Virus record (IMG/VR): IMGVR_UViG_3300045988_130225
Location: 32,001 to 96,000 of that record
Direction: 5' to 3' (one strand)
From: a virus
Length of the DNA stretch: 64,000 nucleotides
Positions 1-64,000 of this stretch are shown piece after piece. The position numbers and the translations under genes are program-made. How positions within the stretch are numbered: the first letter of the stretch is position 1; every line of letters begins with the position of its first letter. The notes beneath the pieces were generated by a model, which did not search any database, was not told the DNA's origin, and saw only the letters and a list, made by a program, of their open reading frames with translations.

Positions 1-1074
1 TTGTGATACAAGTTTCACGAGTGGAAATGTGATGCTCGACGATAAAATCACCACGCCGGATATAATAAATGGTGAAATTTCTAACGCGGCGTAACCATTT
101 TCAGTTGCCGTTCCAGAAATTGATATTAACCCATTTTTTGCAGTAATCGTTACACCCCTATTAGTACCTGACCCGTCTGAGATATACAGCAAGTTTTTTC
201 CCGTCACCTTCACCGTCACACTCCCACCGTCACCTGCACTCACGATAGGCACAGGATTATCAGGGCTGGGTGTTCCGTCCTGCGTACTCTTTCCGTATAC
301 ATTCAGGCCGCACAGTGGGGCAGCAAAAGCGTCATTACAGCTTACCGGGTTGCCTGTCTCGCTTCCAACAAGCACATTCTGGCGCTTCTGCAACGCAGTA
401 GTATCTTCATTTAGCTGATTAGTCTTATCATCTAATTCTGTCTTAATATCATCAGCATATTTCTTAGTTACAACGTCAGTATCGTTTACAGGAGTGCTAA
501 CGCCAGTAATAGTGCTTTTGCCATTAAATTTGACAACGCCTGTAACTGGATTGTCCTCTGTGGTTCCTGTCAAAGGTATATAATTATTACCCAGATAACG
601 TAAATTAACCACATCGGTATCGGACAATGGGTCAGCAACGCCTGTAATTACATATTGTTTACTGGTATCATCAGAGTTAGAAAACTCTATAGCTTCATAA
701 GAAAATGGCTCTCTTGTTTCTGGATTTGTTGTTTCAAGATGTACTAAATTTAATGCTACAGTATATTCACCAGTTTCATCTTTTAAAGTAATAGACTTAG
801 CGTTAAGCAATGAATTACCATTCATGTTAATGTCACCAGTCATAATACCACCTGATAACGGTAAGTAATCATCACTTGGAGCAGTACCACCTCTAGTTAT
901 TGGATACCAAATTTTGTTTTCTTTATCAAAACGGTATTCTTGCATGTTATTATCAACTTCATAAAAAGCACTACCGTTAGGAACATCTTCTGTTGGTTTT
1001 ACATCTGTGGTATTGCCGTAAAATTCTGTAAAAATTGTGCCGTTAGCACCACCAACTTTGTTTACTGTTCTCAT
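1..1074 (-). CDS. tail fibre / receptor-binding protein (C-terminal end lies outside window)
   Basis: Hand translation of the minus strand from ATG 1074-1072 (RBS AAAGGGG 7 nt upstream) stays open to position 1: MRTVNKVGGANGT... It contains an LPLSGGIMTGDI tail-fibre motif, a coiled segment and a YGKSTQDGTPSPDNPVPI module. It is absent from the ORF track because there is no stop in the window. Confidence 0.7.
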   Translation of the reverse strand, partial: MRTVNKVGGANGTIFTEFYGNTTDVKPTEDVPNGSAFYEVDNNMQEYRFDKENKIWYPITRGGTAPSDDYLPLSGGIMTGDINMNGNSLLNAKSITLKDETGEYTVALNLVHLETTNPETREPFSYEAIEFSNSDDTSKQYVITGVADPLSDTDVVNLRYLGNNYIPLTGTTEDNPVTGVVKFNGKSTITGVSTPVNDTDVVTKKYADDIKTELDDKTNQLNEDTTALQKRQNVLVGSETGNPVSCNDAFAAPLCGLNVYGKSTQDGTPSPDNPVPIVSAGDGGSVTVKVTGKNLLYISDGSGTNRGVTITAKNGLISISGTATENGYAALEISPFIISGVVILSSSITFPLVKLVSQ

Positions 1075-1158
1075 TTACGAACCCCTTTCTAATTTATGAT
1101 AACAAAAAGAGAGGAACTATTATTAATTCCTCTCCATTGTAATATATTTATTTAATTA

Positions 1159-1338
1159 TCAATCCTTAACAGGTCTTTGGGTCTGAGGTCTTACACGTTC
1201 ATCTGTTTTACCAGTTGCAGGGCCAGTTGTTACATAGGTTGTATCCTGTGCGCCCTTTGGTCTTTTAGTCTGTGCTAAATCATTTGCCATCTGTTCCTTG
1301 GTTCTATGGTCTGCATGCTTTCCAGTTGCTACTGCCAT
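1159..1338 (-). CDS. small basic hypothetical protein
   Basis: ORF track 1159..1377. The internal ATG at 1338 (MAVATGKHADH...) is preceded by GGAGG 8 nt upstream. Confidence 0.5.
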   Translation of the reverse strand: MAVATGKHADHRTKEQMANDLAQTKRPKGAQDTTYVTTGPATGKTDERVRPQTQRPVKD

Positions 1339-1518
1339 AATAATTACCTCCTTTAAGGTTAATATACAGAAATACATAATTTTTAAAATAGTTTTAGAAC
1401 AATTTTTATAGCACTTTATTTTTCATTTAAAACAGTAAGTCTGTAAACTTTCTATATGAATTGTTCTTTATTTATAATACTACTTGTCACCTTATTTGTC
1501 AAGCGAATTTTAATCACT

Positions 1519-2079
1519 TTATGATAATTTTATCCATTTACTTGTAGTTGGAATTTCATCTTCAACACTTGTCAACATAATTCCATTATCATCATTCTCA
1601 AATGAATTAGTAACAGCCGTTTCCTCACCAATTTCCTCTTTATCCTTAGAATTGGACACATGAGTTACTACAGCCTTGTATAACTCACCGTACTCGTTAG
1701 TAACCCTATCTCCCTCTTTATATTCAACGCCCTCAGTCCATACTGGATAGAGTTCTGGAACTTCTACGGCTTGTTCGTCTGTGAAATTCTGTGCTGATAA
1801 TTTAGCTGTTTTATAAAGGGTCTTATTAATTTGTTGTAAAGTCGCAACTTGCTGTTCTTGTGTTGGAACGTAAGCAATTTCATTATCTTCTAAGTCATAA
1901 AACTTGCCGTTTTTATATTTGCAACCTATAAAACAAGGGTATTGTAAACAGTCTACTGCGATAGCTTCATTGCCGTAAGTACCTCTTGCAATCTGATTAG
2001 CAAGTTCATAATTGTCGCATACAATAATATTCTGTACAGTTTCCTCATGTACAATAGCAAAAACTTGATGTACAATCAT
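1519..2079 (-). CDS. hypothetical protein (tail-fibre region)
   Basis: ORF track, 186 aa, co-oriented in the tail-fibre cluster. No motif recognised. Confidence 0.6.
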   Translation of the reverse strand: MIVHQVFAIVHEETVQNIIVCDNYELANQIARGTYGNEAIAVDCLQYPCFIGCKYKNGKFYDLEDNEIAYVPTQEQQVATLQQINKTLYKTAKLSAQNFTDEQAVEVPELYPVWTEGVEYKEGDRVTNEYGELYKAVVTHVSNSKDKEEIGEETAVTNSFENDDNGIMLTSVEDEIPTTSKWIKLS

Positions 2080-2104
2080 ATCATTTCTATCCTTTCATTC
2101 TATA

Positions 2105-2350
2105 TTAATAAGCGAAAATACTATTCACTGTTAAAGTGCCAGTTTGTTGGGCTTGTGGATTAGTGGTATAAAAAGTTGTACCAGTTAATACTTGATTTAC
2201 ATTGGCGTTACCAGTTAATTCAAGAGTTCCAATTTGTTCATCATCAGAACCTAAACCAAGAAAGATATAACCTTTCATAACTTCTGATTTGGTTGCAGTC
2301 AATTCAGAAGTATCAACGCCACCAGATATAAAATTATTAATTATAGCCAT
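2105..2350 (-). CDS. short paralog of the N-terminal domain of the glycine-rich tail fibre
   Basis: 81 aa. Aligns by eye with residues 1-80 of ORF 2366..3703 (shared KGY.F.G..SDD.Q.GTLELTGNA...G.TFY...TGT). Confidence 0.6.
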   Translation of the reverse strand: MAIINNFISGGVDTSELTATKSEVMKGYIFLGLGSDDEQIGTLELTGNANVNQVLTGTTFYTTNPQAQQTGTLTVNSIFAY

Positions 2351-2365
2351 ATGATACTCCTTTCT

Positions 2366-3703
2366 TTATTTGAAACGGATAAGGATAATTCCAGAACCAC
2401 CAGTACCACCGTCCCTACCACTATAAGCATAGCCACCACCGCCACCACCTGCTCCACCACCAGTATTAGCAGAACCATTGCCGCCCGCACTAGCAAAAAT
2501 GTAATCTGGTTCACTAGAAGAACCTCCACTTCTATAGGTACCATTACCACCATGACCGCCACCTATAGAACCACCAGAGCCACCCCAGTTACCCGGTGTT
2601 AAAGCACCTAATCCTTGTCCACCAGAACCACCACCGCCAGAATAAACAGTACCAGAACTTTCACCAAATGGGCGAGTTGTTGTTCCTTGACCTAATCCTT
2701 GACTATTTGTGACACCAGGACTATTACCACCATTGCCACCATTACTACCGCCATTATTTCCATAAGTATATCCATACGCTGAACCACCTACTCCACCGCC
2801 ACTACCGCCACAACTAGCACGATAATATGGTGAAGTAGTTTCACCGTCACCGCCATATCCACCAGAAGCAGTACATAATGTAGTTCCGCTTCTTGTTACA
2901 GAAGTAGTGCCACCAGTACCCCCATTAGCGCCGCCACCGCCACCAATAGAGCATACTAAAGTTTGTCCAGAAGATACACTAACATTAGAAGCAGTTTTAG
3001 TGTAGCCACCACCGCCACCACCGCCACCATAAGTTGAATTTCTATCTCGACTTTCTCCATGCCCACCACCGCCACCACCACCAACACAAAATATATCAAC
3101 TTGACTATATCCACTTGGTACAGTTACATTTGTACTACTTGTAATCGTCTGTGTATATGTACTACCACTTACAATATTACCTTGTATTGGTGTTCCTATC
3201 AATTCCCCATTACTTGTCACACAATAACTATACACACTTATGTAATACCTAGTTCCAAGATTAGGAAACCCCAAAGTAACACTACTTCTACCACCACTTG
3301 TAGTATTATTTCCAGTACCTTTATAAATCTGAGTACCACCAGTCCCAGGATTTCCACTTGTGCTATATTTAACATATACACCACTATAAGGTCTACCAGT
3401 AGTTTGTATAGGGTTAGACCAAGTAACAGTAATATTTCTACCACTAGAAACAGCTAAGTTTAAATTACTTACATTACCAACTTCCATTGTGCCAGTAACC
3501 TTAATTTTAGCGTCTGTATTATAAAACGTAGCACCTTTGATAACATGACTTTCTATAGCGTTTCCAGTCAGTTCCAATGTGCCAGTTTGTATATCGTCAC
3601 TATCTTTTCCTACGAATGTATATCCTTTTAATACATTATTTGGTTCAGCAGTTGCAATATCAGAACTACCACCACCAGTAGGAAATCTATTCATAATTGA
3701 CAT
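2366..3703 (-). CDS. glycine-rich tail fibre protein
   Basis: 445 aa. N-terminal domain shared with 2105..2350, an FN3-like middle (NITVTWSNP...YVKYS), and a long G-rich C-terminus (GGGGGGG runs) ending GGSGIILIRFK, as in phage glycine-rich fibre domains. Confidence 0.7.
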   Translation of the reverse strand: MSIMNRFPTGGGSSDIATAEPNNVLKGYTFVGKDSDDIQTGTLELTGNAIESHVIKGATFYNTDAKIKVTGTMEVGNVSNLNLAVSSGRNITVTWSNPIQTTGRPYSGVYVKYSTSGNPGTGGTQIYKGTGNNTTSGGRSSVTLGFPNLGTRYYISVYSYCVTSNGELIGTPIQGNIVSGSTYTQTITSSTNVTVPSGYSQVDIFCVGGGGGGGHGESRDRNSTYGGGGGGGGYTKTASNVSVSSGQTLVCSIGGGGGANGGTGGTTSVTRSGTTLCTASGGYGGDGETTSPYYRASCGGSGGGVGGSAYGYTYGNNGGSNGGNGGNSPGVTNSQGLGQGTTTRPFGESSGTVYSGGGGSGGQGLGALTPGNWGGSGGSIGGGHGGNGTYRSGGSSSEPDYIFASAGGNGSANTGGGAGGGGGGYAYSGRDGGTGGSGIILIRFK

Positions 3704-3730
3704 AAAATCACCTCTTTTTGTTAATAAAAC

Positions 3731-4096
3731 TTATCCAATAATCAGCACTTGGATGGGTAAATCTTCCGTTGGCTTATTCTTATAAGCTGTAAGAGTAATC
3801 TGATTTTCTGCTTGTGCTGTACACTGAATGATACATTTCATGGATAGTTTAATTTGGTCTAAGGTTGCATTTGAAGCTAAACCAACCTCAATATTATTCT
3901 CAGCCGTAACACCATTTACTGTTAAAGTTAATGTATATGGTGCATTATCACCTTGCCAATCTGCACTAGGAGCATTTACTTGCACACTTACAGATTTAAA
4001 AGCACCATTTTCTACATTTTTTATTTTAGTCTGAGGATATAATTGGTCATATCCAGTATCAGTTTTTACATTCATTTCTATGTTATAACTTGCCAT
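3731..4096 (-). CDS. hypothetical tail-fibre-associated protein
   Basis: ORF track 3731..4147. Start moved to MASYNIEM (ATG 4096, GGTGA RBS) to avoid overlap with the upstream gene. Confidence 0.55.
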   Translation of the reverse strand: MASYNIEMNVKTDTGYDQLYPQTKIKNVENGAFKSVSVQVNAPSADWQGDNAPYTLTLTVNGVTAENNIEVGLASNATLDQIKLSMKCIIQCTAQAENQITLTAYKNKPTEDLPIQVLIIG

Positions 4097-4116
4097 ATTT
4101 TCACCAACTTTCTTTA

Positions 4117-4806
4117 TTAAACTTCGATAGATAAAATTTTCCACCATTGACCACCAACTTCTAATTGTTCGTCAGTTGGTTCTGTTTCAGATACAATAAC
4201 TCTTGCTTTTGGAAACTTCATAAATACCTGCCATGTGCTAGGTGTGGTATCTGGTTGAACATTTGTATTCGCTTTTAAAGCAATATACATTACATTTTCA
4301 TAAGTAACAACGTCATTAATAGCATAATTTACTGTTTTATCCCAAACATCTTTTAACTGAACGTCAATACTTGTCGCACCAACCTCACCTTTTAAGCCAA
4401 TCAACACCCAGTATTCCATATCAGTAGGCAGATTTCCAGTTGATTGTTTTAAACACATATAAACTTGTTTGTCATAAACAACAAAGTTATACATTTCATA
4501 TTGTATATCAGCTTGATATTCTTTCTTATTTATGTAATTATTAAGCATTGTCTGAAATAATTGTTCATCTTCTGCAAGTTTAACCTCTACTGCATTGTAA
4601 TATAAATTCTGTAAATATTCAAGAGCCGTATGAATCATATTGAAACATATTGGCATAACCGTTTCAGAATCAATGTCATCATTGTTCATAATTAACGCTA
4701 ATGCTTGACTAAAATAACCCTCTCTAAAATATTGAGAAAACTGTTGCATTAAGTTTCTATTACTTAATGATAAGTCTTGCCAACGTCTGACTTCAAAACT
4801 TGCCAT
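4117..4806 (-). CDS. tail protein with C-terminal aromatic carbohydrate-binding-like repeat
   Basis: 229 aa. The C-terminus WDKTVNYAINDVVTYENVMYIALKANTNVQPDTTPSTW resembles the CBM5/12-type W..Y..GD.V.Y.G..Y...W pattern. Confidence 0.5.
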   Translation of the reverse strand: MASFEVRRWQDLSLSNRNLMQQFSQYFREGYFSQALALIMNNDDIDSETVMPICFNMIHTALEYLQNLYYNAVEVKLAEDEQLFQTMLNNYINKKEYQADIQYEMYNFVVYDKQVYMCLKQSTGNLPTDMEYWVLIGLKGEVGATSIDVQLKDVWDKTVNYAINDVVTYENVMYIALKANTNVQPDTTPSTWQVFMKFPKARVIVSETEPTDEQLEVGGQWWKILSIEV

Positions 4807-4820
4807 ATTTTTTTCCTTTC

Positions 4821-5552
4821 TTAGTTCACAATTCTAAACCATAAATCACCAGTTTCTTGTTGACTTGGCGTTCCCCCTTGTACTGGAATTTCTCTAGGTC
4901 TAACAGAACCAATATTAACCCAGTATTGCGAACCCTCAAAAGGTGCTTGGTTATTATTAGCTTCAATACAAGCCCACACATAGTTACCGTATGTTACTAC
5001 GTTCTGTGTGGTGTAATGTACTGTACTATCCCATTCTCCTAAGAAAGACAATCCCTCACCAGAATCACCTTTTTCACCACGAATAGAAAGCACTCGCCAA
5101 TAAGTTGTATTTGTGGGATCTGTTCCCAAAGGTGGATTAGTAACAGCAATATACACATAATTTACACCGTTATAGGTGTATGTTACAAAGTTATTCTTAG
5201 AATAGGTTATAGTAGGGTTATATATTCCCTTATAGCCAAATAAATTGATGATATTCTGCCATTTAATTTGCTTGCCCTCTACATAAGGTTGCACATCAGT
5301 TTTATAAAAATTTTCCAACGCTTCACAAGTATTGATAATCGTATTTAATTTTTGAGCATTGATAATCTTTTGATTACCGTTTGGAATTTGTGCAAATATA
5401 TTTTGTGCGGTTTCATAATCATTAGACTGAATAGCTGTCTGATATTGCTGAATTAATTGTGCGTCAGAAGCCGTAATATCCAAAAAAGTTGTAAATGTTT
5501 GTACTTGATTAGGAAAAGTCGTACTCGGAAATTGAGGGTAACGTTCACTCAT
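4821..5552 (-). CDS. tail protein with two carbohydrate-binding-like repeats
   Basis: 243 aa. Two copies of the Y..N.VTY.....Y.A......P......W pattern. The C-terminal half is paralogous to 4117..4806. Confidence 0.5.
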   Translation of the reverse strand: MSERYPQFPSTTFPNQVQTFTTFLDITASDAQLIQQYQTAIQSNDYETAQNIFAQIPNGNQKIINAQKLNTIINTCEALENFYKTDVQPYVEGKQIKWQNIINLFGYKGIYNPTITYSKNNFVTYTYNGVNYVYIAVTNPPLGTDPTNTTYWRVLSIRGEKGDSGEGLSFLGEWDSTVHYTTQNVVTYGNYVWACIEANNNQAPFEGSQYWVNIGSVRPREIPVQGGTPSQQETGDLWFRIVN

Positions 5553-5611
5553 AAATCACACTTCCTTTCTATGTAATCTAAATATTATTATATATTATTC
5601 TTTATTTTATT

Positions 5612-5650
5612 ACAACAAAAAAGAGTGAATCTATTAAGAAACACTCTTTC
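5612..5650 (-). terminator. rho-independent terminator (minus strand)
   Basis: Stem AAAGAGTG/CACTCTTT followed on the minus strand by TTTTTTGTTG. Confidence 0.55.
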
Positions 5651-5681
5651 TTGCTACCAAAAACGTATTACAGGAGGTTTA

Positions 5682-5810
5682 ATGAAAATAAGAAAAATAT
5701 GCTTAGTTCTTTTTTCCAAGCATTATGTCACCATTCACCTTTTATCTCTCGCACATAAAAGGGTTCAGCTTTTTGTGACTAACTACCTATCTAATCATAG
5801 GTTAGTTTGA
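5682..5810 (+). CDS. possible 42-aa hydrophobic/basic peptide, antisense to the tail operon
   Basis: ATG 5682 is preceded by AGGAGG (5672-5677). The product is MKIRKICLVLFSKHYVTIHLLSLAHKRVQLFV... It is the only plus-strand candidate inside 41 kb of minus-strand genes. Speculative. Confidence 0.2.
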   Translation: MKIRKICLVLFSKHYVTIHLLSLAHKRVQLFVTNYLSNHRLV

Positions 5811-6001
5811 ATTGTCACCATCACAGGCTTTTTTCAACTTTAGCTGAATTAATTTCATTATCACTATGGCAAGTAAATGATAATGAAAATCCAGTTAAGA
5901 AAAGGAACGTTGTGGATTTTTCGCACATGGATACGAACAACAATGTATACAATTTATAAGGAGAACATATATCTTTTATTTCCTTTCCTTAACTTAATTA
6001 T

Positions 6002-6030
6002 ATCTTACCATACTTTACGCCTTGTGTCAA
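6002..6030 (-). promoter_or_regulatory. sigma-A-type promoter (minus strand)
   Basis: Minus strand reads TTGACA (6030-6025), a 17-nt spacer, then TGgTAAGAT (-10 at 6007-6002). Confidence 0.5.
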
Positions 6031-6057
6031 TAGTTATTTTGAAATATTTCCACTTAT

Positions 6058-7470
6058 TTAGAAACTTTCGTATTCTGGATAATAAGCAATCATACTTATA
6101 TTCATTGAACCACTTTCTTGCATATCAGCACTAAAACTTTTTACAAGATACTGTTTTGGAACTGTAGAATCTTTAGGTGTGTATGAAACAACTATATTTA
6201 CGTCAAGCCACCATATAGGGACACATGTCAAACTTACACTGTCATTCATTCTGGTTCGTAAATATAATTCATATTTAGCACGTTGTCTTGCTAAATCATT
6301 AGTATATATATTATCATATTCACCCCCAGACAAAGGAATTGCTATCTCACCTATTGTACCCCCTACATAATAAGGGCTTTGTGGATTATCGTCTTTAGCT
6401 TCACCGTATATCTGTTGATAGCCTAGGTATATAAACTTACCATTCTGGTATCTGGCAACGTAATACTGGTTGTTACGGTCTAGTACCGCCGCTGTTCCGT
6501 CCTCATTAACCAAAGGTAATGCGCTGTTATCATTCACTTTAATATAAGGACTTGCAACTGCTGTAGTAGCCGTCCAACCTACTGTGAAACTTGTATCTGC
6601 ATCAAAAGTTGTTGGATAATCTGCAATAGTAAGAGTATAAGTATTTCCACTCTGAGTTATATTACTTGGATAATATGTTGGGTCGATTGATTTTCCAAAT
6701 ACTCTTACTACATTTTTAACGCTTTCAAAATCAGACGTAATACTTTCTGATGTTACAATATTATCCCATACATCGTCATCCAATAAAGACGGTTCATTAT
6801 GTCCACTTGGAATCTTTTGATACCTAAATACTCCGTTTACATCAAAGAAAATTTCCATAGTTGCATCTACATCTCTTAATTGAGAAAGTAATGAATAAAC
6901 ACTATCACCAACGTCTACTTGTATATCATAAGGTAAAGCATATGGCAATTCTTCAAGGACATATTTAGTTACTCCTACTAACTTTAACACACTAATCATA
7001 GCGTTTCTTACGTTACTACCTTGTGGAATCGTTGTTGGCATATCTGAAATATAACCATTTCTTGTACCATTCAGTCTTGCCATAAGGTCAAGTCCCTCAA
7101 ATGATAATGAATTAGTAGAAGCGTCATAATTCCATGTAGGGGTATTGATAAGATAAATACCTAAATTTACCCATTCCCAGTCTTTTGCAAGTATATCATA
7201 TTCACCTATATAAATCTGAACATATCTATCCAACCATATTCTTCCACCAGATTTTATCTCAAAATCAGCGGTATCTTTCAGTGCTAAAGTAATACTACAT
7301 GAACGCCTTTGGTCATTGTTACTATCACAATTTATATTACCACTGATAACATAACCCTGTATTTCATTTACGGTCTGATACTCATAATTGAGCAGATTTA
7401 TCTTTATTTGACGTTCTCTCATTCGTTGTTTTGCGATATTGTATAAATTTTGCGTTATATTTAATGGCAT
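6058..7470 (-). CDS. baseplate / tail-tip structural protein
   Basis: 470 aa, in the block downstream of the tape measure gene. No catalytic motif seen. Confidence 0.55.
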   Translation of the reverse strand: MPLNITQNLYNIAKQRMRERQIKINLLNYEYQTVNEIQGYVISGNINCDSNNDQRRSCSITLALKDTADFEIKSGGRIWLDRYVQIYIGEYDILAKDWEWVNLGIYLINTPTWNYDASTNSLSFEGLDLMARLNGTRNGYISDMPTTIPQGSNVRNAMISVLKLVGVTKYVLEELPYALPYDIQVDVGDSVYSLLSQLRDVDATMEIFFDVNGVFRYQKIPSGHNEPSLLDDDVWDNIVTSESITSDFESVKNVVRVFGKSIDPTYYPSNITQSGNTYTLTIADYPTTFDADTSFTVGWTATTAVASPYIKVNDNSALPLVNEDGTAAVLDRNNQYYVARYQNGKFIYLGYQQIYGEAKDDNPQSPYYVGGTIGEIAIPLSGGEYDNIYTNDLARQRAKYELYLRTRMNDSVSLTCVPIWWLDVNIVVSYTPKDSTVPKQYLVKSFSADMQESGSMNISMIAYYPEYESF

Positions 7471-7483
7471 AATTTATCCTCCC

Positions 7484-8416
7484 TTACGTTCCAGTAGTAG
7501 AAACTCCACTTACTACTGGTTCTACTAATCCAAATTCCATAAGGTCTTTTTCGTTATTTGCGTCACCAACCTCAACGTAATCAAAGGAAATATCTACCTT
7601 TCCCATACCCCAGTTGTTGTCATATGTAATGTTTGGTTCTGAACTTGGATAAACCAAATGTATCGAGTTATTCCAATCCTTTATGATTTTTGCTTTATTA
7701 TTTGTGATATAATTCAATATTTCTTCTGTTAATTTATTGATTTCGTATCTATTCATTATCCTATTCTTTTCATAATCCAAAGGTAGGACAGTAAAACTGA
7801 TACTATTGCTGTAATAATTCGTCTTAGCATTAGCAACAATTACTGGATATTTACTACCATAAGGCTCAAATACACCTATCTTCTTAACACGTTTACCAGT
7901 ACCATATGCTACCCCAGCGTAGAATTTATATATACTATCCTTTTCACAAATGAATACGCCCTTGAATTGAGAAGTGATACTATTGGTAATATAATCGCCC
8001 TCAGCACCGTTCAATATAGGAACTAAAGCATATTCATAATCTGTATTATTAGCGGCTATATAATCATTAAAAGCAAAGTTTAAATCTTCAAATGCTTTTA
8101 CTGTAACTGTCTTTAAAGTAACCCAGTTAAATGTACCTTTAATTCTACGTTTTACTTTAATAGCGGTCAAATATTGCAGTAAGAAATCTACATTACCGCC
8201 ATTGATATTACCGTCAAAATTAGCAACAATAATATCAAGATAAGCCCATTCAGTATTTTTAATAGGTGAATAATCACTAGTTACATTACTAGTTAAATGA
8301 AAATGGTCAAAGATACCGTTCTGAACTTGAACTGTTGTTACATTATTTACACTGGTAGGTGCAATATCTAGGCTGTTACCGTCTTGTACGAAATTGTACC
8401 CTAAGAAAGAAAACAT
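7484..8416 (-). CDS. tail/baseplate structural protein
   Basis: 310 aa, ORF track. Called by position in the tail module. Confidence 0.55.
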   Translation of the reverse strand: MFSFLGYNFVQDGNSLDIAPTSVNNVTTVQVQNGIFDHFHLTSNVTSDYSPIKNTEWAYLDIIVANFDGNINGGNVDFLLQYLTAIKVKRRIKGTFNWVTLKTVTVKAFEDLNFAFNDYIAANNTDYEYALVPILNGAEGDYITNSITSQFKGVFICEKDSIYKFYAGVAYGTGKRVKKIGVFEPYGSKYPVIVANAKTNYYSNSISFTVLPLDYEKNRIMNRYEINKLTEEILNYITNNKAKIIKDWNNSIHLVYPSSEPNITYDNNWGMGKVDISFDYVEVGDANNEKDLMEFGLVEPVVSGVSTTGT

Positions 8417-8452
8417 ATTATCCTCTCACCTACTTTCTATTTGTTGTTATTA

Positions 8453-9577
8453 TTAATTTGTTGCAGTAGGAATTACGCTACCTAAATTTATCAAAGAAAT
8501 ATTATAAACATTTCCTATTCTTCTCACCCATAAAGTAAGATAATCTGTATTTTGTGGTAATGGAATATATTGAGAATATCTATAATAAACATCTTCTGCA
8601 ATACCACTGTCCACAGTCATATCTACATAGGCTTTAAGTTCTGTTTCGTTTCTATAATATCCGTTCCTATAAGTAAACGTAATCTTTTGACCTTGTGAAT
8701 TAGTAAAAAATGAGATTGGTGTGTCTACGTTCATATCTCTAAACCACCATTGAGCCGTAAAATCTCCGTTTAATTGGAAACCACTTGTCCACTTTGTCCA
8801 GTAACCGTCTGGTCTTAAATCAATTTCTTTACCGTCTACATTAGTAATATATATTGGTTCTTCTGGATTGCTTGAACCCTCAATAATACTAACAATACTT
8901 TCACCAGTGATATAACCATTAGTGCAATCATTAGTCAAACCAAGAATACCAAACACAGTTGGACTGGAATATGTAACAGTGATTAATATTTCACCAGTTG
9001 TTACATAAGTTCCATAAATAGTATAACCCTTGATTTCAATGTAATAAGTTGCTTTATCATCTAATCCAGTCAATAAATAAGTTTGAGTTACTGGTGGTTT
9101 AATACTCTGACCACCATAAATCTCACCACTGTTATTAATTTCAACATGGTTAGAATTATATAGAATCACATTATAATAGTTTAATAATTCACCCTCAATC
9201 TGATTATATGTAAACTCAAATAAAAAACTTGAAGAATTGATAATATTATTTGCGGGTAAATTGGTAAACTCTATTGTAGGTTGAGTATAGCACCAAAACT
9301 GTATAGGGTCACTTGGACTACTTACTTCGCCTTGTGCGTCATAAGTAGTTACATAAGCGTTATAATATGTACCATTAGTTAATGTATTAGGTGGAACAGT
9401 ATGCTCAAACTTAAATGAGTCCACAGACTGTTGGTATACAACTTGGTTTGTGGTGTTGTTACGAATTGTTAATTGGTTCTTTACAACTTGATTACCACCT
9501 GTTGAATAGAATGTAAATGTTGACTTTTGAGAAGCGTCAAATGCATTTATTGAATATAATATCGGTTTAGTTACCAT
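8453..9577 (-). CDS. tail/baseplate structural protein
   Basis: 374 aa, beta-rich and T/N/Y-rich. Called by position in the tail module. Confidence 0.55.
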   Translation of the reverse strand: MVTKPILYSINAFDASQKSTFTFYSTGGNQVVKNQLTIRNNTTNQVVYQQSVDSFKFEHTVPPNTLTNGTYYNAYVTTYDAQGEVSSPSDPIQFWCYTQPTIEFTNLPANNIINSSSFLFEFTYNQIEGELLNYYNVILYNSNHVEINNSGEIYGGQSIKPPVTQTYLLTGLDDKATYYIEIKGYTIYGTYVTTGEILITVTYSSPTVFGILGLTNDCTNGYITGESIVSIIEGSSNPEEPIYITNVDGKEIDLRPDGYWTKWTSGFQLNGDFTAQWWFRDMNVDTPISFFTNSQGQKITFTYRNGYYRNETELKAYVDMTVDSGIAEDVYYRYSQYIPLPQNTDYLTLWVRRIGNVYNISLINLGSVIPTATN

Positions 9578-9597
9578 AAAATTTAATCACCTACTTT

Positions 9598-10452
9598 TTA
9601 AGATGTTCTTTGCCAAATATAACAACAAAGATATGGCTGTACAGTTGAAATAGTTTGTGTTGTTAATGTTACATCTCCGTGTGTATGTCCTTGTTCTCCA
9701 CCTGCACCTAATGTAGTTGTAATAGTACCTTTACTCCAATCATTAAACCAACCACCGTTGTTATGAATTTGAAAACCATTATTAGCCGAAATTGGAGAAA
9801 ACTCATTAGGCGCCGCAGAGTCATGTTTTACTGCTATAATACTTGTATTGCTATCCATACCATGTTGATGGTTTGGAATTTCATTTATTGTTAATACATG
9901 ATTTTGCGTTGTGTGTGCGTGAGTATAATCATTACTATACACACCGCCCAGTTTTCCTGCTTGATTAAAGCTATCTTGATTAGTGTCAACGCCTACTAAA
10001 GTTCTTCCTTGTCCTATTAACAACCAACTTCCACCAAAAAAAGTTGAAGGATTAGTAGCAACCAAAGAAAGATAAATTGAACCAACAGGATAAACATCTA
10101 AAGCACTAATACCACCAGATTTGCTACTTCCACCACCGCTTATATACATATTACTTGCTTGATTTTGTGGGTATGTGACTTTTACAATATCATTTATCTT
10201 AAAGTTTGCGACAGAGTAACTAGGAACTCTGCTATATTCTTTATTATCTATAACAACATTATATGTACCATCAGAATTTAAACTTTTAATCAAACCAGTT
10301 TTAGTAATATCTCTAGGTGCTTTATTAACTTCCTGCTTTGCAATAATTCTCATAGCTTCAAGTATTTCTTTATTTATATCCCATGTTTTAGCATCAAGGC
10401 TACTATTCCCTCGCTTAACATCGGTTCCTTTATTGTTGTATAAATTTTGCAT
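9598..10452 (-). CDS. tail fibre/baseplate protein with collar-like C-terminal knob
   Basis: C-terminus VGSIYLSLVATNPSTFFGGSWLLIGQGRTLVG...LTINEIPNHQH matches the PVGSIY...GG.W...P.H.H pattern common in Firmicute phage fibre proteins. Confidence 0.65.
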   Translation of the reverse strand: MQNLYNNKGTDVKRGNSSLDAKTWDINKEILEAMRIIAKQEVNKAPRDITKTGLIKSLNSDGTYNVVIDNKEYSRVPSYSVANFKINDIVKVTYPQNQASNMYISGGGSSKSGGISALDVYPVGSIYLSLVATNPSTFFGGSWLLIGQGRTLVGVDTNQDSFNQAGKLGGVYSNDYTHAHTTQNHVLTINEIPNHQHGMDSNTSIIAVKHDSAAPNEFSPISANNGFQIHNNGGWFNDWSKGTITTTLGAGGEQGHTHGDVTLTTQTISTVQPYLCCYIWQRTS

Positions 10453-10509
10453 AATTCAATTCACTTCCTTTACCAAAACAAACAAAATCTTTATAGTAAA
10501 AGGAGAGAA

Positions 10510-13500
10510 TTAATCTCTCCTTCCACCCATCTGTAATGCTCTGTTTTTTAAATTCTTTAATTCGTCAATAAATGATTGTGCGTTGGTAACATTTGGTAAT
10601 GTAAGATTTTCAAAAGCGTAGTTATAAATAGGTGCAGACTGTCCACCCATTTTTCCTACAATACTGTTTAACCATTGTGTAGGTGAGAATTTACCAAGTT
10701 GCATAAGATTCTCAGTCAAATGATTAGGAATAATACCGTCACCCTCATTAGACCTTGAACCAAGAACTCTTAATTCTCGACCTTTTTCACCAACCATAGA
10801 TAAACCATAACCTTTTGTTGTACCGTTTGCATAAGCCCCCGGGCCATGTGAAGTATCATCTTCATACCAGTTATCACCACCAGACCCATGAGAATATTCA
10901 GGTTCTTTATCAGTCCAATGTTCTTCTGGGTCAAGTTCGTCACCAAATTCTTCATCATCATCATCATCGTAACTTTTATATCTTGTCTTAAGTGTACTCA
11001 TTATTTCATTATATCTATCTACATAATCTTGAAGATTACCAAGACGTTTCTCCCAGTTTTCACCCTCTAAACTAATGCCTAATACTTGTTCAGCAAGAAG
11101 TTTATTCTGTTCAGTTGTATAATTATCTGTAACATTTCCCCATTCATCTTTATACTTTTGCCAATACTTTATCTGTTCTTCAACTGAATTAATTGTAGCG
11201 TCACGAATATCTTCTAATCGTTTTATCTCTTTCTTGGTGTCTTGCTCTTTCTTATATTGTGTAAGAGCAGTTTTAGCTTCGTCTACAGCAGATTGGTCTG
11301 TTTCGTAAACAAAACCTTGTCCCTCTCTATATATTCTTACTTTCTTTTGTTGTGCTTTTGCTAAAGCATCTAACTTTTCTTGTAGTTCAATTTCGTCATT
11401 TGTTGCATCGTTCTTTTCGTTTATTTTGTCAATCTCAGCATCGTACTGGTCTTGAATAGCTTGTTTTCTTTCGTTAAGTGCATCAATTTCTTTTTGCGCT
11501 AATGAAGCAACATAACTAAACGCTGTTTCCAGATTAGATTGTTGTTCCTCATACCAAGCCTTTTCTTCCTCCCACTCTTCTTTACGTGCTTTCTTACGCT
11601 TTTCTGCTTCTTGCTCTGCTTTTCTTGTATTTTCTTCTTCAAGTTTATTACGTCCAGAATAAATCTCTTCTTCAATTTTCCAACGTTGCTCTGCGTATTT
11701 TTCTTCATTACTATAGAACTCTTTCATTAATTCTTCAAGTTCGTCATAGTATTCCTGTTCAGAAATCATATCCATAGCAAGTTGATGTTTTAAGAGGTTA
11801 TAACGCTCAGTATAAGCCGCATCATGGGCTTTTGTCATACCGTCTAAGGCTTTCTCATGATACTTGTTATATTCATCCTCATACCCCTCTTTATCTTTGT
11901 AGTATTTATTTGTAAGTTCTTCAAGCTGTTCATAATACCATTTATCTGTAGCGGCATTATCTTTCATTGAAGCCTTTTGTTTATCTAAAGTAGCAAGTTC
12001 TTTTTCAAATGCTTCTTTATATGCTTTAGCGTCTGCTTTTGCTTGTTTTTCTGCATCTGAGGTTGAGGATTTCTTAGAACCACCGCCACCTTTACCAGAT
12101 TTGCCACCAGATGTAGACGGTTTAAACTGTAATCCTTTTCTCAATTCCTCTAAAAGTTTTTGATTTTGTTGATTACGGTAAGCTTGAACTTGTGCGTCAA
12201 ATCCTTCTGAGTAAGATTGAACACCAACACCGCTACTGCCTGTTCTAGCTTTTGGTGCGGCACCAGATACAGCATCTAAACTAGAAGCAAATTGTAAAAT
12301 TCCTTGCGCTCCTTGTGCAAATTGGTTACCTGTTGTTATAGCCGTATTACCAATCGTTGTTAAATAAGGATTTGCTTGTGAACTTGCTGTTCCCACTTGT
12401 TGAATAGAAGTTCCTAAATTATCAGAACCTTGTTTCCCTATTTCTGCGTTTGTGCCAACTTTTTGCTCACTTTCACTAAAAGTATCTAATCCTTGTGAAC
12501 TAGAAATAGCAGAAATCCCACTTTCAGTAAAGCTTTGTGCCATTGACATTAAAGAAGCATCGTTAACAACTAATTGACCATTTACCATTTGTAAAGAATT
12601 AAGATATTCTGGGTTTAAAGATAATAAATCAGCCATTGTATCTATTGTAACACTACCAGTTTTATTGTATTCGTCTGCTACTTCATGTAAAGTATCATAA
12701 GCGTCTTGAACACCTTTTAATTCTGATGTAAGACTTTTAATAGCTTCTTCAAATTCTTCTGTTTGAGAAGCGGCTTCACCTGCATCTTCACCATATTGAT
12801 TTACGCCATCAGCGGCTTCTTTTGCTTTATCACCATTATCTTGTAATTCAATTCCTAATGCTTTTGCAAAATCTGGAAATTGCGTAGCAACAACTTCATC
12901 TAATGCTTCTTTAAATAACGGAATCTGCGAATTATTTTTAAGCAACGCATTGTATACACTTTCAAAAGAACTAAGACTATCATATTGAGTATTTATAAAA
13001 GATTGCGTCTTTTTATCAACATCAACCGTTGCATCAGCGGCTTCTCTTGTAAGTGTAGCAGTTTTATTATATTTATCCTCTAATTCAACAAGAGTATTAC
13101 TTAAGAACGCTAAAGTTTGCTGATGTAATTTTGTTTGATTATCTTCTTGTTGCATTGCGGTAATAGTAGTGTTTAAATCCGCTATTAATTCTTTATAACC
13201 ACCTGCCGCTTCATAAACGCCTTCACCCAAACTCTTTGTATATTTATTATAAAACGCCTTAAAAGATTCACTGGATTCAGTATCAGAGGTAAATTTCAAA
13301 GGAATATAAAACGAAGTTCTATTTAACATATCCTGTGTTGCTTTTTGCGCTTTCTGAATTTCAGCTTGATTTCTGTTCAAAAAATCTTGTGATTTTTCAG
13401 CATTTTCTTTACTAAGTAAATCTAAACCTTCTGCTCTTGTTCCGTTCAAATTTGATAGTGCTTCTTCTTCAACACCATAAGCCTTAGCAAGTTTGGAAAT

Positions 13501-15174
13501 TGTAGATTTCAATTTCTGCTTATCTTCATCTTCGTTGCTTGCGGCATCTTTAGCATTAATATATTCAAGTCTTAAATTATAAAGATTTTTTCTTTCATCT
13601 TCAAAACTACTACCTGCTTGTTCTGCGGCTCTTCTTGCGTTTTCTTGTTGAGTATTATAATAACCATAAGCGGCTACAAGTCCAGTAACAACAAGTGATA
13701 CTGCACCTAAACTTGCAGTTAATAAACTACCTGCACCTGCCATAGCCGTAAATCCTTGTGCTAAAGAACCTGTAGCGGCATAAGCATAATCAAATTTAGC
13801 AATCATGTCTAAAACATTTGTAGATATTTTTGCTATCATTTCTGGTACTTTATGTCCATTAAGAGTAATAAAAGCACCTGTAATAGCAGTAAGTACAGTG
13901 GGCATACCGCCTAAATCATTAATAAGTTTTAATACTTGCGTACCAAATTCTACAAGGCGTTTTACACTATCTGAAGAAATACCCTCAGTCCAAAACTTTT
14001 CTAATTCAGATGTGAACTGAGATACTTTACCTTGAATAGAATCAAGATAACGTGCGTTTTCTTTAAGTGCTGAACCTTGGGAGTCTAAAGCTATTTTATA
14101 AGCTTCTGTAGCCGAATTAAGGTTTAGCATAACCGAGTTAAATACAGAAAATTGGTTCTTACCTGCCAACGCCAAACCCAGTGATTGCTTTTCAGCTTGT
14201 GACATATCATCCCAACTGGATTTTAAATCTTGAAAAACTTGATATGTACTTTTCATTTCTCCTGTAGATTTATCAAATAAATCTATGGATTTTGTCACAC
14301 CTTGTACTTTAAAACTTAATTCACCTGCTTCATTAGCGGCTTTTGCTATATTGTTTCCTATTGTAGTTAATCCCCTTGCAACCTGTGCGCTTCTTCCTGT
14401 AAGTATTTCTGTACCTGAGGTGATTAACGCTATAGATTGCTCAAAATCGTTGCCTAATACGGAAAGACCTGCACCTGCTACAGTAAGACCTTTTGCTAAA
14501 TCATTAGTTCCAACAGCCATGTTATTAGCAACCTCATTAGTGACATCTATGATATGTTGAGCATCTTCCGCTGTCATATTAAATGCTTTCATCTGAGAGT
14601 TCACAAAACTTGCACTATCTCCTGCTGAAATTGCAGTATCCGCAATATTCTGGAACATAGTTGCTACTTTTCCTAATTGTAAACTTTCTTGGTCTGAATA
14701 ACCCATTTTCTTGAACTGAGTTCCTGCTTCTATAAATTCAGTAGCACTTTTTCCTACTTCAAGACCCATTTCTCTTGCTGTGCTTACAAAACTTTTCATT
14801 CCCTCGTCTGTTAAATCAGACACTTTCTTATATTCAGTAACAGCCGCATCTAATTCCCTAACAGCATCTACACCTTCCATTAACGATTGTCTTAACTCAT
14901 TAATAACAAGTGTTACACCACCAAACTTAGACACCTTAGTAAATATATCACCAATACTTTGAGAAGTTTTTTCTGCACTTGTAGATGTATCATCAAATCC
15001 AACTTTTAATCCTTTAAGTCCACTTAACGCATCGTTAAGTTTACTTGTATCAACATCAATGCCAACTTTCATAGTTGCATATTTTTGACTTATCTTATCT
15101 AATTGTGCTTGAATATTTTTTGCGTCCAATACTGCGTTTACAAGTATTTGAAAATCTCTACTATTCAATGCCAT
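10510..15174 (-). CDS. tail tape measure protein
   Basis: 1554 aa, the longest ORF. It has a hydrophobic G/A-rich central segment (GSLLTASLGAVSLVVTGLVAAYGYY) and long K/E/Q coiled-coil stretches, and lies upstream of the baseplate genes. Confidence 0.85.
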   Translation of the reverse strand: MALNSRDFQILVNAVLDAKNIQAQLDKISQKYATMKVGIDVDTSKLNDALSGLKGLKVGFDDTSTSAEKTSQSIGDIFTKVSKFGGVTLVINELRQSLMEGVDAVRELDAAVTEYKKVSDLTDEGMKSFVSTAREMGLEVGKSATEFIEAGTQFKKMGYSDQESLQLGKVATMFQNIADTAISAGDSASFVNSQMKAFNMTAEDAQHIIDVTNEVANNMAVGTNDLAKGLTVAGAGLSVLGNDFEQSIALITSGTEILTGRSAQVARGLTTIGNNIAKAANEAGELSFKVQGVTKSIDLFDKSTGEMKSTYQVFQDLKSSWDDMSQAEKQSLGLALAGKNQFSVFNSVMLNLNSATEAYKIALDSQGSALKENARYLDSIQGKVSQFTSELEKFWTEGISSDSVKRLVEFGTQVLKLINDLGGMPTVLTAITGAFITLNGHKVPEMIAKISTNVLDMIAKFDYAYAATGSLAQGFTAMAGAGSLLTASLGAVSLVVTGLVAAYGYYNTQQENARRAAEQAGSSFEDERKNLYNLRLEYINAKDAASNEDEDKQKLKSTISKLAKAYGVEEEALSNLNGTRAEGLDLLSKENAEKSQDFLNRNQAEIQKAQKATQDMLNRTSFYIPLKFTSDTESSESFKAFYNKYTKSLGEGVYEAAGGYKELIADLNTTITAMQQEDNQTKLHQQTLAFLSNTLVELEDKYNKTATLTREAADATVDVDKKTQSFINTQYDSLSSFESVYNALLKNNSQIPLFKEALDEVVATQFPDFAKALGIELQDNGDKAKEAADGVNQYGEDAGEAASQTEEFEEAIKSLTSELKGVQDAYDTLHEVADEYNKTGSVTIDTMADLLSLNPEYLNSLQMVNGQLVVNDASLMSMAQSFTESGISAISSSQGLDTFSESEQKVGTNAEIGKQGSDNLGTSIQQVGTASSQANPYLTTIGNTAITTGNQFAQGAQGILQFASSLDAVSGAAPKARTGSSGVGVQSYSEGFDAQVQAYRNQQNQKLLEELRKGLQFKPSTSGGKSGKGGGGSKKSSTSDAEKQAKADAKAYKEAFEKELATLDKQKASMKDNAATDKWYYEQLEELTNKYYKDKEGYEDEYNKYHEKALDGMTKAHDAAYTERYNLLKHQLAMDMISEQEYYDELEELMKEFYSNEEKYAEQRWKIEEEIYSGRNKLEEENTRKAEQEAEKRKKARKEEWEEEKAWYEEQQSNLETAFSYVASLAQKEIDALNERKQAIQDQYDAEIDKINEKNDATNDEIELQEKLDALAKAQQKKVRIYREGQGFVYETDQSAVDEAKTALTQYKKEQDTKKEIKRLEDIRDATINSVEEQIKYWQKYKDEWGNVTDNYTTEQNKLLAEQVLGISLEGENWEKRLGNLQDYVDRYNEIMSTLKTRYKSYDDDDDEEFGDELDPEEHWTDKEPEYSHGSGGDNWYEDDTSHGPGAYANGTTKGYGLSMVGEKGRELRVLGSRSNEGDGIIPNHLTENLMQLGKFSPTQWLNSIVGKMGGQSAPIYNYAFENLTLPNVTNAQSFIDELKNLKNRALQMGGRRD

Positions 15175-15177
15175 TAT

Positions 15178-15762
15178 TTACATGCACCTACCTTTCTTGG
15201 CGTTTATATTTGGCTTCTTACCAAATCCCTTACTTATTTCAGTAGGTTTAATCTGTGACCATGCTATTCCAATAGCATCTCCAATATCATCATCATTTTT
15301 CACGCTTTTAGGTTTATCTAAATCATAAAACAATTCCAACCCAAAAATATGATTGACTTTTTCTATAGTTTTCCATTTCATTACTGGGCGTTTAGTTCCA
15401 TCTCTAGTACCATCATAAACACCCAAATCACTACGCCATTTACTAGGCATAAGAAATTCTATTTTTACATTATGTACTGCACAAACACCTAATACAATTC
15501 CTTGTAACACTGATAATTGTTTTACTGTTTGTACATTATTACCACATTCACCACTTAAAATTGTATCTTCACAATAAATAAAAAATGGGGAATAAGTGTC
15601 CAATAGCGTGGATAACTCATTCCCCATATATATACAACGTTCTCTCCAAGCTATCTCTTGCTTCTGTTTCCAAACGCCAAATTTAATCAATTTACCATTT
15701 TTAAAAACTGAATATCCAGAACTTTTCGTTGACATATCCAGTCCAATTACAACATTTTCCAT
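15178..15762 (-). CDS. RuvC-like Holliday junction resolvase
   Basis: VIGLDMSTKSSGYSVF (first Asp), YCEDT (Glu) and DDDIGDAIGIAW (C-terminal Asp) follow the RuvC/RNase H-fold resolvase pattern. Confidence 0.6.
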   Translation of the reverse strand: MENVVIGLDMSTKSSGYSVFKNGKLIKFGVWKQKQEIAWRERCIYMGNELSTLLDTYSPFFIYCEDTILSGECGNNVQTVKQLSVLQGIVLGVCAVHNVKIEFLMPSKWRSDLGVYDGTRDGTKRPVMKWKTIEKVNHIFGLELFYDLDKPKSVKNDDDIGDAIGIAWSQIKPTEISKGFGKKPNINAKKGRCM

Positions 15763-15782
15763 ATAATCCTCTTTTCCAAATT

Positions 15783-16292
15783 TTACCAGAAAGAGGATAT
15801 ATTTTTGCCTCTTCCTACACTTCTACACTGTATTCCTTGTTTTTGCATACCCTCAATGAACCATTTCTTTAATTCGCCTTTGTTCAACTGTTCAATTAGT
15901 GGTGTCCAAGCATCTCTTGGTTTGCACCACCAACCGTATCCAAACAAATCACCACCAAGACCTTGATATATAATTCCAGTTAATTCATCTCTTACATCAC
16001 CATAAGTAGTATATAAACTACCATGCTGAAACATTTCTGGATTATAAGACATAAAAGTAGGGTCTTGAGATAAAATCCCAGACCCACCTTTGCTTGTTTT
16101 TTGTGAATTTGTTTGCCAACTTTCCAGAAACTCATATGTTCTTTCATACTCTTCTGGCATATGTGTATATACAATCTGATTGATTAATTCTTTGTATTTT
16201 ATAATCATTTGTTGCATTACATATTCAACAGCTTTAAAAACTGGTTCATTGTACAAGGAATAAAACTCAGCTACATTTTTAGCATAAGCCAT
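15783..16292 (-). CDS. hypothetical protein
   Basis: 169 aa, ORF track, co-oriented. Confidence 0.55.
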   Translation of the reverse strand: MAYAKNVAEFYSLYNEPVFKAVEYVMQQMIIKYKELINQIVYTHMPEEYERTYEFLESWQTNSQKTSKGGSGILSQDPTFMSYNPEMFQHGSLYTTYGDVRDELTGIIYQGLGGDLFGYGWWCKPRDAWTPLIEQLNKGELKKWFIEGMQKQGIQCRSVGRGKNISSFW

Positions 16293-16301
16293 TTTACTTT
16301 A

Positions 16302-16751
16302 TCACTTCTTTCCAAACGCTTCAACCAACTTTTTACTGTCTGCTAACATATCCTCAATCTGCTTATTATTAGGCATTTTCTTAGCATATTTATCTAAAGT
16401 CTTATTCAACTGTTCTAAAAATTTATTTACATTAGTTCTGATTGATAATTCATCTTCTACATAATCGTCAATTTCACTAACGTTAAACACATCAAAATTC
16501 ACAGTTTCAATAATTCCAGATTTAACAAGCATATCATAATCTTTAGCAATTTCCTCTGGAATATCAGTCATTAACTTAACAAGCATTGTATTTTTAATAA
16601 CATTTCTCTCAACAGCATTTGAACACTTTAACATATTATTTCCAATAAGTTCAACCTGTTCTGGTGTTAAATAGTGTTTTACTGTATATTTTTCACCTTT
16701 TTTGTCCTCGGTATAAGGAATTGTTATCACTTTTTCTTCTAAATTAATCAT
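16302..16751 (-). CDS. hypothetical protein (position fits a tail assembly chaperone)
   Basis: ORF track 16302..16814. Start moved to MINLEEK (ATG 16751, AAAGGAA RBS). Acidic, alpha-helical-looking protein. Confidence 0.45.
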   Translation of the reverse strand: MINLEEKVITIPYTEDKKGEKYTVKHYLTPEQVELIGNNMLKCSNAVERNVIKNTMLVKLMTDIPEEIAKDYDMLVKSGIIETVNFDVFNVSEIDDYVEDELSIRTNVNKFLEQLNKTLDKYAKKMPNNKQIEDMLADSKKLVEAFGKK

Positions 16752-16878
16752 TTTATTCCATTCCTTTCGTTTTATTCCATAATCTATGTACAAGGGTGTA
16801 ACGAAACGTGACACCCTTTCAAAAAGTTTACCCTACCAATTTATCATACAATCCATTCAAGCCAATGTCGCCCTATTT

Positions 16879-17148
16879 TTACTTATCAGTAACCACTTTC
16901 TTTGCAACTTGGTCTACCCATGTAGAAGCCATTCCAGACACAATACCAATAGCAACAGCCGTCATAATATCGTCAGCAGGAAAATCAACCATATATCTAT
17001 AACCTAAAACACCTGCAATTCCACCAATCAATCCAACAATCGGCAAAATTTTATTATTATCTAACTTAGTATAATTTTTAACAAACTGTCCTGCAAGATA
17101 AGCAATAACTACAATTACAGGTACACTTACAATTCCGAAATCTGGCAT
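16879..17148 (-). CDS. holin
   Basis: 89 aa with hydrophobic segments (VPVIVVIAYLAGQFV, ILPIVGLIGGIAGVLGY, AVAIGIVSGMAST) and a charged C-terminus, as in phage holins. Confidence 0.6.
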   Translation of the reverse strand: MPDFGIVSVPVIVVIAYLAGQFVKNYTKLDNNKILPIVGLIGGIAGVLGYRYMVDFPADDIMTAVAIGIVSGMASTWVDQVAKKVVTDK

Positions 17149-17163
17149 AATATCAAGTCCTTT

Positions 17164-17544
17164 CTATTTGAATCCGTATTTAGTTGCTAATATATATCCT
17201 ACAAAAGATATTGCAATAATTATTGTGGGAAAATTTTTCTTTATGTATTCCATAATATTAAAATTGGATTCTTCTTTAATTTTATTAAAATCCGTTTTAA
17301 TATCGTTTACTTGAAGTTTAACGTCTGAAACGTCACTTTGTAAAGAAATCATTGTAATTTTAATATCTTGAATAGTTTCATTTAAAGCAGTATTAGTTTT
17401 TACAACTTGTTCTGATAATTGCTGAATAAATTTATGACTTTCTTGAAGTCTGGTAATATCTTGTGTATGTTCATCTACTTTTAACTTAACTTCTCTTAAA
17501 TCCTCTTTAATTTCATGTGCTGTCATATCTTCCACAAATCTCAC
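17164..17544 (-). CDS. XhlA-like coiled-coil membrane protein (lysis accessory)
   Basis: 126 aa. N-terminal coiled coil and a single C-terminal TM (FPTIIIAISFVGYILATKYGF), adjacent to the holin. Start codon is GTG or the internal ATG. Confidence 0.35.
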   Translation of the reverse strand: MRFVEDMTAHEIKEDLREVKLKVDEHTQDITRLQESHKFIQQLSEQVVKTNTALNETIQDIKITMISLQSDVSDVKLQVNDIKTDFNKIKEESNFNIMEYIKKNFPTIIIAISFVGYILATKYGFK

Positions 17545-17602
17545 CTACTTTACCATAAAATACCCTTCTTTCTTTTTTATCCGTCCATTCATTTCATTCC
17601 AA

Positions 17603-17977
17603 TTAATCACCACAAAGGTTAGCAAATACAATACCAGTAATTGCTCTCAAATCAGCCTTATTCAAAGTTCCAATATAGTTCTTAAACCTTGACTTATCCA
17701 CAGCACGAATTTGTTCAGCACAAGCAACGCTATCATCTACAAGAAATTTATTTTTTTCTTTAGATAATGTATAGTGTGTAAGCAAATCTTCTCTTTTAAC
17801 TTTAGAAGTTAAAGGTACTATGATTATGGTAGGGCTATAAAAATTTCCAGTATCATTCTGTAAAATTAATACTGGTCTTACTCCGCCTTGTTCTGAACCT
17901 TGGGTATTCCTTAAATCAGCATAATAAACTTCCCCTCTTTTGAATGTTCTTGCGTTATTGTTTATTGTTGTAAACAT
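17603..17977 (-). CDS. mazF: MazF/PemK-family endoribonuclease toxin
   Basis: 124 aa. RGEVYYADL...GSEQGGVRPVLILQND...IIIVPLTS...CAEQIRAVDKSR is the canonical PemK/MazF pattern. Confidence 0.8.
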   Translation of the reverse strand: MFTTINNNARTFKRGEVYYADLRNTQGSEQGGVRPVLILQNDTGNFYSPTIIIVPLTSKVKREDLLTHYTLSKEKNKFLVDDSVACAEQIRAVDKSRFKNYIGTLNKADLRAITGIVFANLCGD

Positions 17978-18025
17978 ATTCAGTTCTCCTTATGTACTAT
18001 ATTTTTATATAACTTTCATATAATA

Positions 18026-18054
18026 TATATAGCACTTTTTATTTACAAAGTCAA
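18026..18054 (-). promoter_or_regulatory. sigma-A-type promoter for mazF
   Basis: Minus strand reads TTGACT (18054-18049), 17 nt, then TATATA (18031-18026), followed by an AAGGAG RBS. Confidence 0.55.
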
Positions 18055-18059
18055 TACTT

Positions 18060-18407
18060 TTATTTACCATAACCCTTATTTTTATTAATACCATACCCAT
18101 TTTTTGTCTTATATAAAGTAACATATTTAGGTACAAAATTAAAAGGATTTTTCAATGTAATCACCATATTGTTCTCAACTTCAATATACAATTCGCCTTT
18201 CTTTTCAAAACGAACCCTTGAAGCCTTTTCTGGAACAATATATTCACTTTTTAACCTACAAGTATCTTGACTTGGTAATGGTTTCCAACAATCTGATATA
18301 TTGCACCAACGAACAAAAGGACAAATATTACCATTTTGTCTTTTACATAAAACCCTATTTCTATTATCTATTTTGCCAATATATGAATCTGGACACAAAA
18401 TAATCAC
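18060..18407 (-). CDS. Cys-rich hypothetical protein
   Basis: 115 aa with seven Cys in the N-terminal half. No family recognised. Confidence 0.5.
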   Translation of the reverse strand: MIILCPDSYIGKIDNRNRVLCKRQNGNICPFVRWCNISDCWKPLPSQDTCRLKSEYIVPEKASRVRFEKKGELYIEVENNMVITLKNPFNFVPKYVTLYKTKNGYGINKNKGYGK

Positions 18408-18489
18408 TTCCTTTACAGCAAAATTTAAAATATGTAAAATGCGTAGAGCATATCACCCTACGCATATAGATACAAGCCAGTAACAGAGA

Positions 18490-19536
18490 TTAACCGACAG
18501 TTACGTTAGCATAGCCTTCAACTGCTTGATTCTTAGTAAGAACAGCGTGGATAGTGGTTGTACCAGTTGCTACGCCCTCTACCTCACCAGTTGCGTCATC
18601 TACTTTAGCTGTACCAACAGCACCACTTGTAAAAGTAACAGCAGTTGGGTCTACTAACTTAGGCAGAGCATTTCTGATAAGAGCATAAACCTTAATGGTT
18701 TCTTTCTCAGCTACTTGTAAATCAATATCAGCCGGAGTTAAAGCTAATGCGTAAGCATCATTTTCCCACTGAGCAGTGGACAGAATTTCCTTAATAGTAC
18801 CATAAATAGCTTCGTCACTACAACTAGAGGTTTCAGCAGAAGCCAGAGCAGAACCATTAAGAGGTGTGTTAGCCGCACCAGTCATACTCATAGAAATCTC
18901 CTGTGAACCGTTTAACATTAAACGTGGAATATCAATCTGAACCTCACCGACCTTAGTAGTAGAAGCTTCATTTGGATTAGTGCTACTACCTGCAAACAAA
19001 GTACCAGTCATTACAGCATGTACAGTAGCAGGAATAAAGTTAGCACCTACTGTAAGCACTCTCATGGAATCATTGTTTACTATATACTTAACGCAATAAA
19101 CATCACCAGACATAGCACCTGCGACAGTGATAATCTTGTTGTTGAAAGTACCCTTAGTCCATGTAGAATCATTAGGTTTCTTATACCAACCAATAGTACC
19201 AAAATTACCAAATGCTACAGGAATACCTGCTACAGTAATCTGTCCTGCATCTGTTACAGTAACTTCCTCAACAGTTAAAGCACTGCCACCAATCGCAATA
19301 TCAGAACCAATGTTCTTTGCGATAAATTCAAGACGGAACATTACATCAGTAAGAGTTACGTCCATTGTGGAAGAATGTGCGTATTTACCATACAGTTTTG
19401 CACCTTGTCCACCACGAATATCTTCAAGAGATACATCAAAACTAAAAGTAGAATCTGTTAAAGTTTTTGCAGTAGCAAACAGTTCATCACCTACAAAAAG
19501 GTCAACATTTGCTACACCGGCTAAAAAAGCATCCAT
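18490..19536 (-). CDS. major tail protein with C-terminal Ig-like (Big_2-type) domain
   Basis: 348 aa with visibly higher GC and expression-type codon usage. The C-terminus VTFTSGAVGTAKVDDATGEVEGVATGTTTIHAV is Big_2-like. Confidence 0.7.
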   Translation of the reverse strand: MDAFLAGVANVDLFVGDELFATAKTLTDSTFSFDVSLEDIRGGQGAKLYGKYAHSSTMDVTLTDVMFRLEFIAKNIGSDIAIGGSALTVEEVTVTDAGQITVAGIPVAFGNFGTIGWYKKPNDSTWTKGTFNNKIITVAGAMSGDVYCVKYIVNNDSMRVLTVGANFIPATVHAVMTGTLFAGSSTNPNEASTTKVGEVQIDIPRLMLNGSQEISMSMTGAANTPLNGSALASAETSSCSDEAIYGTIKEILSTAQWENDAYALALTPADIDLQVAEKETIKVYALIRNALPKLVDPTAVTFTSGAVGTAKVDDATGEVEGVATGTTTIHAVLTKNQAVEGYANVTVG

Positions 19537-19556
19537 TATATTACTCCTTTCATATT

Positions 19557-20357
19557 TCAGACATTTTTAAATCCTTGTCCAATATTCTTTTTATTTATAA
19601 AAGCATCTGCATATTTACCTTTCTTGTTTTTATACGCAAAATGCTCTATAGGTTTTTTAAACTTTCCACCATTTGCTTCAAAATTCTTGTTTACAATATA
19701 ATCAATTTGTTCAACAACAGCATTAAACAAAGACGTAAAGCTATAAAAAGTCATTTCAAGCAAATCTTTTTTTAACATGCCATTATGTGCTGAAATGATA
19801 GATATTTTTCTTTCTAATGTTATAGGTTCTTTATTCTTATTCACCAAGCTATAATATTCATCAATAGCTTTCTTATAATCTGGGTCTAAATCTCTTTCAT
19901 CTTCATAATCATAAATATTTTGATATTGTATTATCTGTATAATATCCTCAAAATCTTTATAATCTATGATAACTCCATTTATTTCAAGAATAAATTTACC
20001 CTTATCATCAACTTTGATTGTAAGTTGTTCTTCAATTTTATCAAGTCCAAAACACAGTTCTATAATTCTAACAAATTGCCAATATCTTATAGAGTGTTTT
20101 TCAACTTTTCCAAATAATTCTTCGCCTAAAACCATTTGCAAAAGAAATTGTAAATAAGAACTTTGAATAACTTGTATATCATTAATCGCATTTTTATCTA
20201 TTGTTAATACATTGTAACAATTTATAAAATCATTAGCATTTTTTACCGTAACTGGATATAACATTATAACTTGTTTATGTCTTGTAATATAAGGAATAGG
20301 TTCATCCATTTCAATATAACTTTCATAAGGTGCTATATCAAATTTCACTGAACACAC
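19557..20357 (-). CDS. hypothetical protein (head-tail joining region)
   Basis: 266 aa, ORF track, between the capsid and tail tube genes. Confidence 0.55.
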   Translation of the reverse strand: MCSVKFDIAPYESYIEMDEPIPYITRHKQVIMLYPVTVKNANDFINCYNVLTIDKNAINDIQVIQSSYLQFLLQMVLGEELFGKVEKHSIRYWQFVRIIELCFGLDKIEEQLTIKVDDKGKFILEINGVIIDYKDFEDIIQIIQYQNIYDYEDERDLDPDYKKAIDEYYSLVNKNKEPITLERKISIISAHNGMLKKDLLEMTFYSFTSLFNAVVEQIDYIVNKNFEANGGKFKKPIEHFAYKNKKGKYADAFINKKNIGQGFKNV

Positions 20358-20911
20358 CCACTTCCTACATCACCAATCTGAACAGCCATAAATATACTTG
20401 CACCATTGTAGTTTCTTGTATTATTCAAAGCCGCCCTAGACCTACAATATTGTGATAGTTCTGCGTTAAACTGAAATTGTCCAACACCGTCCATAGCATA
20501 AGAACCATTAAGTGTTTTCATAATCTCAGTTTCCATAACATCAGCCCTATTACAAGGAATACCATTATAGTCCACAATAGCAATTTTATCACCAAATAAA
20601 ACATCAAATTCATATACAACAGTACATAAATAAGGATTTATTGGATAACTGTCATACTTAAAACATTTCAATATGGTTGTTGCATCATATTGCATATTTT
20701 CAACCAAAGGATTTAAAAATATCCTATATTTTTGTTGTTGGTCTTTATTTTTATAAATCATTCCCATTTTTTCTTCAAACGTAAGATTAGGTTTGCTTAA
20801 ACAATCATAAGTACCATACTTAAGAAGTTTAAATATATTTTCATTATTTTGAGCCAATGTCATTATAATTTTATAAGGAACATATGGCAAATTTGCAAAA
20901 TTATTAAACAT
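20345..20911 (-). CDS. hypothetical protein (head-tail joining region)
   Basis: 188 aa, ORF track. Overlaps the downstream gene by 13 nt. Confidence 0.55.
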   Translation of the reverse strand: MFNNFANLPYVPYKIIMTLAQNNENIFKLLKYGTYDCLSKPNLTFEEKMGMIYKNKDQQQKYRIFLNPLVENMQYDATTILKCFKYDSYPINPYLCTVVYEFDVLFGDKIAIVDYNGIPCNRADVMETEIMKTLNGSYAMDGVGQFQFNAELSQYCRSRAALNNTRNYNGASIFMAVQIGDVGSGCVQ

Positions 20912-20927
20912 TTACACATACTCCTTT

Positions 20928-22205
20928 CTAAAACGCAGACACTAGCTTGACTTCTTTTTGTAATGTTAAATCTTCAGCTTCTATTGTTAAAACCAATACA
21001 TCAGACGTAGGTTTTATACAAGTTAAAGCATATGTATTATCTGATTTAGACAAAGTATAATATCCTTGTTTAACACCAGCTGCAGTTACAGTAATATCAA
21101 CATTTTGTTTAATGCCATTAATCATCAACATTGGTTCAAAAATTTGAACATTACCTTGACGTACTTGTGTGAAAACAGGTGTTATAACAATCTCTTTTTT
21201 CTCAGCTACAGTTTCTACCACAGTACATATTGCTTCGTCTTGTACTGTCTTGTACTGACTGGTAGCCACATGAAATTCAATTTTAGACCCCAACTCAACA
21301 TCAGCTGAAATCTGATAATTACCGTTTTCATCTATTGTCGCACTTTCAGACGGTACAGCCCACCATTGCAAAGGAATAGACAACTGCTCGTTGTCCCTCA
21401 TTACAATAGCTTGTAACCTACCGCTACCACCTTGTACCACTTCAAATTCACCATCTTGTATCATAATCGAAAAAGTATGTTCGTAACGATTAGCCACATT
21501 ATTTTCAATATCATCAGACGGTTGAATTTCATCAAGATATAAGTCTATATAAAGAATAGTAGTATCTTGGTCTATATAACTATTCTGCATATAATTATTA
21601 TACCCAGTAATCTTAAAAGGTCTACCGTTAAATATAAACCTTTTATTTTGTTTCCATTTAATTGTTTCCTTGTTTCCTTGCACTATCATTACAACATGAT
21701 TATCTGGGGTAACAATATCTTCCATGTACTTAGGTGAAGGTGATGTAGGTGTATAGTCCAAAATACAAGGTATTGATATAATATCACCAGTATTTTCATC
21801 TACATATTTTGCAAGATTATTACAACGTCTGACAACAACAGCCTCGGAAACACTGTTATAGTTGTCTGTAAATGTTGTAATCCAGAAATTATCGTCAAAT
21901 TGATATAATAATCCTCTAGTATTTCTATCAGAAGAACCATTTTCTTGAATAATATCCTTGAAAATTAACTTTCTGAAATCATCACCATTTTTACGTCCGG
22001 TGCTTGTTTCCTCTATGACATGGTTTATATAAACAGCTATAGGATTAAACTCAAAAGAACCTATTTCAGTTTCTTCACTCACATCATATTGCACAGTGGT
22101 ATTATCCCATTGAGAATCAACTGATGCTTGCATATCGTTTCTATACTTACTGTTAGGGGTCATAGCCAGACCCTCTAGGTAAGCACCATAATAAGTTAAT
22201 GCCAT
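20928..22205 (-). CDS. hypothetical structural protein
   Basis: 425 aa with a beta-rich C-terminal half. Confidence 0.55.
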   Translation of the reverse strand: MALTYYGAYLEGLAMTPNSKYRNDMQASVDSQWDNTTVQYDVSEETEIGSFEFNPIAVYINHVIEETSTGRKNGDDFRKLIFKDIIQENGSSDRNTRGLLYQFDDNFWITTFTDNYNSVSEAVVVRRCNNLAKYVDENTGDIISIPCILDYTPTSPSPKYMEDIVTPDNHVVMIVQGNKETIKWKQNKRFIFNGRPFKITGYNNYMQNSYIDQDTTILYIDLYLDEIQPSDDIENNVANRYEHTFSIMIQDGEFEVVQGGSGRLQAIVMRDNEQLSIPLQWWAVPSESATIDENGNYQISADVELGSKIEFHVATSQYKTVQDEAICTVVETVAEKKEIVITPVFTQVRQGNVQIFEPMLMINGIKQNVDITVTAAGVKQGYYTLSKSDNTYALTCIKPTSDVLVLTIEAEDLTLQKEVKLVSAF

Positions 22206-22220
22206 GGCTATGTCCTCCTT

Positions 22221-22457
22221 TTATTTTACTAAATCTATTGCTTGAAAAATAGAAGCCTTTACCATATAATGTGTAGCTTCTGTTCCTAATTTGTTTAAAC
22301 CTCTTATGATAATAATAACTTGTTCGTTTATCTCGTTTTTCTTTACACCGTTTAACCAAACTAATAAGGTTTCTAAATATTTATAATAATCTTCTCTTGA
22401 AGTTTCATAAATACATAAAGCCTTATACAATTTCCCAATAATCAAATTCTTATTCAT
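22221..22457 (-). CDS. hypothetical protein
   Basis: 78 aa, start/stop coupled to neighbours. Confidence 0.5.
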   Translation of the reverse strand: MNKNLIIGKLYKALCIYETSREDYYKYLETLLVWLNGVKKNEINEQVIIIIRGLNKLGTEATHYMVKASIFQAIDLVK

Positions 22458-22903
22458 TAAAACACCAACTGCAAATCTTTTATTTTGTCTATATTATCAT
22501 TCTGATAATCCAAACTATCTTGCTTTATCTTTTCTCTCATTCTATCCAGATATTCAGATTTAGCGTCCAGATTATTTGCTTCTGCATAATGTTTAAAGTC
22601 TGTATTAGTAAGGTGTAAATTAAATTGAGTAACATCATTAACATTGGTTTCAAACCAAGTGTATACAAACCAATCTGCTAAAATACTTTGTTCTTTCAAA
22701 GTTAATTCATTAGCAAATTCTCTAGTTTCCACATCATAATCAAGAGGTTGTAAACATTCAACAAATTTAGGTATAGATTTAATTAACATTCCATCAGTAT
22801 ATTTTTGAAAATCATCAGCACTTTTTTCATAAAGTTTATCCAATTTGTAGTCACGAATAATAATTAATGCTAAGTCTTTTATAGAATCAAAGGAAGTAGC
22901 CAT
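22457..22903 (-). CDS. hypothetical protein (possible head-tail adaptor)
   Basis: 148 aa. Called by position only. Confidence 0.45.
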   Translation of the reverse strand: MATSFDSIKDLALIIIRDYKLDKLYEKSADDFQKYTDGMLIKSIPKFVECLQPLDYDVETREFANELTLKEQSILADWFVYTWFETNVNDVTQFNLHLTNTDFKHYAEANNLDAKSEYLDRMREKIKQDSLDYQNDNIDKIKDLQLVF

Positions 22904-22927
22904 AGTCTTTCACCTCCTTTTCATTAA

Positions 22928-23590
22928 TTATTCAGCTTCGATTCCAACAAAATCAATTCCAGTAAGTTCACCAAGTTTAACCAGAACATTTGCATCTACA
23001 TCAATTCCTTGTAAACGCTTATTCTTAATCATTTCTACAATGGTTTCTTTCTGACCTCTTGGAGCCATATTATAAAGGTCAATGATTTTATTTGCATCAT
23101 TCTTGAAAATATTCTCAATGACATCTGGTGGTAACATCTTATTATATTCAGACGTTTTTCTTAATTTCTTAACAACTTCTTCGTCAGCGATATAGAAATA
23201 TCCCTCATTAGCAAATCTCTGATTGTGCTGTACAATATCTTTCAAATCACCAAATGGAATATCCATAATCTGTCCAAAATCAGTAAAGGTGTAAATATTT
23301 CCTTGACCTCTACCTTGTGTTGCTAAGTTTAATTCGCCTTGACACATACTTACAACTGGTACTTCAACTTCGAGGTAGTTGTAAAACCTATCGTTACCAG
23401 ACGGTACAGACTGGGCAACTCCTTGTGTCTTAACCTTCCCCTCTAAGTCATTAAGTCTGTTCATAAGTGCTTCAAATTGCTCTGTACTAAGTGTTACCGT
23501 ATTAGCAGATTTTTCTTCTACGTTTTCTGTTACAGTTTCCTCAACAATAGGTGCTGTAGCAGTCTTTTTTGCTGTTTTTGCGGTTGCCAT
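22928..23590 (-). CDS. hypothetical head-associated protein
   Basis: 220 aa, directly downstream of the capsid gene terminator. Confidence 0.5.
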   Translation of the reverse strand: MATAKTAKKTATAPIVEETVTENVEEKSANTVTLSTEQFEALMNRLNDLEGKVKTQGVAQSVPSGNDRFYNYLEVEVPVVSMCQGELNLATQGRGQGNIYTFTDFGQIMDIPFGDLKDIVQHNQRFANEGYFYIADEEVVKKLRKTSEYNKMLPPDVIENIFKNDANKIIDLYNMAPRGQKETIVEMIKNKRLQGIDVDANVLVKLGELTGIDFVGIEAE

Positions 23591-23623
23591 ATCGTTTCAT
23601 TCCTTTCATTCATTTTATTCATT

Positions 23624-23668
23624 AAAAAAGAAATGCCAAGAAAGCATAAAACTTCCTTGGCATTTTTA
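23624..23668 (-). terminator. rho-independent terminator after the capsid gene
   Basis: 11-bp stem TGCCAAGGAAG/CTTTCTTGGCA followed on the minus strand by TTTCTTTTTT. There is also a T-run on the plus strand. Confidence 0.7.
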
Positions 23669-23697
23669 TGCTTAAGTCTTAAAAAGACCAATTAAAA

Positions 23698-24807
23698 TTA
23701 GTCAAGTTTAACTAAACCAGCAGTTGAGTTAGTAATAAGTTCACATGCCCAACTCTTATTAATAGTAGTGTTAGATGTAAGATTTGCGTTATCGTAGTAG
23801 TTATTTCCATTGCTGAGTTGAGTACCTTCAATTACCATTTTAACTAACTTATCTGTAGACGGAGATACAACATAAATCTTCTTATCATCAAGTGCCAGAG
23901 AATACTTAGAGTAATCACCAGTAGCGACCTGTGGCAGAACCATAATGTCATAGTCAAAGAAGTTCTTGATAAGCTGAATACTCTGGGAGTTACTATCTGT
24001 TACGATTCTGTAACCATTAGCGGCGTTTGGAATAATCTTAGATAATGCAAGTGCAGTACCTACGATTACAGCCTTATCACCCTGATTATAAGCGGTTACA
24101 GTCTGACACAGACCAAGCAGAGTGTCCTGTGTATAACCAGTCTTAACTAAAGCCGTAGGATAAGTAGCCGCAGTTAAACCTGCGTTCAGTGCATTGTAAG
24201 CGTCCAGAGAGAAAGCAGTTTCCATAGAACGAACAGCGGTTCTTACAAACTCAGCTAAATTCTCCTTGCCTGCTAGAGCCTTATACAGAGAAGCGTAAAC
24301 AGTGATGTTGTGGTTTACTGGATTAAGGGTCTTGTTTGCACTAAACTGTTTCTGACGAATAGTAGTTCTCTGACCATGTGCGCCAGTAGAAACAGTCATT
24401 AACGCTCTTGGCTTAATCTCAAACTGTGCAGAATCACCCCAAGCAACATTACGAACTTCGGTATACACTCCAACAGAACGAATAATGGTTTCTGGTAATA
24501 CTGCCTGAATCAGCATATCAACAACAGCAAAAGCTGCCCACTGCATCATTGGATTAGCAACTAAATGCATAGGCTGAATATCTTCTGGCAGATTACAACC
24601 TGCAAATCTCTGAACTTCACCTAAGAAAGACTTGTTAATCTTATCTTCCTTTTCACTCAGAGAAACAGAATTATCAAAATCACCTAATTCTTTTTTGTTT
24701 ACCTTAGACATGTAATGGAAATAATAATCTCTGAATCTGTCAACAAATTTTAAAGTGTCCTCATTACCGTTAGAGAACTTAATAATGGATAAATCCTTAA
24801 TAGCCAT
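23698..24807 (-). CDS. major capsid protein
   Basis: 369 aa with elevated GC and biased codons, followed by a strong terminator, and lying downstream of the protease/scaffold gene. Confidence 0.7.
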   Translation of the reverse strand: MAIKDLSIIKFSNGNEDTLKFVDRFRDYYFHYMSKVNKKELGDFDNSVSLSEKEDKINKSFLGEVQRFAGCNLPEDIQPMHLVANPMMQWAAFAVVDMLIQAVLPETIIRSVGVYTEVRNVAWGDSAQFEIKPRALMTVSTGAHGQRTTIRQKQFSANKTLNPVNHNITVYASLYKALAGKENLAEFVRTAVRSMETAFSLDAYNALNAGLTAATYPTALVKTGYTQDTLLGLCQTVTAYNQGDKAVIVGTALALSKIIPNAANGYRIVTDSNSQSIQLIKNFFDYDIMVLPQVATGDYSKYSLALDDKKIYVVSPSTDKLVKMVIEGTQLSNGNNYYDNANLTSNTTINKSWACELITNSTAGLVKLD

Positions 24808-24858
24808 AAGTCTAAAATCCCCTTTCTAATATATACTCAATTATATACCCAATCAAAA

Positions 24859-25407
24859 TTACTGAACTCTTTCAAGAATCCAACCTGCTTCGCTATCAGT
24901 ACCAATAGCAAAAGGCATAGCTTTGCGAATAGCAAATCTTAAACCAGTATAAGCACTTGTAGCTTCTGCAATAGCTTTCCAACCAGTACCTGCGGTATAT
25001 TCTACAAACTTAGCTGTAGCACCAATGGTTGCAGGGTCTTGTGCGCTTGCGAAGAATGGTGTAGAAATTTGCACACAGTCACCAATCTGTACAGAAAATA
25101 CATCAAATTCTACATTCTTAACATTGGTGTAATTTCTTGGGTCAACACTAATACCTTTGTACAGTAAAGTACCATCAGCAAGTACGTTTACTTCTGGAGC
25201 GCAAGCCATCCAATACTGAGCGTGTTTACCTGCATCACCTAAAGGGGTAGCTGTCCATACAAATTCCTTACCTGCTGTTTCACTAAAACCATTTTCAAGA
25301 GTAACTACAGTACCGTTCATAACATCTTCACTACAAATAGCACTACGATTATAAGCGTCTACGTTATCAGCCGCAATTCTGGATAAAACTAAAACTGTAT
25401 TAGCCAT
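24859..25407 (-). CDS. head protein (decoration or scaffold-like)
   Basis: 182 aa, between the protease-scaffold and capsid genes. Confidence 0.45.
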   Translation of the reverse strand: MANTVLVLSRIAADNVDAYNRSAICSEDVMNGTVVTLENGFSETAGKEFVWTATPLGDAGKHAQYWMACAPEVNVLADGTLLYKGISVDPRNYTNVKNVEFDVFSVQIGDCVQISTPFFASAQDPATIGATAKFVEYTAGTGWKAIAEATSAYTGLRFAIRKAMPFAIGTDSEAGWILERVQ

Positions 25408-25441
25408 ATTCTAATTACCTCACTTTTCTTATTATTTTTTA

Positions 25442-27208
25442 TTAATCAGCCCATAAACCAGTATTTTTATTTGTTTCAACAGGTGAACCCATACGCCATA
25501 ATCCCTGTCTTGATTTATTAGACTTTTTACTTGCTTCAAAAGCTACACTCTTAACCTTGTTCTTCCAACCGTCTAATTCAGACATCTTACAAAGTTTTCC
25601 CTCACACTCAAACTTTTCAAATTCGTCTTTGTCAACAAAATTTTTAACTTCTTCAAGTGTCTTTGCAACTTCCATTTCTACAGATTTCTTTTCTGTATCT
25701 TCTTTGAACTTTCTCAATTCACCAAGTTCTGTATCTTTCTGCATGATAATATTGTCTTTATCCTCTAAATCTTTTGCTAACTTAGCGTTCTTTTCAGCTT
25801 CTTTTTCAAGCATTTCACAATAAGCAGAAGCATCTACATTAGCATCTGTGGAAAGCTTTTTAATGAAATCTACACATTCAGACATAGTAATTGCCTTGTC
25901 CTGTTTTTCTTCCATTTTAGCTTTTTCTTTATTATCTTCATGTTCATCATCATCTGCTTTTTCTTCCATTTTCTGAACTTTATCTTTCTTTACAGTGTTC
26001 CACTTAATATCAGCAGAAACCTTTTTATCGTCTTTACTAACTTTAACATCAGCTTCAACACGATACCTTTCATCACCTTTAGTATAAATAATATGGTCTT
26101 TTTCTACGGAATCAACATAGACATCTTTACCCTCATGGTCTTGAACCTTAGCAATAATATCACCCCATGCTTTTCTTCCTTCAATTTCAAATTTCTGTTC
26201 TTGCATAGTTTTACTTTCCTTTCCTTTACTCTCTTTATTATCGTCATTATCTTCAATATCAAGACTTTTATAAATCTTTTCAATTTTAGACACAACATCA
26301 GTTTCATTTTCAGCTTTAGCGTAACCTAAAGCAGAACTTAAACCATTACGATTATATACTAAAGTATCACCTTTAAACTGCATAACTGGATATTTCAGCT
26401 TATCAGATGGTGCGTCTTTCCAACCATTTTCTACTTTCATGTATACATCTTTAACGAGAGTATCAGCATTAGAAGCATCAATAATTTTCTTATAAAGTTC
26501 AGTTTTATCTACTTCACCCCATGGTGTATCTACCATAGAATCCTTAGATTTATCTACTTTATATGTTTTCTTTTCCATGTTTACCCTCCTTTCTTTTGCG
26601 AATTTCTTTAATTCAGATAAACTATTACTTTTGCAATTTTCGTAAAATTTATTAGCTTTTTCTTCAAACTTTACCAATTTTGCATTTGCTCCGGGACTAC
26701 TTGGATTTATCCTTTTGCCCAGAACAGTTAAACCTACGATACAAAAATTGGAAATCAAATTATTATCAACTTCACCGTTTTCCAATTCTGTGCCTACGGT
26801 CAACATTTCCACTGATACGCTTCTGCGATTATCGTTATATTTAAACATATTATACACATCTTCTGCATAAATCTTAGAAATAACAAAATCACATATTGCT
26901 AAAAGATAGCCGTCTTTATCATATTCAAAGCGAATATCTTGATTTTCAGGTATTCTTCCAGATATGCACTCGTCAACCGTATGACCTTCACCATCTTTTG
27001 TATAAGGATTTACCTTACACACAAGCCATTTACCCTTTATTGTATCAGCACAATTTCTTAATACTTCTTCTGAAATAATTAACCCATGGGTATTAGGTCT
27101 TGTACTCAGAAAAAGTGTAGTTCCATAGGCAAATTCTGGGTCATCATCATCAACAAATTTTTCAATAACATCTACTGAAAAATTTCGTTTAATCTGTTTT
27201 ATTTCCAA
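25442..27208 (-). CDS. prohead protease fused to acidic scaffold-like domain
   Basis: The N-terminal ~190 aa has NTHG...RRSVSVEM...IVGLTVLGKRINPSSPGANA, resembling HK97-type prohead protease blocks. The C-terminal 350 aa is a K/E/D-rich coiled coil. Confidence 0.5.
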   Translation of the reverse strand: MEIKQIKRNFSVDVIEKFVDDDDPEFAYGTTLFLSTRPNTHGLIISEEVLRNCADTIKGKWLVCKVNPYTKDGEGHTVDECISGRIPENQDIRFEYDKDGYLLAICDFVISKIYAEDVYNMFKYNDNRRSVSVEMLTVGTELENGEVDNNLISNFCIVGLTVLGKRINPSSPGANAKLVKFEEKANKFYENCKSNSLSELKKFAKERRVNMEKKTYKVDKSKDSMVDTPWGEVDKTELYKKIIDASNADTLVKDVYMKVENGWKDAPSDKLKYPVMQFKGDTLVYNRNGLSSALGYAKAENETDVVSKIEKIYKSLDIEDNDDNKESKGKESKTMQEQKFEIEGRKAWGDIIAKVQDHEGKDVYVDSVEKDHIIYTKGDERYRVEADVKVSKDDKKVSADIKWNTVKKDKVQKMEEKADDDEHEDNKEKAKMEEKQDKAITMSECVDFIKKLSTDANVDASAYCEMLEKEAEKNAKLAKDLEDKDNIIMQKDTELGELRKFKEDTEKKSVEMEVAKTLEEVKNFVDKDEFEKFECEGKLCKMSELDGWKNKVKSVAFEASKKSNKSRQGLWRMGSPVETNKNTGLWAD

Positions 27209-27416
27209 TGAACTCCACTCTCCTTTCTTTTAATATTCCATGAGTTTCGCTCAATTTCATATACTTATCTACAAATTTCTTATCAATCTTATAATAAGTT
27301 GCTTCTCTATCCATATACATAGGCATAAGACCATTTTCTTGTAACAACAAATTCTCTTGTGAATTGGTTACTCGCCAATAGTCTGTATCATTTAAAGGTG
27401 TACTACGAAAAATCAT
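27189..27416 (-). CDS. hypothetical protein
   Basis: ORF track 27189..27440. ATG 27416 overlaps the upstream stop (ATGA coupling). Confidence 0.5.
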   Translation of the reverse strand: MIFRSTPLNDTDYWRVTNSQENLLLQENGLMPMYMDREATYYKIDKKFVDKYMKLSETHGILKERRVEFIGNKTD

Positions 27417-27919
27417 AATTTCACCCCTTTGATACCCCATTTGCTAATATTAAAATCGAACTTATCAAAATCTGTAGGCATTTGTTGTGCTTTATCATTT
27501 AATGTATTTACTTGTCCCATAATGATATTGTATTTTCTAAATAATCTATACATATCGGAAGTTACGTTTCTATCCCTATGAGCAATAGCAATGTCTACTA
27601 CTTTATTCATAATTTCATAAACTTCGCTAAACTCTTTTAAGACCGTAGAAAACATATCAGATAAATTAGAATAATTTCTATCATCTTTATGGACTTCTGG
27701 GCGAATAGAAGATAAATTATAATTATCTTTAATTTCACTCACAACATCTGCAAGCAAAGGCATAGTATGACTTATGTTAAGATGTACAATTTCTCCTGCG
27801 TTTGGCATAGAAAAATCGTTTAGCATAACAGAAGCTACTCTATCCAAAGTTGCGTTCAAATCAAAAAACGCTCCATACAGCACGTCTAACGCTTCACTTG
27901 TTTCTTCATGTATCAACAA
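27413..27919 (-). CDS. hypothetical helical protein
   Basis: 168 aa. It has only a TTG start, and its GGTGAG RBS lies in the last bases of the TnpB element right end. Confidence 0.5.
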   Translation of the reverse strand: MLIHEETSEALDVLYGAFFDLNATLDRVASVMLNDFSMPNAGEIVHLNISHTMPLLADVVSEIKDNYNLSSIRPEVHKDDRNYSNLSDMFSTVLKEFSEVYEIMNKVVDIAIAHRDRNVTSDMYRLFRKYNIIMGQVNTLNDKAQQMPTDFDKFDFNISKWGIKGVKL

Positions 27920-28095
27920 ATCAACTCACCGTTACTGAAAACTTATAAAAAGTTATAAACTTTTATGTTTCATTCCTACTTCAACGAGTATGCTTTCATA
28001 ATTATTTCTAATATACTACTCACAAGTTCTTGCACTCTCCATAGGCGTAAATTCCGAACTAACGTATTCGTACATATTTATATCAACCTGAAATG
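27907..28095 (-). ncRNA. putative omega RNA (scaffold plus guide) of TnpB-1
   Basis: ORF-free 3' flank of tnpB up to and just past the inferred right end. Called by analogy with TnpB systems and not folded rigorously. Confidence 0.35.
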
Positions 28096-29410
28096 CTATG
28101 ATACAGATTGATTTAAAACATTTTCTCCATATCTTTTAAGATTTAAAGATGCTTGATAATCTCTGTCAATCATATTACCGCAATCACATTTATAAACACG
28201 GTCTGATAATTTTAAATCTTTTTTAATTTTGCCACAACAACTGCATAATTTAGAACTAGGAAAAAACCTATCAGCAACTATTACAGTAATATTATTCCAT
28301 TTACTTTTATATTTAATTTGCCGTCTAAACTCATAAAATCCTTGCTGTTGTATAGCTTTGGATAAATGTTTATTTTTCATCATACCTTTTACATTCAAAT
28401 CTTCAATACAAATAAAACTTGGTTCTCGCTTTATAATTTCAGAAGTTATTTGATGTAAATAATTCTTGCGAATATTTGTTAGTTTATGATTTACTTTTAA
28501 AAGTTTCTTTTCGCTTTTTACAATGTTACTTGTTTTACAATAACTATCTCCTTTCTTGTTTTTTAAATATTCCCTAGAAACAGAACGCTGTAACCTACGT
28601 TTTTTCTTCTCTAACTGTTTTATCTTTTGTGATTTATTTATATTTTGATATTTATAATTATTAGAACAAATAGCTAAATCTTTAATTCCTAAATCAATAC
28701 CAATTCCTTCTTTATTAGGAATATTTACACTATCTGGATATTCTACACCAACTGTAATCCACCAATTTAATCCGTCAAATTTAATTCTAGGATTATAATA
28801 TTTACAATCTGTCGGTATACGATTACGTTCAGCAAGTCGTATCCAGTTTAATTTCTGCTTATTTTTCTTTTTAGATTTTGTAAATCCTTCAACTTTTACA
28901 TGAGTTTCAGAAAATTGAATTTTTACACTATCTTGGTAAAAGGAGGGTGTAGATTTTTTTCTGTTTTTAAATTTAGGAAAGTTTGTCAAGCCTTTAAAAA
29001 ATTTCTTATAAGCATCACAAGCATCTTTAATAGCTTGTTTTGTGACATTGTTAGAAATATCATTTAACCAGACATATTTCTGTGTATGTTTCATTTTTGT
29101 AAATTCTTTTCGCAAATCCGTATCAGATAGAAATTTACCACCATTTTTATAATTTTCTTGTTCTCTTGCTAATGCCCAGTTATAAGCAAATCGAGCAGTG
29201 TAAGCATACTGAAGCAATTTTGTCTTTTGTTTATTGTTTGGAATTAACATTACTCGAATCGTTTTTAACACATTGTTCGCCACCTTCATCTATAAGTTCT
29301 TTTACAAATTTCTTTGCTTTGTCTTATAAAACTTATAAAAATCAACATTCAATTATAACTTTTTATAAGTTTATAATCATTGTTATTCACCTCTTTCAAC
29401 CAGTGTTACT
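27927..29410 (-). mobile_element. tnpA-less IS200/IS605-type TnpB element 1
   Basis: The left flank AGTAACAGTG (rc of 29411-29420) is repeated as the element end AGTAACGGTG (rc of 27927-27936). A 13-bp perfect subterminal hairpin lies at 29329-29341/29360-29372. The element carries one tnpB ORF. Confidence 0.65.
28096..29289 (-). CDS. tnpB: TnpB RNA-guided nuclease
   Basis: 397 aa. RuvC triad contexts GIDLGIKDL, ICIEDLNVKGM and IDRDYQASLNL, plus zinc finger CSCCGK...CDCGN. Confidence 0.85.
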   Translation of the reverse strand: MKVANNVLKTIRVMLIPNNKQKTKLLQYAYTARFAYNWALAREQENYKNGGKFLSDTDLRKEFTKMKHTQKYVWLNDISNNVTKQAIKDACDAYKKFFKGLTNFPKFKNRKKSTPSFYQDSVKIQFSETHVKVEGFTKSKKKNKQKLNWIRLAERNRIPTDCKYYNPRIKFDGLNWWITVGVEYPDSVNIPNKEGIGIDLGIKDLAICSNNYKYQNINKSQKIKQLEKKKRRLQRSVSREYLKNKKGDSYCKTSNIVKSEKKLLKVNHKLTNIRKNYLHQITSEIIKREPSFICIEDLNVKGMMKNKHLSKAIQQQGFYEFRRQIKYKSKWNNITVIVADRFFPSSKLCSCCGKIKKDLKLSDRVYKCDCGNMIDRDYQASLNLKRYGENVLNQSVS

Positions 29411-29430
29411 CACTGTTACTAATCAGTACC

Positions 29431-31044
29431 CTATTGATTTCGTGACCGTTCAGCAGAATCAGAAATGGCTTCTTCACTTTGAGGTCTACCAACTTGTCCA
29501 CTACCCCCACTCATGGTATGAATAGACAAAAGTTGTGATAAATTGTCTAAGAAATCACTATTATGTGCTTCTTCCAACATTCTCTCAAAATCCATAGGTT
29601 TATATCCAAAAGCAGACGCATAAGCACTTGAATTAAGTACCATACCCACATCTGCTAATTTCATAATAGCATCTTGCTTCTTTTTACGCCAAAATGGTTG
29701 TGTACATCCATCAAACGTAAACTTAAACTTAAATTGTTTAGTTTTCTGATTAGCATAGAACTCTAAGAAATTGTTAAATTGAGTATATAATTTAGCCACA
29801 ATCTCATAATCAGCAGTAATAGCCGCTTGAAGTTCTTCGTTTGACATTCTATCCGTAGCGTAAATTAAACGGCTTGCAGAACTACCATATCCCACTGTAT
29901 CTTTAGCGGCAGTAGTAGCCATATCTGTGTTTTTATCCTCAAACTGTTTAAATTCAACTTCTTCAAGAGGTAAAGCAATAGAACGAACAATTTTATCTTG
30001 TGTCATAGAGTTTTTCAATCCACTAGCGACAAGTTTCATTAATCGTCCTAATGTACTTGGTTTGACTGCAAACCTATCAGCAACCTCACCAGATTTTGCA
30101 GAATCTTGCATTTTCATCTCACCGTAAAGTATACCAAAAGCACTGGCAATATCTTTATTTTTTTGTAACTTTGCAATCTCTGTGTTATTGAAAACATTCT
30201 TTAAATACGGAGCCATAAAAGGAACACTTGCAAAATTACTTGTGTCAAACTTGAAAGCCCAGAAACCATCATTAGGACTTGTCTGGTGATAAAGAGTAAA
30301 AGTACCATCACGATTACTTAAGCCGTTTGACGGAATATAATCTTTAAAATCTTTACCGTCCCATACTTCTCTAAGGTATTTTTTAAACACAGGAGCATAG
30401 CAATCTATATCTACACCTTGCATACCAATAAAGTACATCATGTCGAAGTCGAATAATAAGCCACTTTCAAAATAACCAGTTAAGATACATCTATCTTGTG
30501 GCAATGTTTGTAGAGCATATTTAGGATTGTTTCTATCCATGTTTGTTCTAAAACTTGTATAGTGTACTTCATGTCTTAAAAGCTGTTTTACAACTTTTTT
30601 AAATTCACCTTTGTAATCAAAATTATCAAGGAATTTATAAATTCTTGCTTTATCAGCTTTATAATTATCAGACTTATAATCTTCTTTCTTAGCGTTTTTA
30701 CAAGTAATTTGCAAATCAAAAGAAAGGAGATTTGTGTAGTATTCAATAGTTCTGTTATAAATCATATCGAATACTTCCATAAACTCACTATAAGCCTGTA
30801 AGTTTGTAGCACCAGTTTTATACTCGCTTAAAGCCTTTATAATATCGTCATATTTTGGAATCTTAGCATTGTTGTTAAGATTAACCAAATTCTGATTACT
30901 TAACCATGGACTATATACTCCAAAACTATCCAATCCATATAAACTCTGAGCAAAACTTACTACATCATAAACCTGTTGTTCTGATAACATAACAGGTTCT
31001 TCTACTTTAGGAGTTAATCTTTGACTATTTTTCGTAGTTCTCAT
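29431..31044 (-). CDS. portal protein
   Basis: 537 aa, the next structural gene after the terminase in transcription order. Acidic C-terminus. Called on size and position. Confidence 0.6.
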   Translation of the reverse strand: MRTTKNSQRLTPKVEEPVMLSEQQVYDVVSFAQSLYGLDSFGVYSPWLSNQNLVNLNNNAKIPKYDDIIKALSEYKTGATNLQAYSEFMEVFDMIYNRTIEYYTNLLSFDLQITCKNAKKEDYKSDNYKADKARIYKFLDNFDYKGEFKKVVKQLLRHEVHYTSFRTNMDRNNPKYALQTLPQDRCILTGYFESGLLFDFDMMYFIGMQGVDIDCYAPVFKKYLREVWDGKDFKDYIPSNGLSNRDGTFTLYHQTSPNDGFWAFKFDTSNFASVPFMAPYLKNVFNNTEIAKLQKNKDIASAFGILYGEMKMQDSAKSGEVADRFAVKPSTLGRLMKLVASGLKNSMTQDKIVRSIALPLEEVEFKQFEDKNTDMATTAAKDTVGYGSSASRLIYATDRMSNEELQAAITADYEIVAKLYTQFNNFLEFYANQKTKQFKFKFTFDGCTQPFWRKKKQDAIMKLADVGMVLNSSAYASAFGYKPMDFERMLEEAHNSDFLDNLSQLLSIHTMSGGSGQVGRPQSEEAISDSAERSRNQ

Positions 31045-31114
31045 CTCCTTTCTTCAAATATTTTTATTTAAAGGCAGTCAAATCATAGCAGTTGATAAGA
31101 CCGCCTATATACAC

Positions 31115-32995
31115 TTAGAACACAAGTTGGTCTAACTCATCTAAATTGGTATCTCTTTGTTCATCTACAGCATACTTATCACCTATTAAGGTTGCAATAT
31201 GGTTTCCGTAACTCAAAGCTACAATTTTATCCTTTGTCGCACTATTTCTGTTAGGTTCTGATAATTTCAAAATACCGTTATTCCATGTTTGAGTTAAACT
31301 AATAGCTTCTGACATCATTAATGCAGTTTGAACATATGGCAACTTAATATTAACTTTTTCCTCAGAACTCATAGTAAGATAATTTACATCTTCTTCAAGT
31401 TCTGTTTCAATCGTTAATTCATCTACCAAAAATTCAATCATTTCATTATCTAGGGCTTTCTTTAAATCAAGCCACATTAAACTATTTCGTTCACTTGTAC
31501 CAACAATAGGTATGATACATGGTATAGCTTCTGCATCAACCGTTTTGCCTTTAAGTTCTTGAATTTTAGCGTCTGGAACTATCTGTAAAGCAGATTCATA
31601 ACAAACTGTAAATCCATGTGGATTCCAATTACTTCGTGATGGGTGTTCAAAAGGTTTAGATAACTCTGTATAATAAAGAGTACCACCGCTTCTTTCGTCC
31701 ATTACGATATAATCTGCTTGGTAATCCCAAAAGAACTCTCTAATCTTTTGTTGAAATCCCTCACTATCACTAGCAGGGTGCGTTCCAATATATTCTACTT
31801 TTCGTCTTGTCTTACCATCTTTCATAATGACAGACATACAACCAATAACACTATTATCGTTATCGTTTGTATTGCTGTTTACAAAAGCATAATCAATGAA
31901 AAGTAAACGTTTTTCAAATTCACCTTTAGGTCTGTTACCTAAATCAGTTGACATAAATATATCCATAGGCGTAGGTGGTTTATAGGCTTTTTTTATCACT
32001 TGATTCTTTCTGAAATCTTCAAGTAAGAAGAAAGCACCCTCTGTTTCACCATACATTTCATTCAAATCTTCTGTTACAAAGTCAATATCTGAATCAAATT
32101 CTTTATCATGCCAGTAATCAGCCCATGTTTTAAGGTTAAATAAAATTGCAAGAAAAATATTAGAAGCAAAGAAATTATATGTATGGTCTTTTCGTATCAT
32201 ACTTTGTTGAACAACAAGTTTAAATTCTTGCCAGAAACTTTCACTTCTAAATCTTGCAGATGTAATACTTATAGTTTTACATTGCTCAACCCAACGTGGC
32301 AATGTTTTTCCATTACTATCTTTATATTCGTCCAACAACGAAAATTTAGATTGTCTTGGGTGAGCCATTTTAGAGAATACAGAATCTATTAAACTTTTCT
32401 TCAAAAGTCTACGTTCTTCATATATAAGCATAGTTGCCCTAGAACCTCTACTGCTGTTCAGACAAGGTAAAACCGTTATCATACTGCCATTTATTTTGCT
32501 CAAATCTACTTCTACACAATCATTATTATACCTAAAAACTATATCGCCATTCTCATAATAATATTGTAAAACTGGTGAAAGTTTCTTGCAAAGTTCATCT
32601 TCTATTTTCTTTTTTACTAGCTTTGTAGCCTGTGGAATAGTAGAAGATGTAATAACAACTTCTGCAAACGGGTATAAACATGAGTGTATGACAGCGAGAA
32701 GTCCTGCAATCATTGACTTAGAAGCACCTCTCGAACAAATCGCATACCAATATTGGCTAATTCCTGCTAAATAAACCATAACATGCTGAAACGGATATAA
32801 TTTAATCTTTAATCTTCTTTCAGCATATATATTCCAATTACGTCTATAAAATGTTGTCCATTCCTTAATATTTTTCTTTCTTTGTTCCCACGGTAATCTT
32901 CTGTCAGTCTTTTTCTTTTCTTCTTGTTTTTTCTTTCTTTTTTCCACAAGACTAATAATATCTATATCTTTGTTTTCCTCTAACATAGACATCAC
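31115..32995 (-). CDS. terL: terminase large subunit
   Basis: 626 aa. Walker A-like CSRGASKS, Walker B-like TMLIYEE, and a C-terminal Asp-rich nuclease half (LFIDYAFVNSN...). The best RBS (AGGTGA) favours ATG 32986. Confidence 0.8.
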   Translation of the reverse strand: MMSMLEENKDIDIISLVEKRKKKQEEKKKTDRRLPWEQRKKNIKEWTTFYRRNWNIYAERRLKIKLYPFQHVMVYLAGISQYWYAICSRGASKSMIAGLLAVIHSCLYPFAEVVITSSTIPQATKLVKKKIEDELCKKLSPVLQYYYENGDIVFRYNNDCVEVDLSKINGSMITVLPCLNSSRGSRATMLIYEERRLLKKSLIDSVFSKMAHPRQSKFSLLDEYKDSNGKTLPRWVEQCKTISITSARFRSESFWQEFKLVVQQSMIRKDHTYNFFASNIFLAILFNLKTWADYWHDKEFDSDIDFVTEDLNEMYGETEGAFFLLEDFRKNQVIKKAYKPPTPMDIFMSTDLGNRPKGEFEKRLLFIDYAFVNSNTNDNDNSVIGCMSVIMKDGKTRRKVEYIGTHPASDSEGFQQKIREFFWDYQADYIVMDERSGGTLYYTELSKPFEHPSRSNWNPHGFTVCYESALQIVPDAKIQELKGKTVDAEAIPCIIPIVGTSERNSLMWLDLKKALDNEMIEFLVDELTIETELEEDVNYLTMSSEEKVNIKLPYVQTALMMSEAISLTQTWNNGILKLSEPNRNSATKDKIVALSYGNHIATLIGDKYAVDEQRDTNLDELDQLVF

Positions 32996-33031
32996 CTAAT
33001 CTTTCTTTCGTGGAATTAAAGGATACTCCTT

Positions 33032-33144
33032 TGTGCCTGCTCTGAACCTCCCACGACTAAAGTCGCAGGGTTCTCGGTCAATAACTCTATTGAGTTAAGT
33101 ATCACCAAGCTAACCCCGTAGTTCCTACGGTTTTTATATATCAT
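33032..33144 (-). ncRNA. putative omega RNA of TnpB-2
   Basis: The 3' flank of tnpB has hairpins CCGTAG/CTACGG, AACTC/GAGTT and CGACT/AGTCG. The guide would be GGAGGTTCAGAGCAGGCACA, just past the right end. Confidence 0.4.
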
Positions 33145-34257
33145 TTAAACATTTAAAATTCTTAAACCCTCATTCAAAATATTAATAGAAGCATTATCAT
33201 CTCTATTCAATTTTGAACCGCAGTTAGAACAAATCCAGTATCTAATCTCAACAGGCTTTTTACCACCATTAACACCACAACAATGACAAATTTGTGAAGA
33301 AGGAAAATATCTATTAATTACAGATAATATTTTTCCATACCAAATAGATTTATAAGTCAACATTCTACGAAATTCAGACCAAGAAACATCATTCACATGT
33401 TTATTACGAACACTGGAATCTGTTTCCCTCATAGACTGTACATCTAAATCTTCAATACAAATAATATCATATTGTTTAACAATATTAGTAGTCAATTTCT
33501 GTAAAAAGTCTTTACGTTGATTAGATATATGTTTTTGTAAATTTGCGACTTTAATTCTTGCTTTATTCCAATTAGAACCACCGATTGCTTTTCTCGATAA
33601 TTCTCTTTGTAACTTAGCAAGTTTCTTTTCTGACTTTTCATAAAATCTAGGATTTTTAATCTTAATACCGTCAGATAAGATTGCAAAATCTACAATCCCT
33701 AAATCTATTCCAACATTTTTATTTGTTTTTGGATATTGTGGAAATTCTATATCAGTACAGCATAATGAACAATAGTAATGTCCGTTTGGTTCTTGTGATA
33801 TAGTAGCGTTAAGTATTCTTCCTTGCGGAATTTGCTTATCACGAACTTTTACAAAACCTAATTTTGGAAGCCTGATATGCTTACTTTCAAATCTTATATT
33901 ATTAGTAGTACAACTTGTAGTATAAGATTGATGTCTATTTTTCTTAGATTTAAAATTAGGAAAACCAGTTTGCTTTTTAAAAAGTTTTTGATATGCATTA
34001 TCTAAATTTTTCAAAGTTTTCTGTAAAGCATCTTTATCTGGTTCTTTAAGCCATTCATTTTCTTTCTTTAACTGAGTAAGCATTTTACTTGTGTCGTAAT
34101 AGTTTAAAGTTTTCTTATTTTCTTTATACTCAGTTATTCTTTTGTCTAAGAAATAATTATAAACATATCTACAGCAACCAAAAGTTTTCTGTATTAATTC
34201 TTGCTGTTTCTTATTCGGATAAATTCTATACTTAAAAGCCTTTTCCAACAATATCAC
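33145..34257 (-). CDS. tnpB: TnpB RNA-guided nuclease
   Basis: 370 aa. VGIDLGIVDF, ICIEDLDVQSM and LNRDDNASINI, plus CHCCG...CSNCG zinc finger. Confidence 0.85.
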   Translation of the reverse strand: MILLEKAFKYRIYPNKKQQELIQKTFGCCRYVYNYFLDKRITEYKENKKTLNYYDTSKMLTQLKKENEWLKEPDKDALQKTLKNLDNAYQKLFKKQTGFPNFKSKKNRHQSYTTSCTTNNIRFESKHIRLPKLGFVKVRDKQIPQGRILNATISQEPNGHYYCSLCCTDIEFPQYPKTNKNVGIDLGIVDFAILSDGIKIKNPRFYEKSEKKLAKLQRELSRKAIGGSNWNKARIKVANLQKHISNQRKDFLQKLTTNIVKQYDIICIEDLDVQSMRETDSSVRNKHVNDVSWSEFRRMLTYKSIWYGKILSVINRYFPSSQICHCCGVNGGKKPVEIRYWICSNCGSKLNRDDNASINILNEGLRILNV

Positions 34258-34344
34258 TTCCTTTCATAAATTAACTTATAACATATTTATATATAAATGT
34301 CAAGTTAAATTATGAAAAGAATTACTTTAGTTTAAATAATATAT

Positions 34345-34778
34345 AAAAACCGTAAGTTACTTTAGTTACGTTTTGAGATTGTCGTTCACATAGGTTCGCT
34401 ACTCCTATGCAGTTCTCCAATGAACTTCTTGTACTTTCATACAAGCACAGACTATATCTTATCCCTCACCATTACGTGTTAGGGTCTACCCACTTCCACA
34501 CGCTTGTGTGTACTTCCCTCAAGAGGAATAGTCGTTGAAGTTTTCCTTTCGGACTTACCTGCTAATTGCCTATTTTTCAGTGTTTAGGATTTAACCATGC
34601 ACCATTCATTCAATTTTTTCTACTTTCGTCACATTCACGCTTATACCCTTTAAGGTATTACGTTGTAGTTTGAATGACTTTAAGGTTTCCTAGCAATTCA
34701 AGTAGTATTGGATGCTAAAAGCATCGCTACGTGCAAGTTTCCCTACACGCTAACTATTTCGTAAAACGTTCGCTTACT
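34345..34778 (-). ncRNA. group I intron ribozyme core
   Basis: The minus-strand RNA contains GGUAGACCCUAACACG...GGGAUAAGAUAUAGUCU (34490-34449). AUAAGAUAUAGUC equals the J8/7-P7 string of the Tetrahymena intron as I recall it. It is followed by P9-like hairpins at 34428-34445 and 34389-34409. The region is ORF-free and GC-richer. Confidence 0.6.
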
Positions 34779-34803
34779 CACGACTAAAGTTATGAATATG
34801 CGT

Positions 34804-35658
34804 TCACGATTTAATCAAATTCTTTACAGCAGAAACTACATACTTAAACCAGTCAGCTTCAATATTACAGAAATCCTTATATTTTTCCAAATCTTCACAT
34901 TCACAAGGTTCAGTGTTTTCGATTTCCCAAATCTGATGTTCAAGCATTTGTTCAGTTAAAGTCTTTTCTTTCTTCTGAGTAAAGTTATCAAGTTTTAAAG
35001 TTTTCATTAATTTTAAAACCATATCTTGTTCTTCTTTACCAGAATTACCCATGTCCACTTCTTTTTTATATCTTAATTCAGCAATACAAAGTTTACGATA
35101 CAAACTCTCTTGTGCAGGTGTCAACTTAATATCATCAGTGTAGAATCCCCATCTATACTCAAGATAGGCATAATCTTCATCTGATTGCTCTCCCCAATCC
35201 AGAATTAAATCTTGTATATTTAATTTACGTTGTGTTTCTTCGTCATTGGAAGTCATAGAACTTCTATCTACATCTGTTTGTCCAAAACAATCCCATTTAT
35301 CTGATTTTTTCTTTAAAGCTAAAAAAGTTACATAATACTGTCCCCAGTAGTTATATGTACTAGACAAAGTACCTTCTTCTTTTTCTTTTTCAACTTTTTC
35401 CATCAGACCATCATATACTTTTTGTATAAACGGTATTCCTATCTCAGCACATGTTGACCATAAAGCTAATTTAATATCTCCATATTTACTGTAATAGTTT
35501 TGATAAATCGTTTTACAACAAGTGGTACAATAAGGAACTACTTTATTTGCATGGTTTGGATTGTCAGATTTATAAAATTTCTTAATATCATAAGGTCTGT
35601 TGCAACGAATACAAAATGATTCTGTTATGGGTCTTTCTTTTCTTATAATGGTTGCCAT
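34804..35658 (-). CDS. Zn-finger protein, possible small terminase
   Basis: ORF track 34804..35694. Start is at MATIIRK (GAGGGA RBS). Motif CIRCNRP...CTTCC. Lies upstream of terL. Confidence 0.3.
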   Translation of the reverse strand: MATIIRKERPITESFCIRCNRPYDIKKFYKSDNPNHANKVVPYCTTCCKTIYQNYYSKYGDIKLALWSTCAEIGIPFIQKVYDGLMEKVEKEKEEGTLSSTYNYWGQYYVTFLALKKKSDKWDCFGQTDVDRSSMTSNDEETQRKLNIQDLILDWGEQSDEDYAYLEYRWGFYTDDIKLTPAQESLYRKLCIAELRYKKEVDMGNSGKEEQDMVLKLMKTLKLDNFTQKKEKTLTEQMLEHQIWEIENTEPCECEDLEKYKDFCNIEADWFKYVVSAVKNLIKS

Positions 35659-35700
35659 AACATTCCCTCGTTTCCAACAAAAAAAGAAAGACAATATTAA

Positions 35701-36219
35701 TTATTTGCCTTTCTTTTTCTCTACGAACTCGACATAATCTGGTTCAAGCATTTCAGCTAATCTTTTTTGCTTTCTTACTCTTTTTTGCTTTTCTATCATT
35801 ACTTCTCTTTGAAATTCTGGCTTTACAGCTTCTTTTATTTTAGCCGCAGATTTATTTTTTACTTTTAATGACGGTTCAAGGTTGTTTAAATATCCTTTGA
35901 GATATTCAGAGGTTTTAAATCTAACCATGTACGTCAATGGTATCATAACATTATTTTTCTGTTTCGTCTGAATATTATATACTCTCTTGATTGCACCACC
36001 GCAAGTGGAAATCTTAAAAGTACCAATATTAGGAATATTGAAATAACCGTTATTTTTTATTTCATCTGCCATAATTTCAATAAAAGTTTTCATACATAAC
36101 TTAGCCATTTCAGTTGTGAAACTTGGTTTAGTTTTCTTAACTGAAATGGCTATCAGTTCTGCGAGTTCGTTAGGGCTTAAAGACTTAACAATGACACCAT
36201 CTTTATTAGGTCTTGCCAT
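35701..36219 (-). CDS. HU/IHF-fold DNA-binding protein, long form
   Basis: 172 aa. NELAELIA...TFIEIMADEI...FNIPNIGTFKIS...MVRFKTSEYLK follows the HU-fold pattern, with a basic C-terminal tail. Confidence 0.5.
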   Translation of the reverse strand: MARPNKDGVIVKSLSPNELAELIAISVKKTKPSFTTEMAKLCMKTFIEIMADEIKNNGYFNIPNIGTFKISTCGGAIKRVYNIQTKQKNNVMIPLTYMVRFKTSEYLKGYLNNLEPSLKVKNKSAAKIKEAVKPEFQREVMIEKQKRVRKQKRLAEMLEPDYVEFVEKKKGK

Positions 36220-36239
36220 AACTTGTTACTCCTTTATGA

Positions 36240-36593
36240 TTACTCTACAAAAGGTGCGTCCTGTGTCTTTTCCTTAACGGTTTCTCTTAACTTCTTAGAC
36301 ATCTTAAATACTGGTTTAGTATAATCTGGGGTTGCACTTAACTGTCCAACTTCGCCAGTAGCAGGATTGATAATACCAGTTCTTTCTGGTCTGCCCTTAA
36401 TAGTGGTGAAATCAATCTTTCCAAAACCGTTCATATCAAACTTCTTACCAGAAGCAATGCAAGTAGCGGCAATCTCATAAAATGCAGTCAGAACAGCCTT
36501 TGTGTCCTTCTGAGTAGCCTGTGCCTTGTATGCTACCATCTTTACTAACTCTGCGGTGCTAACCTTAGATACCTTAATTGCTTTCTTTGCCAT
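36240..36593 (-). CDS. HU-like DNA-binding protein
   Basis: 117 aa. STAELVKMVA...AVLTAFYEIAATCIASGKKFDMNGFGKIDFTTIKGRPERTGINPATGE...FKMSKKLRE matches the HU family pattern. Confidence 0.75.
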   Translation of the reverse strand: MAKKAIKVSKVSTAELVKMVAYKAQATQKDTKAVLTAFYEIAATCIASGKKFDMNGFGKIDFTTIKGRPERTGIINPATGEVGQLSATPDYTKPVFKMSKKLRETVKEKTQDAPFVE

Positions 36594-36839
36594 AATAAAT
36601 TACCTCATTTCTTTCTTTTTATTCGTTTTATTCATTTTTATTTCTTAGGGGAATTGGTGAGTGCCTAAAAGGTCACTCCCATACCCCTTTGATTTTTTAT
36701 TTTTGGACGTTCTCTATCCATTAATAGAAAACGATTTTGCTCTTTCAAAAAGTGATTTAATCTTCAATACTTTTTATACAAAATAATTTTATTTTTGAAA
36801 GTGCATATTTTGCACCCTTATTTCACCTTATTGAAAAAA

Positions 36840-37598
36840 TTAGACTGTTTTTGAACATTTTTTACAAACTGCAAATAAAGTGTTGTCAACCTTAATAAGT
36901 TTACCGCATTTTGAACACATTGCATACCCCTCTTTGTAAGTCGCAATTAAAAGGTTTCCCAAATTTTCCATTTCACTGATTCTGAAAACTGGTTCCATTC
37001 CCTCATAATCTTCTAACATTTTTACTTTAATGTTCAAGTTATCGCAAGAGTTTGTAACCTCAACTAAACCTTTGTTTTTCAACTCACCAATCAGTTTCAT
37101 GCGTTCAAAAACGGTACAAGCCACATTTGATAGTTCAAACCAATCACCAATGTCTTTTATGGTTTTAAGGTTCAACCAGCCGTTAGCCGCTTTATAATGA
37201 GCCATAACATATGCAGAAAACATCAACTTACGTTCTCGGTCTGTTTCGCCTTTGAATACTTGTGTCATATCCCATGCATAAACATCTATATACCGTATAT
37301 GACTTAAAGATTTAATAACACCATTTCTTAAATTATCATATACATTCATAATCATTTTACGCCATTTTTCATGCACATATTCTTTTTGATAAATTTTAGT
37401 CATTGCGTTTCTTACCAAATCTTCTACATGATGTAACGCATAATCAAACTCTTTATCGGAATAATATTTAATCAGCCATAAGAGAAATTTAAAAAAACCT
37501 ATATCTGGTTTAACAATTTCTTCTGTTTTATCAGAATAAATATTTATTAAAATATCTCTTACATACTGATTTTCATTAAGAATGATTTTGTTTTTCAT
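36840..37598 (-). CDS. hypothetical protein with C-terminal zinc ribbon
   Basis: 252 aa, ending CSKCGKLIKVDNTLFAVCKKCSK. Confidence 0.55.
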   Translation of the reverse strand: MKNKIILNENQYVRDILINIYSDKTEEIVKPDIGFFKFLLWLIKYYSDKEFDYALHHVEDLVRNAMTKIYQKEYVHEKWRKMIMNVYDNLRNGVIKSLSHIRYIDVYAWDMTQVFKGETDRERKLMFSAYVMAHYKAANGWLNLKTIKDIGDWFELSNVACTVFERMKLIGELKNKGLVEVTNSCDNLNIKVKMLEDYEGMEPVFRISEMENLGNLLIATYKEGYAMCSKCGKLIKVDNTLFAVCKKCSKTV

Positions 37599-37636
37599 AT
37601 CTTACACTCCTATTCTATTACATTTTAATTGTTTTG

Positions 37637-40132
37637 TCAACCATTTTCATGTAATTTCTTTAAATTTTCTATTATTAAATCACCGACAACAGCCCAACAA
37701 AAATATTTATTCTTATTCTGTCCATAACATAAGTCAAGCATAATATTAACAAGTCTATCTTTGTTTGGACAAATTTCTTCTGCTCTTGCTCTAAATTCAT
37801 GCTGTATGCTCATAACTCTTGTATTTGCTTCTTCCGTACTTAAATTTTTCTCAATCACAATTTTCTTAAACTGTTTAATACGTTTAATGTATTCTTTTTC
37901 AAGATTTTCAATATCTTCTCTTGTTTTAGGTGAACTTCTTTGAATAGGAGATTTAAGAAATTCATAATTAAAACCCTTGGATTTAAGTTCTACCACTCTG
38001 CCATCAAATTCACTTTCCACATATCGGCAAATTCGGTTCATAGTAGAACCAGAAATGTTTACTGGCATTTTTATATCGTACCATTCTAAAAACTTTTGCT
38101 GTTCTTCTGTAAGATTTTTCTTTTCTTTTAATTCATTTACTTTACAACCATAAAGCATAACACATTTAAGGTCACAATTTTTTATATAACTATCATAATC
38201 TTTTTTTAAAGAAGAATAATTATAAATAAAATAATAAGGCTTTTTATCTGTTACGATTGCTTTATCTAAAGGTGTGGTACACAGCTTTGAAACGTACCAA
38301 TACTTAGGCATTTCCTTACAAATAACTCCCTTCAGTTTGTCCAGAGTTGACTGTTGATATAACTGTCCACACAAAATACGTTTTGATAATTCTTTATATT
38401 CATTTGTATTTTCATTAAATAAAGCTAATTTATCTATTTGTGCCGATACTCTATTAGTGATTGTTCCAACTTCTGAGCCTAAGCCCATACGGTTACTTTT
38501 TCTAATATCGTTTCTTTTAACAATTCTTTTCTCTCCTTTACGTTGTACACAATCAATAGCATTTGTATATTTATAAGCACTTAAAAGTACGTTATTATTA
38601 GTAGAATATATAGAATCACTATCAAAATCGCTCCCGTTCAATGCCATACATATAGTGTCCCAATCATTTAGCACCATCATTGTATTAGAATATTTATACC
38701 ATTCTTGGCATTTTTTATCGTTATTTACTTTCATTTTCCTAATATTATTATGTGAAGTCATAGGAGAACGAAAACAAACTACCTCATTCACACCTTTATC
38801 TATCCAATATTGTGAATATATTTCGTTAGCTTTAAGTAAACCAGTAACCTCTAATCCATATATACTCTGCATTAAAGCATAAGAATCACCCATAACTATC
38901 TGATAATTCCCTTCAACTTTCAGTTTACCTATCTTAGCTTGATTAATCTTTTTCTTAATCATTTTATTGATTCTGTCAATCACATAAGGGTCATTCATCA
39001 TTCTCTCATCTAAATATAAGGCTTGTGCATAATCTTTGGTTTTAGTTTTTTCACCAACACCCAAAAATTCTTTTGTTTTCTGGTAATCACCACCAAACGC
39101 CATTTTCAGCCAATCAACAGTAGGTTTACATAATTCTACAATCTGTTCATCTGTCAATTCATAACTTTGCAAATACTGATAATTTGTTTCTCTTGTATCT
39201 TCCAACTTTTTAGGTGTTACTTTTGTAGCAGAAAACCTATAACCATTTTCATAATAACATTTGTGGTATTCTTCCCAACTAGAATAATTATCCCATAACT
39301 TAAGACTGGATTCAGTAATAATCATATCCACATCTCGAATATCTCTTTCAGTACCCCAAATATCTTTTACTTTATATCCCTTACCAACTTCCTCAGCAAA
39401 TTTTATAATCTCAAAGACATTCAACATACCTTTCATATAAGCATTTCTTAAACAAATACCACTTGGCAAATAATCAAGACCTAATTTATCAGCAACTCTT
39501 TGCATATATTCTGGTGTACAAAGATTCATGCCGTCACTGCCGTTGTTTTCTAACTCTACACCAAATTTTTCCTCAACGATAGGTTCATCTGTTTCACTAT
39601 CATCAATCCTAACCACATCACCCTTAAATTTAGTGATACAATCTCGTACAACCAATACAGAGCGTGGTTCTGGTATCTCAACGGACGCTGAATAGGTCAG
39701 AGCAATATAAGCCTCTAATTTAGCCGGTATAGCCTTGTAATCTTTCTTCCTACCACAATCAGTCCTTTTAATTAACTCTGGTAAAATATCTTCTCTCACA
39801 AACAATAAAGTATTATTTTTAAGACCACCAGTAGTTCCAACAACCCACAAAAACCTTTTACCATTTAAAATCACACCAGTTTTAGACGTAACTTTGTCAT
39901 AGTCACTCATTGAGGAAATCTCCACAGCAAGCATTAAATCCGTCATATCTTGCTTGTATTGTTTGTTACCTATAATTGTAATTAAATCTATCAGTCGAAA
40001 TGCTTGTGAATCAAATAAGTCAATCAATTCATCTAAACGAACCGCCAACTCTTTGGATAAAGTAATTTGCCAGTTGTTTATTCGGAAACGTTCAGATGAA
40101 ACTTTGAAAATCTTTCTACGTTTATTTTGCAT
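37637..40132 (-). CDS. YonO/RdRP-like single-subunit two-barrel RNA polymerase
   Basis: 831 aa. VVCFRSPMTSHNNIRKMKV...MVLNDWDTICMALNGSDFDSDSIYS matches the R.P..H....(30-40 aa)..G.D.DGD catalytic block of cellular RdRPs, QDE-1 and SPbeta YonO. The size is close to YonO. Confidence 0.55.
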   Translation of the reverse strand: MQNKRRKIFKVSSERFRINNWQITLSKELAVRLDELIDLFDSQAFRLIDLITIIGNKQYKQDMTDLMLAVEISSMSDYDKVTSKTGVILNGKRFLWVVGTTGGLKNNTLLFVREDILPELIKRTDCGRKKDYKAIPAKLEAYIALTYSASVEIPEPRSVLVVRDCITKFKGDVVRIDDSETDEPIVEEKFGVELENNGSDGMNLCTPEYMQRVADKLGLDYLPSGICLRNAYMKGMLNVFEIIKFAEEVGKGYKVKDIWGTERDIRDVDMIITESSLKLWDNYSSWEEYHKCYYENGYRFSATKVTPKKLEDTRETNYQYLQSYELTDEQIVELCKPTVDWLKMAFGGDYQKTKEFLGVGEKTKTKDYAQALYLDERMMNDPYVIDRINKMIKKKINQAKIGKLKVEGNYQIVMGDSYALMQSIYGLEVTGLLKANEIYSQYWIDKGVNEVVCFRSPMTSHNNIRKMKVNNDKKCQEWYKYSNTMMVLNDWDTICMALNGSDFDSDSIYSTNNNVLLSAYKYTNAIDCVQRKGEKRIVKRNDIRKSNRMGLGSEVGTITNRVSAQIDKLALFNENTNEYKELSKRILCGQLYQQSTLDKLKGVICKEMPKYWYVSKLCTTPLDKAIVTDKKPYYFIYNYSSLKKDYDSYIKNCDLKCVMLYGCKVNELKEKKNLTEEQQKFLEWYDIKMPVNISGSTMNRICRYVESEFDGRVVELKSKGFNYEFLKSPIQRSSPKTREDIENLEKEYIKRIKQFKKIVIEKNLSTEEANTRVMSIQHEFRARAEEICPNKDRLVNIMLDLCYGQNKNKYFCWAVVGDLIIENLKKLHENG

Positions 40133-40151
40133 TTGTTGAACTCCTTTATAA

Positions 40152-41078
40152 TTAGTGTTTATAAATATAATCTAAATTAGAAATATCATTAGGATAATCA
40201 TTATTTTTAGCGTGTTCAATCATTTTATCACATTTAATATTCCTACGCTCTAACATACCTACAACTACAGAAGCCACAAAAGGTAATTCGTTTTTATCAA
40301 TATAAGTTGTAATATCACCATGCCCACGTTCTTCAATTCTAGCAAGTAAATCTATACCTTGACGATATAACAATTCTTTTTCAAACAATTCCCAAGTATA
40401 TTCATATTTTTCATTCCAATTTGTAGGGTCTACATTTACACTATAACATTCTTCATCAGTAATTGCATTTTTTAGTCTTTCTATCAGAACAAGTAAAAAT
40501 CTATAAGTACACCATTCGTAACTTTTTAAATTAAGCAATCTTATAATAGTGTAACATTTTTCTATTTCTGTATTAGATTTTTCTAAATCTTTTTCTAATT
40601 TTTTTATTTGATTTTCTTTGTCAATATTTTCTATCTCTTTTTCTTTTAATAATTCATCTTTTTTAATTGGTGATACATCGCCGTTCTCACTACAAATATC
40701 AAGAAAAACTATTCTTTTTTTATTACATAAATCAGTAATACATCTTGCAACTTTTTCATATTTTTCTGTATCATTACTTACATTATAAATAAGACTATCA
40801 TAACTTACAATATTACAATAATTTTCACCTTTTATCTGTTGCATTGTCATAAGGTCAATAGATGTTTTAGATTTAACATAAGGTGCAATAATATTTATCC
40901 AACAATCTTTTCTCATTTTTTTTCTTATGTCACCATTACTCTCTTTATATCCCATATAAACATTTTCGCAATATCTTCTTACCAAAGCATTGATTCTTTT
41001 ATTTCGTGCTTGTCTTGTTGCTTCTTTTATAGTTTTTACTTCAGAATTTTTAGTCTTAACATTTTTCCCAAATCCCAT
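40152..41078 (-). CDS. hypothetical protein
   Basis: ORF track 40152..41141. Start moved to MGFGKNV (ATG 41078, AGGAGG RBS). Confidence 0.55.
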   Translation of the reverse strand: MGFGKNVKTKNSEVKTIKEATRQARNKRINALVRRYCENVYMGYKESNGDIRKKMRKDCWINIIAPYVKSKTSIDLMTMQQIKGENYCNIVSYDSLIYNVSNDTEKYEKVARCITDLCNKKRIVFLDICSENGDVSPIKKDELLKEKEIENIDKENQIKKLEKDLEKSNTEIEKCYTIIRLLNLKSYEWCTYRFLLVLIERLKNAITDEECYSVNVDPTNWNEKYEYTWELFEKELLYRQGIDLLARIEERGHGDITTYIDKNELPFVASVVVGMLERRNIKCDKMIEHAKNNDYPNDISNLDYIYKH

Positions 41079-41131
41079 TATAATATCCTCCTTTATACTT
41101 TTATTTATATTAATTATAATATTATATATAA

Positions 41132-41160
41132 TATATATCATTTTTTATTATAAAAGTCAA
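41132..41160 (-). promoter_or_regulatory. sigma-A-type promoter (leftward)
   Basis: Minus strand reads TTGACT (41160-41155), 17 nt, then TATATA (41137-41132). Confidence 0.5.
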
Positions 41161-41207
41161 TAGTATTTATTTAACTTTTATTAATAATATTTTAATGTAT
41201 AATATAC

Positions 41208-41238
<31 letters not shown>

Positions 41239-41269
41239 GTCTATTATAAAGTAAAGAATTAGCAATCTT

Positions 41270-41500
41270 TGATGCCGTAATTAACAACACACGCTATGGC
41301 TATAATTTGAAAAAAGGCTACCCTCAAGGGTAGACTTTTGAAAATTTGTGCCATGTGTTGTTGATTACGGTATCAAACAAGCGGGGAAGAATGTAGAAAT
41401 AACATGGTGCGAAACCCTTGGGTTGAGCATGCTACCATGTTATTTATATATTCTGGGGTGCAACGCCCAGAGACGGGGTGTGGGTGTCCTCAACCCCACC
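41270..41500. other. GC-rich structured island between divergent promoters (candidate sRNA or origin element)
   Basis: A 16/17-bp long-range stem at 41275-41291/41354-41370 encloses ATGGC/GCCAT and the hairpin CTACCCT/AGGGTAG. Further stems are AACATGGT/ACCATGTT and CTGGG/CCCAG. Flanks are >85% AT. Confidence 0.4.
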
Positions 41501-41562
41501 ATAATAATATTCATTACTAATTTTATATTTATATTAATATTATATAATATATATTATACCCC

Positions 41563-41591
41563 TTGACATATTCTATATTATATGATATAAT
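41563..41591 (+). promoter_or_regulatory. consensus sigma-A-type promoter
   Basis: TTGACA, 17 nt, then TGaTATAAT. Confidence 0.7.
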
Positions 41592-41775
41592 CGGAGTATG
41601 AAGTTGATTAATAGTAATAGAAAGTATAAGAGTTTTTGAATTTTTGTACTATCAAATGTATCTAATAAGGTGTTCTCTATATCTGATACATTTACTAGTA
41701 CAAAAAATTAAAAACTATATAATTTTTATTGAGTTTGCTTACATTTTAAAAAATACCAAAAAAGGAGAAATGATT

Positions 41776-42789
41776 ATGGAATTAGAATTTAACAAACCCT
41801 ATAAATACAAAGATTTATGTAATTTTTTTAATTTAGAGCCAAAAACAGGAACAACTAAAATTTACCAAATTAAAAGATTACAAAAAGAATACGAAATTGA
41901 AAAATTAGGAACAAACTATGTTTTTATTAAAAAATATACAAAAGAAGAAATAGAATTAGCTGAACAAACAGAAAAATTAAAAGGTGTTTATCAATCTTAT
42001 GTAGAATCTATTCTTACTGAATTAATCGCAAGACAGAATAACGGTATTCTTAGAATGTCTACTACAGAATTATTAAGAGAAGTAGGTTTTATAAATGAAG
42101 ATTTTAGCTACTGTAAATATAATAGTTACTTTTCTTCTTTAATTCTTAAAACAGATGAAATAGATTTACATGAATATACAGAAATTGTATATAAACAGTT
42201 ATCTCATTTATTAAGAACCATTATCCAAAATTTACATGATAAGCATTATCTTATTAGTAGACAATGTTTTAGATTATTAAAAGTTGTCAATACTAGAATG
42301 AATGGAACTAAAATTCAATCACAATATGAGGTTCCTATTGAAACAAAAGAAGAACAAGATATTTTAAAGATTTATCTTCGTACGGCACGTTCTTTAGGGT
42401 ATAATGACGTTAAAGAATTATATGTTAAATTTAAAGATGTAGAAAAATTTAAAGATTTAGTAGGTAAAGAAATTAATAAAATTTATCCAGAGTATAATGC
42501 TGTATGCAAAGTATATAGTTTAAGTAGCGATAGAATGACAGCTTTAGATAATAGTACAAAGATTAAGAATGAACTTACTCAAAAGATTAGAAAAAAGATT
42601 GAGGGTTCAAAAGCAACTATCGGCATGGAAGATTTAGCATTATATGTTGAAGCTACAATAGACCCAAAAAGAATCTATCAGATTAAAGAGAAATTTTCTA
42701 AATATGGTCATTTACTTAGAGAAAACCCAGAATTATTAAGACAGACTTTATTTAAAGAAAATGAAGATATTATGTTTTTCCATAATTAA
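41776..42789 (+). CDS. early protein, paralog family A
   Basis: ORF track 41644..42789. Start at MELEFNK (AAGGAG RBS 8 nt upstream). Paralogous to 43602..44537 (Y.YK.LC...; INEDFSYCKYN vs INTDFKYCRYN). Confidence 0.65.
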   Translation: MELEFNKPYKYKDLCNFFNLEPKTGTTKIYQIKRLQKEYEIEKLGTNYVFIKKYTKEEIELAEQTEKLKGVYQSYVESILTELIARQNNGILRMSTTELLREVGFINEDFSYCKYNSYFSSLILKTDEIDLHEYTEIVYKQLSHLLRTIIQNLHDKHYLISRQCFRLLKVVNTRMNGTKIQSQYEVPIETKEEQDILKIYLRTARSLGYNDVKELYVKFKDVEKFKDLVGKEINKIYPEYNAVCKVYSLSSDRMTALDNSTKIKNELTQKIRKKIEGSKATIGMEDLALYVEATIDPKRIYQIKEKFSKYGHLLRENPELLRQTLFKENEDIMFFHN

Positions 42790-42796
42790 AAATTAA

Positions 42797-42822
42797 GAGC
42801 GTCCAAACGGACGTTCTTTTTT
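42797..42822 (+). terminator. rho-independent terminator
   Basis: GAGCGTCC-AAAC-GGACGTTC followed by TTTTTT. Confidence 0.65.
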
Positions 42823-42872
42823 ATTGCTTATTTCCACTAATATATTTATTACAAAATATTTTAAAATTACCC

Positions 42873-42901
42873 TTGACTTATATGTTTTCTTATGCTATTG
42901 T
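42873..42901 (+). promoter_or_regulatory. sigma-A-type promoter
   Basis: TTGACT, 17 nt, then TATTGT. The -10 is weak. Confidence 0.4.
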
Positions 42902-42934
42902 ATAAGTATCACATACAGAAAGGTGGTATAACAA

Positions 42935-43597
42935 ATGGAGAAACCGATAAAGAAAATTATTATTATCAACGGCTCTGGTGGAGTTGGTAAGGACGCTTTT
43001 GCTAAAAGAGTTATTGAAGAAACTCTTAAATTGTCGAAACGTATTGTTCCAGTTGAGAATGAAGATTATTGTGTAGACCCAGAAGTTTTTTACAAAAGAA
43101 ATAATATTTCTACTATTGATTGCGTAAAAAATATTGCCAAAATGTTTAACTGGAATGGTGAGAAATCTGAAAAAGACAGAAAAATGTTAAGTGACCTAAA
43201 AGATTTAATGACGGTCTATAATGATTATCCTTTTAAATGTATTACAATACAAATTAGTAATTGGCTACATTGTGTTGGGTGTATGTATGACCATTCATTT
43301 CTTTTTGTACATTGTAGAGAGCCTAAAGAAATTGAAAGAATAAAAAATCAGTTTCCTAATGACACTTTTACTTTATTAGTACAGAATCCTAAAGTTGCAA
43401 AAGTAACTGGTAATCATGCTGATAGAGAAGTTGAAAATTACAATTATGATTTTACTGTAGTTAACGATTCTGACCTTAGAGCATTAAGAAAAGTTGCTAT
43501 TGACTTTTATAAGAAAATCTTTAACCAAGGTTTTACAAAGTATAAGTTTGTTGCTTCTGATTATGATTTCAACCCAGAGGAGAATGGGATATTTTAA
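42935..43597 (+). CDS. P-loop NTPase, dNMP-kinase-like
   Basis: KIIIINGSGGVGKDAF Walker A at the N-terminus, 220 aa, with the overall layout of phage nucleotide kinases. Confidence 0.45.
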   Translation: MEKPIKKIIIINGSGGVGKDAFAKRVIEETLKLSKRIVPVENEDYCVDPEVFYKRNNISTIDCVKNIAKMFNWNGEKSEKDRKMLSDLKDLMTVYNDYPFKCITIQISNWLHCVGCMYDHSFLFVHCREPKEIERIKNQFPNDTFTLLVQNPKVAKVTGNHADREVENYNYDFTVVNDSDLRALRKVAIDFYKKIFNQGFTKYKFVASDYDFNPEENGIF

Positions 43598-43601
43598 AAA
43601 A

Positions 43602-44537
43602 ATGATAGAAATTGGTAGGACTTATCGTTATAAAGAACTTTGTGAAGCTATAGGAAAAAATAATGTTATAGGGTCTTATAAAACAACCTTACTTAAAAGT
43701 ATTTATAAGAATTATGAGGTAGTTCATAAAAACGGCTTTTATAAAATCATAAGAGAATATTCACAACAAGAAAAAGATGCAAAAGAAATTAAAGGAATGT
43801 ATCAAAAACTGCTTGAAGCTATATTAAGTAATTTTTTATCTCAACAAGACAATTATTCAGTCTGTACCTCAATGATGGAATTACTTTTAGCTTGTGGGAT
43901 TATTAATACAGATTTTAAATACTGTAGGTATAATATTGATTCTTCATCTAAAATACTTAAAAGTGACCCTTATGACTTAGAAGAATATATCACAAAATCT
44001 TATAATCTTCTTAGCCGAATGTTTAAAGATATTCTTGACCAACTTGAAAATAAAGCTTTAATCAAATGTCGAAAAGGTTACAAGCTGTTCAAAGTTAATA
44101 ACATGGGGTTACAAAGTGGTAGCAAGGTGATAACTCTTGGCTCAAAAGAGGAAACGATAATTATTAAGGCTGAGGAAGAAGGACTTAAGGAAATGGGTCT
44201 TACTAAGCTATTTGAAGTATATAGAAATGAAATTAGTATTGAAACATTTAAAAAAATCACAAACAGAAAGATAAAAGAACAGTTTCCAGATTATGACGGT
44301 TATTACAAAGTATATCATATCACTTTAAATCGTACAGGACTTTGGGAGAACAAGAATAATATCTATAAAGAACTTAATAAAAAAATTCAAACCAAGTTAT
44401 TAAAAAATAAAGGTTTATCTGAAATAACGCAATTAAAGAAAATGGTAGACGCTACAATTAATTTGTCCAGACCATTTAAAATACAAGAAAATTTAAAGCT
44501 TATGAAAAAGTTGGAAGGAGAAAATAACAATGAGTGA
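43602..44537 (+). CDS. early protein, paralog family A
   Basis: ORF track 43494..44537. Start at MIEIGRTYRYKELC. Collinear similarity to 41776..42789. Confidence 0.6.
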   Translation: MIEIGRTYRYKELCEAIGKNNVIGSYKTTLLKSIYKNYEVVHKNGFYKIIREYSQQEKDAKEIKGMYQKLLEAILSNFLSQQDNYSVCTSMMELLLACGIINTDFKYCRYNIDSSSKILKSDPYDLEEYITKSYNLLSRMFKDILDQLENKALIKCRKGYKLFKVNNMGLQSGSKVITLGSKEETIIIKAEEEGLKEMGLTKLFEVYRNEISIETFKKITNRKIKEQFPDYDGYYKVYHITLNRTGLWENKNNIYKELNKKIQTKLLKNKGLSEITQLKKMVDATINLSRPFKIQENLKLMKKLEGENNNE

Positions 44538-44787
44538 GATTAAAAAAACAGAAAATGGTGTTACAACTAAGTACAAAGGCGTATGGAACGCTACAATCTG
44601 TGTTGAAGAAAATTTTACAAGTGATGAATTTACAGAAGAAGATTTACATGATTTTATAAACAGATGTGGTAAATATGCTGAGGAAAAATTACAGAAAATT
44701 ATTGAAGAGATTTTATCAAAAGCTTTAGACGGTAAAGTAAGTGTAAGTAATTTCAATTATAATTTTAATGAAATTGAAAATAAATAA
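44530..44787 (+). CDS. hypothetical protein
   Basis: 85 aa. ATG overlaps the upstream stop, with a GGAGAA RBS. Confidence 0.55.
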   Translation: MSEIKKTENGVTTKYKGVWNATICVEENFTSDEFTEEDLHDFINRCGKYAEEKLQKIIEEILSKALDGKVSVSNFNYNFNEIENK

Positions 44788-44854
44788 TAATAAAACGGAA
44801 TATATTAATGAAAATAAATAAAACAATAAAATAAATCAGAAAGGATAAATACAT

Positions 44855-44992
44855 ATGAATTCAAAAGTATTAAAGAAGAAATATGTAGGATATTTAACTA
44901 AATCAGGAAAATATATCTCTACAGGATTAGTTTTCAACATTAACAACTGGATTTATAAAATTACAACAACACCATATGGTGGAGGTGCCTAG
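44855..44992 (+). CDS. possible 45-aa protein
   Basis: Hand-found ORF MNSKVLKKKYVGYL... with an AAAGGA RBS. Below the ORF-track cutoff. Confidence 0.3.
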   Translation: MNSKVLKKKYVGYLTKSGKYISTGLVFNINNWIYKITTTPYGGGA

Positions 44993-45153
44993 TGAAGAAT
45001 ATAATGCTAGATTTCATGATGGGAATAATTTGTATTCTATTAATAATAACAGTAATTGAAATGCTTGCGCTTCCGTGTACGTTAAGTGCTTGGTCAGCAA
45101 TGAGATTAAATGAAAAATGGGAGGAGAAGGAAGAAAATGAAAACGGTTTTTAA
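44992..45153 (+). CDS. possible small membrane protein
   Basis: Hand-found ORF (GTG or downstream ATG start) encoding the hydrophobic GIICILLIITVIEMLALP followed by an acidic tail. Confidence 0.25.
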   Translation: MKNIMLDFMMGIICILLIITVIEMLALPCTLSAWSAMRLNEKWEEKEENENGF

Positions 45154-45808
45154 TTGGATTGGCGATGATTGGAGAAGAGTAAAAAATCATTGCCGTACAA
45201 CAGATAACAAAGATTTTACAGAAAAAGATGCTACAGATATTTTTAAGAAAAAACTGCTTATTTCTGAGCATAGTCCTATTAGGTTGCTTGAATTTGATTG
45301 GACTTGGAAAACAATTAAATACTGGTTAAGTACCGAAATGAGCCGTCATAAGTATGAAAAATTTATATCTACAGCAAGAGATGATAGAGGATTTTCAGAA
45401 AGAAAAACAGAAGAGGGCTATACAGTATGGGACGAAGTTACAAAACAGAATATTGAATACCACCCATTATCCAGAGATGACGCACCACAGAAAAATCCTG
45501 TAAATTTTGATGGTTACGCTAACATGCAGAATTTAATTGACGTTTGGCGTAAGAGATTGTGTTTCTGCTGTACTAAGGACGCAAGAGAATTAGCAGAAGA
45601 TTTTAAATACGTTTTACATGAAACTCACCCTATTGAAGCTGATGTATTACAGAAAAATTGTATATACAGATGTGGTTGTCCAGAGTTTAAATCTTGTGGA
45701 TATTGGGAAAATTTTTGCAAGAAACATAGTAAAGAAGATTTGATAAATATTCAGACAAGATATGATTTGGCTAATAAAGAGTTTTATGAAAATTATAAGG
45801 AGAAATAA
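45137..45808 (+). CDS. divergent ThyX-like (flavin-dependent thymidylate synthase family) protein
   Basis: EHSPIRLLEFDWTWKTIKYWLSTEMSRHKYEKFISTARDDR aligns with the ThyX HETPFEH..F.F......R...RHR.....S.R block. NMQNLIDVWRKRL.....ARELAEDF aligns with N.RSL.NF..LR....AQ.EI. It has RHK instead of RHR and a Cys-rich C-terminus. Confidence 0.4.
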   Translation: MKTVFNWIGDDWRRVKNHCRTTDNKDFTEKDATDIFKKKLLISEHSPIRLLEFDWTWKTIKYWLSTEMSRHKYEKFISTARDDRGFSERKTEEGYTVWDEVTKQNIEYHPLSRDDAPQKNPVNFDGYANMQNLIDVWRKRLCFCCTKDARELAEDFKYVLHETHPIEADVLQKNCIYRCGCPEFKSCGYWENFCKKHSKEDLINIQTRYDLANKEFYENYKEK

Positions 45809-45810
45809 TC

Positions 45811-45984
45811 ATGTTAAAAGCAAAATTTGAAAAATATTTAGGAAAACACATATCAATTAGATTATTTGATGGTAACGTTTATACTGGATATTTATACAAG
45901 TCTGGAAATAAAGAACGCTTTCCAAATGACCCTAACTTATATGTACCAAGAAATTATTATTTTTTAATAGGAGAATGGTTATGA
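45811..45984 (+). CDS. 57-aa hypothetical protein
   Basis: Hand-found ORF MLKAKFEKYLGKHISIRLFDGNVYTGYLYK..., tightly coupled to neighbours. Confidence 0.4.
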   Translation: MLKAKFEKYLGKHISIRLFDGNVYTGYLYKSGNKERFPNDPNLYVPRNYYFLIGEWL

Positions 45985-46259
45985 AAGAATTAAAAGAAAC
46001 AATGGAAATGATGAACAGTGAAAATTATAAAGAAAGATTTAAAGCTGAATATTGGCAGACTTATATTAGATATGAAAAATTAACAAAAATGGTTGAAAAC
46101 TGGGAGAAAGGTGAATTAAATTTTACACCTACTTGTGATAAAAAAATATATAAGATACAGTTACTTCATATGGCTAACTATCTTAGTATTCTTAGAGTAA
46201 GAGCAAAGATTGAAAACGTAGATTTAGGAATTGAGGAAGAAAATGAAAAAGACTGTTAA
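45981..46259 (+). CDS. hypothetical protein
   Basis: ORF track 45975..46259. The second ATG is better spaced from the GGAG RBS. Confidence 0.55.
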   Translation: MKELKETMEMMNSENYKERFKAEYWQTYIRYEKLTKMVENWEKGELNFTPTCDKKIYKIQLLHMANYLSILRVRAKIENVDLGIEEENEKDC

Positions 46260-46530
46260 TAATTCTACAAAGTTAAGTCAAGAAGAATTTGTTTCGTTTA
46301 GTAAAAGAATGATTCAAAGATACTATACAGAATTGTTTGGTGGCAATACAGTATCATCTGATGAAATATTTTTAGTATGGTATTGTAAGACTTTACAGAA
46401 TCATAAGGCGTTACTGGGTGTTATTGGTCGGTATGATGAATATTTTGAAGCTACCTATGACGGTGATAATAATAAAGTTTATCTGGACGTATATAAGAAA
46501 GATAAGAATATTATAGTTGAACCGATATGA
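46243..46530 (+). CDS. hypothetical protein
   Basis: ORF track 46231..46530. Start at MKKTVNN after a GAGGAAG RBS. Confidence 0.55.
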   Translation: MKKTVNNSTKLSQEEFVSFSKRMIQRYYTELFGGNTVSSDEIFLVWYCKTLQNHKALLGVIGRYDEYFEATYDGDNNKVYLDVYKKDKNIIVEPI

Positions 46531-46577
46531 ATTGAATAAAAAAGAATAAAAAGTTTTAAAATTTTTTAAAAAAGTTC

Positions 46578-46606
46578 TTGACGGATTAAGGATTATATAG
46601 TATAGT
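46578..46606 (+). promoter_or_regulatory. sigma-A-type promoter
   Basis: TTGACG, 17 nt, then TATAGT. The upstream A/T tract is homologous to the promoter at 46955. Confidence 0.6.
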
Positions 46607-46653
46607 ATGAAATATAATGAATAAAAAAATAATATTAAAGGAGATTAAAAGAA

Positions 46654-46902
46654 ATGGAGAGTTTAGCAATGAATTTAACAGATGCACAGAAGAGAGCAGT
46701 AGAGTTAAAAGATGAAATTATTAAAATTTGTGAAGAAAAGAAGTTAATTCTGGTTGCTCCTAAAGAGGGAATTGGTTTTTATGATTTAGAGTCAAAGGAA
46801 CTGGTTGCTATTTGGTCTGATAGTAAAGCCAATGAAGAAACAAAACCAGTTGATGAAGATAGCGAAGCACCAGAAGCACCGGAAATTCCAGAACAGGAAT
46901 AA
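46654..46902 (+). CDS. hypothetical acidic protein
   Basis: 82 aa with an AAGGAG RBS. Confidence 0.55.
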   Translation: MESLAMNLTDAQKRAVELKDEIIKICEEKKLILVAPKEGIGFYDLESKELVAIWSDSKANEETKPVDEDSEAPEAPEIPEQE

Positions 46903-46954
46903 ACCATTATGATCAAGGACTTAATAAAAATAATTAAAAATTTTTAAAAAGTCC

Positions 46955-46983
46955 TTGACTTATCTAATAAAATATGTTATAGT
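46955..46983 (+). promoter_or_regulatory. sigma-A-type promoter driving the ncRNA-tRNA unit
   Basis: TTGACT, 17 nt, then TGtTATAGT. Confidence 0.65.
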
Positions 46984-46989
46984 ATATAC

Positions 46990-47719
46990 ATAGCAAACAA
47001 GAGAACAAGTAAATGAGTAAACGTAATTAATTATTTAGTCGAAAGTTTACAGAGTTTGACAGTTGCTAAAATAACTAAATTTATAGGTTTGGCATGAGGA
47101 AGAGTTATTGTGTAACAAGGGCCGTCGAATGTAATTAAAATCTACGGAGAACAAACTCCGGTAAAAGCCCTGCGTATGAAAGTGGTGTATATCTTTTTTG
47201 TTAGGTTCAGCTTTTGCCTAAATCGTGTGTAGACGAAGAAAAGATATATAAAAGCAAAAATAGGTTTTTTCTCTGAATCATGTTAAATCGGCGGTTGGTT
47301 GGTTATTAAGTGTAAGCGCAAACACGTAATAACGCAACATGATGTGTCACTACTCACAACCGCTTTTGGTATGCTATCCACACATACCAAAGCCTCCTAA
47401 TTCGCAATACAAAAGATTAATTTTCTCCTTTTTGACTAGTAACTTTTCTGGTAGATGGACGTGAATAGTCAAAGGTGGCAACTTGTTTTATCGAGGAATA
47501 AGTTGCCACATACATAGTAATTGAAAACTGAATATTTGAGATTACTAAAAAATCCGTTAATAATGAAAATGCTAAGTATTCATAGATACGATAAATATTT
47601 AGCTTAAAATGTTATTAAAAACCTACTCTGTAGAGATATAAACCATGGCAGTGAGAACGTATCTAGTCTGTGATTACAGAATATTATCCTTTGGTAGCGG
47701 TTGAGGGGATATTAATTAA
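46990..47719 (+). ncRNA. large structured non-coding RNA candidate (ROOL/GOLLD-like context)
   Basis: No ORF >=60 aa on either strand, a promoter upstream and a tRNA immediately downstream. At least eight perfect 5-10 bp helices were paired by eye (listed in findings). Confidence 0.5.
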
Positions 47720-47790
47720 AGGGCATTAGCCAAGCGGAAAGGCAAAACACTTTGACTGTTTCATGCGTAGGTCCGAATCCTACATGCCCT
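47720..47790 (+). tRNA. tRNA-Gln (anticodon UUG)
   Basis: Hand-folded cloverleaf: acceptor AGGGCAT/ATGCCCT, D stem GCC/GGC, anticodon stem AAACA/TGTTT with loop CTTTGAC, T stem GTAGG/CCTAC with loop TCCGAAT. CCA is not encoded. Confidence 0.85.
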
Positions 47791-47821
47791 GTTTATAAAA
47801 ATAAATGTTTGGTGATTAAAA

Positions 47822-48570
47822 ATGAATACTAATATTAAATATTATGAACGTAAAGTTCCAATAGTTGATACTTATTCTGTTAAAGAATTAGAAGAAATTG
47901 TGAAAAATTCATATTCTTTTAAAGAAGTAATTTTAAAATTGGGGTATAAAACGCAGAATGGAAGTAATATAAAAACAGTAAGAAACAGATTAGAAAACTT
48001 AAACATTGATTATAGTCATTTTGCTTCTACTATGCAAATAAAAAGAACCTATGAAAATGTATTTTGTAAAAATAGTACAACTACACAGCATGTTTTAAGA
48101 CGGTGGTATAAGAAAATAAGTAATGATAATATTTGTACTATTTGCAGACAGGATAAAATCTGGAATAATAAAGAATTGACTATGATTTTAGACCACATTG
48201 ATGGCAACAATCATAACAATGTAACTTCAAATCTACGGTGGATTTGTCCTAATTGCAACAGTCAGTTGCCTACATTTGCAGGCAGAAATTTAAGATTAGA
48301 AATGTAAAGTTAAAACATACAAGAGAAAAGAAAATTTGTCCTATTTGCAACAAAAATATCCTTTCTAACAGTGATAATAAAATGTGTATTGATTGCTACA
48401 AAAATTATCAATCCAGAAATATTCCTGCTAAAGAAGAGTTAGAAAAATTAATTTATAATACGCCTTTTGTAAAAATTGGTAAAAAATACGGGGTATCAGA
48501 TAACGCTGTAAGAAATTGGTGTAAGAAATACGGCTTACCTTATAAATATAATGATTTACACAAAAGATAA
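47822..48570 (+). pseudogene. HNH homing endonuclease split by a frameshift
   Basis: ORF 47822..48307 carries ILDHIDGNNHNNVTSNLRWICPNCNSQ (HNH). ORF 48253..48570, in another frame, carries the usual C-terminal CPICNK...CIDC zinc finger and the KYGVSDNAVRNWCKKYGLP HTH. The frames switch near 48283-48292. Confidence 0.7.
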
Positions 48571-48675
48571 TTAATTTATTATGTTTAAGTCTTGTTGGAA
48601 AGAATTAGTAGATATTATAGGTAATCTATTAAACAATGCAAGTTCAACTCTTGCACCTAAATTTTTATCATAAAC

Positions 48676-48748
48676 GGAACAATATTTCAACTGGTTAGAA
48701 AGTTCGGCTCATAACCGAAAAGTTATAGGTTCGAGTCCTATTTGTTCC
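48676..48748 (+). tRNA. tRNA-Met/Ile2 type (anticodon CAU), elongator-like
   Basis: Acceptor GGAACAA/TTGTTCC, D stem TTTC/GAAA, anticodon stem TTCGG/CCGAA with loop CTCATAA, T stem ATAGG/CCTAT with loop TTCGAGT. Confidence 0.85.
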
Positions 48749-48854
48749 ATTAGAAGAATAATCAATATTGCACACCATCACCTTATAATTATAATGACGT
48801 TCCCCCTAAAATAACGTTTATTACTGCAATATTAATTGTTCTTCACAATACAAA

Positions 48855-48912
48855 ACAGTAATACAGTATAACAACTCCCACCACCAATGTTTATGCTGTA
48901 TTACTGTTTTTT
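48855..48912 (+). terminator. terminator-like long hairpin
   Basis: 12-bp stem ACAGTAATACAG/CTGTATTACTGT with a 29-nt loop, followed by TTTTTT. Confidence 0.45.
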
Positions 48913-48921
48913 ATAGAACAG

Positions 48922-50169
48922 TAAGCCAAAAACCCCCATTAGCTTTAGCTGATGGGAAGAATAGTGGAGAACAATTAACTGAGAGTGAGGTGATTATAGA
49001 TGTTGGTAGCATACAAATACAGATTGTATCCGAATAAAGAACAACAAGAATATTTTGCTAAATGTTTTGGGTGTGTACGATTTATCTATAATCGTATGCT
49101 TTCAGATAAGATTGACTATTATAAAGAAACAAAGAAAAAGCTGAATAATACACCTGCTCAGTACAAGAAAAAGTTTGAGTGGCTAAAAGAAGTAGATTCA
49201 CTTGCATTAGCAAATGCTCAAATGAATTTGCAGACAGCCTATAACAATTTTTTCAAACGTCCAGAAGTGGGTTTTCCAAAATTCAAAAGCAAGAAGAATA
49301 ATCACTTCTCTTATACTACAAATAATCAGGGAGGAAACATTTATGTGACAGACCGATACATAAAACTCCCTAAGATTGGACTTGTTAGAGTTCGGAAACA
49401 TAGAGATTTTGAAGGATTAATTAAGTCTGTTACTATTTCTAAAAGTCCGTCTGGTAAATACTTTGTTTCAGTATTAGTAGACCAAAAAGATAAAGAAAAA
49501 TTAATTCCAAACAATAACCAAATTGGAATTGATTTAGGTATTAAAGAATTTTGTATTACTTCTGATGAAGAGATGATTCAAAATCCAAAGTTTCTTAGAA
49601 AGTCTGAAAAGAAATTAAGAAAATTACAAAAGGATTTATCTCGTTGTCAAAAAGAAAGTAAAAATAGAGAAAAATGCAGAATTAAAGTCGCAAGACAACA
49701 TGAAAAGATTGCAAATCAACGTAAAGATTTTCTACATAAGTTATCTAGGCGATTTATTGATGAAAACCAAATCATTGCATTAGAAACTTTGAAAATTAAA
49801 AATATGATGAGTAATCATAAATTAGCAAAATCAATAGCAGATGTATCATGGTCTGAATTTGTAAGACAATTAGAGTATAAGGCTCAGTGGTATGGTAGAG
49901 AAATCGTAAGGATTGATACTTGGTATCCATCAAGTCAGATATGCTCTAATTGTGGTCACAAAGACAGAAGAAAGCCATTATCAGTAAGAGAATGGATCTG
50001 TCCTAATTGTGGTACACATCATGAAAGGGATATAAATGCAGCTATAAATATTCTTAAAGAAGGTTTGAGAATTAAAACGGCAGGAACTGTCGAGATAGTC
50101 TAAGTAAACTTGTGCGGTTACGCATATTGATTAGAAAATCCAATGAGTTTTAACTCATGGGTAGTTCAG
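48922..50169 (+). mobile_element. tnpA-less IS200/IS605-type TnpB element 3
   Basis: Matching 22-nt subterminal hairpins at 48935-48956 (CCCATTAGCTTTAGCTGATGGG) and 50140-50161 (CCAATGAGTTTTAACTCATGGG). The left flank TAGAACAG resembles the element end TAGTTCAG. Confidence 0.6.
49000..50103 (+). CDS. tnpB: TnpB RNA-guided nuclease
   Basis: 367 aa. [21 protein letters not shown] and [11 protein letters not shown], plus CSNCGH...CPNCGT. Confidence 0.85.
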
Positions 50170-50190
50170 AGGTAAGTTAATGAGTAGATG
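50104..50190 (+). ncRNA. putative omega RNA 3' part and guide of TnpB-3
   Basis: Right-end hairpin followed by flank AGGTAAGTTAATGAGTAGATG. The scaffold probably extends back into the tnpB 3' end. Confidence 0.35.
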
Positions 50191-50215
50191 TAGAGGTAAG
50201 TTAATGAGTAGATGT
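50168..50215 (+). repeat. perfect 24-bp tandem duplication (2 copies)
   Basis: AGAGGTAAGTTAATGAGTAGATGT occurs at 50168-50191 and again at 50192-50215, directly abutting the TnpB-3 right end. Each copy contains an RBS plus ATG. Confidence 0.95.
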
Positions 50216-50557
50216 AATTGTCAGCATTGTGATGCTTATATCAACATTCCAATAAACTGGTTCACAATGTATTTCTATGAGGACTTAACAAGATGTTGGA
50301 TTTTTTGGCATATGAAAATGAATCATGATTTTCAGAGTACAGAAGATAATTGGTTTACTTTTGTATTAAGATTTATTGGGTTAATGTTAAAATTTGATTT
50401 AGCTTGTGTGTTGATTTCAGTGAAGATTGTGCTGACACCATTTTTAATGTTGGATAAATTTTTATTCTTTGACGCTAGAAGAGATATGGATTTTGAATAT
50501 TTGGATAGTGATGAAGTTGAGGAAGATGAAGATAAAAGTGAGGATAAGGAGAATTAA
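50180..50557 (+). CDS. hypothetical membrane protein with acidic tail
   Basis: 125 aa. The N-terminus MSRCRGKLMSRC reflects the 24-bp duplication, so the alternative start 50204 is equally good. Confidence 0.5.
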   Translation: MSRCRGKLMSRCNCQHCDAYINIPINWFTMYFYEDLTRCWIFWHMKMNHDFQSTEDNWFTFVLRFIGLMLKFDLACVLISVKIVLTPFLMLDKFLFFDARRDMDFEYLDSDEVEEDEDKSEDKEN

Positions 50558-50563
50558 ATAAAA

Positions 50564-52157
50564 ATGAAAAACAGTAAAAGGATTGTATCGAAGATACAGA
50601 AGAATGTTCAAAAAGAAATAGTGTTAGTATCAAAAAATAGAGAGAGGAAATGGCAACTCGTTAATTTTTGTGAATTTGACAAATATGCAACAAAATCATA
50701 CTGTGCCATTCATGGTGTTGATGAATCATTGAATCTTGGTGATATTACAAAGGTTGATGAAACAAAGCTTAAACCATTTAATATGATTTGTGGAGGTAGC
50801 CCGTGTCAAGATTTTTCTATAGCAGGTAAGCAAAAGGGTTCTGTTTGGACTTGCAAAGAATGTGGACATGAATATAATCCATTGACGGTACATTGGCTAA
50901 AAAGAGATAAGTGTCCATGCTGTGGAAGTAACAATATTGAAAAAAACTCGTTCATCTCTTTTAGTAGAGTATTTAAGAGTAATAAGAGCGAACAAACCCA
51001 ATTTTGGTTTGTATGAAAATGTTAAAAATATTGTTGGAAAACAATTTAAAGAAACTACTTTTAAATTATTTACTGATGAATTGAAAGAATATGATTATAA
51101 TGTGTATTGGAAAGTTTTAAATGCAAAAAATTACGGTATTCCGCAGAATAGAGAACGTGTTTATTTAATTTTTATCAAGAAAGACTTGGATAATGGCAAG
51201 TTTAAGTTTCCAGAGCCATTTGATAATGGTGTTCGATTGAAAGATATGCTTGAAGATAAAGTAGATGAAAAGTATTATATTTCAAAAGATAAAATTGAAA
51301 AATTTTTAAAGAATTTTAATTATGATTTTAGTAAAAATCAGTTAGGCAGTATTGAAAATAATAATTCTCAAACCAATAGAGTATATAATATAGATAAAGA
51401 ATCACCAACTTTAAACACTTGTTCTGGTGGTAATCATCAACCAAAAGTTTTATTAGGAGTTGATAAAACTTTTAATAACCCAAAAATTATAGATGAAGCT
51501 AATTGTTTATGTGCAAGATATGATTGTGGTTTTACTAAAAGAGTTTCAGAAGGCACAGCAGTTTTAGAAAGTATTCCAATTTTAGTTTCAAAGAAAGGCG
51601 AAAAGTTTGATAAAAAGATTAATGAAGCAAATACGTTATTAGCCCGTGATTATAAAGGGTTTGGAAATCAAACTATGAACGCAGTTATTCAAATCCCGCA
51701 AGCAACTAAAAAAGGCTATATTGAATGTGAGCAAAATGGTGTTGCAGATTTATCATATCCAACTTCTACTACAAGAAGAGGGCGTGTACAAGAAAACGGA
51801 AATATTTCACCAACTCTTACAGCATCAGAAACAAATATTTGTAAGATAGAATCATTGATTAGAATTAGAAAATTAACACCAAAAGAATGTTTTAGACTTA
51901 TGGGTTTTTCTGATAATGATTTTGAAAAAGCTGAGAAAACGGTAAGTAATTCACAATTATATAAACAAGCAGGTAACTCTATTGTTGTAGATGTGCTTTA
52001 TTATATATTAGTTGAATTATATAAAGCAATGCCATATCTGTTCGATGATTTGAAACTAAGTAGTTTTTTCTCTGGAATTGGAGCGTTTGAGATAGCATTG
52101 GATAGATTATATAAAGGAATAAATTCTGGAAATTTTATAAGTCTACAAGTAGATTAA
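50564..52157 (+). CDS. DNA (cytosine-5) methyltransferase, multi-TRD, interrupted by a +1 frameshift at an A7 tract
   Basis: GGSPCQDFS (motif IV, 50793-50819), ENV (51015-51023), QNRERV, RKLTPKECFRLMGF (IX) and QAGNSIVV (X). Frames switch at A7 50940-50946. Four T.L-type target-recognition loops. FFSGIGAFE (motif I) lies at 52065-52091, after motif X. Confidence 0.75.
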
Positions 52158-52399
52158 GTTCTGCTTGTGGTAAAAATAAATTTATATATTGTTTAAAATA
52201 TCAACGTACTGAATATGGTAAAAAGATTAGAAAAGATTATGAAAATGGCAAAATAAAAGAAAAACGTTGTAATATGAGAAATTATACAATAAGAGAAGAT
52301 GAATGTTGTAATACTTTAACAACAGTACAGAAAGATAATTATATTATAATAAAAAGAGGTGAAGCAAATGAAAGTAAAGAAAGTAAAAGGAATATCTGA
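52115..52399 (+). pseudogene. remnant of a second C5-methyltransferase (TRD fragment, no start codon)
   Basis: An open frame without ATG reads ...YQRTEYGKKIRKDYENGKIKEKRCNMRNYTIREDECCNTLTTVQKDNYIII, typical of phage Dcm target-recognition regions. No motif IX/X follows. Confidence 0.45.
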
Positions 52400-52694
52400 A
52401 ATGGGATTTTTTGAAATGAGTTTTGATTTTAAATTTGGAGATAAAGTAAAACCTGTAAACCTCTGTCAATATACTCTTGCTATCGACAGTGAAGTATATT
52501 TGCAAAGTATAAGCAACATGAAAATAATCAATGCTAAAAGTCTTATCGCACTTAGCCAGTTTCCTTATTTCCCCACTGAAACTGTAAGACTTATTATTAA
52601 AGATAACAAGTCAAGTGAAGCAAACAAGGCTTTAGAATATTTTCTAAGTCAGAACACATTTATTGTCAGAAAGCGAGTTGTTCAACATGATTGA
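52359..52694 (+). CDS. HPr/Crh-like fold protein lacking the catalytic His
   Basis: IINAKSLIALSQF....TVRLIIKDNKSSEANKALEYFL aligns with HPr [13 protein letters not shown]...ITISASGADENDALNALEETM. The GIHARPA site is GISEMGF. Confidence 0.3.
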   Translation: MKQMKVKKVKGISEMGFFEMSFDFKFGDKVKPVNLCQYTLAIDSEVYLQSISNMKIINAKSLIALSQFPYFPTETVRLIIKDNKSSEANKALEYFLSQNTFIVRKRVVQHD

Positions 52695-53118
52695 TAAATT
52701 AAGAGAAGCAAAAAAAGGTAAACTTACCAAAGAAGAAAACGCAATTAAACAGGTTTCAGCATGTATAAAGGCATGGGAAAATAATGAACCTGCGACACTT
52801 AGCACTGAAACAATGAAAACAATCCTTAAAACTTTAAAAGAGATAAAAGATTTTCGTGACGTTGGCAACGTAAAAACTATAAAAGAATTAAAAAAACTCA
52901 GCCTTAAACGTCAACCTAAAAATCTTAATAAAAAATATTGCGACTACAAAGTTGACGATGAAGAAATCCATTCTTTCTATGGCATCTGCCCCAACTGCGA
53001 GCAACCATTAAATTTCTACTGGCATCAGAAATATTGCGGCAACTGTGGACAAGCCCTTATCTGGCGAAACTTAAAGTCAGTAATAAGCAAGAAAGACCTT
53101 GACAAAATCATAAAGTGA
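52687..53118 (+). CDS. zinc-ribbon protein
   Basis: ORF track 52663..53118. ATG 52687 overlaps the upstream stop. Motif CPNCEQP...CGNCGQ. Confidence 0.55.
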   Translation: MIDKLREAKKGKLTKEENAIKQVSACIKAWENNEPATLSTETMKTILKTLKEIKDFRDVGNVKTIKELKKLSLKRQPKNLNKKYCDYKVDDEEIHSFYGICPNCEQPLNFYWHQKYCGNCGQALIWRNLKSVISKKDLDKIIK

Positions 53119-53134
53119 CACGTTCACATTTTTA

Positions 53135-53176
53135 AACCCCTTAGTAACACAAAGTACAAGGGGTTCTTTTTTATTT
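53135..53176 (+). terminator. rho-independent terminator
   Basis: AACCCCTT/AAGGGGTT 8-bp stem followed by CTTTTTTATTTT. Confidence 0.7.
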
Positions 53177-53590
53177 TCAACCAAGTTATCACATTCAGAA
53201 CAAAATTCCCCTATATCTACTTTCTACGGACTGTTACCACCCTAAATCAGAATAAATCCCCCTAACTCAGAGCACGAGATTTCGCCCTATATTGCAAAAC
53301 ACTACATGAAGCCCAAGGGAGTAATTATTTGCAATGTCCTATAAATTGGACACCTAAAACACTAATGAAAATCATTTAAGACTTGAAGCATTGCAATTCG
53401 CCCACTCGAAAACGCCTACGCAAAAACCATTACTTTTCGACTATAGGGGGTCAAGGCACTTTTCGCCAATAGTTCTTTTTAGAACCATTTTTCCGTTATT
53501 CATAAATTTTAATAACGAACAGTGAAATGACAAAACACCTGTCTTTACAACTGACAAGACAACTGACAAGACATTTCTTAATTTTCCACT
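53177..53590 (-). ncRNA. candidate leftward non-coding transcript
   Basis: Lies downstream of a minus-strand copy of the conserved early promoter -10 block. It has no ORF >20 aa by hand scan and runs into the hairpin at 53135-53176. Confidence 0.3.
53547..53573. repeat. tandem 12-nt repeat ACAACTGACAAG x2 (+ACA)
   Basis: Read directly from the sequence. Confidence 0.9.
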
Positions 53591-53598
53591 ATGGTTAT

Positions 53599-53627
53599 GA
53601 TATACCACTCTCCCCTAAATTTAACTA
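53599..53627 (-). promoter_or_regulatory. early-family promoter copy pointing left
   Basis: The minus strand reads GTGGTATATCATAACCATAG, against GTGGTATATTATAACCAT(A/G) at 57999, 60443 and 60812. The -35 is weak (TAGTTA). Confidence 0.45.
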
Positions 53628-53817
53628 CCTGTGGTCACTCTTATATACCGTTACAACTCATTTAAACGCCCCTAGAAACGATTTTAATAGATAAGACGAT
53701 TAAGTTATCATACGCAGACTAAAACGCCCACATTTGCCTTGTACTGTTTCATATAAAAAGTGACACCTTATCATGCTCCTAAAACCTCTACAGAAATAAT
53801 AGTCAAAATTTAAACCA

Positions 53818-53831
53818 GTATACCGGTATAC
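53818..53831. repeat. perfect 14-bp palindrome GTATACCGGTATAC
   Basis: Self-reverse-complementary. Confidence 0.95.
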
Positions 53832-53878
53832 GGCGAATGACCCCCTTGTTCCCCAGTATACAATTACCCCCCTCTATC

Positions 53879-53894
53879 AGATAATATATTATCT
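53879..53894. repeat. perfect 16-bp palindrome AGATAATATATTATCT
   Basis: Self-reverse-complementary. Confidence 0.95.
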
Positions 53895-54120
53895 ATTGTA
53901 AAGAGTAGATGACTAAGAGATAGAACTACAAGAATTATAAGAATAGATAAGAGATAAGAGGATTGAGAACTGGATAATATGTTGGTTATTACATACTCGT
54001 AAATGTTGCAAAATCCCTATTCTGTGTTATCACCTACACCTATAAAACCACTAGGCATAAAGAGCAAAATGATACACACATTTTCGTCATATATATCTTA
54101 AATACTCTTAGACGATTTAC

Positions 54121-54515
54121 TGTGTGCTATTGTTGTGAGAAATGATATGAAAAGTATAGGTGGTTAAGGTGGTGTGAAAATGGTCTGGGATAGGTATGGG
54201 GAATTTGGTTATCGTGCGTGTGCGTTATATATAATTATATATAGTGGGAGTTAATAAGTAGGAAACGGTGAAGTGATGAGAGATGAAAAACTAAGGATTG
54301 ATATGAACATAAGGATTTAGGAATATAGAGGGCAGAAGGATATATAAGGATATATGATATAAGGTGAGAGTGGGCGTGAGTGGGTGCGGAGATAATGATG
54401 ATAGTTGGGATAGAGCAATAGCAATGGGGGATAGGGGGTAACAGGAGCAATAGATAGAGAGATAATTGAAATACTATGAATATTGGGTGAATATTGAGTT
54501 GTGGGAGTGTGCGGT
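54121..54515. other. C-depleted (G/A/T) arm
   Basis: By hand count there are about 18 C in about 395 nt on the plus strand, while G is abundant. GGGATAG/GGATAT motifs recur. Confidence 0.85.
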
Positions 54516-54699
54516 GTATCAGCTATTCCGAGTATGCGAAAATCGTATATACGAATTGTCTGAAAATACCCCGGTTATACGTGACTAACAGAATGAGTGT
54601 TCGACTAGCCCAGAGGAGGGGGCGATATACTCTGCCTGCATAGGTTCGGAACGTCAAAAAACATGGCTATAATAAATCATTATAGACACGTTTTGCATG

Positions 54700-54717
54700 T
54701 TATCAATATATTGATAA
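54700..54717. repeat. perfect 18-bp palindrome TTATCAATATATTGATAA
   Basis: Self-reverse-complementary. It lies in the compositionally balanced core between the two skewed arms. Confidence 0.95.
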
Positions 54718-54861
54718 TACTATACGTTCAAAACTAATGGTTTTTATTGATACTTGAACACTTTTAACGTGATTGATATATTGGAAGTATTATATTATGT
54801 TAAAAAAATGACGTAATAAGAAGGTACTATATATGTGATACCGCATACCATTAGCTAAGTT

Positions 54862-55342
54862 ATCTTCCTTTATGTTTCTTCTTTCCCCTCTTCTCTTCAT
54901 ACGCTCTCAATAGTCCGCATGAAACATTGTATATACTTATTATATCTATATTATTCCATCATCCTCTTTCTCCATCTTCCCATATCCTACTATACCATCT
55001 TCCATTCTTTCACCTATCAACCCACTTTCCATCCGTTCATATATCCCACTTATACCAGATCCATTTCAATTCCATTTCCATTTCCACCTGTCATCATTCC
55101 CCACACTTCCACATCTTACAATTAATCCCATGTCTTATCATATCTCATATCACATCTTCTGTTATCTCATACCACCGCACAACATACCCATACCATCTTA
55201 CATAGTAACAATAACCACATACATAGTATTCAATACTACTTGTAATCTTACTCATATCCCATATCATGTTTTACAATACTATCTCATATCCCTATTAATC
55301 CACTATGTTAATATGTTACCCATAAACCCATTATCCATATAG
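54862..55342. other. G-depleted (C/A/T) arm
   Basis: By hand count there are about 18 G in about 480 nt on the plus strand, while C is abundant. ATATCCC/CCATCTTCC motifs recur. Confidence 0.85.
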
Positions 55343-55423
55343 GTTAATATATAAATCATAAACCCTATAACATACTATGTTATTGAATTATAACATAATT
55401 ATATGAGTTGTTGTTATTGATAT

Positions 55424-55509
55424 CATTTTAGGCAATACTTTTATCGCAACGGCTCAATTTTAGTCAATACTTAAAATTTGTACGAAAACTATTGGCATTT
55501 TAGCAATAA
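55424..55509 (+). repeat. three iteron-like direct repeats ATTTTAG(N)CAATA(C/A)T
   Basis: Copies at 55424-55438, 55456-55470 and 55496-55509. Confidence 0.7.
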
Positions 55510-56196
55510 TGATACATACTAAAACGTTTAATATATATATTATATATGGCACGAAAATGTATGTGTTATTGTTTGAAAAATTGCTACAATTTTCATTATG
55601 TTAGCACAACTCCAATTTTTTGGTTTACATAAGGTGTGAATATTCAGACGCAATTTGAATTTTAGAATAATTTAGCTGTACTTATTAATAAGTGGCGTTT
55701 TTAATAAGTGTATCTAATAATAAATGGCAAGCGATCCAATGCCGGATTTATGTAAATGCCGTTTAAAGCCCTTAGAAGCCGTTTTAAAGCGTTTTAGGGC
55801 TTTCAAAGCATATTTTATCATTAAATGTTTTTCCAATCGAAACTATGTTATGTGGTATTGAAAACTACGTTATTATCTGACAATTTGGCACTCATTAGTG
55901 GTAAGTGCTAATAAGTAAACATATGTGAATTATTGCCATATATGAATAGTAAATAAATGTTTATTAATGGGCTTCTAACATAAAAGCAAAAACACCTATA
56001 TAAGCAATGGGGCTTGTATGTATGCTTACTTATATATATGTATATATGCATGGTGTTTTATATGGGACTTGCATATGCTTTTATATAGTAGTCTGCTTTT
56101 TTTGTAAATCCCTTATATATAGGAAGTAATACAATCGAATAGATGTTTTTATGAAAAATGTATAAAAAAATATATGTTTTTTGGTAGTTTTTACCA

Positions 56197-56225
56197 TTGA
56201 GTATATATATACTTTTTGCTATACT
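56197..56225 (+). promoter_or_regulatory. sigma-A-type promoter
   Basis: TTGAGT, 17 nt, then TATACT. Confidence 0.5.
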
Positions 56226-56345
56226 TGCATTATCAAATGAATCAAATCATTTCCATATCGGAAATATTAAGAATATACGTTCTGTATATTCCAAAAAAAA
56301 TAAAATTAAACATTAAATCATACATATAAAAGGAGAAGAAAAACA

Positions 56346-56639
56346 ATGAAAAAAATATTAAAAGCAAGTACAAAGAGTGGCGCGCGTTGGATCGTATCCG
56401 CAAAAAAAGAAGAAGGCTATAGACTTTCCGATATTTATGAAAGCTATAGCATAGGCAAAGAAAACGCCTATAACGATTGCTTCAACAAATATGTTTCTGC
56501 TGAAACTTCAAAAAATTTCCGTATTTTTTCTCATAATACTTTTGGTTTTTCTGTAGCTTGGGAGGAAACCATAGAAAATGAAGAATATTTACATATTGAA
56601 ACACCACAAAACACATATATTGTGGCTTTAAATCAATAA
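56346..56639 (+). CDS. hypothetical early protein
   Basis: 97 aa with an AAGGAG RBS. Confidence 0.6.
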   Translation: MKKILKASTKSGARWIVSAKKEEGYRLSDIYESYSIGKENAYNDCFNKYVSAETSKNFRIFSHNTFGFSVAWEETIENEEYLHIETPQNTYIVALNQ

Positions 56640-56681
56640 ATAGTTTAATTGTCTGAAAAATAAAACAGGAGGATTTATATT

Positions 56682-56948
56682 ATGAGATTGTCAAAAGAAG
56701 AAAGATTAAATTATCAAGAGAAAGAACCAATTTCCGTTTATGGTATATCAAATTTTGGCGGTATAGCCATTATTGATATAATTCATGATGTGGACGAATA
56801 TATTGTGTGGTATGATTCCCAGATTGAATCTTCTGAAAAGCGTAAAATTCATGTTTCAAAGATTTATTATTCTGAAAATGACTGTTATTTTAAACCATAC
56901 GGAAGCATGTATATCAAGTTGTCGGAATGTTCACGCATTCTGGCATAA
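56682..56948 (+). CDS. hypothetical early protein
   Basis: 88 aa with an AGGAGG RBS. Confidence 0.6.
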   Translation: MRLSKEERLNYQEKEPISVYGISNFGGIAIIDIIHDVDEYIVWYDSQIESSEKRKIHVSKIYYSENDCYFKPYGSMYIKLSECSRILA

Positions 56949-56972
56949 AAATATAAAAAAGGAGAAAACAAA

Positions 56973-57125
56973 ATGAAAGAACTGAAAAATATCATAGAAG
57001 CAATTAATAATTCTGAAAATTGGGCTGATTGCCTAGAAGAATGTGAAAAATTGTGCGAACTTGCTGGACTGTCCGAAGAATGGAACAAGGCAAGCGGAGA
57101 AAGGGAAATTTGCCCCAAAGGGTAA
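56973..57125 (+). CDS. possible 50-aa protein
   Basis: Hand-found ORF MKELKNIIEAINNSENWADCLEECEKL... with an AAGGAG RBS. Confidence 0.4.
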   Translation: MKELKNIIEAINNSENWADCLEECEKLCELAGLSEEWNKASGEREICPKG

Positions 57126-57249
57126 TATCGTTTAATTTGAAAAGTCAATTTGAAAATGAAAAGTTTTTTCTTTTTTATTTTTTCTTTTCCTTTATAATAA
57201 GGAAGTCTTTCATTTCTTTTATTTTTTTAATCTTTTTATATTATATCTA

Positions 57250-57278
57250 TTGATTTTTCTTTTCTTTAATGGTATAGT
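57250..57278 (+). promoter_or_regulatory. early-family promoter
   Basis: TTGATT, 17 nt, then TGgTATAGT, followed by GCAACCATAG. Confidence 0.6.
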
Positions 57279-57336
57279 GCAACCATAGTAACAAAGTAAT
57301 AAACAGTATAAATAAGTAAATAGGAGGATTTTAAAA

Positions 57337-57813
57337 ATGAGATTAAGAGAAGGAAAGCTTATATCAGAATGGGAAGATGAATATGAAAACAAAGCGTTAA
57401 TTGAAGAAGTGGAAATCAAACCACATAAAGAAGCTAAACTGGAAAAGGTATATAGACTTTCTTGTTATGCGGAGTATGATGATAATTTTTGCTATCATAT
57501 TTCAATTTTTGATTCCGCAGAAAGTGCGGAAAATCAGCTTAAAGAGTTTAGTTGCGGTAGTTTTAGAAATATTTTGGAAATCATGGTAGAAAATATTCTT
57601 GCAGGTTTTGACGAAAAATTTAAGAACTCAATTTATGAAAGTCGAAAATCTATGAAAAATTTTTTAAAAAAATACAATCGCACTGATAAAGATGAATGTA
57701 TTGATAGAATTAAAAAAATTGTAAACGATTTAATTAATCGTTATGAAATAAGTTATGAAGAAGCAATGATATTATTTGATTATATTTGCGGAAAAGAAAA
57801 AACAAGATATTAA
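57337..57813 (+). CDS. hypothetical early protein
   Basis: 158 aa with an AGGAGG RBS. Confidence 0.6.
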   Translation: MRLREGKLISEWEDEYENKALIEEVEIKPHKEAKLEKVYRLSCYAEYDDNFCYHISIFDSAESAENQLKEFSCGSFRNILEIMVENILAGFDEKFKNSIYESRKSMKNFLKKYNRTDKDECIDRIKKIVNDLINRYEISYEEAMILFDYICGKEKTRY

Positions 57814-57980
57814 TGATATTAAAAAATTCAAATTGCTTTTTATTTTTTAGACTTTGAAAAAATTAAATGTTGTCCAAAATTCAGAAGTTGGATTATTTAC
57901 ATGGTTTGACTTCTGATTTTTTTGTATTTGATAGAGAAAAAATATAAATCAAAAAAATATAAAAAACATAATGAAAAGTA

Positions 57981-58009
57981 TTGACTTATTTATATATATG
58001 TGGTATATT
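57981..58009 (+). promoter_or_regulatory. early-family promoter
   Basis: TTGACT, 17 nt, then TGgTATATT, followed by ATAACCATG. Confidence 0.7.
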
Positions 58010-58077
58010 ATAACCATGTTAAACATAACATAGTTATATCAAAACCAAAGATAACAAAAAGAAAAGGAGAATGAATT

Positions 58078-58662
58078 ATGGCAAGTTGTTATAATCTGGA
58101 CGGAATCAAGACAAGTTTAAAAATTGAGATTGAGGAAAGAGAAGCAATACTCAAAGCATGGGAAAATGTAACATTCCCAACAAAGAAAAATGGTGAACCA
58201 TTTGCAGTAATGAGCAAAAATATCAATGGTGCGACTTATAAAAAAGCAGATTATGGTTTAAGTGCTAACAATGTTGAATTGAAAGTTGTTGCAAACAATA
58301 ATCATAAATGGACAACTGATAGTATTGATTGCTATACGTTAGTTAGATATTTAAAAGATAAAAGCAAAATTGCAAAAACTGAAAATTATATGCCTAAAGA
58401 ACTTTGTTTGGAACAAGTTTATAAGTTTGATTTAGAGGACATTAAAGAAGCTGTAAATAATAGAATTGAATACCTTAAAGGATATGTGGAATCTTTGAAA
58501 AAGCAATTAGAAATTGCAGATAAAGCATATGCAGGTTTCAGAAAAGTATATGAAGATGCAATGGCAGTTCTGGACAATGTGACGGAAACAAAGAAAGATG
58601 AATACAGCTTTTTAAAATCTAGTATTTTAGATACAATTAAAAATCGTTATCCATATTGCTAA
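58078..58662 (+). CDS. hypothetical early protein
   Basis: 194 aa with an AAGGAG RBS. Confidence 0.6.
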   Translation: MASCYNLDGIKTSLKIEIEEREAILKAWENVTFPTKKNGEPFAVMSKNINGATYKKADYGLSANNVELKVVANNNHKWTTDSIDCYTLVRYLKDKSKIAKTENYMPKELCLEQVYKFDLEDIKEAVNNRIEYLKGYVESLKKQLEIADKAYAGFRKVYEDAMAVLDNVTETKKDEYSFLKSSILDTIKNRYPYC

Positions 58663-58734
58663 AAATCACAGCGCAGAGGAAAAAGAAAAAATTCCTCTGC
58701 CATACATAAAAAAATCAGAAGGGAAAAACAGAAA

Positions 58735-59040
58735 ATGGATTTTAAAAACATAACAGTGAAAAGTTATAATCTTACTAACAATCAGATTGTAACAGAAATT
58801 AAAACGATAGGTGATAAAACATTAGCTTATTTTTTCAGTAGTTACGATTCTACTATTTGTAAGTTGGATATTGTAAATAATGTTATTTATGTCCATAAAA
58901 ACTGGAATTATTCAACAACCACAACAAAATGGTTCAATAAATTTCTTTCTATTGTTCTGGAAGAAGAAGTTAAATTTAAACAGCAAAAAGAAATTAAAGC
59001 AAAAAATAATATTTTTACTGTAATAATGCTTGACAAATAG
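58735..59040 (+). CDS. hypothetical early protein
   Basis: 101 aa. Confidence 0.55.
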   Translation: MDFKNITVKSYNLTNNQIVTEIKTIGDKTLAYFFSSYDSTICKLDIVNNVIYVHKNWNYSTTTTKWFNKFLSIVLEEEVKFKQQKEIKAKNNIFTVIMLDK

Positions 59041-59058
59041 TAGAAAATGTTATACAAT
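59030..59058 (+). promoter_or_regulatory. sigma-A-type promoter
   Basis: TTGACA, 17 nt, then TACAAT. Overlaps the end of the upstream ORF. Confidence 0.6.
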
Positions 59059-59105
59059 CTATTACAGAAACAAAGAAAAACGCATATAGAAAAGGAGAAA
59101 ATATT

Positions 59106-60329
59106 ATGTATACAATCGCAAATGCACAGTGGTCATTCAAAAAAATCGCACAGGAGATTAAAAAAGGAAACATTGACTTTAAATGCGGAGGCGTTCAAAG
59201 AGGGGACGTTTGGGATAATGCAAGACGTTCTTTACTTATCCAGTCTGGATTAAAAGGAGATATTATTCCTTGTCTTTATATCCGCAGAAATGGAGAAAAT
59301 AAAGATAAATACGAAATGCGTGACGGCAGACAGCGTTGCACAACTTTAGCAAAATTCATTAATGATGGTTTTGTAACTTCTGGTATTCCAGAATATGAAG
59401 ATGGGGATAAATTAGATTATCGTATTTGCAGGAATGGTGAAATGGTATCAGCAAACGGTATTAGTTTTGAAAGTCTTTCAGATGATGAAAAAATGGATTT
59501 TCTTACAAGAAATATTACAGTTTATTATATTGACGGTGCAACGGATGCAGAAGCCGATATGATTTTTTTGAAACTTAACAACGGAAAAGCATTGACTACA
59601 GCAGAAAGAAACAGAGCAGAAGCAAAATCAAGAAGTGAAATCATTGATATTGCTAACCATAATATTTTCAAGTTGATGTTTAGTGAAAAAACGTTAGATA
59701 ATAACGCTTTTGATACCGTTGTAAAATCTTATATCATGTTAAATAATGATAATCCGTCATTGCTTAACAAAGACGTTAAACCGTTGATGAAATCTATTGA
59801 TATTACAGAAGAAGACAAAAAACAGCTTACAGCAGTATTTGATTACATTCTGGAAGTTTATAATCTTTTGGAAACAAAGAAAGTTAAGAAAAGAATCATT
59901 GGAAAGACTAGCTTTTTATCTTTAATTCCAGTTGCAGAACAAGCATTAAATGATGGAAAGATAGCAGAAGAGTTTGCAAGCTTTCTGGATAAATTTTTCT
60001 CTGGAAAGACAACAAAGGAACCAACAATCAGTAAGACTTATAACGATAACTTCTTCGATTCTTCCGCAAGTCGTATGAAGATTAGATTACGCCACAATGC
60101 ATTAATGAATGAATATGAAAAAATGTTCAATGGTGAAACTGAAAATATATATAGCGAAAATGCAGAGGATTTACAGGAGGAGATTGACGAAGCGGAAACA
60201 GTAGAGGATTATATTAGTATTGACGAATTAAGCAAGCCAGATACAGATGAAGAAGTAACAGTAACAGAAGATTCTACACCAGAAGAACATATAGAGGAAC
60301 AGCAGACAGAAGATATAGAAGAATTTTAA
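59106..60329 (+). CDS. DUF262 (ParB/GmrSD N-terminal nuclease-like) protein with acidic C-terminal tail
   Basis: MRDGRQRCTTL matches the DGQQR(L/I)T(T/S)L signature of DUF262. The last ~70 aa are E/D-rich. Confidence 0.65.
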   Translation: MYTIANAQWSFKKIAQEIKKGNIDFKCGGVQRGDVWDNARRSLLIQSGLKGDIIPCLYIRRNGENKDKYEMRDGRQRCTTLAKFINDGFVTSGIPEYEDGDKLDYRICRNGEMVSANGISFESLSDDEKMDFLTRNITVYYIDGATDAEADMIFLKLNNGKALTTAERNRAEAKSRSEIIDIANHNIFKLMFSEKTLDNNAFDTVVKSYIMLNNDNPSLLNKDVKPLMKSIDITEEDKKQLTAVFDYILEVYNLLETKKVKKRIIGKTSFLSLIPVAEQALNDGKIAEEFASFLDKFFSGKTTKEPTISKTYNDNFFDSSASRMKIRLRHNALMNEYEKMFNGETENIYSENAEDLQEEIDEAETVEDYISIDELSKPDTDEEVTVTEDSTPEEHIEEQQTEDIEEF

Positions 60330-60422
60330 TAATTTATAATCTATCTGGAAAAGAAAAAGGATATGTATAAAAGCATATCCTTTTTTTTATTGTAAAAAAT
60401 ATAAAAAAGTATAAATAAACCA

Positions 60423-60451
60423 TTGACATTTTAATGTTTATATGGTATATT
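60423..60451 (+). promoter_or_regulatory. early-family promoter
   Basis: TTGACA, 17 nt, then TGgTATATT, followed by ATAACCATAG. Confidence 0.7.
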
Positions 60452-60488
60452 ATAACCATAGAAATTACAACAAAGGAGAATGAAAGAT

Positions 60489-60764
60489 ATGAAAAAGATT
60501 TTATTAACAGTTTTAGGAACAGCGGGATTTATTGGAATGTTTGCTTATTGCTGTACACTTGCAAACAGAACAGAAGTAATGACTTGTATTTCCTGTGAAG
60601 GTAATGATATTGTATCAACCTTTGAGGATGCAGACGGCAACTTGTGGGAATACGATCATTACTATGCTGTAGTTGGTGATGATTACAAGGTTACAATGCA
60701 CGATAATGATACAATCAATATTTATGACGATTTTATTGTTAAAGTTGTACCAGTAGAAGATTAA
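60489..60764 (+). CDS. small secreted/membrane-anchored protein
   Basis: ORF track 60480..60764. N-terminal hydrophobic signal-like segment MKKILLTVLGTAGFIGMFAYCC. Confidence 0.55.
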   Translation: MKKILLTVLGTAGFIGMFAYCCTLANRTEVMTCISCEGNDIVSTFEDADGNLWEYDHYYAVVGDDYKVTMHDNDTINIYDDFIVKVVPVED

Positions 60765-60791
60765 AAAATCAAAAAAAGTTATAATATACCA

Positions 60792-60820
60792 TTGACAAAA
60801 CTATAAATCAGTGGTATATT
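60792..60820 (+). promoter_or_regulatory. early-family promoter
   Basis: TTGACA, 17 nt, then TGgTATATT, followed by ATAACCATAAG. Confidence 0.7.
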
Positions 60821-60874
60821 ATAACCATAAGATTTAAGCCATTAAAGAAAACAATTAAAAAGGAGAAATCAAAA

Positions 60875-61540
60875 ATGAAAAACGAAAAGATTCTGGAAAT
60901 GTTAAATAACGGCGAAATTGAGGAATTGAAGAAAGTAATCTCAGAGGAAATCTATAATAGTTCTCTGGATAAAAACGGTAATGCAAAATCCAGATATAAA
61001 GCAATGAAAGATTTTTATAAATTTCCTAGTGACAAAACAGATACAAGATTTTTAAAACCATGTAAAAAGTCTATAAGAGGGCAACTTTATAATTGTTTTT
61101 TAAGTTCTGATGTTTTGGTATGTACCAAAGAAAGCACTGGAAATATTGAACTGTATAACGAGAAAGAAGAAGCTAGGGAATGGTTTAATGTAGAAAAATT
61201 AATTAATGCTAGTGACTTTGAAATTATTGAAGATATTGATTTTAATGATATTCTTTCAGAAGCTAAAAGCAAAGGATTTAAACCAGTAAAGCAAGAGATT
61301 CAATACGGTAACTGCGCTAAGTATTATTTGCGTTTCAGAGATGCTTATTATAAAATAGGGCATCTAAATAAAGGTTATAGCATTATAGATGGTGGAAAGC
61401 ATCAAGAAGTATTTTATAATGATAAAGTATCACCATTATACATTTATAATTCCTTGGGAATAGTAATGTTATTGCCTGTAAGAATTGATATAGCTTTAAG
61501 AGATAATAAAGATAAAGACTTTGTATACGTTGAAAGATAA
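60875..61540 (+). CDS. hypothetical early protein
   Basis: 221 aa with an AAGGAG RBS. Confidence 0.6.
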   Translation: MKNEKILEMLNNGEIEELKKVISEEIYNSSLDKNGNAKSRYKAMKDFYKFPSDKTDTRFLKPCKKSIRGQLYNCFLSSDVLVCTKESTGNIELYNEKEEAREWFNVEKLINASDFEIIEDIDFNDILSEAKSKGFKPVKQEIQYGNCAKYYLRFRDAYYKIGHLNKGYSIIDGGKHQEVFYNDKVSPLYIYNSLGIVMLLPVRIDIALRDNKDKDFVYVER

Positions 61541-61564
61541 AAAAAAGAAAAGAGGACAAAAACA

Positions 61565-61813
61565 ATGGCAGTATTAAAAAATGATGAACTGGAAGTAATG
61601 AACAGAATCAATAAATTACTTTCACCGAATACGCAAGGATTTTTTGAATTGTATTTTAATCTCACAGAAGAACAGAAAGCAGATATAGTGAAGTTTACCA
61701 GGCTTATAGGAAAGTTGGAAAATGATAGGGATATGCAAAGGATAAGAACAAAATTAGCAAATAGAGAAAAGCGAAAAATCAATAAAGATTATGGGAGAAG
61801 AAAGCAGGCGTAA
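61565..61813 (+). CDS. hypothetical basic protein
   Basis: 82 aa. Confidence 0.55.
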   Translation: MAVLKNDELEVMNRINKLLSPNTQGFFELYFNLTEEQKADIVKFTRLIGKLENDRDMQRIRTKLANREKRKINKDYGRRKQA

Positions 61814-61831
61814 CGCTTGCTTTTCTTTTTT
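61802..61831 (+). terminator. rho-independent terminator
   Basis: AAGCAGGCG-TAA-CGCTTGCTT followed by TTCTTTTTT. Confidence 0.7.
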
Positions 61832-62043
61832 GGTTTAATACCAGCTAAAATAACAGCGTTTAGATTTTAGATGATAAATGTATCATGTAACGTGCTAGAA
61901 CTGCTTGTAGTGGCTTGTAGCGCGTTGTAGCTGTATCCTGATAATTGATTTATGTATTTTATTCCGGATGTTTGTATGTTATCCAATTATTGATAATATT
62001 ATAAAAAGCATAATAAAAATCATTATATTTTTTAAAATAAATA

Positions 62044-62072
62044 TTGACAAAGCATATAAAAAGTATTATAAT
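62044..62072 (+). promoter_or_regulatory. consensus sigma-A-type promoter with no obvious ORF behind it
   Basis: TTGACA, 17 nt, then TATAAT. The next ~130 nt contain only the small hairpins TCCTA/TAGGA and ACAATT/AATTGT. Confidence 0.6.
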
Positions 62073-62211
62073 TAAGATAGTTAAAAAAGAATAGTTGTGG
62101 TGGAGAGTCCTAGCCCGGATATAGGAAAAACATTGAAGATACAATTTTTTAATTGTCTGATAATTTTAATGTTTCCTTATGCTATTCTAAACATTTATTT
62201 ATGATATTCCA

Positions 62212-62240
62212 TTGACTTTTATATATAAATTTGTTATACT
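62212..62240 (+). promoter_or_regulatory. sigma-A-type promoter
   Basis: TTGACT, 17 nt, then TATACT. Confidence 0.6.
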
Positions 62241-62273
62241 TTATATAATTATAAAAAAGAGGGAAGTGAAAAG

Positions 62274-62420
62274 ATGTATTTTACAAAGGACTACAGACAA
62301 CTTGATACTGTAGCATTGTATTTATTGTATAATAAGGATAGAAAACAGTATAAGACAGTATACAGCTTTAAACAGTGGTTAAACAAGTCTTTATTGACCG
62401 GAAGTATTAAAAGGCTGTAA
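62274..62420 (+). CDS. possible 48-aa protein
   Basis: Hand-found ORF MYFTKDYRQLDTVALYLLYNKDRKQYK... with a GAGGGAAG RBS, between a promoter and a terminator. Confidence 0.4.
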   Translation: MYFTKDYRQLDTVALYLLYNKDRKQYKTVYSFKQWLNKSLLTGSIKRL

Positions 62421-62467
62421 CAAGGTTTACAATCGTATATAAAGCCGATATAAAGCGAATAAAGCAT

Positions 62468-62514
62468 AGGCATAAACATAGGAATAAAATTTCTTGTGTT
62501 TATGCCTGTTTTTT
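62468..62514 (+). terminator. rho-independent terminator
   Basis: 11-bp stem AGGCATAAACA/TGTTTATGCCT followed by GTTTTTT. Confidence 0.75.
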
Positions 62515-62884
62515 ATTTCAGAAAAATCAAATACAGAAAAGATCGTAGTTGTCCAGAATAAACCTATTAGAATAGTATGAATTATTACAAGCTAAAACTA
62601 GACGTTTTAACACGTCAATAGTAATTTATTCAAATAAGTATGTAAAACGGCTAGAAACGGCTTGTAGCATGTTATAACATGGTTTAAATAGTTTTTAATC
62701 GGTCTGGAAGGTTGAAAACGGGCAGATTATCCGGTTATAGGTTATCTGGTTTACTGTATGGGAGTTTTTTAGTAAATGAAAAATACTGTTCAATTTTAAA
62801 TGACTTAAGGGAAATTTGAACTGAATTGTCAAATTGTTTGAAACAATTCACAATCGAACAAGTGTTCGGTGATTATCTTTCAGA

Positions 62885-63000
62885 ATTTTCTGAAATTTCC
62901 CAGAGGTAAGAAATTCCCCCAGAATATGCGAGAATAATTTTTCCCCACGAAGTTAGTGGGGATTTTCGTTTTGGTAATAGCGAGATTTAAAAATTCCCCA
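62885..63000 (+). repeat. cluster of AAATTCCCC-type motifs
   Basis: GAAATTTCCCA (62892), GAAATTCCCCCA (62910), AATTTTTCCCCA (62936) and AAAAATTCCCCA (62989), plus the hairpin CCCCAC/GTGGGG at 62942-62960. Confidence 0.7.
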
Positions 63001-63083
63001 CGGAGTTTTTTAATTTATTTTTTTATTTTCTTTTATTTTCTTTATTGTTTAAACATTTTCTTTTATAATTTTTATCTTATCTA

Positions 63084-63112
63084 TTGACAAAATCTAATGT
63101 TTATGTTATTCT
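63084..63112 (+). promoter_or_regulatory. sigma-A-type promoter
   Basis: TTGACA, 17 nt, then TGtTATTCT. Confidence 0.5.
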
Positions 63113-63158
63113 TTTGTATAGAAGTTATTAGTGTATAACGAAAGGAGAAAAATTTTTT

Positions 63159-63644
63159 ATGAAAATGGAAATAGTTTTGACTGAGAAAGAGATTGAAAAT
63201 TTACCATATATAAGTAAGGGTGAGATTATTAATAATTGTGATTTTTGCATTGAAATCAATAAATTTTTAAGACATATAATACCTATTGAAATTAATAAAG
63301 AAAAATATTGTAGGTGTAATGGTTGTAATGAAAATATTAATGTTGCTTTTTATGTAGAAAAAGAACTTAGCAAGAAAGAATATTTCCGTAGATTTATTGA
63401 AGAACCTTTTTATAAAAATATTTGCGATTCTTATGTAAAGATTTTAAACTGTGGTGTTATATTTATTGATGAAACAAGTTCAGACAAAGAAATAAAGTAT
63501 TTTATTAAACAAGCTATCAATCCAGAAGTAATGTTTGAAGGAAATTTCAAAGATTTTAAATTTAACGAGCAACTTGATAAAACTTTAGACCTTACTGAAA
63601 CTGTTGAAAAAAGATGGTTCGTATGTGTTGAAAGCATATTATAG
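63159..63644 (+). CDS. hypothetical Cys-containing protein
   Basis: 161 aa with an AAGGAG RBS. Confidence 0.6.
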   Translation: MKMEIVLTEKEIENLPYISKGEIINNCDFCIEINKFLRHIIPIEINKEKYCRCNGCNENINVAFYVEKELSKKEYFRRFIEEPFYKNICDSYVKILNCGVIFIDETSSDKEIKYFIKQAINPEVMFEGNFKDFKFNEQLDKTLDLTETVEKRWFVCVESIL

Positions 63645-63710
63645 AGTATATAAGACATTAAGAAATCCAAAACGGTTTTTAATATAAAAAGTATGAAAGG
63701 AATATAAAAA

Positions 63711-64000
63711 GTGGAAACTACCCCCTCTATTGATAGAAAGAAACTAGCAGAAGAAAACCACAATCTTATCTATTGGTTTTGTTGGAAAAATCATTTAGAT
63801 ATAGAAGAGTGGTATGATATAATTGCTATTGGATATATGAAAGGTATTAATTCTTATGACGAAACAAAAGGTGTTAAATTAAGCACTTACTTAATTAAAA
63901 TAATGAAAAATGAATATCTGCTAGTATTAAGAAATAAAAAATATGCTAAGTATATTCCAGACGAAGAGATTTTATCTTTGGATTTTGAATATAAATTTGA
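63711..64000 (+). CDS. sigma-70-family sigma factor (N-terminal part, runs off window)
   Basis: Hand translation from GTG 63711: VETTPSIDRKKLAEENHNLIYWFCWKN...DIIAIGYMKGINSYDETKGVKLSTYLIKIMKNEYLLVLRNKK. This matches the region 2 pattern (G..GL.kA...yd...g.kfSTY....I.N.i....R). Confidence 0.55.
   Translation, partial: METTPSIDRKKLAEENHNLIYWFCWKNHLDIEEWYDIIAIGYMKGINSYDETKGVKLSTYLIKIMKNEYLLVLRNKKYAKYIPDEEILSLDFEYKF

Follow-up and report, generated by a model that had tools for sequence, protein, structure and literature searches.

The window (the whole stretch of DNA that was analysed, 64,000 nt) comes from a phage relative of PMBT24, a virulent phage of Enterocloster. Its minus strand carries the large terminase gene (terL), a gene at the small-terminase position upstream of it, and a complete IS200/IS605-type "group A" CdISt1-like IStron of 1772 nt at 33042..34813. 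The features of the locus are listed below in the order of transcription.

Locus and borders of the element

34814..35694, minus: exon 1 of the gene at the small-terminase position (ORF list), 66% identical to and colinear with PMBT24 WDQ45553.1
34814..34818, minus: TTGAT, the IS605 target, TnpB transposon-adjacent motif (TAM) and last five exon bases
33042..34813, minus: whole IStron, 1772 nt, TAAATCG...GGTTCAG, from the comparison of filled and empty sites with the sister phage L079
34387..34816, minus: group I ribozyme, P1 to P9.1, from RF00028 and covariation, with P7.1 and P7.2 as in subgroup IA
34777..34796, minus: left-end (LE) subterminal hairpin, TTCATAAC-TTTA-GTCGTGAG, at the tip of the P1 extension, holding repeat copy 1 (34790..34779)
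34752..34756, minus: internal guide sequence (IGS) UAGUU, which pairs with exon GAU and intron UA to form P1
34450..34462, minus: J8/7 and P7 3' strand (AUAAGAUAUAGUC), from the Rfam alignment
34317..34354, minus: left arm of an inverted repeat enclosing tnpB, 38 nt, 82% complementary
34275..34303, minus: candidate internal tnpB promoter read from the sequence (TTGACA, 17 nt, TGnTATAAG)
33145..34248, minus: tnpB, 367 aa from TTG 34248 (mechanical ORF start GTG 34257)
33126..33163, minus: right arm of the inverted repeat, which shares bases with the stop codon of tnpB and with omega-RNA SL1 (5' strand)
33042..33130, minus: omega-RNA scaffold with SL1 (33130..33116), SL2 (33109..33073), right-end (RE) hairpin (33069..33050) and basal helix GAAC/GUUC
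33022..33041, minus: predicted guide segment, the first bases of exon 2 (AGCAGGCACAAAGGAGTATC), directly 3' of the right end
32996..33041, minus: exon 2, the last 14 codons (AGTKEYPLIPRKKD) and stop TAG (32998..32996)
31115..32986, minus: terL, uninterrupted in the window, starting ~10 nt after exon 2

Both borders of the IStron are fixed because L079, whose flanks are 91-96% identical to those of the window, has the empty site. This site reads ...AATTTGAT/AGCAGG... and equals the predicted exon junction base for base. The window has TTGAT/element/AGCAGG where L079 has TTGAT/AGCAGG; the insertion thus lies after TTGAT and made no target duplication, and all 1772 nt are absent at once in this single comparison. 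The initial annotation had placed the unit at 33032..34790 and had proposed a comparison with insertion-free relatives; that comparison sets the borders and moves them to 33042..34813. PMBT24 has an empty TTGAT site as well, and TTGAT or TTTAT directly precedes every related element, over at least 20 related insertions. The right terminus is TTCAG, with the TCAG end of group A. The 5' splice site, directly after U34814 of TTGAT, and omega-G at 33042 are both canonical, so the splice sites are placed where the initial annotation had been unable to place them. An intron end at ...TTCAGA, with a junction derived from PMBT24 (ATT/GCA), was discarded; the native junction in L079 is GAT/AGC, which gives a canonical omega-G.

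The IStron splits the gene upstream of terL near its 3' end, rather than lying in the intergenic spacer between a terS-like gene and terL to which it had been assigned. The unspliced exon 1 product stops early with ...KNLIKS* (34804). Precise removal of the element in silico joins ...AAT TTG AT/A GCA GGC... in frame, with ...AAGAATTTGAT/AGCAGGCACAAAGG as the predicted spliced junction, and the joined ORF and its PMBT24 homologue are colinear up to the final residue, with 12 of the 14 exon 2 residues shared. Neither Pfam nor PHROGs gave a match for the interrupted gene, and the "terS-like" label is therefore one of position. The product of terL is homologous to the PMBT24 large terminase and has PHROG matches of unknown function only. 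Selection for splicing at the window site could be weak because only 14 C-terminal residues are at stake.

A sister phage that is empty at the window site has a 90%-identical IStron inside its terL, an essential gene, and precise removal of that IStron gives a continuous TerL, which is an indirect sign of splicing. Sister phages in one metagenome are thus reciprocally polymorphic, empty at the window site and IStron-filled in terL. By protein-level comparison, the window terL has TTGAC, not TTGAT, at the insertion site of the sister phage, and an exact-pattern search of the window for that site gave no match.

Group I intron and terminal hairpins

The 556 nt 5' of tnpB (34258..34813) contain no minus-strand ORF of 50 aa or more and have a G+C content of 0.36-0.39 versus 0.24-0.31 in the surroundings, in line with the ORF-free, GC-richer stretch described earlier. 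The Rfam group I model RF00028, whose gathering score is 50, matches 34428..34754 over model positions 1-253 with 70.6 bits and E 2e-17. This match came from a 2-kb scan only; whole-window Rfam scans and an 8-kb scan of L001 reported no intron, which is an effect of the speed filter and not evidence of absence. Compensatory changes occur in 67 of the 108 pairs of P1-P9.1 among 20 related elements, and 92.3% of cells are paired compared to 34-41% with the partners slid. The structure backed in this way includes the P3/P7 pseudoknot, P8, and P1.

The string GGUAGACCCUAACACGUAAUGGUGAGGGAUAAGAUAUAGUCU, earlier read as the J8/7-P7 string of the Tetrahymena group I intron, is present, and the Rfam model aligns AAGAUAUAGUC as J8/7 and the P7 3' strand. 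Its partner strand in P7 is GACUA (34533..34529), and all cells (100%) of P7 are paired, one pair having a compensatory change from UA to CG. The two P9-like hairpins of the initial annotation correspond to P9 (34445..34428) and P9.1 (34411..34387), both backed by covariation. P9.0 (UG/CA) is invariant and hence outside the covariation test. No P10 pairing with the 3' exon could be drawn, which fits the variable 3' flanks of the IStron family.

P1 was recovered by the single-sequence fold, and U34814 forms a U-G wobble with the IGS G in 20 of 20 relatives. A compensatory change from GC to UA is found in L033, and in L009 the TAM TTTAT goes together with TAGTA, so that the pairing is matched. 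The same P1, with IGS UAGU(C/U/A), also works in elements that have no hairpin. The first IGS pair in the window is G-U, not G-C. Another P1, formed by exon UGAU/UAAA and the repeat copy UUUAGUCG, was rejected: 91.8% of its cells can pair, but it has zero compensatory changes and fails in L006 and L033. This pairing is possible as an alternative conformer.

The 12-nt repeat ACTTTAGTCGTG has exactly two copies (34790..34779 and 33063..33052) against ~0.2 expected by chance. The two identical copies noted earlier are thus real, but they do not bracket the unit: the first lies 23 nt inside the left end and the second stops 10 nt before the right end. A border or target duplication is excluded by the empty site, which puts the left end 23 nt and the right end 10 nt beyond the copies. 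In each subterminal hairpin, LE and RE, the repeat makes up the conserved part (end-hairpin sequence GACTTTAGTCGTG), copy 2 lying in the RE hairpin. Unrelated insertions keep the motif in the hairpins at both of their ends, and so do C. difficile IStrons, which also have the LE hairpin. Subterminal palindromes are accordingly present at both ends, the left one within the P1 domain (P1/P1a tip), as in group A. The 5' arm of the LE hairpin differs from relatives by two G-to-A changes, leaving one A-C mismatch. The duplex of the inverted repeat has -47.6 kcal/mol versus -19.4 for shuffles and is kept in relatives.

TnpB, omega-RNA and guide

TnpB contains the Pfam domains OrfB_IS605, HTH_OrfB, and Cas12f1-like TNB, and its closest solved structures are those of ISDra2 TnpB (8BF8, 8EXA, and 8H1J; E 5e-99). 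The D-E-D triad is intact, as previously read, with residues that align with D191, E278, and D361 of ISDra2-numbered TnpB, and CxxC...CxxC is present. The segment 34275..34303 may serve as the tnpB promoter. It is kept in L006, L007, and L009 and deleted in L005; a scan for consensus promoters and terminators gave no more than chance would in DNA this AT-rich, and the candidate was not significant in it. TnpA was found neither in the IStron nor anywhere in the 64-kb window. The IStron is a non-autonomous but intact member of the CdISt1 ("group A") family, and its DNA transposition may be lost because TnpA is absent and the LE hairpin has one mismatch.

The structured 3' tail of the initial annotation proved to be the omega-RNA scaffold. 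This three-hairpin scaffold stops exactly at G 33042, a base that serves as omega-G and as the right end of the IStron. Among 17 relatives, 97.3% of scaffold cells are paired and 13 of 29 pairs are compensatory; the single-sequence fold has z = -3.56, and many relatives have an identical or near-identical scaffold. The empty allele of L079 consists of TTGAT and AGCAGGTACAAAGGAG, with one synonymous mismatch to the predicted guide, at position 7 (T in L079), the guide length being inferred from the ISDra2 and IStron literature. The empty allele is thus TAM plus flank, TTGAT adjoins the left end, and the scaffold lies at the tnpB 3' end, which is the layout of an OMEGA system. The reciprocal polymorphism, the position-7 mismatch, and TTGAC in the window terL fit a drive-and-escape dynamic, but also neutral drift.

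Relation to known elements and interpretation

The part order of the element (IA-type intron 5', tnpB, omega-RNA 3') is that of CdISt1 and the CdiIStrons of Clostridioides difficile (Tourasse 2014, PMC4227781; 10.1101/2023.11.20.567912; CdISt1: Braun 2000, as cited in PMC4227781). Common to both are the TTGAT target/TAM, the ...GGAGGTTCAG terminus, the GACTTTAGTC(A/G)TG hairpin motif at both ends, the inverted repeat around the ORF, and splice sites that are the transposon ends. TnpA is missing or fragmentary in the C. difficile elements, and the window element has no tnpA remnant. The intron DNA is ~80% identical over 450 nt, whereas TnpB is only 57-59% identical, and the host is a virulent-type Enterocloster phage in contrast to a bacterial chromosome. 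The clade of the window element (TnpB at least 69% identical) was found mainly on viral contigs, with ~48 IMG/VR loci versus 5 in the species-representative genome set, a comparison to which sampling bias applies.

Group A IStrons are described as having a TTGAT target, a TCAG end, palindromes at both ends, and an inverted repeat enclosing the ORF, with insertion directly 3' of a T-rich pentanucleotide (TTGAT, TTTAT or ATTAT) (PMC4227781). IS605-type IStrons have the TAM TTGAT, an IA2 intron, and an omega-RNA in the tnpB 3'UTR that overlaps the 3' splice site (10.1101/2023.11.20.567912). All of the published group A characters are found in the window element except the Y1 TnpA. A full TnpA is also missing from CdiIStrons and several group A and B copies (10.1101/2023.11.20.567912; PMC4227781), and its absence is therefore not disqualifying. 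ISDra2 (IS8301) of Deinococcus radiodurans shares with the window the TnpB domain set, the triad, the TTGAT TAM (PMC4227781; 10.1101/2023.11.20.567912), and an omega-RNA (reRNA) made from the tnpB 3' end and right end with a guide from the flank. Unlike the window element, it has no intron and has its own Y1 TnpA.

Group B (IS607-type) IStrons such as CboIStron and CbISt3/CbISt4 of Clostridium botulinum (phages c-st and D-1873) likewise combine an intron, TnpB, and omega-RNA, and some are phage-borne. They have a serine-recombinase TnpA, a target ending in GG (TGGG), and a CGG terminus, none of which the window element has; they also have G before the 5' splice site, where the window has U, and a long AU-rich inverted repeat unlike that of the window. 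With target TTGAT, terminus TCAG, and no serine recombinase, the window element falls outside group B. Homing-endonuclease introns, such as those with an I-TevI-type ORF in terL of Enterocloster phages CB457P1 and CB473P3, resemble it in joining an intron of an essential packaging gene to a nuclease gene, and their nuclease, like the window TnpB, is expected to target the intron-less allele. The core of the CB457P1-type terL introns is 73-74% identical to the window intron over ~200 nt, with a GIY-YIG ORF as cargo. Homing introns carry a protein-only GIY-YIG or HNH nuclease, whereas the window has RNA-guided TnpB with a transposon-type right end and IS605 ends.

The locus is very probably occupied by an intact IS200/IS605-type IStron, in which a group I intron, TnpB, and omega-RNA share one transcript with two fates. 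The IStron as such was also the reading of the initial annotation, now joined by the RF00028 match, covariation, likeness to ISDra2, the scaffold, and group A ends. Splicing, TnpB cleavage, and competition between the two folds are proposed here by extension from published IStron and TnpB work. At the DNA level, the element is an IS605-type insertion 3' of TTGAT, with transposase hairpins at its left and right ends. It would be co-transcribed with the packaging genes, and the two fates of the transcript would be mutually exclusive. In the intron fold, P1 would form from exon GAU/UA and UAGUU together with the P3-P9.1 core, and the long inverted-repeat stem would loop out the 1.1-kb tnpB ORF and bring the right end to the core. 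Guanosine-initiated splicing would then join U34814 to A33041 and restore the last 14 codons of the gene. In the guide-RNA fold, the last ~90 nt would form SL1, SL2, and the RE hairpin and be bound by TnpB, with the adjoining exon bases (AGCAGGCACAAAGGAG...) acting as its guide. This complex would cut IStron-free alleles that have TTGAT and AGCAGGCACAAAGGAG, and recombination would copy the IStron back (homing, retention). Splicing, TnpB cleavage, and their antagonism were experimentally shown for the IS607-type IStron of C. botulinum only (10.1101/2023.11.20.567912; PMC13521648), and the antagonism between splicing and guide RNA in IS605-type elements is a hypothesis of those authors (10.1101/2023.11.20.567912).

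An improbable explanation is a dead relic with an inactive ribozyme and nuclease, in a phage that tolerates the ...KNLIKS* end and the loss of the last 14 residues. The absence of TnpA, the two G-to-A changes in the LE hairpin 5' arm, and the G-U in place of G-C at the first IGS pair would suit such decay, as would the low cost of an unspliced element, a short C-terminal tail. However, all core helices, the U-G pair, omega-G, the G-binding helix P7, and J8/7 are intact, tnpB is full-length with its catalytic residues, and the scaffold matches that of many relatives. The 14 downstream codons moreover stay in frame and nearly all agree with PMBT24, which is unexpected if they are untranslated.

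Still less probable is that a free-standing phage group I intron was later invaded by an IS605-type tnpB, so that two nested elements with differing border sets would be present. Related introns do carry other cargo, as in the CB457P1-type terL introns, L013 and L028 are IS copies that have the same ends and lack an intron, and the LE hairpin adjoins tnpB in L026 and L046. Against this, the empty site lacks the 1772 nt in one piece, and the border sets coincide, as the LE hairpin lies within the P1 extension and omega-G is the last right-end base; over 20 independent insertions, and C. difficile as well, have inherited the fused architecture. The IStron class may have arisen by nesting long ago, but this does not apply to the window locus, and the intron, suspected in the initial annotation of being nested or degenerate, is neither. 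That a plain IS605/TnpB insertion in an intergenic region resembles a ribozyme by chance is refuted: the silence of the whole-window scans, which would favour it, is a filter artefact in view of the 2-kb score, the covariation is massive, and the insertion site is inside an ORF.

The intact IStron reveals no new kind of element. For annotation, it means that the gene upstream of terL is split, with a 14-codon second exon, and that the 1.8-kb "spacer" belongs to a mobile element rather than to the phage backbone; an automatic pipeline would call a truncated ORF, and the intron escapes Rfam scans run with default filters. As a tentative and rather unlikely extension, the TnpA-less clade could be a phage-adapted lineage in which TnpB and omega-RNA serve as the homing endonuclease of the intron, cutting the intron-less allele of a co-infecting competitor into which the element is then copied. 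If so, the spread of TnpA-less copies to at least 20 sites would need a further mechanism; candidates include a TnpA that acts in trans and reverse splicing with a 3-nt match to the exon as its guide. Here an IS605-type IStron with both borders fixed lies in a gut phage of the virulent type; filled and empty alleles occur naturally, and sister insertions are numerous. The locus is thus a convenient system for the trade-off between splicing and guide RNA in IS605-type elements and for TnpB-driven homing between competing phages.

Borders of the IStron and the interrupted gene

Ahead of the large terminase gene (terL), the two reading frames that frame the question are as follows.

34804, minus: end of the upstream ORF; the next 556 nt are ORF-free
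34257/34248..33145, minus: tnpB ORF, 367-370 aa, followed by a tail of ~100 nt and then the large terminase gene

Both flanks of the element have collinear counterparts in the related Enterocloster phage PMBT24, which lacks the 1.8 kb; its 302-aa gene stops 11 nt ahead of terL. When the predicted exon junction was used as a search pattern, an empty site much closer than PMBT24 came up on IMG/VR contig 3300045988_133818 of a sister phage (locus L079), with flanks 91-96% identical to the window and the sequence ...GCTGTAAAGAATTTGAT|AGCAGGTACAAAGGAGTATCC.... Because this empty allele fixes both ends, the element is T34813..G33042, 1772 nt on the minus strand, and the 33032-34790 of the initial annotation is replaced; the comparison with phages lacking the insertion, which that annotation had proposed, thus settled the borders. 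The insertion lies directly 3' of TTGAT, the last bases of the element are TTCAG, and target duplication is absent between filled and empty sites. The splice sites, which the initial annotation had left unplaced, are set by the same allele as a U34814-A33041 join with omega-G, the terminal G of the intron, at G33042. The join keeps the frame (ATT/ATA, both Ile) and appends AGTKEYPLIPRKKD before a stop codon at 32998..32996, and the joined C-terminus matches the PMBT24 protein (...KNLIAGTKEYPLIPKKRD) through its final residue, while the unspliced ORF terminates in ...KNLIKS. The element was first placed between a terS-like gene and terL; it is not intergenic, because the exon join restores colinearity with the PMBT24 homologue. 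The gene at the small-terminase position is interrupted by the IStron near its 3' end. This gene has no family match in Pfam or PHROG.

The sister phage has no element here, but its terL is interrupted after about codon 300 by an IStron of 1808 nt that is 90% identical to that of the window.

L007 2422..4229: terL IStron of the sister phage, on the same contig as L079 (IMGVR_UViG_3300045988_133818)

Its in silico excision at TTGAT|...TTCAG| yields a continuous TerL, 91% identical to that of the window. Since terL is essential and the phage genome carrying this insertion is assembled, the finding indirectly suggests that the IStron lineage splices. At the corresponding position, the window terL has TTGAC where the sister phage has TTGAT, and 3 of 16 positions in the downstream target are different. 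In the Enterocloster phages CB457P1 and CB473P3 (L003/L004, about 1940..5000), terL is annotated as several fragments set apart by intron-like DNA with an I-TevI-type ORF, whose core has 73-74% similarity to the IStron intron. The TerL proteins of related phages were described as having no significant similarity in the PMBT24 paper (PMC11035940), and an intron-split terL may explain this.

The group I ribozyme and the terminal hairpins

In a 2-kb scan, the Rfam group I intron model scores 70.6 bits over 34428..34754 (gathering score 50, E 2e-17), and it aligns AAGAUAUAGUC as J8/7 and the P7 3' strand, as the initial annotation had read this string. The match is unlisted in two whole-window (64-kb) Rfam scans, in gathering and E-value modes; this absence is an effect of the speed filter and does not count against the intron. 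The Rfam scan of the 8-kb related locus L001 likewise misses the group I intron, and other introns in long windows may escape Rfam scans for the same reason.

With the TnpB protein as query, 73 related loci were gathered from IMG/VR, and 20 intron-bearing ones were aligned. Unguided RNAalifold found the left-end (LE) hairpin, P2, P4, P5, P5a-c, P6, P7, P7.1, P7.2, P9, and P9.1, to which P1, P1a, P2.1, P3 (pseudoknotted with P7), and P8 were added. The full structure, including the P3/P7 pseudoknot, has standard pairs in 92.3% of 2101 cells and compensatory changes in 67/108 pairs across the 20 loci; when the 3' partners were slid by 1-3 columns as a control, pairing was found in only 34-41% of cells. 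P1 consists of exon GAU and intron UA, paired to UAGU(C/U/A) at 34756..34752, and the splice-site U-G wobble is present in 20/20 relatives. L033 and L009 combine a TTTAT target with a TAGTA guide sequence, a target-linked compensatory change. The window P1 domain, folded alone, again forms this P1, P1a, and the hairpin (z = -3.6). P7.1 and P7.2 are located between P7 and P3', a placement that fits the published IA2 assignment of IStron introns (PMC4227781; 10.1101/2023.11.20.567912). The minus-strand RNA has four copies of the pentamer UAGUC (UAGUU in the internal guide sequence, IGS), in the IGS (34752..34756), the P7 3' strand (34450..34454), the LE hairpin (34782..34786), and the right-end (RE) hairpin (33055..33059); each UAGUC/UAGUU copy is in principle a possible partner for the P7 5' strand GACUA and for GAU|UA at the 5' splice site.

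The 12-mer ACTTTAGTCGTG has exactly two copies in the window, 34790..34779 and 33063..33052; the role as bracket of the unit, first proposed for it, did not hold. In relatives, the left end is TTGAT|TAAATCGTGAACGCACA-CTCGTGAC-TTTA-GTCATGAG and the right end CCTGCGAC-TTTA-GTCGTGGG-AGGTTCAG|, and both ends of C. difficile IStrons are patterned in the same way. The repeat is the loop and 3' arm of both subterminal hairpins, the targets of IS200/IS605 Y1 transposases, and an odd-looking perfect repeat is found near both ends because these hairpins sit there. Group A IStrons have palindromes at both ends, the left one within the P1 domain (Tourasse et al., PMC4227781). In the window left hairpin, two G-to-A changes in the 5' arm lead to one A-C mismatch. 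The splice-site region could instead pair with the left copy of the repeat; this is possible in 91.8% of cells but shows no compensatory changes and is missing in elements without the LE hairpin, and it is kept at most as an alternative conformer.

TnpB, the omega-RNA and a proposed fold competition

The tnpB ORF contains HTH_OrfB, OrfB_IS605, and Cas12f1-like TNB domains, and among solved natural proteins it matches ISDra2 TnpB best (structures 8BF8, 8EXA, and 8H1J; E 5e-99). The positions aligned to D191, E278, and D361 are D, E, and D, in agreement with the intact triad read earlier, and both CxxC pairs are kept. A promoter-like box, TTGACA-17 nt-TGnTATAAG, lies upstream of tnpB (34275..34303) and is shared by L006, L007, and L009; L005, which has a near-identical copy of the element at this site, has lost the -35 box through a 7-nt deletion. 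The following structures are formed by the last ~90 nt.

33130..33116, minus: SL1, CCGUAG-GAA-CUACGG
33109..33073, minus: SL2
33069..33050, minus: RE hairpin
within the last ~90 nt, minus: short basal helix, GAAC/GUUC

Among 17 relatives, this scaffold shows 97.3% pairing with 13/29 pairs compensatory, and the single-sequence fold is concordant (z = -3.56). Its three-stem-loop layout is the one described for IS605 and IS607 omega-RNAs (10.1101/2023.11.20.567912). The last base of the scaffold is the right end and omega-G; since the scaffold stops exactly there, the predicted guide is the first exon-2 bases, and the empty allele, TTGAT followed by AGCAGGCACAAAGGAG, would be its cognate target. 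The L079 empty allele (7379..7410) has one difference from this guide, at position 7 (GGT vs GGC, synonymous), which could be neutral drift or escape from TnpB targeting. The omega-RNA region (33007..33136, minus) has a weak, sub-threshold match to Rfam Ref70 (Enterococcus sRNA 70; 24.9 bits, E 0.16), and Ref70 sRNAs may in turn be TnpB guide RNAs.

The arms of an inverted repeat of 38 nt, at 34354..34317 and 33163..33126, enclose tnpB and form a duplex of -47.6 kcal/mol vs about -19 for shuffled sequence. The stem is also present in relatives, with a compensatory change in the window clade (GGTTTTTAT/ATAAAAACC vs GGTTCTTAT/ATAAGAACC). Its right arm overlaps the SL1 5' strand, so the ORF-closing intron stem and the guide-RNA scaffold are mutually exclusive. 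From this overlap, a trade-off between splicing and guide-RNA formation would be expected, and we infer one in this element; it has been demonstrated experimentally only in the IS607-type CboIStron (10.1101/2023.11.20.567912; PMC13521648).

Relatives, mobility and class

A second, different TnpB element occupies 27973..29289 on the minus strand (TnpB ORF of 397 aa, 28096..29289), directly downstream of the portal gene; in L079 this place is taken by 1.29 kb of unrelated filler. A RAGATH-18 RNA (28045..27973, 70.6 bits) follows its ORF, a combination known for IS607-type TnpB and its reRNA (PMC11061315). Two tRNA genes lie in the half of the window with the opposite orientation.

47720..47791, plus: tRNA gene
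48676..48749, plus: tRNA gene

Mosaic relatives of the IStron are L006, L008, L039, and L042 (about 2458..4217), and L009. L006 is 99% identical to the window in TnpB and 98.9% in intron nt 109-556, and L008, L039, and L042 about 90% and 96-97%, respectively. In L006, L008, L039, and L042, the first 108 nt are divergent, an AT-only hairpin replaces the LE hairpin, the transposon-adjacent motif is TCGAT, and the right end is just 77% identical. L009 has a minimal P1 and no hairpin at all. Larger IStrons of 2.08-2.14 kb (L017, L015, L019, L024, L031, L059) have ~370 extra nt between intron and tnpB; in L017 (2656..2850), the variant checked for ORFs here, they include a 64-aa helix-turn-helix ORF in antisense orientation.

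The viral contigs show at least 20 different insertion sites, each after TTGAT, TTTAT, or a close variant such as TCGAT in the L006 group. The element is non-autonomous, because Y1 TnpA is absent from the window and from every close relative, being seen only in a clade of 51-53% identity. C. difficile IStrons are 57-59% identical in TnpB and ~80% in intron DNA. Group A IStrons are defined by a TTGAT target, a TCAG end, palindromes at both ends, an ORF-enclosing inverted repeat, and an IS200/IS605 ORF B (PMC4227781), and the window element has every one of these features. The initial interpretation as an IStron of group I intron, TnpB, and omega-RNA is supported by the Rfam match, the TnpB structure matches, and the scaffold covariation. 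The element is not of a new kind; it belongs to a known class, as a bona fide member with well-defined borders.

Follow-up and report, generated by a model that had tools for sequence, protein, structure and literature searches.

The Locus and Its Layout

The window, i.e., the whole 64,000-nt stretch of phage DNA analyzed here, contains an element of ~727–730 nt that runs from a promoter to the tRNA-Gln(UUG) gene, which was found at 47720–47791, as predicted, and which is separated from the element by a 3-nt gap. The features of the locus, from 5′ to 3′, are as follows:

46942..46983, + strand: promoter cassette AAAAAGTCCTTGAC, with a −35 of TTGACT (46955–46960), a 17-nt spacer, and a −10 of TATAGT (46978–46983)
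46991..47068, + strand: domain 1, a nested hairpin at the 5′ end that is weak and can vary or be dispensed with
47086..47289, + strand: domain 2, multi-branch, with closing helix 47086–47097/47278–47289, hairpin 47145–49/47156–60, and long stem 47188–47200/47237–47250, capped by a three-way junction with arms 47203–06/47216–19 and 47223–26/47233–36
47290..47364, + strand: domain 3a, a three-way-junction core with apical loop AAGCGCAA at 47314–47321
47365..47391, + strand: domain 3b, a 9-bp hairpin whose stem is kept and whose loop varies
47392..47514, + strand: domain 4a, a variable expansion region with hairpins 47431–38/47466–73 and 47475–84/47500–09
47393–47398, + strand: CCUCCU, in the linker 3′ of domain 3b and identical to the anti-Shine-Dalgarno core of 16S rRNA
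47420–47434, + strand: motif AUUUUCUCCUUUUUG of domain 4a, complementary to the phage’s generic ribosome-binding site
47515..47716, + strand: domain 4b, the 3′ domain, with hairpin 47515–22/47540–47 and a long hairpin (47557–64/47611–18 enclosing 47571–80/47594–47603), ending in CCUUUGGUAGCGGUUGAGGGGAUAU, which has GAGGGG at 47703–47708, and then an A/U tail
47720..47791, + strand: tRNA-Gln (UUG), the proposed 3′-end-forming signal via an RNase P cut at the tRNA 5′ end

The promoter had been described as near-consensus, and TTGACT, 17 nt, the TG of an extended −10 (46975–46976), and TATAGT were all read where the original prediction had placed them, with a score of 10/12. It appears to be a strong, sigma-70-type promoter of the early type, and transcription is predicted to start near 46990. 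The promoter is kept in all homologues of the element. A second copy of the cassette lies at 46565–46606, and in three relatives (L001, L107, and L102) the counterpart of this second copy is joined straight to the element, whose 5′ boundary is thereby fixed. A candidate internal promoter at 47536–47564 was rejected, as its −10 is lost in relatives.

While the original prediction held that no ORF of at least 60 aa occurs on either strand, not even one of at least 45 aa was found on either strand between 46917 and 47821. Nor is any ORF conserved across alleles; small ORFs differ from allele to allele, and the alleles are separated by indels of 1, 2, 4, and 5 nt, i.e., not multiples of three. A collection of 15 billion proteins contained none of eight internal ORFs as called proteins (0/8), and the adjoining 82-aa ORF was present in the same collection. 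In view of the frame-breaking indels, the lack of a conserved reading frame, and the absence of internal ORFs from the protein collection, a protein-coding gene or pseudogene was rejected. The base composition had been predicted to be richer in GC than the flanks. This is modestly true of 47000–47500 (0.34–0.385, versus 0.22–0.31 in the flanks and 0.314 for the whole window); the 3′ 200 nt of the element have a GC of 0.29.

Fold of the Element

Seven helices had been paired by hand (47145–49/47156–60, 47188–97/47239–48, 47291–97/47357–63, 47302–08/47327–33, 47365–73/47383–91, 47431–38/47466–73, and 47475–84/47500–09). All seven are perfect complements on the sequence, and all are present in the minimum free energy (MFE) fold. 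The + strand of the whole element folds to −176.9 kcal/mol, as compared to −151.3 ± 7.8 for shuffled sequences (z = −3.3), and z for the − strand is −1.4. Per domain, the + strand yields z = −3.2 (47086–47289), −3.8 (47290–47391), and −3.9 (47392–47716), while the 5′ hairpin domain (46990–47085) is not significant (z = −1.0). The claim of a stem density beyond chance is accordingly upheld for the element as a whole and for three of its domains, but not for the 5′ domain. The predicted fold resembles beads on a string, with four or five self-contained domains and no supported inter-domain helix, and no pseudoknots or tertiary contacts were established in it.

Covariation among homologues, which the original prediction proposed as a check, was well above both kinds of control. 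Among 18 close sequences, 15 pairs were changed on both sides, as compared to 1.7 ± 1.2 in shuffles (0/500) and 1–4 in slid controls. A set of 15 more diverse sequences gave 32 such pairs versus 10.9 ± 2.3 (0/500) and 4–13 when slid, with 95.9% of cells paired. For the core junction alone (47290–47364), there were five compensatory pairs versus 1.2 ± 0.9 in shuffles (0/500) and 0–1 in slid controls. The tested structures were predicted from the same sequences, so these counts are partly circular, a circularity that the slid and shuffle controls address. Among polymorphisms of paired columns, G-U pairs outnumber A-C by 42 to 10, which points to an RNA of the + strand. As all members come from a single phage lineage, divergence is limited; many helices are invariant (notably 47515–47547). 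Conserved secondary structure and compensatory substitutions above controls, by which a structured ncRNA is recognized, are both found, and covariation supports the multi-domain fold.

Domains and Their Variants

Domain 1 is shortened or replaced in L102, L090, L136, L134, and L127, and shows two compensatory pairs in helix 3 of A5. Domain 2 exists as at least four alleles that are 75–87% identical, each of which folds independently to the same architecture; its closing helix, its hairpin, and its junction arms all show compensatory changes. Conservation within the family peaks in domain 3a, which even the most divergent member, L127, shares with all the others. L082, L083, and L136 have the palindrome UGUACA in place of GCGC, also palindromic, in the apical loop of this domain, a switch that counts as one evolutionary event. 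At the position of domain 3b, L127 carries a hairpin of wholly different sequence, and L107, L129, and L134 have an extended or additional hairpin.

The CCUCCU that follows does not vary among the aligned members, and this holds even for L107 and L127, whose flanks have diverged. Predictions leave it single-stranded in several members, whereas in others it pairs with the 3′ GAGGGG. The helix that closes domain 4 is ambiguous, as either CCUCC or UCUCCUU may pair with GAGGGG, and L128 and L134 show mismatches in it that are not compensated. Within domain 4a, AUUUUCUCCUUUUUG is kept in L107, L129, and L134, though its flanks are only ~50–60% identical, and it matches the reverse complement of the ribosome-binding regions of ORFs that include those with starts at 59106 and 60875. 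The same three loci share with L127 a different insert, GUCGGAACGGAUGUU, in this domain. The hairpin at 47475–47509 has four compensatory pairs in A5; a UCGA/UGCA switch in its loop (47490–47494) is not kept in L129 and L134. Domain 4b is identical in 16 of 18 close relatives, has compensatory changes in L090, L107, L129, and L134, and in L128 and L136 has its long hairpin swapped for a different one in the same place. An enrichment of palindromic tetranucleotides in hairpin loops was considered and dropped, their count being, by a rough estimate, not above chance; the loop of domain 3a is the sole lead of this kind that is left.

Homologues and Distribution

Approximately 25 distinct homologues, ranging in length from ~500 to 830 nt, are known, all in one lineage of ~85–110-kb gut phages that are related to Enterocloster phages and whose nearest cultured relatives infect Enterocloster bolteae. 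The candidate hosts are Enterocloster or related Lachnospiraceae, and the binning of a MAG hints at “Bacilli”. Promoter, element, and tRNA occur in the same order throughout these homologues, and, L127 aside, every member has its domains in the same sequence and with the same neighbors. Every member has a tRNA within a few nt downstream, with a gap of 3–7 nt. The tRNA in question is tRNA-Gln(UUG), or, in L127, a tRNA-Ser followed by tRNA-Gln. The tRNA-Gln genes of the family fall into three sequence types that are only ~50% identical, and neither a promoter nor a terminator is predicted between element and tRNA.

Relatives are mosaic recombinants, with alleles shuffled domain by domain, and their sequences are therefore not independent. 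Among close relatives, the 3′ part of the element is more conserved than the 5′ part. Domains 3–4 are 99–100% identical in phages that share only 86–90% DNA identity in the adjoining 82-aa gene. This very high identity could stem from recent recombination instead of selection.

Four further exact-pattern scans of IMG/VR, with conserved blocks of 18–21 nt from three domains, found no copies beyond five known contigs, and a scan of GTDB produced one real match along with nine chance matches. DNA comparison with the INPHARED phages, in near and distant modes, gave no homologue of the element, only matches to tRNA-Gln. In 79 IMG/VR loci with distant (~40%) DUF6275 genes, nhmmer with the element profile detected nothing. 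Several of these loci have ORF-free gaps and tRNAs 3′ of DUF6275; in them, neither Rfam nor a covariance model of the core junction (R1) revealed anything. The second half of the genome of Enterocloster phage PMBT24 had no tRNA, Rfam, profile, or covariance-model match, and tblastn of the 82-aa neighbor against phages gave no match.

Comparison with Known RNA Families

The original prediction left two options, namely membership in ROOL or GOLLD, or a new class, and proposed a cmscan search with the models for ROOL, GOLLD, HEARO, tmRNA, and introns. Run against Rfam 15, the search gave no match to the element in the window at the gathering score; with filters relaxed and the cutoff at E ≤ 10 (46800–47900), it returned the tRNA only. 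Four homologues (L107, L103, L123, and L090) gave nothing at E ≤ 10 other than microRNA- and snoRNA-type matches at chance level, with scores well below gathering, and 14 related loci gave only tRNAs at the gathering score. ARAGORN found no tmRNA. The ROOL/GOLLD option thus fails for want of a match in the window or in divergent homologues, while the option of a new class stands, given the covariation and the absence of an ORF. Of the outcomes that the original prediction had named as refuting it, neither a lack of covariation nor a conserved ORF was seen. Group I and II introns, tmRNA, RNase P RNA, 6S RNA, T-boxes, and riboswitches were rejected on the same ground, as no Rfam model matched at E ≤ 10.

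[quoted passage not shown] No pseudoknots were identified in the element, which, in contrast to ROOL, is physically joined to a tRNA (3–7-nt gap) and has its own strong promoter; the ROOL covariance model (RF03087) was unmatched. At ~580 nt, ROOL is a multi-junction RNA of phages and prophages that is often near tRNA islands, with no known function or protein partner (PMC5737381, PMC12286853). GOLLD (RF01998) resembles the element in being large (>700 nt), protein-free, found in Firmicute phages and prophages, and adjoined by tRNA genes. The phage location, length (~727 nt), and tRNA adjacency of the element are points of context and are insufficient for GOLLD membership. Furthermore, the domain layout differs, the distribution (one phage lineage) is far narrower, and the GOLLD model was unmatched on the window and on L107, L103, L123, and L090. 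GOLLD and ROOL form RNA-only nanocages, homo-oligomers with intermolecular kissing loops, and GOLLD is induced during lysis. Conservation in GOLLD is uneven and higher in the 3′ part, and tRNAs sometimes occur within or beside the RNA (PMC12286853). A palindrome switch comparable to the GCGC/UGUACA change in the loop of domain 3a is seen in OLE and GOLLD, in their symmetric kissing loops (PMC12286853), which is a weak resemblance, as the change in domain 3a is a single event.

Other precedents concern the link to tRNAs. The stable RNAs of the T4 tRNA cluster (species 1 and 2; rnaC/rnaD) are co-transcribed with tRNAs and excised by tRNA-processing enzymes. By proposal, the element would likewise be a stable non-tRNA RNA tied to phage tRNAs, although the T4 species are only ~120–140 nt and lie downstream of tRNAs, whereas the element is 5–6 times larger, multi-domain, and upstream. 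In the case of MALAT1/mascRNA, the 3′ end of a long non-coding RNA is made by RNase P at a neighboring tRNA or tRNA-like structure. This eukaryotic case, in which the tRNA-like part is no functional tRNA, is an analogy only to a locus with a real tRNA-Gln and presumed processing. Finally, HEARO and the omega RNAs of IscB-TnpB are, like the element, large structured RNAs, tied to mobile-element nucleases, and the window contains two TnpB genes and one HNH endonuclease near the element. Omega RNAs lie at the 3′ end of tnpB, where the element is not. A HEARO-like partner of the HNH gene or a TnpB omega RNA was rejected, since there was no HEARO match and the element persists without these genes, as in L081, L129, and L134, where neither an HNH nor a TnpB gene adjoins it.

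Possible Nature of the RNA

The element is probably a new, lineage-specific family of large (~500–830 nt), multi-domain structured ncRNA from ~100-kb gut phages of Bacillota. Judging from the arrangement of the locus, it is probably co-transcribed with tRNAs and released by RNase P. The + strand RNA would start at the strong sigma-70-type early promoter and form the 5′ part of a precursor running into tRNA-Gln and probably tRNA-Met. An RNase P cut at the 5′ end of the tRNA would then give the RNA a defined 3′ end, as with the T4 stable RNAs and MALAT1/mascRNA. Once freed, it may, like GOLLD and ROOL, function independently as a stable RNA and not as a spacer. Its likeliest functional surface might be the invariant CCUCCU together with the three-way-junction core, for which the partner would, at a guess, be Shine-Dalgarno sequences or the translation machinery. 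A bolder version, which is clearly unlikely, makes the element a third independent RNA-only particle of the GOLLD/ROOL type. Such a particle would be abundant and self-associate via the palindromic loop of domain 3a, with an exposed CCUCCU capturing Shine-Dalgarno sequences or components of the 30S platform to redirect early translation, and with the linked tRNA as a 3′-end signal.

The foremost rival, though still rather unlikely, is a cis-acting leader, whereby the 730 nt serve only to set how much of the downstream tRNAs is made, when, or how they are processed, and are discarded after RNase P cleavage; conceivable ways for it to act are scaffolding of the processing, stabilization, and attenuation. 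Such a role would suit a tRNA that lies directly downstream in all members, has no promoter of its own, and keeps its Gln anticodon identity while its sequence type turns over. However, 500–830 nt with a conserved junction, invariant single-stranded motifs, and compensation in four domains exceed the known needs of tRNA leaders, no terminator/antiterminator alternative precedes the tRNA, no T-box or riboswitch model matches, and L127 keeps the element despite the tRNA-Ser inserted before tRNA-Gln. The gene neighborhood might suggest another role, that of an early decoy or inhibitor of host immunity (e.g., of an RNA- or tRNA-targeting nuclease) encoded with anti-defence genes and replacement tRNAs. 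Two genes upstream of the element (45975–46259), with the same arrangement in relatives, is a gene of PF21825 (“Sequestin”), a family shown experimentally to sequester the Thoeris signal 3′cADPR (bioRxiv 10.1101/2025.07.12.664507). The early-type promoter and the domain-wise shuffling of alleles, which is common in arms-race loci, point the same way. Yet a counter-defence role is a long shot. Its support is purely contextual, tandem or direct repeats of a ToxI-type array were looked for and none were found, there is no similarity to known RNA decoys, and the deep conservation of domains 3–4 argues for a conserved, not a fast-changing, target.

The beads-on-a-string fold with no supported joining helix, the independent recombination of domains, and two pyrimidine motifs that resemble the seeds of Firmicute sRNAs would all fit a transcript that is cut into a series of small, mutually independent RNAs or hairpins, whose C/U-rich seeds could pair with ribosome-binding sites. 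This is a longer shot still, considering that no conserved internal promoters or terminators exist (the 47536–47564 site loses its −10 in relatives), that the order and adjacency of domains are fixed except in L127, and that tertiary contacts may exist. A very divergent GOLLD or ROOL missed by the Rfam models is highly improbable. Size, phage origin, and tRNA adjacency are similar, and the 3′ part is more conserved in close relatives, as in GOLLD (PMC12286853), but no match arose at E ≤ 10 with relaxed filters in the window and four homologues, nor at the gathering score in 14 loci. Least credible of all is the notion that the hairpins have no function as RNA and belong either to a decayed gene or to an element that works as DNA (an origin or a site of packaging or recombination). 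The region is indeed a recombination hot spot, with mosaic alleles and a homing endonuclease and TnpB nearby. Nevertheless, the fold is strand-asymmetric, G-U is favored over A-C by 42 to 10, compensatory changes occur, the promoter/tRNA frame is fixed, and no allele has a trace of a reading frame.

Significance

If the element is a structured ncRNA family, as favored here, it joins a small company, since to our knowledge very few bacterial or phage RNAs of >500 nt have a conserved, complex fold. It would be a further large phage RNA, unrelated in sequence, in the same niche as GOLLD and ROOL, namely phage genomes in the vicinity of tRNAs. The element is also tractable, in that its promoter is defined, the tRNA probably sets its 3′ end, and domain-swap alleles occur naturally, and it is a good candidate for RNA-only cryo-EM. 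Its invariant anti-Shine-Dalgarno-like motif provides a concrete, testable handle on function, and its neighborhood includes a known anti-defence gene; the phages that carry it belong to Clostridia that are abundant in the human gut.

Coding Potential, Promoter and Boundaries

The element is a conserved, non-coding, multi-domain fold of the + strand, held in a fixed frame between an early promoter on its 5′ side and a tRNA on its 3′ side. As originally predicted, it is ORF-free: no ORF of at least 45 aa occurs on either strand of 46917–47821, its small ORFs vary between alleles, which often differ by indels of 1, 2, 4 or 5 nt. None of its eight internal ORFs is present as a called protein among 15 billion proteins; the neighbouring 82-aa ORF is present in that collection with 59 cluster members.

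The predicted promoter was recovered by sequence inspection and consensus scan (TTGACT at 46955–46960, a 17-nt spacer, and TATAGT at 46978–46983 after TG), with 10 of 12 consensus matches and an extended −10. The promoter cassette, AAAAAGTYCTTGAC-N17-TATAGT, occurs in two copies (46565–46606 and 46942–46983) that enclose the 82-aa ORF. In three relatives (L001, L102 and L107) this ORF is absent, and the upstream cassette copy is fused straight to the element. Because the cassette joins the element at the same position in all three, the element is taken to start at the transcription start. The loss of the ORF itself looks like a deletion via recombination between the cassette repeats.

At the 3′ end, similarity between relatives ceases 3–7 nt ahead of the tRNA. 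In the window this is the expected tRNA-Gln(UUG), which both ARAGORN and Rfam place at 47720–47791; the same tools locate a tRNA-Met at 48676–48749. All copies found keep one frame, in which the same promoter cassette is followed by the element and then, within a few bases, by a tRNA. The downstream tRNA-Gln belongs to three sequence types that are only ~50% identical, with the anticodon UUG in every one, and the most divergent relative (L127) has an intervening tRNA-Ser that separates tRNA-Gln from the element. Since neither a + strand terminator nor a conserved promoter was found between element and tRNA, the tRNA is probably transcribed through the element. In one tRNA-Gln(UUG) type, 78–80 nt long, the variable region (GACAUUUUUUCGGGG) is rich in U and of unusual length, which is atypical for tRNA-Gln.

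Copies of the long-variable-region tRNA-Gln(UUG) in relatives
L081, 6070–6147
L128, 3700–3778
L127, 3095–3174

Fold of the Element

All seven helices that had been paired by eye are perfect complements, and all lie within the MFE fold. The element as a whole folds better than chance: the + strand reaches −176.9 kcal/mol versus −151.3 ± 7.8 in dinucleotide shuffles (z = −3.3), whereas the − strand reaches only z = −1.4. The rise in GC that had been described as visible is real but modest, at 0.34–0.385 over 47000–47500 against a window mean of 0.314.

Domains of the window copy, with z-scores against shuffles
46990–47085, + strand, 5′ hairpin domain (domain 1), z = −1.0
47086–47289, + strand, domain 2, z = −3.2
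47290–47391, + strand, domain 3, z = −3.8
47392–47716, + strand, domain 4, z = −3.9

Covariation, assessed against 500 column shuffles and slid 3′ partners, lends further support. In an alignment of 18 close sequences, the RNAalifold structure comprises 205 pairs with 98.5% of cells paired, and 15 pairs changed on both sides versus 1.7 ± 1.2 in shuffles (0/500) and 1–4 when slid; in 15 sequences including more divergent members, the figures are 159 pairs, 95.9% of cells paired, and 32 both-sided changes versus 10.9 ± 2.3 (0/500) and 4–13, all of these for structures predicted from the same sequences and for relatives that are mosaics recombined from a few alleles of each domain. Domain 3a (47290–47364), a three-way-junction core, is without variation among close relatives, and its five compensatory pairs come from L127 and L134 (1.2 ± 0.9 in shuffles, 0/500; 0–1 slid).

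Helices supported by covariation in the more diverse alignment
47086–97/47278–89, closing helix of domain 2
47145–60, hairpin
47188–47250, long stem and both arms of its junction
47475–47509, hairpin, with G-C replaced by A-U in four sequences
47571–47603, long hairpin

No covariation support was obtained for domain 1, helix 47515–47547 or the closing helix of domain 4. Domain 2 adopted the same architecture in four alleles, 75–87% identical, that were folded independently. In L127, the 9-bp hairpin of domain 3b gives way to a hairpin of unrelated sequence at the same position, and L128 and L136 show such a replacement for the long hairpin of domain 4b. Polymorphisms in paired columns were G-U-compatible in 42 cases versus 10 that were A-C-compatible, an excess that fits an RNA read off the + strand.

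Homologues and Distribution

The window is phage DNA: it encodes a portal protein, which shares 74% identity with the portals of ~100-kb Enterocloster bolteae phages, as well as tail proteins, methyltransferases, an HNH endonuclease and two TnpB proteins. No DNA relative was found in INPHARED. Copies of the element came from five IMG/VR contigs, six metagenome contigs and one 85.8-kb contig binned in a ‘Bacilli’ MAG, and further copies via contigs with variants of the 82-aa ORF (46654–46902), a 125-aa ORF (50180–50557) or the DUF6275 protein (46231–46530). At one extreme the ~25 distinct sequences recovered are near-identical; at the other, in L127, a profile search picks out just domain 3a and the 3′ part of domain 2 (nhmmer E = 2e-12). 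Outside the lineage, no element was found in 79 loci carrying ~40%-identical DUF6275 genes or in the second half of the genome of Enterocloster phage PMBT24, the closest phage in culture, and four additional pattern scans of IMG/VR yielded nothing beyond this phage lineage.

The domains act as modules. For example, domain 2 of L102 is only 75% identical to that of the window while domains 3–4 are identical, and L107 combines window-like domains 1–3a with a different domain 4. Compared with L096, L102 and L120, the window shows 99–100% identity in domains 3–4, versus 86–90% at the DNA level for the adjacent 82-aa gene; this reflects either strong constraint or recombination-driven allele sweeps.

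Conserved Motifs

CCUCCU (47393–47398), the anti-Shine-Dalgarno core, is unchanged in all members, even in L107 and L127 where its surroundings have been replaced. A second motif, AUUUUCUCCUUUUUG (47420–47434), is kept in all members except L127 and exactly complements the ribosome-binding site that is generic to the genes of this phage. In thermodynamic folds, the 3′ GAGGGG (47703–47708) pairs with either motif. CCUCCU is predicted to be mostly unpaired in L128, L090, L136 and L127, the last of which has no internal GGAGG partner for it.

In most members the apical loop of domain 3a contains GCGC, whereas L082, L083 and L136 have UGUACA there. It was by such a palindrome-to-palindrome switch that OLE and GOLLD were recognised as having symmetric intermolecular kissing loops (PMC12286853); by analogy, this single event may be a lead towards a kissing loop, and no more. 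By a rough estimate, palindromes are not enriched overall across the element’s loops.

Genomic Neighbourhood

Two positions upstream of the element, gene 45975–46259 belongs to PF21825 (crAss001_48), or Sequestin, a family shown to act as an anti-Thoeris sponge by sequestering the Thoeris signal 3′cADPR (bioRxiv 10.1101/2025.07.12.664507). A DUF6275 gene (46231–46530) comes next, and the order Sequestin–DUF6275–element–tRNA is conserved in relatives; the neighbourhood is therefore of an early, anti-defence type.

A split HNH homing endonuclease, in two overlapping ORFs (47822–48307 and 48253–48570), lies between tRNA-Gln and tRNA-Met, and a TnpB gene follows the tRNAs. Since only some of the relatives have them, both are discounted as partners of the RNA. 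In the HNH-less relatives examined (e.g., L081, L082, L096 and L129), the two tRNAs are ~100–200 nt apart; HNH-bearing relatives carry a different tRNA-Gln sequence type, a pattern suggestive of homing in which the flank was co-converted.

Other non-coding features were noted in passing. The scaffold of the TnpB guide (omega/reRNA) is expected downstream of the tnpB stop, and a RAGATH-18 RNA (Rfam, 70.6 bits; 27973–28045, − strand) lies ~50 nt past the stop codon of the TnpB gene at 28096–29289 (− strand, phrog_506); the second TnpB (49000–50103, + strand) is without such a match. A 534-nt ORF-free gap in the structural gene block (34258–34791, GC 0.35) folds far better than shuffles on its coding (−) strand (z = −4.3, 0/40), has no Rfam match at gathering score, and is possibly a second structured RNA. 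Only tiny ORFs occur in the ~1.8 kb of 53119–54918, where the − strand of 53119–53700 folds well (z = −3.4) among + strand genes. Three PMBT24 stretches (37131–38100, 43553–44273 and 48189–49441), whose sole annotation is tiny ORFs on the strand opposite to neighbouring genes, are likely non-coding, and contain no tRNA, Rfam match or similarity to the element. Further stretches of 1.1–3.2 kb without called or long ORFs lie downstream of the tRNA region in L128 (5602–8828), L081 (7705–8900) and L084 (6392–7505); L081 and L084 gave only tRNA matches at Rfam gathering score.

Comparison with Known RNA Families

Searched with the 4227 models of Rfam 15 at gathering score, the whole window returned the two tRNAs and the unrelated RAGATH-18, and 46800–47900, searched by itself at E ≤ 10 under relaxed filters, matched only the tRNA. 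In the same relaxed search the divergent homologues L107, L103, L123 and L090 added only chance-level microRNA- or snoRNA-type matches far below threshold; at gathering score, fourteen related loci likewise matched nothing but tRNAs. ROOL and GOLLD, which had been offered as one option, thus found no covariance-model match, and ROOL, GOLLD, HEARO, OLE, raiA, introns, tmRNA, RNase P RNA, T-box and riboswitches are ruled out as far as covariance models tell.

The element resembles GOLLD and ROOL in size, phage origin and adjacency to a tRNA. Unlike them, it is fused directly to the tRNA, has its own mapped promoter and is narrowly distributed; it fails their models and has no detectable sequence or fold in common with them. 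We file it as a new family within the large structured phage RNAs adjoining tRNAs.

Interpretation

Element and tRNA are probably transcribed as a single precursor, from which an RNase P cut at the tRNA 5′ end would release the element RNA. By analogy with GOLLD and ROOL, the released RNA may be stable and act in its own right, its putative functional surfaces being the junction core and the invariant CCUCCU. From its sequence, CCUCCU might pair with Shine-Dalgarno sequences or mimic the 3′ end of 16S rRNA.

Other readings carry less weight. With a tRNA always at its 3′ end, the element might be purely a tRNA leader, which we consider rather unlikely. A decoy against host defence, beside Sequestin, is improbable, and a string of separate small RNAs in place of one multi-domain molecule a little more doubtful still. 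A GOLLD or ROOL that has diverged beyond detection is contradicted by the model searches and highly improbable, and an element acting at the DNA level, against which the strand-specific covariation speaks, is scarcely credible.

The weight of the finding is tempered by its distribution in a single lineage. To our knowledge, very few RNAs of this size class have been described, and the element is useful to RNA biology in that its motif is concrete and its domain swaps, made by nature, can be exploited.

Follow-up and report, generated by a model that had tools for sequence, protein, structure and literature searches.

C5 DNA methyltransferases are a textbook case of invariant motif order, and in the standard arrangement motif I lies at the N-terminus, ahead of motif II. 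The viral gene considered here departs from that arrangement: its motif I is found at the C-terminus, after motif X. It thus raises the question of whether such a protein is a rearranged enzyme or an ordinary one with the remnant of a neighbour attached, and of what it produces, given a reading frame that is broken within the gene and may be continued in another frame beyond its stop codon. The gene (50564-52157) lies in a window of 64,000 nt, which is the whole stretch of DNA that was analysed and corresponds to positions 32,001-96,000 of IMGVR_UViG_3300045988_130225; all features described below are on the plus strand. Megablast of 48500-53200 against phage records returned a single match of 118 bp and no close cultured relative. 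In our judgement the locus probably represents an orphan phage C5 DNA methyltransferase that is related to the multispecific enzymes of the SPR type, circularly permuted, made as two isoforms and present in this window as a copy split by an A7 run.

Motif order and the displaced motif I

The gene is called as two overlapping ORFs, 50564-51016 (150 aa) and 50922-52157. Removal of one A from the A7 run joins them into a protein of 530 aa, which matches Pfam PF00145 with 204.6 bits (cut-off 22) and has the motif order II-VIII, target-recognition domain (TRD) array, IX, X, I. The 5' segment, in the original frame (50564-50946), encodes a variable leader, motifs II-IV and a zinc ribbon, and the 3' segment, in the +1 frame (50947-52157), carries motifs V-VIII, the TRD array, motifs IX and X, then motif I and the stop codon. 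Conservation in the protein sets in with the motif II region, WQLVNFCEFDKYA (50651-50689), where all of 38 aligned relatives have W30, L32, F35, C36, E37, F38, D39 and A42. The region aligns to strand beta-2 and E40 of M.HhaI, and every relative that was read has its N-terminus at this strand. There follow motif IV with the catalytic Cys (GGSPCQDFS, 50792-50818), motif VI (ENV, 51012-51029), motif VIII (QNRERV, 51144-51161), motif IX (51867-51908) and motif X (51954-52031). An earlier reading of the DNA, made from the letters alone, had placed these five motifs in their usual order, and their coordinates, the alignment of relatives and the alignment to M.HhaI all bear this out, with motifs IV (PCQ), VI (ENV), VIII (QxRxR), IX and X invariant in the 38 relatives.

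The same reading had described a zinc ribbon inserted after motif IV. The insert is real: a CxxC...CxxC ribbon (50846-50929) stands at the end of the catalytic loop, between residues aligned to G92 and E94 of M.HhaI, and its four cysteines (C97, C100, C117 and C120) are invariant. It also occurs in relatives of canonical motif order, and by these alignments it is a family-wide feature, not one peculiar to the permuted enzymes. M.SPRI was considered as a further carrier of the ribbon and was ruled out by its own sequence.

The displaced motif I is a block, LKLSSFFSGIGAFEIALDRL... (52050-52121, residues 496-519), which comprises strand beta-1, the FSGIG AdoMet loop and helix A; the segment originally noted, 52065-52091, is its core, FFSGIGAFE. 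Neither the N-terminus of the protein nor the ORF upstream of it (50180-50557), itself without a Pfam match, contains an FxGxG, so that a canonical motif I upstream, which had been named as evidence against a displaced one, is missing from both places. A TnpB element upstream was entertained as the cause of the loss of an N-terminal motif I and rejected, as relatives without the element have the same N-terminus. The element (48805-50190) is a strain-specific insertion and lies upstream of the separate small ORF.

Two origins had been proposed for the block, a circular permutation and the stump of a second gene fused in frame, and it is the former that stands. The relatives are numerous, with 120 among the matches listed (59-99% identical to the query, which they cover to 74-100%), and the permuted layout was seen in 12/12 relatives read, among them a 555-aa NCBI-annotated protein of Mediterraneibacter gnavus. 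A duplication route to permutation would include a stage in which the tail of a gene is a dead piece of a second, tandem methyltransferase gene, with either no working AdoMet site of its own or a borrowed one, and a TRD-like segment does follow motif I directly, where the remnant of a second copy could be expected. Such a stump would nevertheless be hard to reconcile with the C-terminal block, which is invariant in the 38 aligned relatives down to about 60% identity, or with the family at large, which covers several 50%-identity clusters and still keeps the layout at 50-59% identity. Nor do the surroundings help it: there is no other motif I in the gene or its neighbours, the segment downstream is under purifying selection and not decaying, and the three relative loci examined for an adjoining second C5 methyltransferase gene, or an ordinary tandem pair, hold single genes. 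Furthermore, when motif I is put back at the N-terminus, HMMER reports a single contiguous domain covering M.HhaI residues 14-92 (motifs I-IV). We consider the stump very improbable.

Structure prediction of the repaired protein had been suggested as a way to see whether the C-terminal segment docks where motif I normally sits. AlphaFold2 gives a confident C-terminal strand (496-500) and helix (505-521), with pLDDT of 79-90, a further point against a dead stump; over the TRD region pLDDT falls below 50 and the model is not usable. The top Foldseek matches are M.HhaI, in an alignment that is sequential and hence blind to the docking of a permuted strand, so the docking is judged from model confidence and homology only. 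As far as sequence comparison can establish it, this is a large natural family of C5 methyltransferases with a circular permutation whose break lies between motifs I and II. In the arrangement that we propose, the chain would start at strand beta-2 (motif II) and run through the catalytic motifs IV-VIII, with the zinc ribbon at the end of the catalytic loop; the TRD cassette array and motifs IX-X would come next, and strand beta-1, the FxGxG AdoMet loop and helix A last. Judging by pLDDT and homology, the C-terminal beta-1 segment would then return to take its place in the middle of the Rossmann sheet.

The A7 run and the state of this copy

The frame break at the A7 run (50940-50946), reported from the sequence alone, is real: a relative of 99.6% identity has A6, and the closer relatives with A6 are intact. 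The break lies past the zinc ribbon and ahead of motif V, and the second part has no start codon. The window's A7-split allele is probably off, or weakly expressed through slippage, and its own copy may make no active enzyme. Slippage by -1 at the site itself, through an A_AAA_AAC heptamer, was rejected as a means of rescue, the downstream frame being +1 relative to the upstream one, and not -1.

Three explanations had been offered for the run, namely phase variation, transcriptional slippage and a sequencing error. A homopolymer error in sequencing or assembly, with the gene intact in the real phage, would account for a single-base difference inside a homopolymer, for the A6 of the closest relatives (L001 and L009, 99.6-99.7% identical across 50191-52160) and for two flanking frames that are both otherwise undamaged. 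A one-off error is nonetheless unlikely, as A7 recurs in other samples. It is found in at least three diverged assemblies, the window, L007 (run SRR23294209) and L008 (NCBI MAG GCA_964306935.1), of which the latter two differ by 1.2-1.8% both from the window and from one another, and the exact truncated 150-aa product is encoded on several contigs of different sources.

An evolved on/off switch of the methyltransferase, worked by the A6/A7 tract, is the other candidate. Both alleles circulate, A7 stands on at least two flanking haplotypes, and the A7 copies carry no second lesion, all of which such phase variation would predict. However, the tract is a short one that the family does not conserve: the corresponding run is A6 in only 3/34 distinct relatives and mostly A2-A4 elsewhere, because it simply encodes E-K-T codons. 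Pattern scans for the A run found two loci in viral contigs and one in metagenome contigs. In addition, the 5' half of the methyltransferase has no SNPs among the close strains, while the flanks are mosaic, and since this region is without SNPs the recurrence of A7 cannot be told apart from recombination. We regard a designed switch as unlikely.

Recognition modules within the gene and in the -1 frame

Four TRD-like loops had been picked out by the sequence-only reading and taken to suggest multispecificity. The internal array (51375-51851) does contain four cassette-like modules (51375-51449, 51456-51569, 51585-51692 and 51693-51851), three of which behave as insertion/deletion cassettes, present or absent as blocks, in the relatives inspected; one relative (P0004) is without two of the modules and still in frame, and another (P0008) has additional ones. 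Two of the modules resemble TRD segments of the SPR enzyme by eye. Because the TRD region is modular and the SPR enzyme ranks with the better-scoring of the named phage matches, multispecificity of the methyltransferase appears plausible.

M.SPRI is that match; its identity to the methyltransferase is 31.8% across residues 30-485 (E = 4e-56). Like the Bacillus phage group of M.SPRI, phi3T, rho11s and SPbeta, the window enzyme is an orphan methyltransferase of a phage whose TRD modules, several in tandem, lie between motifs VIII and IX; it shares with M.SPRI the signatures FSGIGAFE, EIDKYA and SYCAIH, and its relatives carry a module, NPSGNGMNG...SPTxTTNKGEG, that is near-identical to the SPR-type one. 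In contrast to the window enzyme, M.SPRI has the canonical order I-X and lacks a zinc ribbon, a C-terminal TRD and a frameshift signal.

[quoted passage not shown] An ORF of 87 codons in the -1 frame (52136-52399), with no start codon of its own, encodes a linker and a further TRD module, YCLKYQRTEYGKK...NTLTTVQKDNY (52187-52342). The sequence-only reading passed over this ORF, its C-terminal TRD module and the frameshift signal that precedes it. Pfam gives no match on the downstream fragment; the TRD nature of the extension was found by tblastn against phages, and its module shares 66% identity with a TRD module of the canonical methyltransferase of Bacteroides phage BT24. Where the extension varies, substitutions are mostly at third positions (for example [1,0,13], with 12 synonymous against 1 non-synonymous codon change), and from this pattern the module is considered to be under purifying selection. 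The extensions run for 60-197 codons; in shuffled sequence, 0.1% of starts stay open for 65 codons or more. They are dispensable or decayed in some lineages (L002, L021, L029, L041-43 and L053-56).

Upstream of the extension is a slippery heptamer, A_AAT_TTT (52130-52136), which is in phase for -1 (codons GGA AAT TTT, G-N-F) and occurs in exact form in 23/24 of the loci whose -1 extension is long, where codon usage by itself would predict about 0.23. Six nucleotides past it is an 11-bp stem-loop (52143-52170, arms 52143-52153 and 52160-52170), with the 0-frame stop codon, TAA (52155-52157), inside the hairpin loop. The hairpin has a free energy of -14.9 kcal/mol (z = -5.1). RNAalifold recovers the same helix from 16 sequences, in which 176/176 cells pair (100%) compared with 37-51% in slid controls, and compensatory changes occur at two pairs; three further loci (L119, L123 and L131) have hairpins of unrelated sequence 6-9 nt past the heptamer. 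A role for the hairpin as a terminator was ruled out, there being no U-run after it.

Taken together, the heptamer, the spacer, the hairpin and the start-less ORF point to -1 programmed frameshifting and two isoforms. Seven codons before the stop, A_AAU_UUU with its 6-nt spacer and 11-bp hairpin would divert some ribosomes to the -1 frame, and the shift would add 87 residues with a further recognition module, giving a short and a long isoform from one gene. The long isoform would probably have a wider target repertoire, and the likely role of the system would be protection of the phage DNA from several host restriction systems. The layout has familiar counterparts: in dnaX, in IS3-family transposases and in the phage tail chaperones G/GT, an X_XXY_YYZ heptamer is followed by a short spacer, a stem-loop and a -1 ORF without a start. 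The window locus resembles these cassettes in its in-phase heptamer, spacer, stem-loop and overlapping -1 ORF lacking its own start, and differs from them in that the recoded product would here be a DNA methyltransferase with an added target-recognition module. No earlier frameshift-extended DNA methyltransferase with an added TRD module was found in the literature searched.

The -1 ORF could instead be reached without frameshifting, as a separate small TRD-only protein that acts in trans in the manner of a specificity subunit, or it could be a silent recombination cassette. In some assemblies gene callers do predict it as a protein in its own right, of 60-200 aa, with a small number of these starting at an ATG a few codons before the KFY site, and certain database entries have their start at an ATG that lies in the -1 frame. 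The split C5 methyltransferases M.AquI and M.EcoHK31I demonstrate, moreover, that this fold tolerates breakage and that its parts work in trans; some distant members of the family (L061) themselves consist of two overlapping ORFs. Against a separate product, the -1 frame opens 0-5 codons before the heptamer in 19 distinct loci, with ATG, GTG or TTG upstream of the heptamer in 0/19, and the first start comes 11-94 codons in, often within a module. The heptamer, spacer and hairpin architecture is kept even where the hairpin sequence differs. Natural in-frame fusions also exist: one close relative (L121) carries such an extension in frame, with modules other than the window's, namely those of the -1 extensions of L048, L049 and L051, and more distant relatives have in-frame TRD modules after motif I. 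A silent cassette, for its part, would not give the third-position substitution bias. Independent initiation may occur in some lineages, but as a general account of the ORF it seems unlikely, and programmed frameshifting is the reading that we retain. Gene callers systematically mis-annotate the permuted family, and the extension is missed.

Permuted methyltransferases and the reach of the family

To our knowledge, there is no structural precedent for a recognition module attached after helix A. Permutation itself has been described in natural C5 methyltransferases: M.BssHII, M.Alw26I, M2.Eco31I, M.Esp3I and M2.BsaI belong to the zeta class, topology F, and the known natural permutants are thought to have come from duplication and truncation (PMC5944983; bioRxiv 10.1101/2023.12.13.571470). 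Enzymes of the M.BssHII type and the window enzyme are circular permutants of one fold. In the former, however, the break is in the variable region and motifs IX-X come before I-VIII, an order that the window enzyme does not have; in the latter the break is between motifs I and II and motif I alone has moved. According to a 2018 search of REBASE (20,677 sequences), the type with IX-X first was the sole natural permutation, and its authors described another, engineered and fully active, permutant type as being without a natural counterpart (PMC5944983).

The nearest parallel is artificial. In the same source, the engineered cp35M.MpeI and cp33M.SssI (Slaska-Kiss et al. 2018) are active in vivo (scored ++) and have their new N-terminus N-terminal to the motif II-III site (PMC5944983). 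From the wording of that text, we infer a cut between motifs I and II, in which case their elements would follow one another as in the permuted phage family. They differ from the phage family in being artificial and poorly soluble, and in having no additional C-terminal module (PMC5944983).

On balance, we lean towards a broader reading, in which this is a widespread family of gut phages whose C-terminal motif I serves as a plug-in site for TRD modules, added by frameshift or by fusion, with recoding setting the isoform ratio and methylation repertoires. If true, it would provide a new natural topology of C5 methyltransferases and, within the literature searched, the first case found in which frameshifting tunes DNA methylation specificity. 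The permuted phage family is a large natural counter-example to the survey conclusion of a single permutation type, cut near a site that engineering has found viable, and makes permutation by duplication testable on real sequences. How DNA could be read by a recognition module attached after helix A presents a structural puzzle, and a frameshift cassette leading into extra recognition modules suggests a new way in which a phage could diversify or dose its anti-restriction methylation with a single gene. Prophages of human-gut Lachnospiraceae commonly carry the family, and therefore many gut methylomes are probably shaped by it.

Motif order of the methyltransferase

The C5 methyltransferase gene is split into two ORFs, 50564-51016 and 50922-52157, which overlap and join at the A7 run at 50940-50946. 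The 530-aa protein obtained by deleting one A scores 204.6 bits against Pfam DNA_methylase, and its motifs run in the order II, IV, zinc ribbon, V-VIII, a variable region of ~230 aa, then IX and X, with motif I (LKLSSFFSGIGAFEIALDRL; 52050-52121, + strand) coming last. No FxGxG motif was found at the methyltransferase N-terminus or in the upstream ORF. The sequence-only reading had taken the displaced motif I for either a circular permutation or the stump of a second gene fused in frame. A search with the repaired protein gave at least 120 relatives among the matches listed, all 120 being 59-99% identical across 74-100% of its length. Every relative read begins ~W(E/Q)LVNFCEFDKYA and ends ...LKLSSFFSGIGAFEIALDRLYKGINSGNFxxPQxE, as does an NCBI-annotated 555-aa Mediterraneibacter gnavus protein. 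In the C-terminal block of 38 aligned members L496, L498, S500, F502, S503, G504, G506, A507, F508, E509, L512, L515, Y516, I519 and N520 are invariant. An exhaustive representative search found the same permuted layout in more distant clusters at 50-62% identity (P0137, P0144, P0148, P0159); the equally similar canonical enzymes P0168, P0173, P0180, P0189 and P0198 have motif I at the N-terminus.

When the C-terminal 30 residues were placed ahead of the N-terminus, one contiguous HMMER domain resulted, corresponding to residues 14-92 of M.HhaI (motif I to motif IV). The stump is contradicted by the family-wide layout and by the three relative loci examined, at which the gene is single and has no other C5 methyltransferase gene beside it. 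M. gnavus-type loci carry Dam-like and N4/N6 methyltransferase genes a few kilobases upstream. AlphaFold2 predicted a strand at 496-500 and a helix at 505-521 (pLDDT 79-90), with pLDDT of ~80-90 in the catalytic core and <50 in the target-recognition module (TRD) region; the best Foldseek match was M.HhaI. Because of the un-permuted alignment, the conserved layout and these structural predictions, we place the permutation break between helix A and strand beta-2. The original observation and its main interpretation stand, and the finding is stronger than first reported.

Slaska-Kiss et al. (PMC5944983) screened 20,677 REBASE C5 methyltransferases for motif X before motif I and found 27 permutants, all cut in the variable region (M.BssHII type), from which they concluded that a single topology occurs in nature. 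In a 2025 topology classification m5C enzymes appear only as canonical (C) and zeta-like (F). The same 2018 study engineered cp35M.MpeI and cp33M.SssI, both active in vivo, with a new N-terminus N-terminal to the motif II-III site, which we infer to be the motif I-II gap. The permuted gut-phage family is the natural counterpart of this engineered type; a published description of a family permuted in the I-II gap was not found in a literature search whose coverage lay outside most subscription journals.

Genome setting and the A7 allele

The window is one part of a tailed phage genome, with tape-measure, portal and tail genes on the minus strand at 1-40 kb and early and DNA-metabolism genes in a low-GC plus-strand block from 41 kb onward. 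Related sequence occurs both on IMG/VR phage contigs of 80-160 kb and in prophages of gut Clostridia, with hosts that include M. gnavus, Lachnospiraceae, Lacrimispora, Coprococcus, Faecalimonas, Blautia and Coprobacillaceae. Within the structural gene block there is a match to RAGATH-18 RNA (27973-28045, - strand; 70.6 bits, gathering score 44.9). The ORFs 41644-42789 and 43494-44537, ~350-380 aa and alike over most of their length, look like paralogues; their sole match is a weak one to a PHROG of unknown function. tRNA genes (47720-47791 and 48676-48749, + strand) flank the overlapping ORFs 47822-48307 and 48253-48570, whose weak HNH-endonuclease, zinc-ribbon and HTH matches suggest that the pair may be a frameshifted homing endonuclease. 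An IS605-type TnpB (OrfB) element follows at 48805-50190 (TnpB ORF 49000-50103; Pfam OrfB_IS605, Cas12f1-like_TNB and HTH_OrfB_IS605), its right edge marked by the short tandem repeat GGTAAGTTAATGAGTAGATGT; the 97%-identical locus L007 has ~138 bp in its place. The element adjoins, upstream, the ORF 50180-50557, which lies immediately 5' of the methyltransferase gene and encodes 125 aa with an acidic C-terminus. This ORF had no match in a Pfam search and recurs in L001, L002, L007 and L008; its 5' end is replaced in the window at the TnpB boundary.

The frame break at the A7 run is borne out by the overlapping ORFs and by L001 and L009, which are 99.6-99.7% identical across 50191-52160 and in which the run is A6 and the 530-aa ORF unbroken. 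Most listed members of the 66-member 90% cluster of P0001 are likewise 530 aa. Homopolymer error had been one proposed cause. The exact truncated 150-aa product occurs on several contigs (NCBI, JGI, ENA, Logan), and A7 recurs in L007 and L008, which differ by 1.2-1.8% both from the window and from each other and have an upstream haplotype different from the window's, so a one-off error is unlikely. Phase variation had also been suggested; since only 3 of 34 distinct relatives have the A6 tract, it appears not to be a conserved switch. Rescue by -1 slippage on A_AAA_AAC was ruled out because the downstream frame is +1. Recurrent slippage, or a low level of correction during transcription, may still occur. 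We regard A7 as a real, segregating and probably inactivating allele, and the window's copy as probably off.

Recognition modules, zinc ribbon and inteins

The variable region aligns as cassettes, four of them in the window copy. Two of these are missing, in frame, from P0004; P0008, P0106 and P0107 carry additional ones, and the last module (IPQATK...SPTLTASE...) is constant among relatives inspected. M.SPRI, the multispecific enzyme of Bacillus phage SPR, has a first module that recurs almost unchanged in some relatives, and its other two segments look similar, by eye, to modules three and four of the window. Cassette structure and M.SPRI-like modules make the proposed multispecificity plausible.

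The zinc ribbon reported after motif IV (CKECGH...CPCCGS; 50846-50929, + strand) is confirmed. It has four invariant cysteines and falls where the catalytic loop ends, between positions equivalent to M.HhaI G92 and E94. It is present in canonical relatives too and, unlike in the permuted family, absent from M.SPRI; it therefore appears to mark a wider subfamily than the permuted enzymes alone. In several family members and one canonical methyltransferase, catalytic motif IV is interrupted by an intein with Hint and LAGLIDADG domains, GGSPC|F...HN|CQDFS (P0022, P0089, P0102, P0105, P0112, P0114-P0116 and locus L025).

A -1 frame module and its putative frameshift signal

Just past the stop codon lies a module in the -1 frame (52136-52399, + strand; ...FYKSTSRLSSACGKNKFIYCLKYQRTEYGKKIRKDYENGKIKEKRCNMRNYTIREDECCNTLTTVQKDNYIIIKRGE...). 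It shares 66% identity with a module from the TRD region of a canonical methyltransferase, that of Bacteroides phage BT24, and it turns up inside the TRD arrays of numerous other canonical enzymes. It is kept downstream of the permuted gene even where the methyltransferase is only 68% identical. Between L015 and L016 its substitutions number 1, 0 and 13 at the three codon positions (12 synonymous codon changes, 1 non-synonymous), and other module types share the third-position bias. Such extensions run for 60-197 codons, and the number of different TRD-like modules in them ranges from one to about four; in a shuffled-sequence control only 0.1% of starts stayed open for at least 65 codons. They are missing or broken in L002, L021, L029, L041-43 and L053-56.

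The slippery heptamer A_AAT_TTT (52130-52136, + strand) stands in phase (GGA AAT TTT) and is exact in 23 of the 24 loci whose extensions reach at least 55 codons, against ~0.23 predicted from codon usage. Six nucleotides later an 11-bp hairpin (arms 52143-52153 and 52160-52170, + strand; -14.9 kcal/mol, z = -5.1) holds the stop codon in its loop. RNAalifold on 16 distinct sequences gave the same helix, with 176/176 cells paired and compensatory changes at two pairs; slid controls paired at 37-51%. L119, L123 and L131 retain the heptamer, with hairpins of unrelated sequence beginning 6-9 nt past it; in L119 the GNF/heptamer is duplicated. The -1 frame of 19 distinct loci becomes open just 0-5 codons ahead of the heptamer, with no ATG, GTG or TTG upstream of it in that frame. 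In a close relative, L121 (MAG contig CANQIA010000009.1), such an extension is fused in frame after ...DINVGN-Y, a natural fusion to a C-terminal TRD array whose modules L048, L049 and L051 carry in their -1 extensions; the more distant L061, L063-68 and L070-73 have in-frame TRD modules after motif I. Taken together, the signal, missing start, coding constraint, extensions and fusions are what is normally seen with -1 programmed frameshifting, predicted here to yield a long isoform.

In more distant permuted relatives the enzyme is itself split into two overlapping ORFs in different frames; in L061 these are 1222-2109 (II-VIII and TRD) and 2090-2977 (TRDs, IX, X, I and further TRDs), followed by a TRD-only ORF, 2992-3213. 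Such splits may mark additional sites of recoding, or the enzyme may consist of two subunits.

In the mechanism we propose, the C-terminal strand, loop and helix would complete the AdoMet site, some ribosomes would shift at the heptamer at a set efficiency, the added module would function as a TRD and broaden the range of targets, and the enzyme would guard phage DNA against host restriction. With this methyltransferase a classic enzyme family gains a new natural topology, and the gene probably includes a recoding-controlled recognition module.
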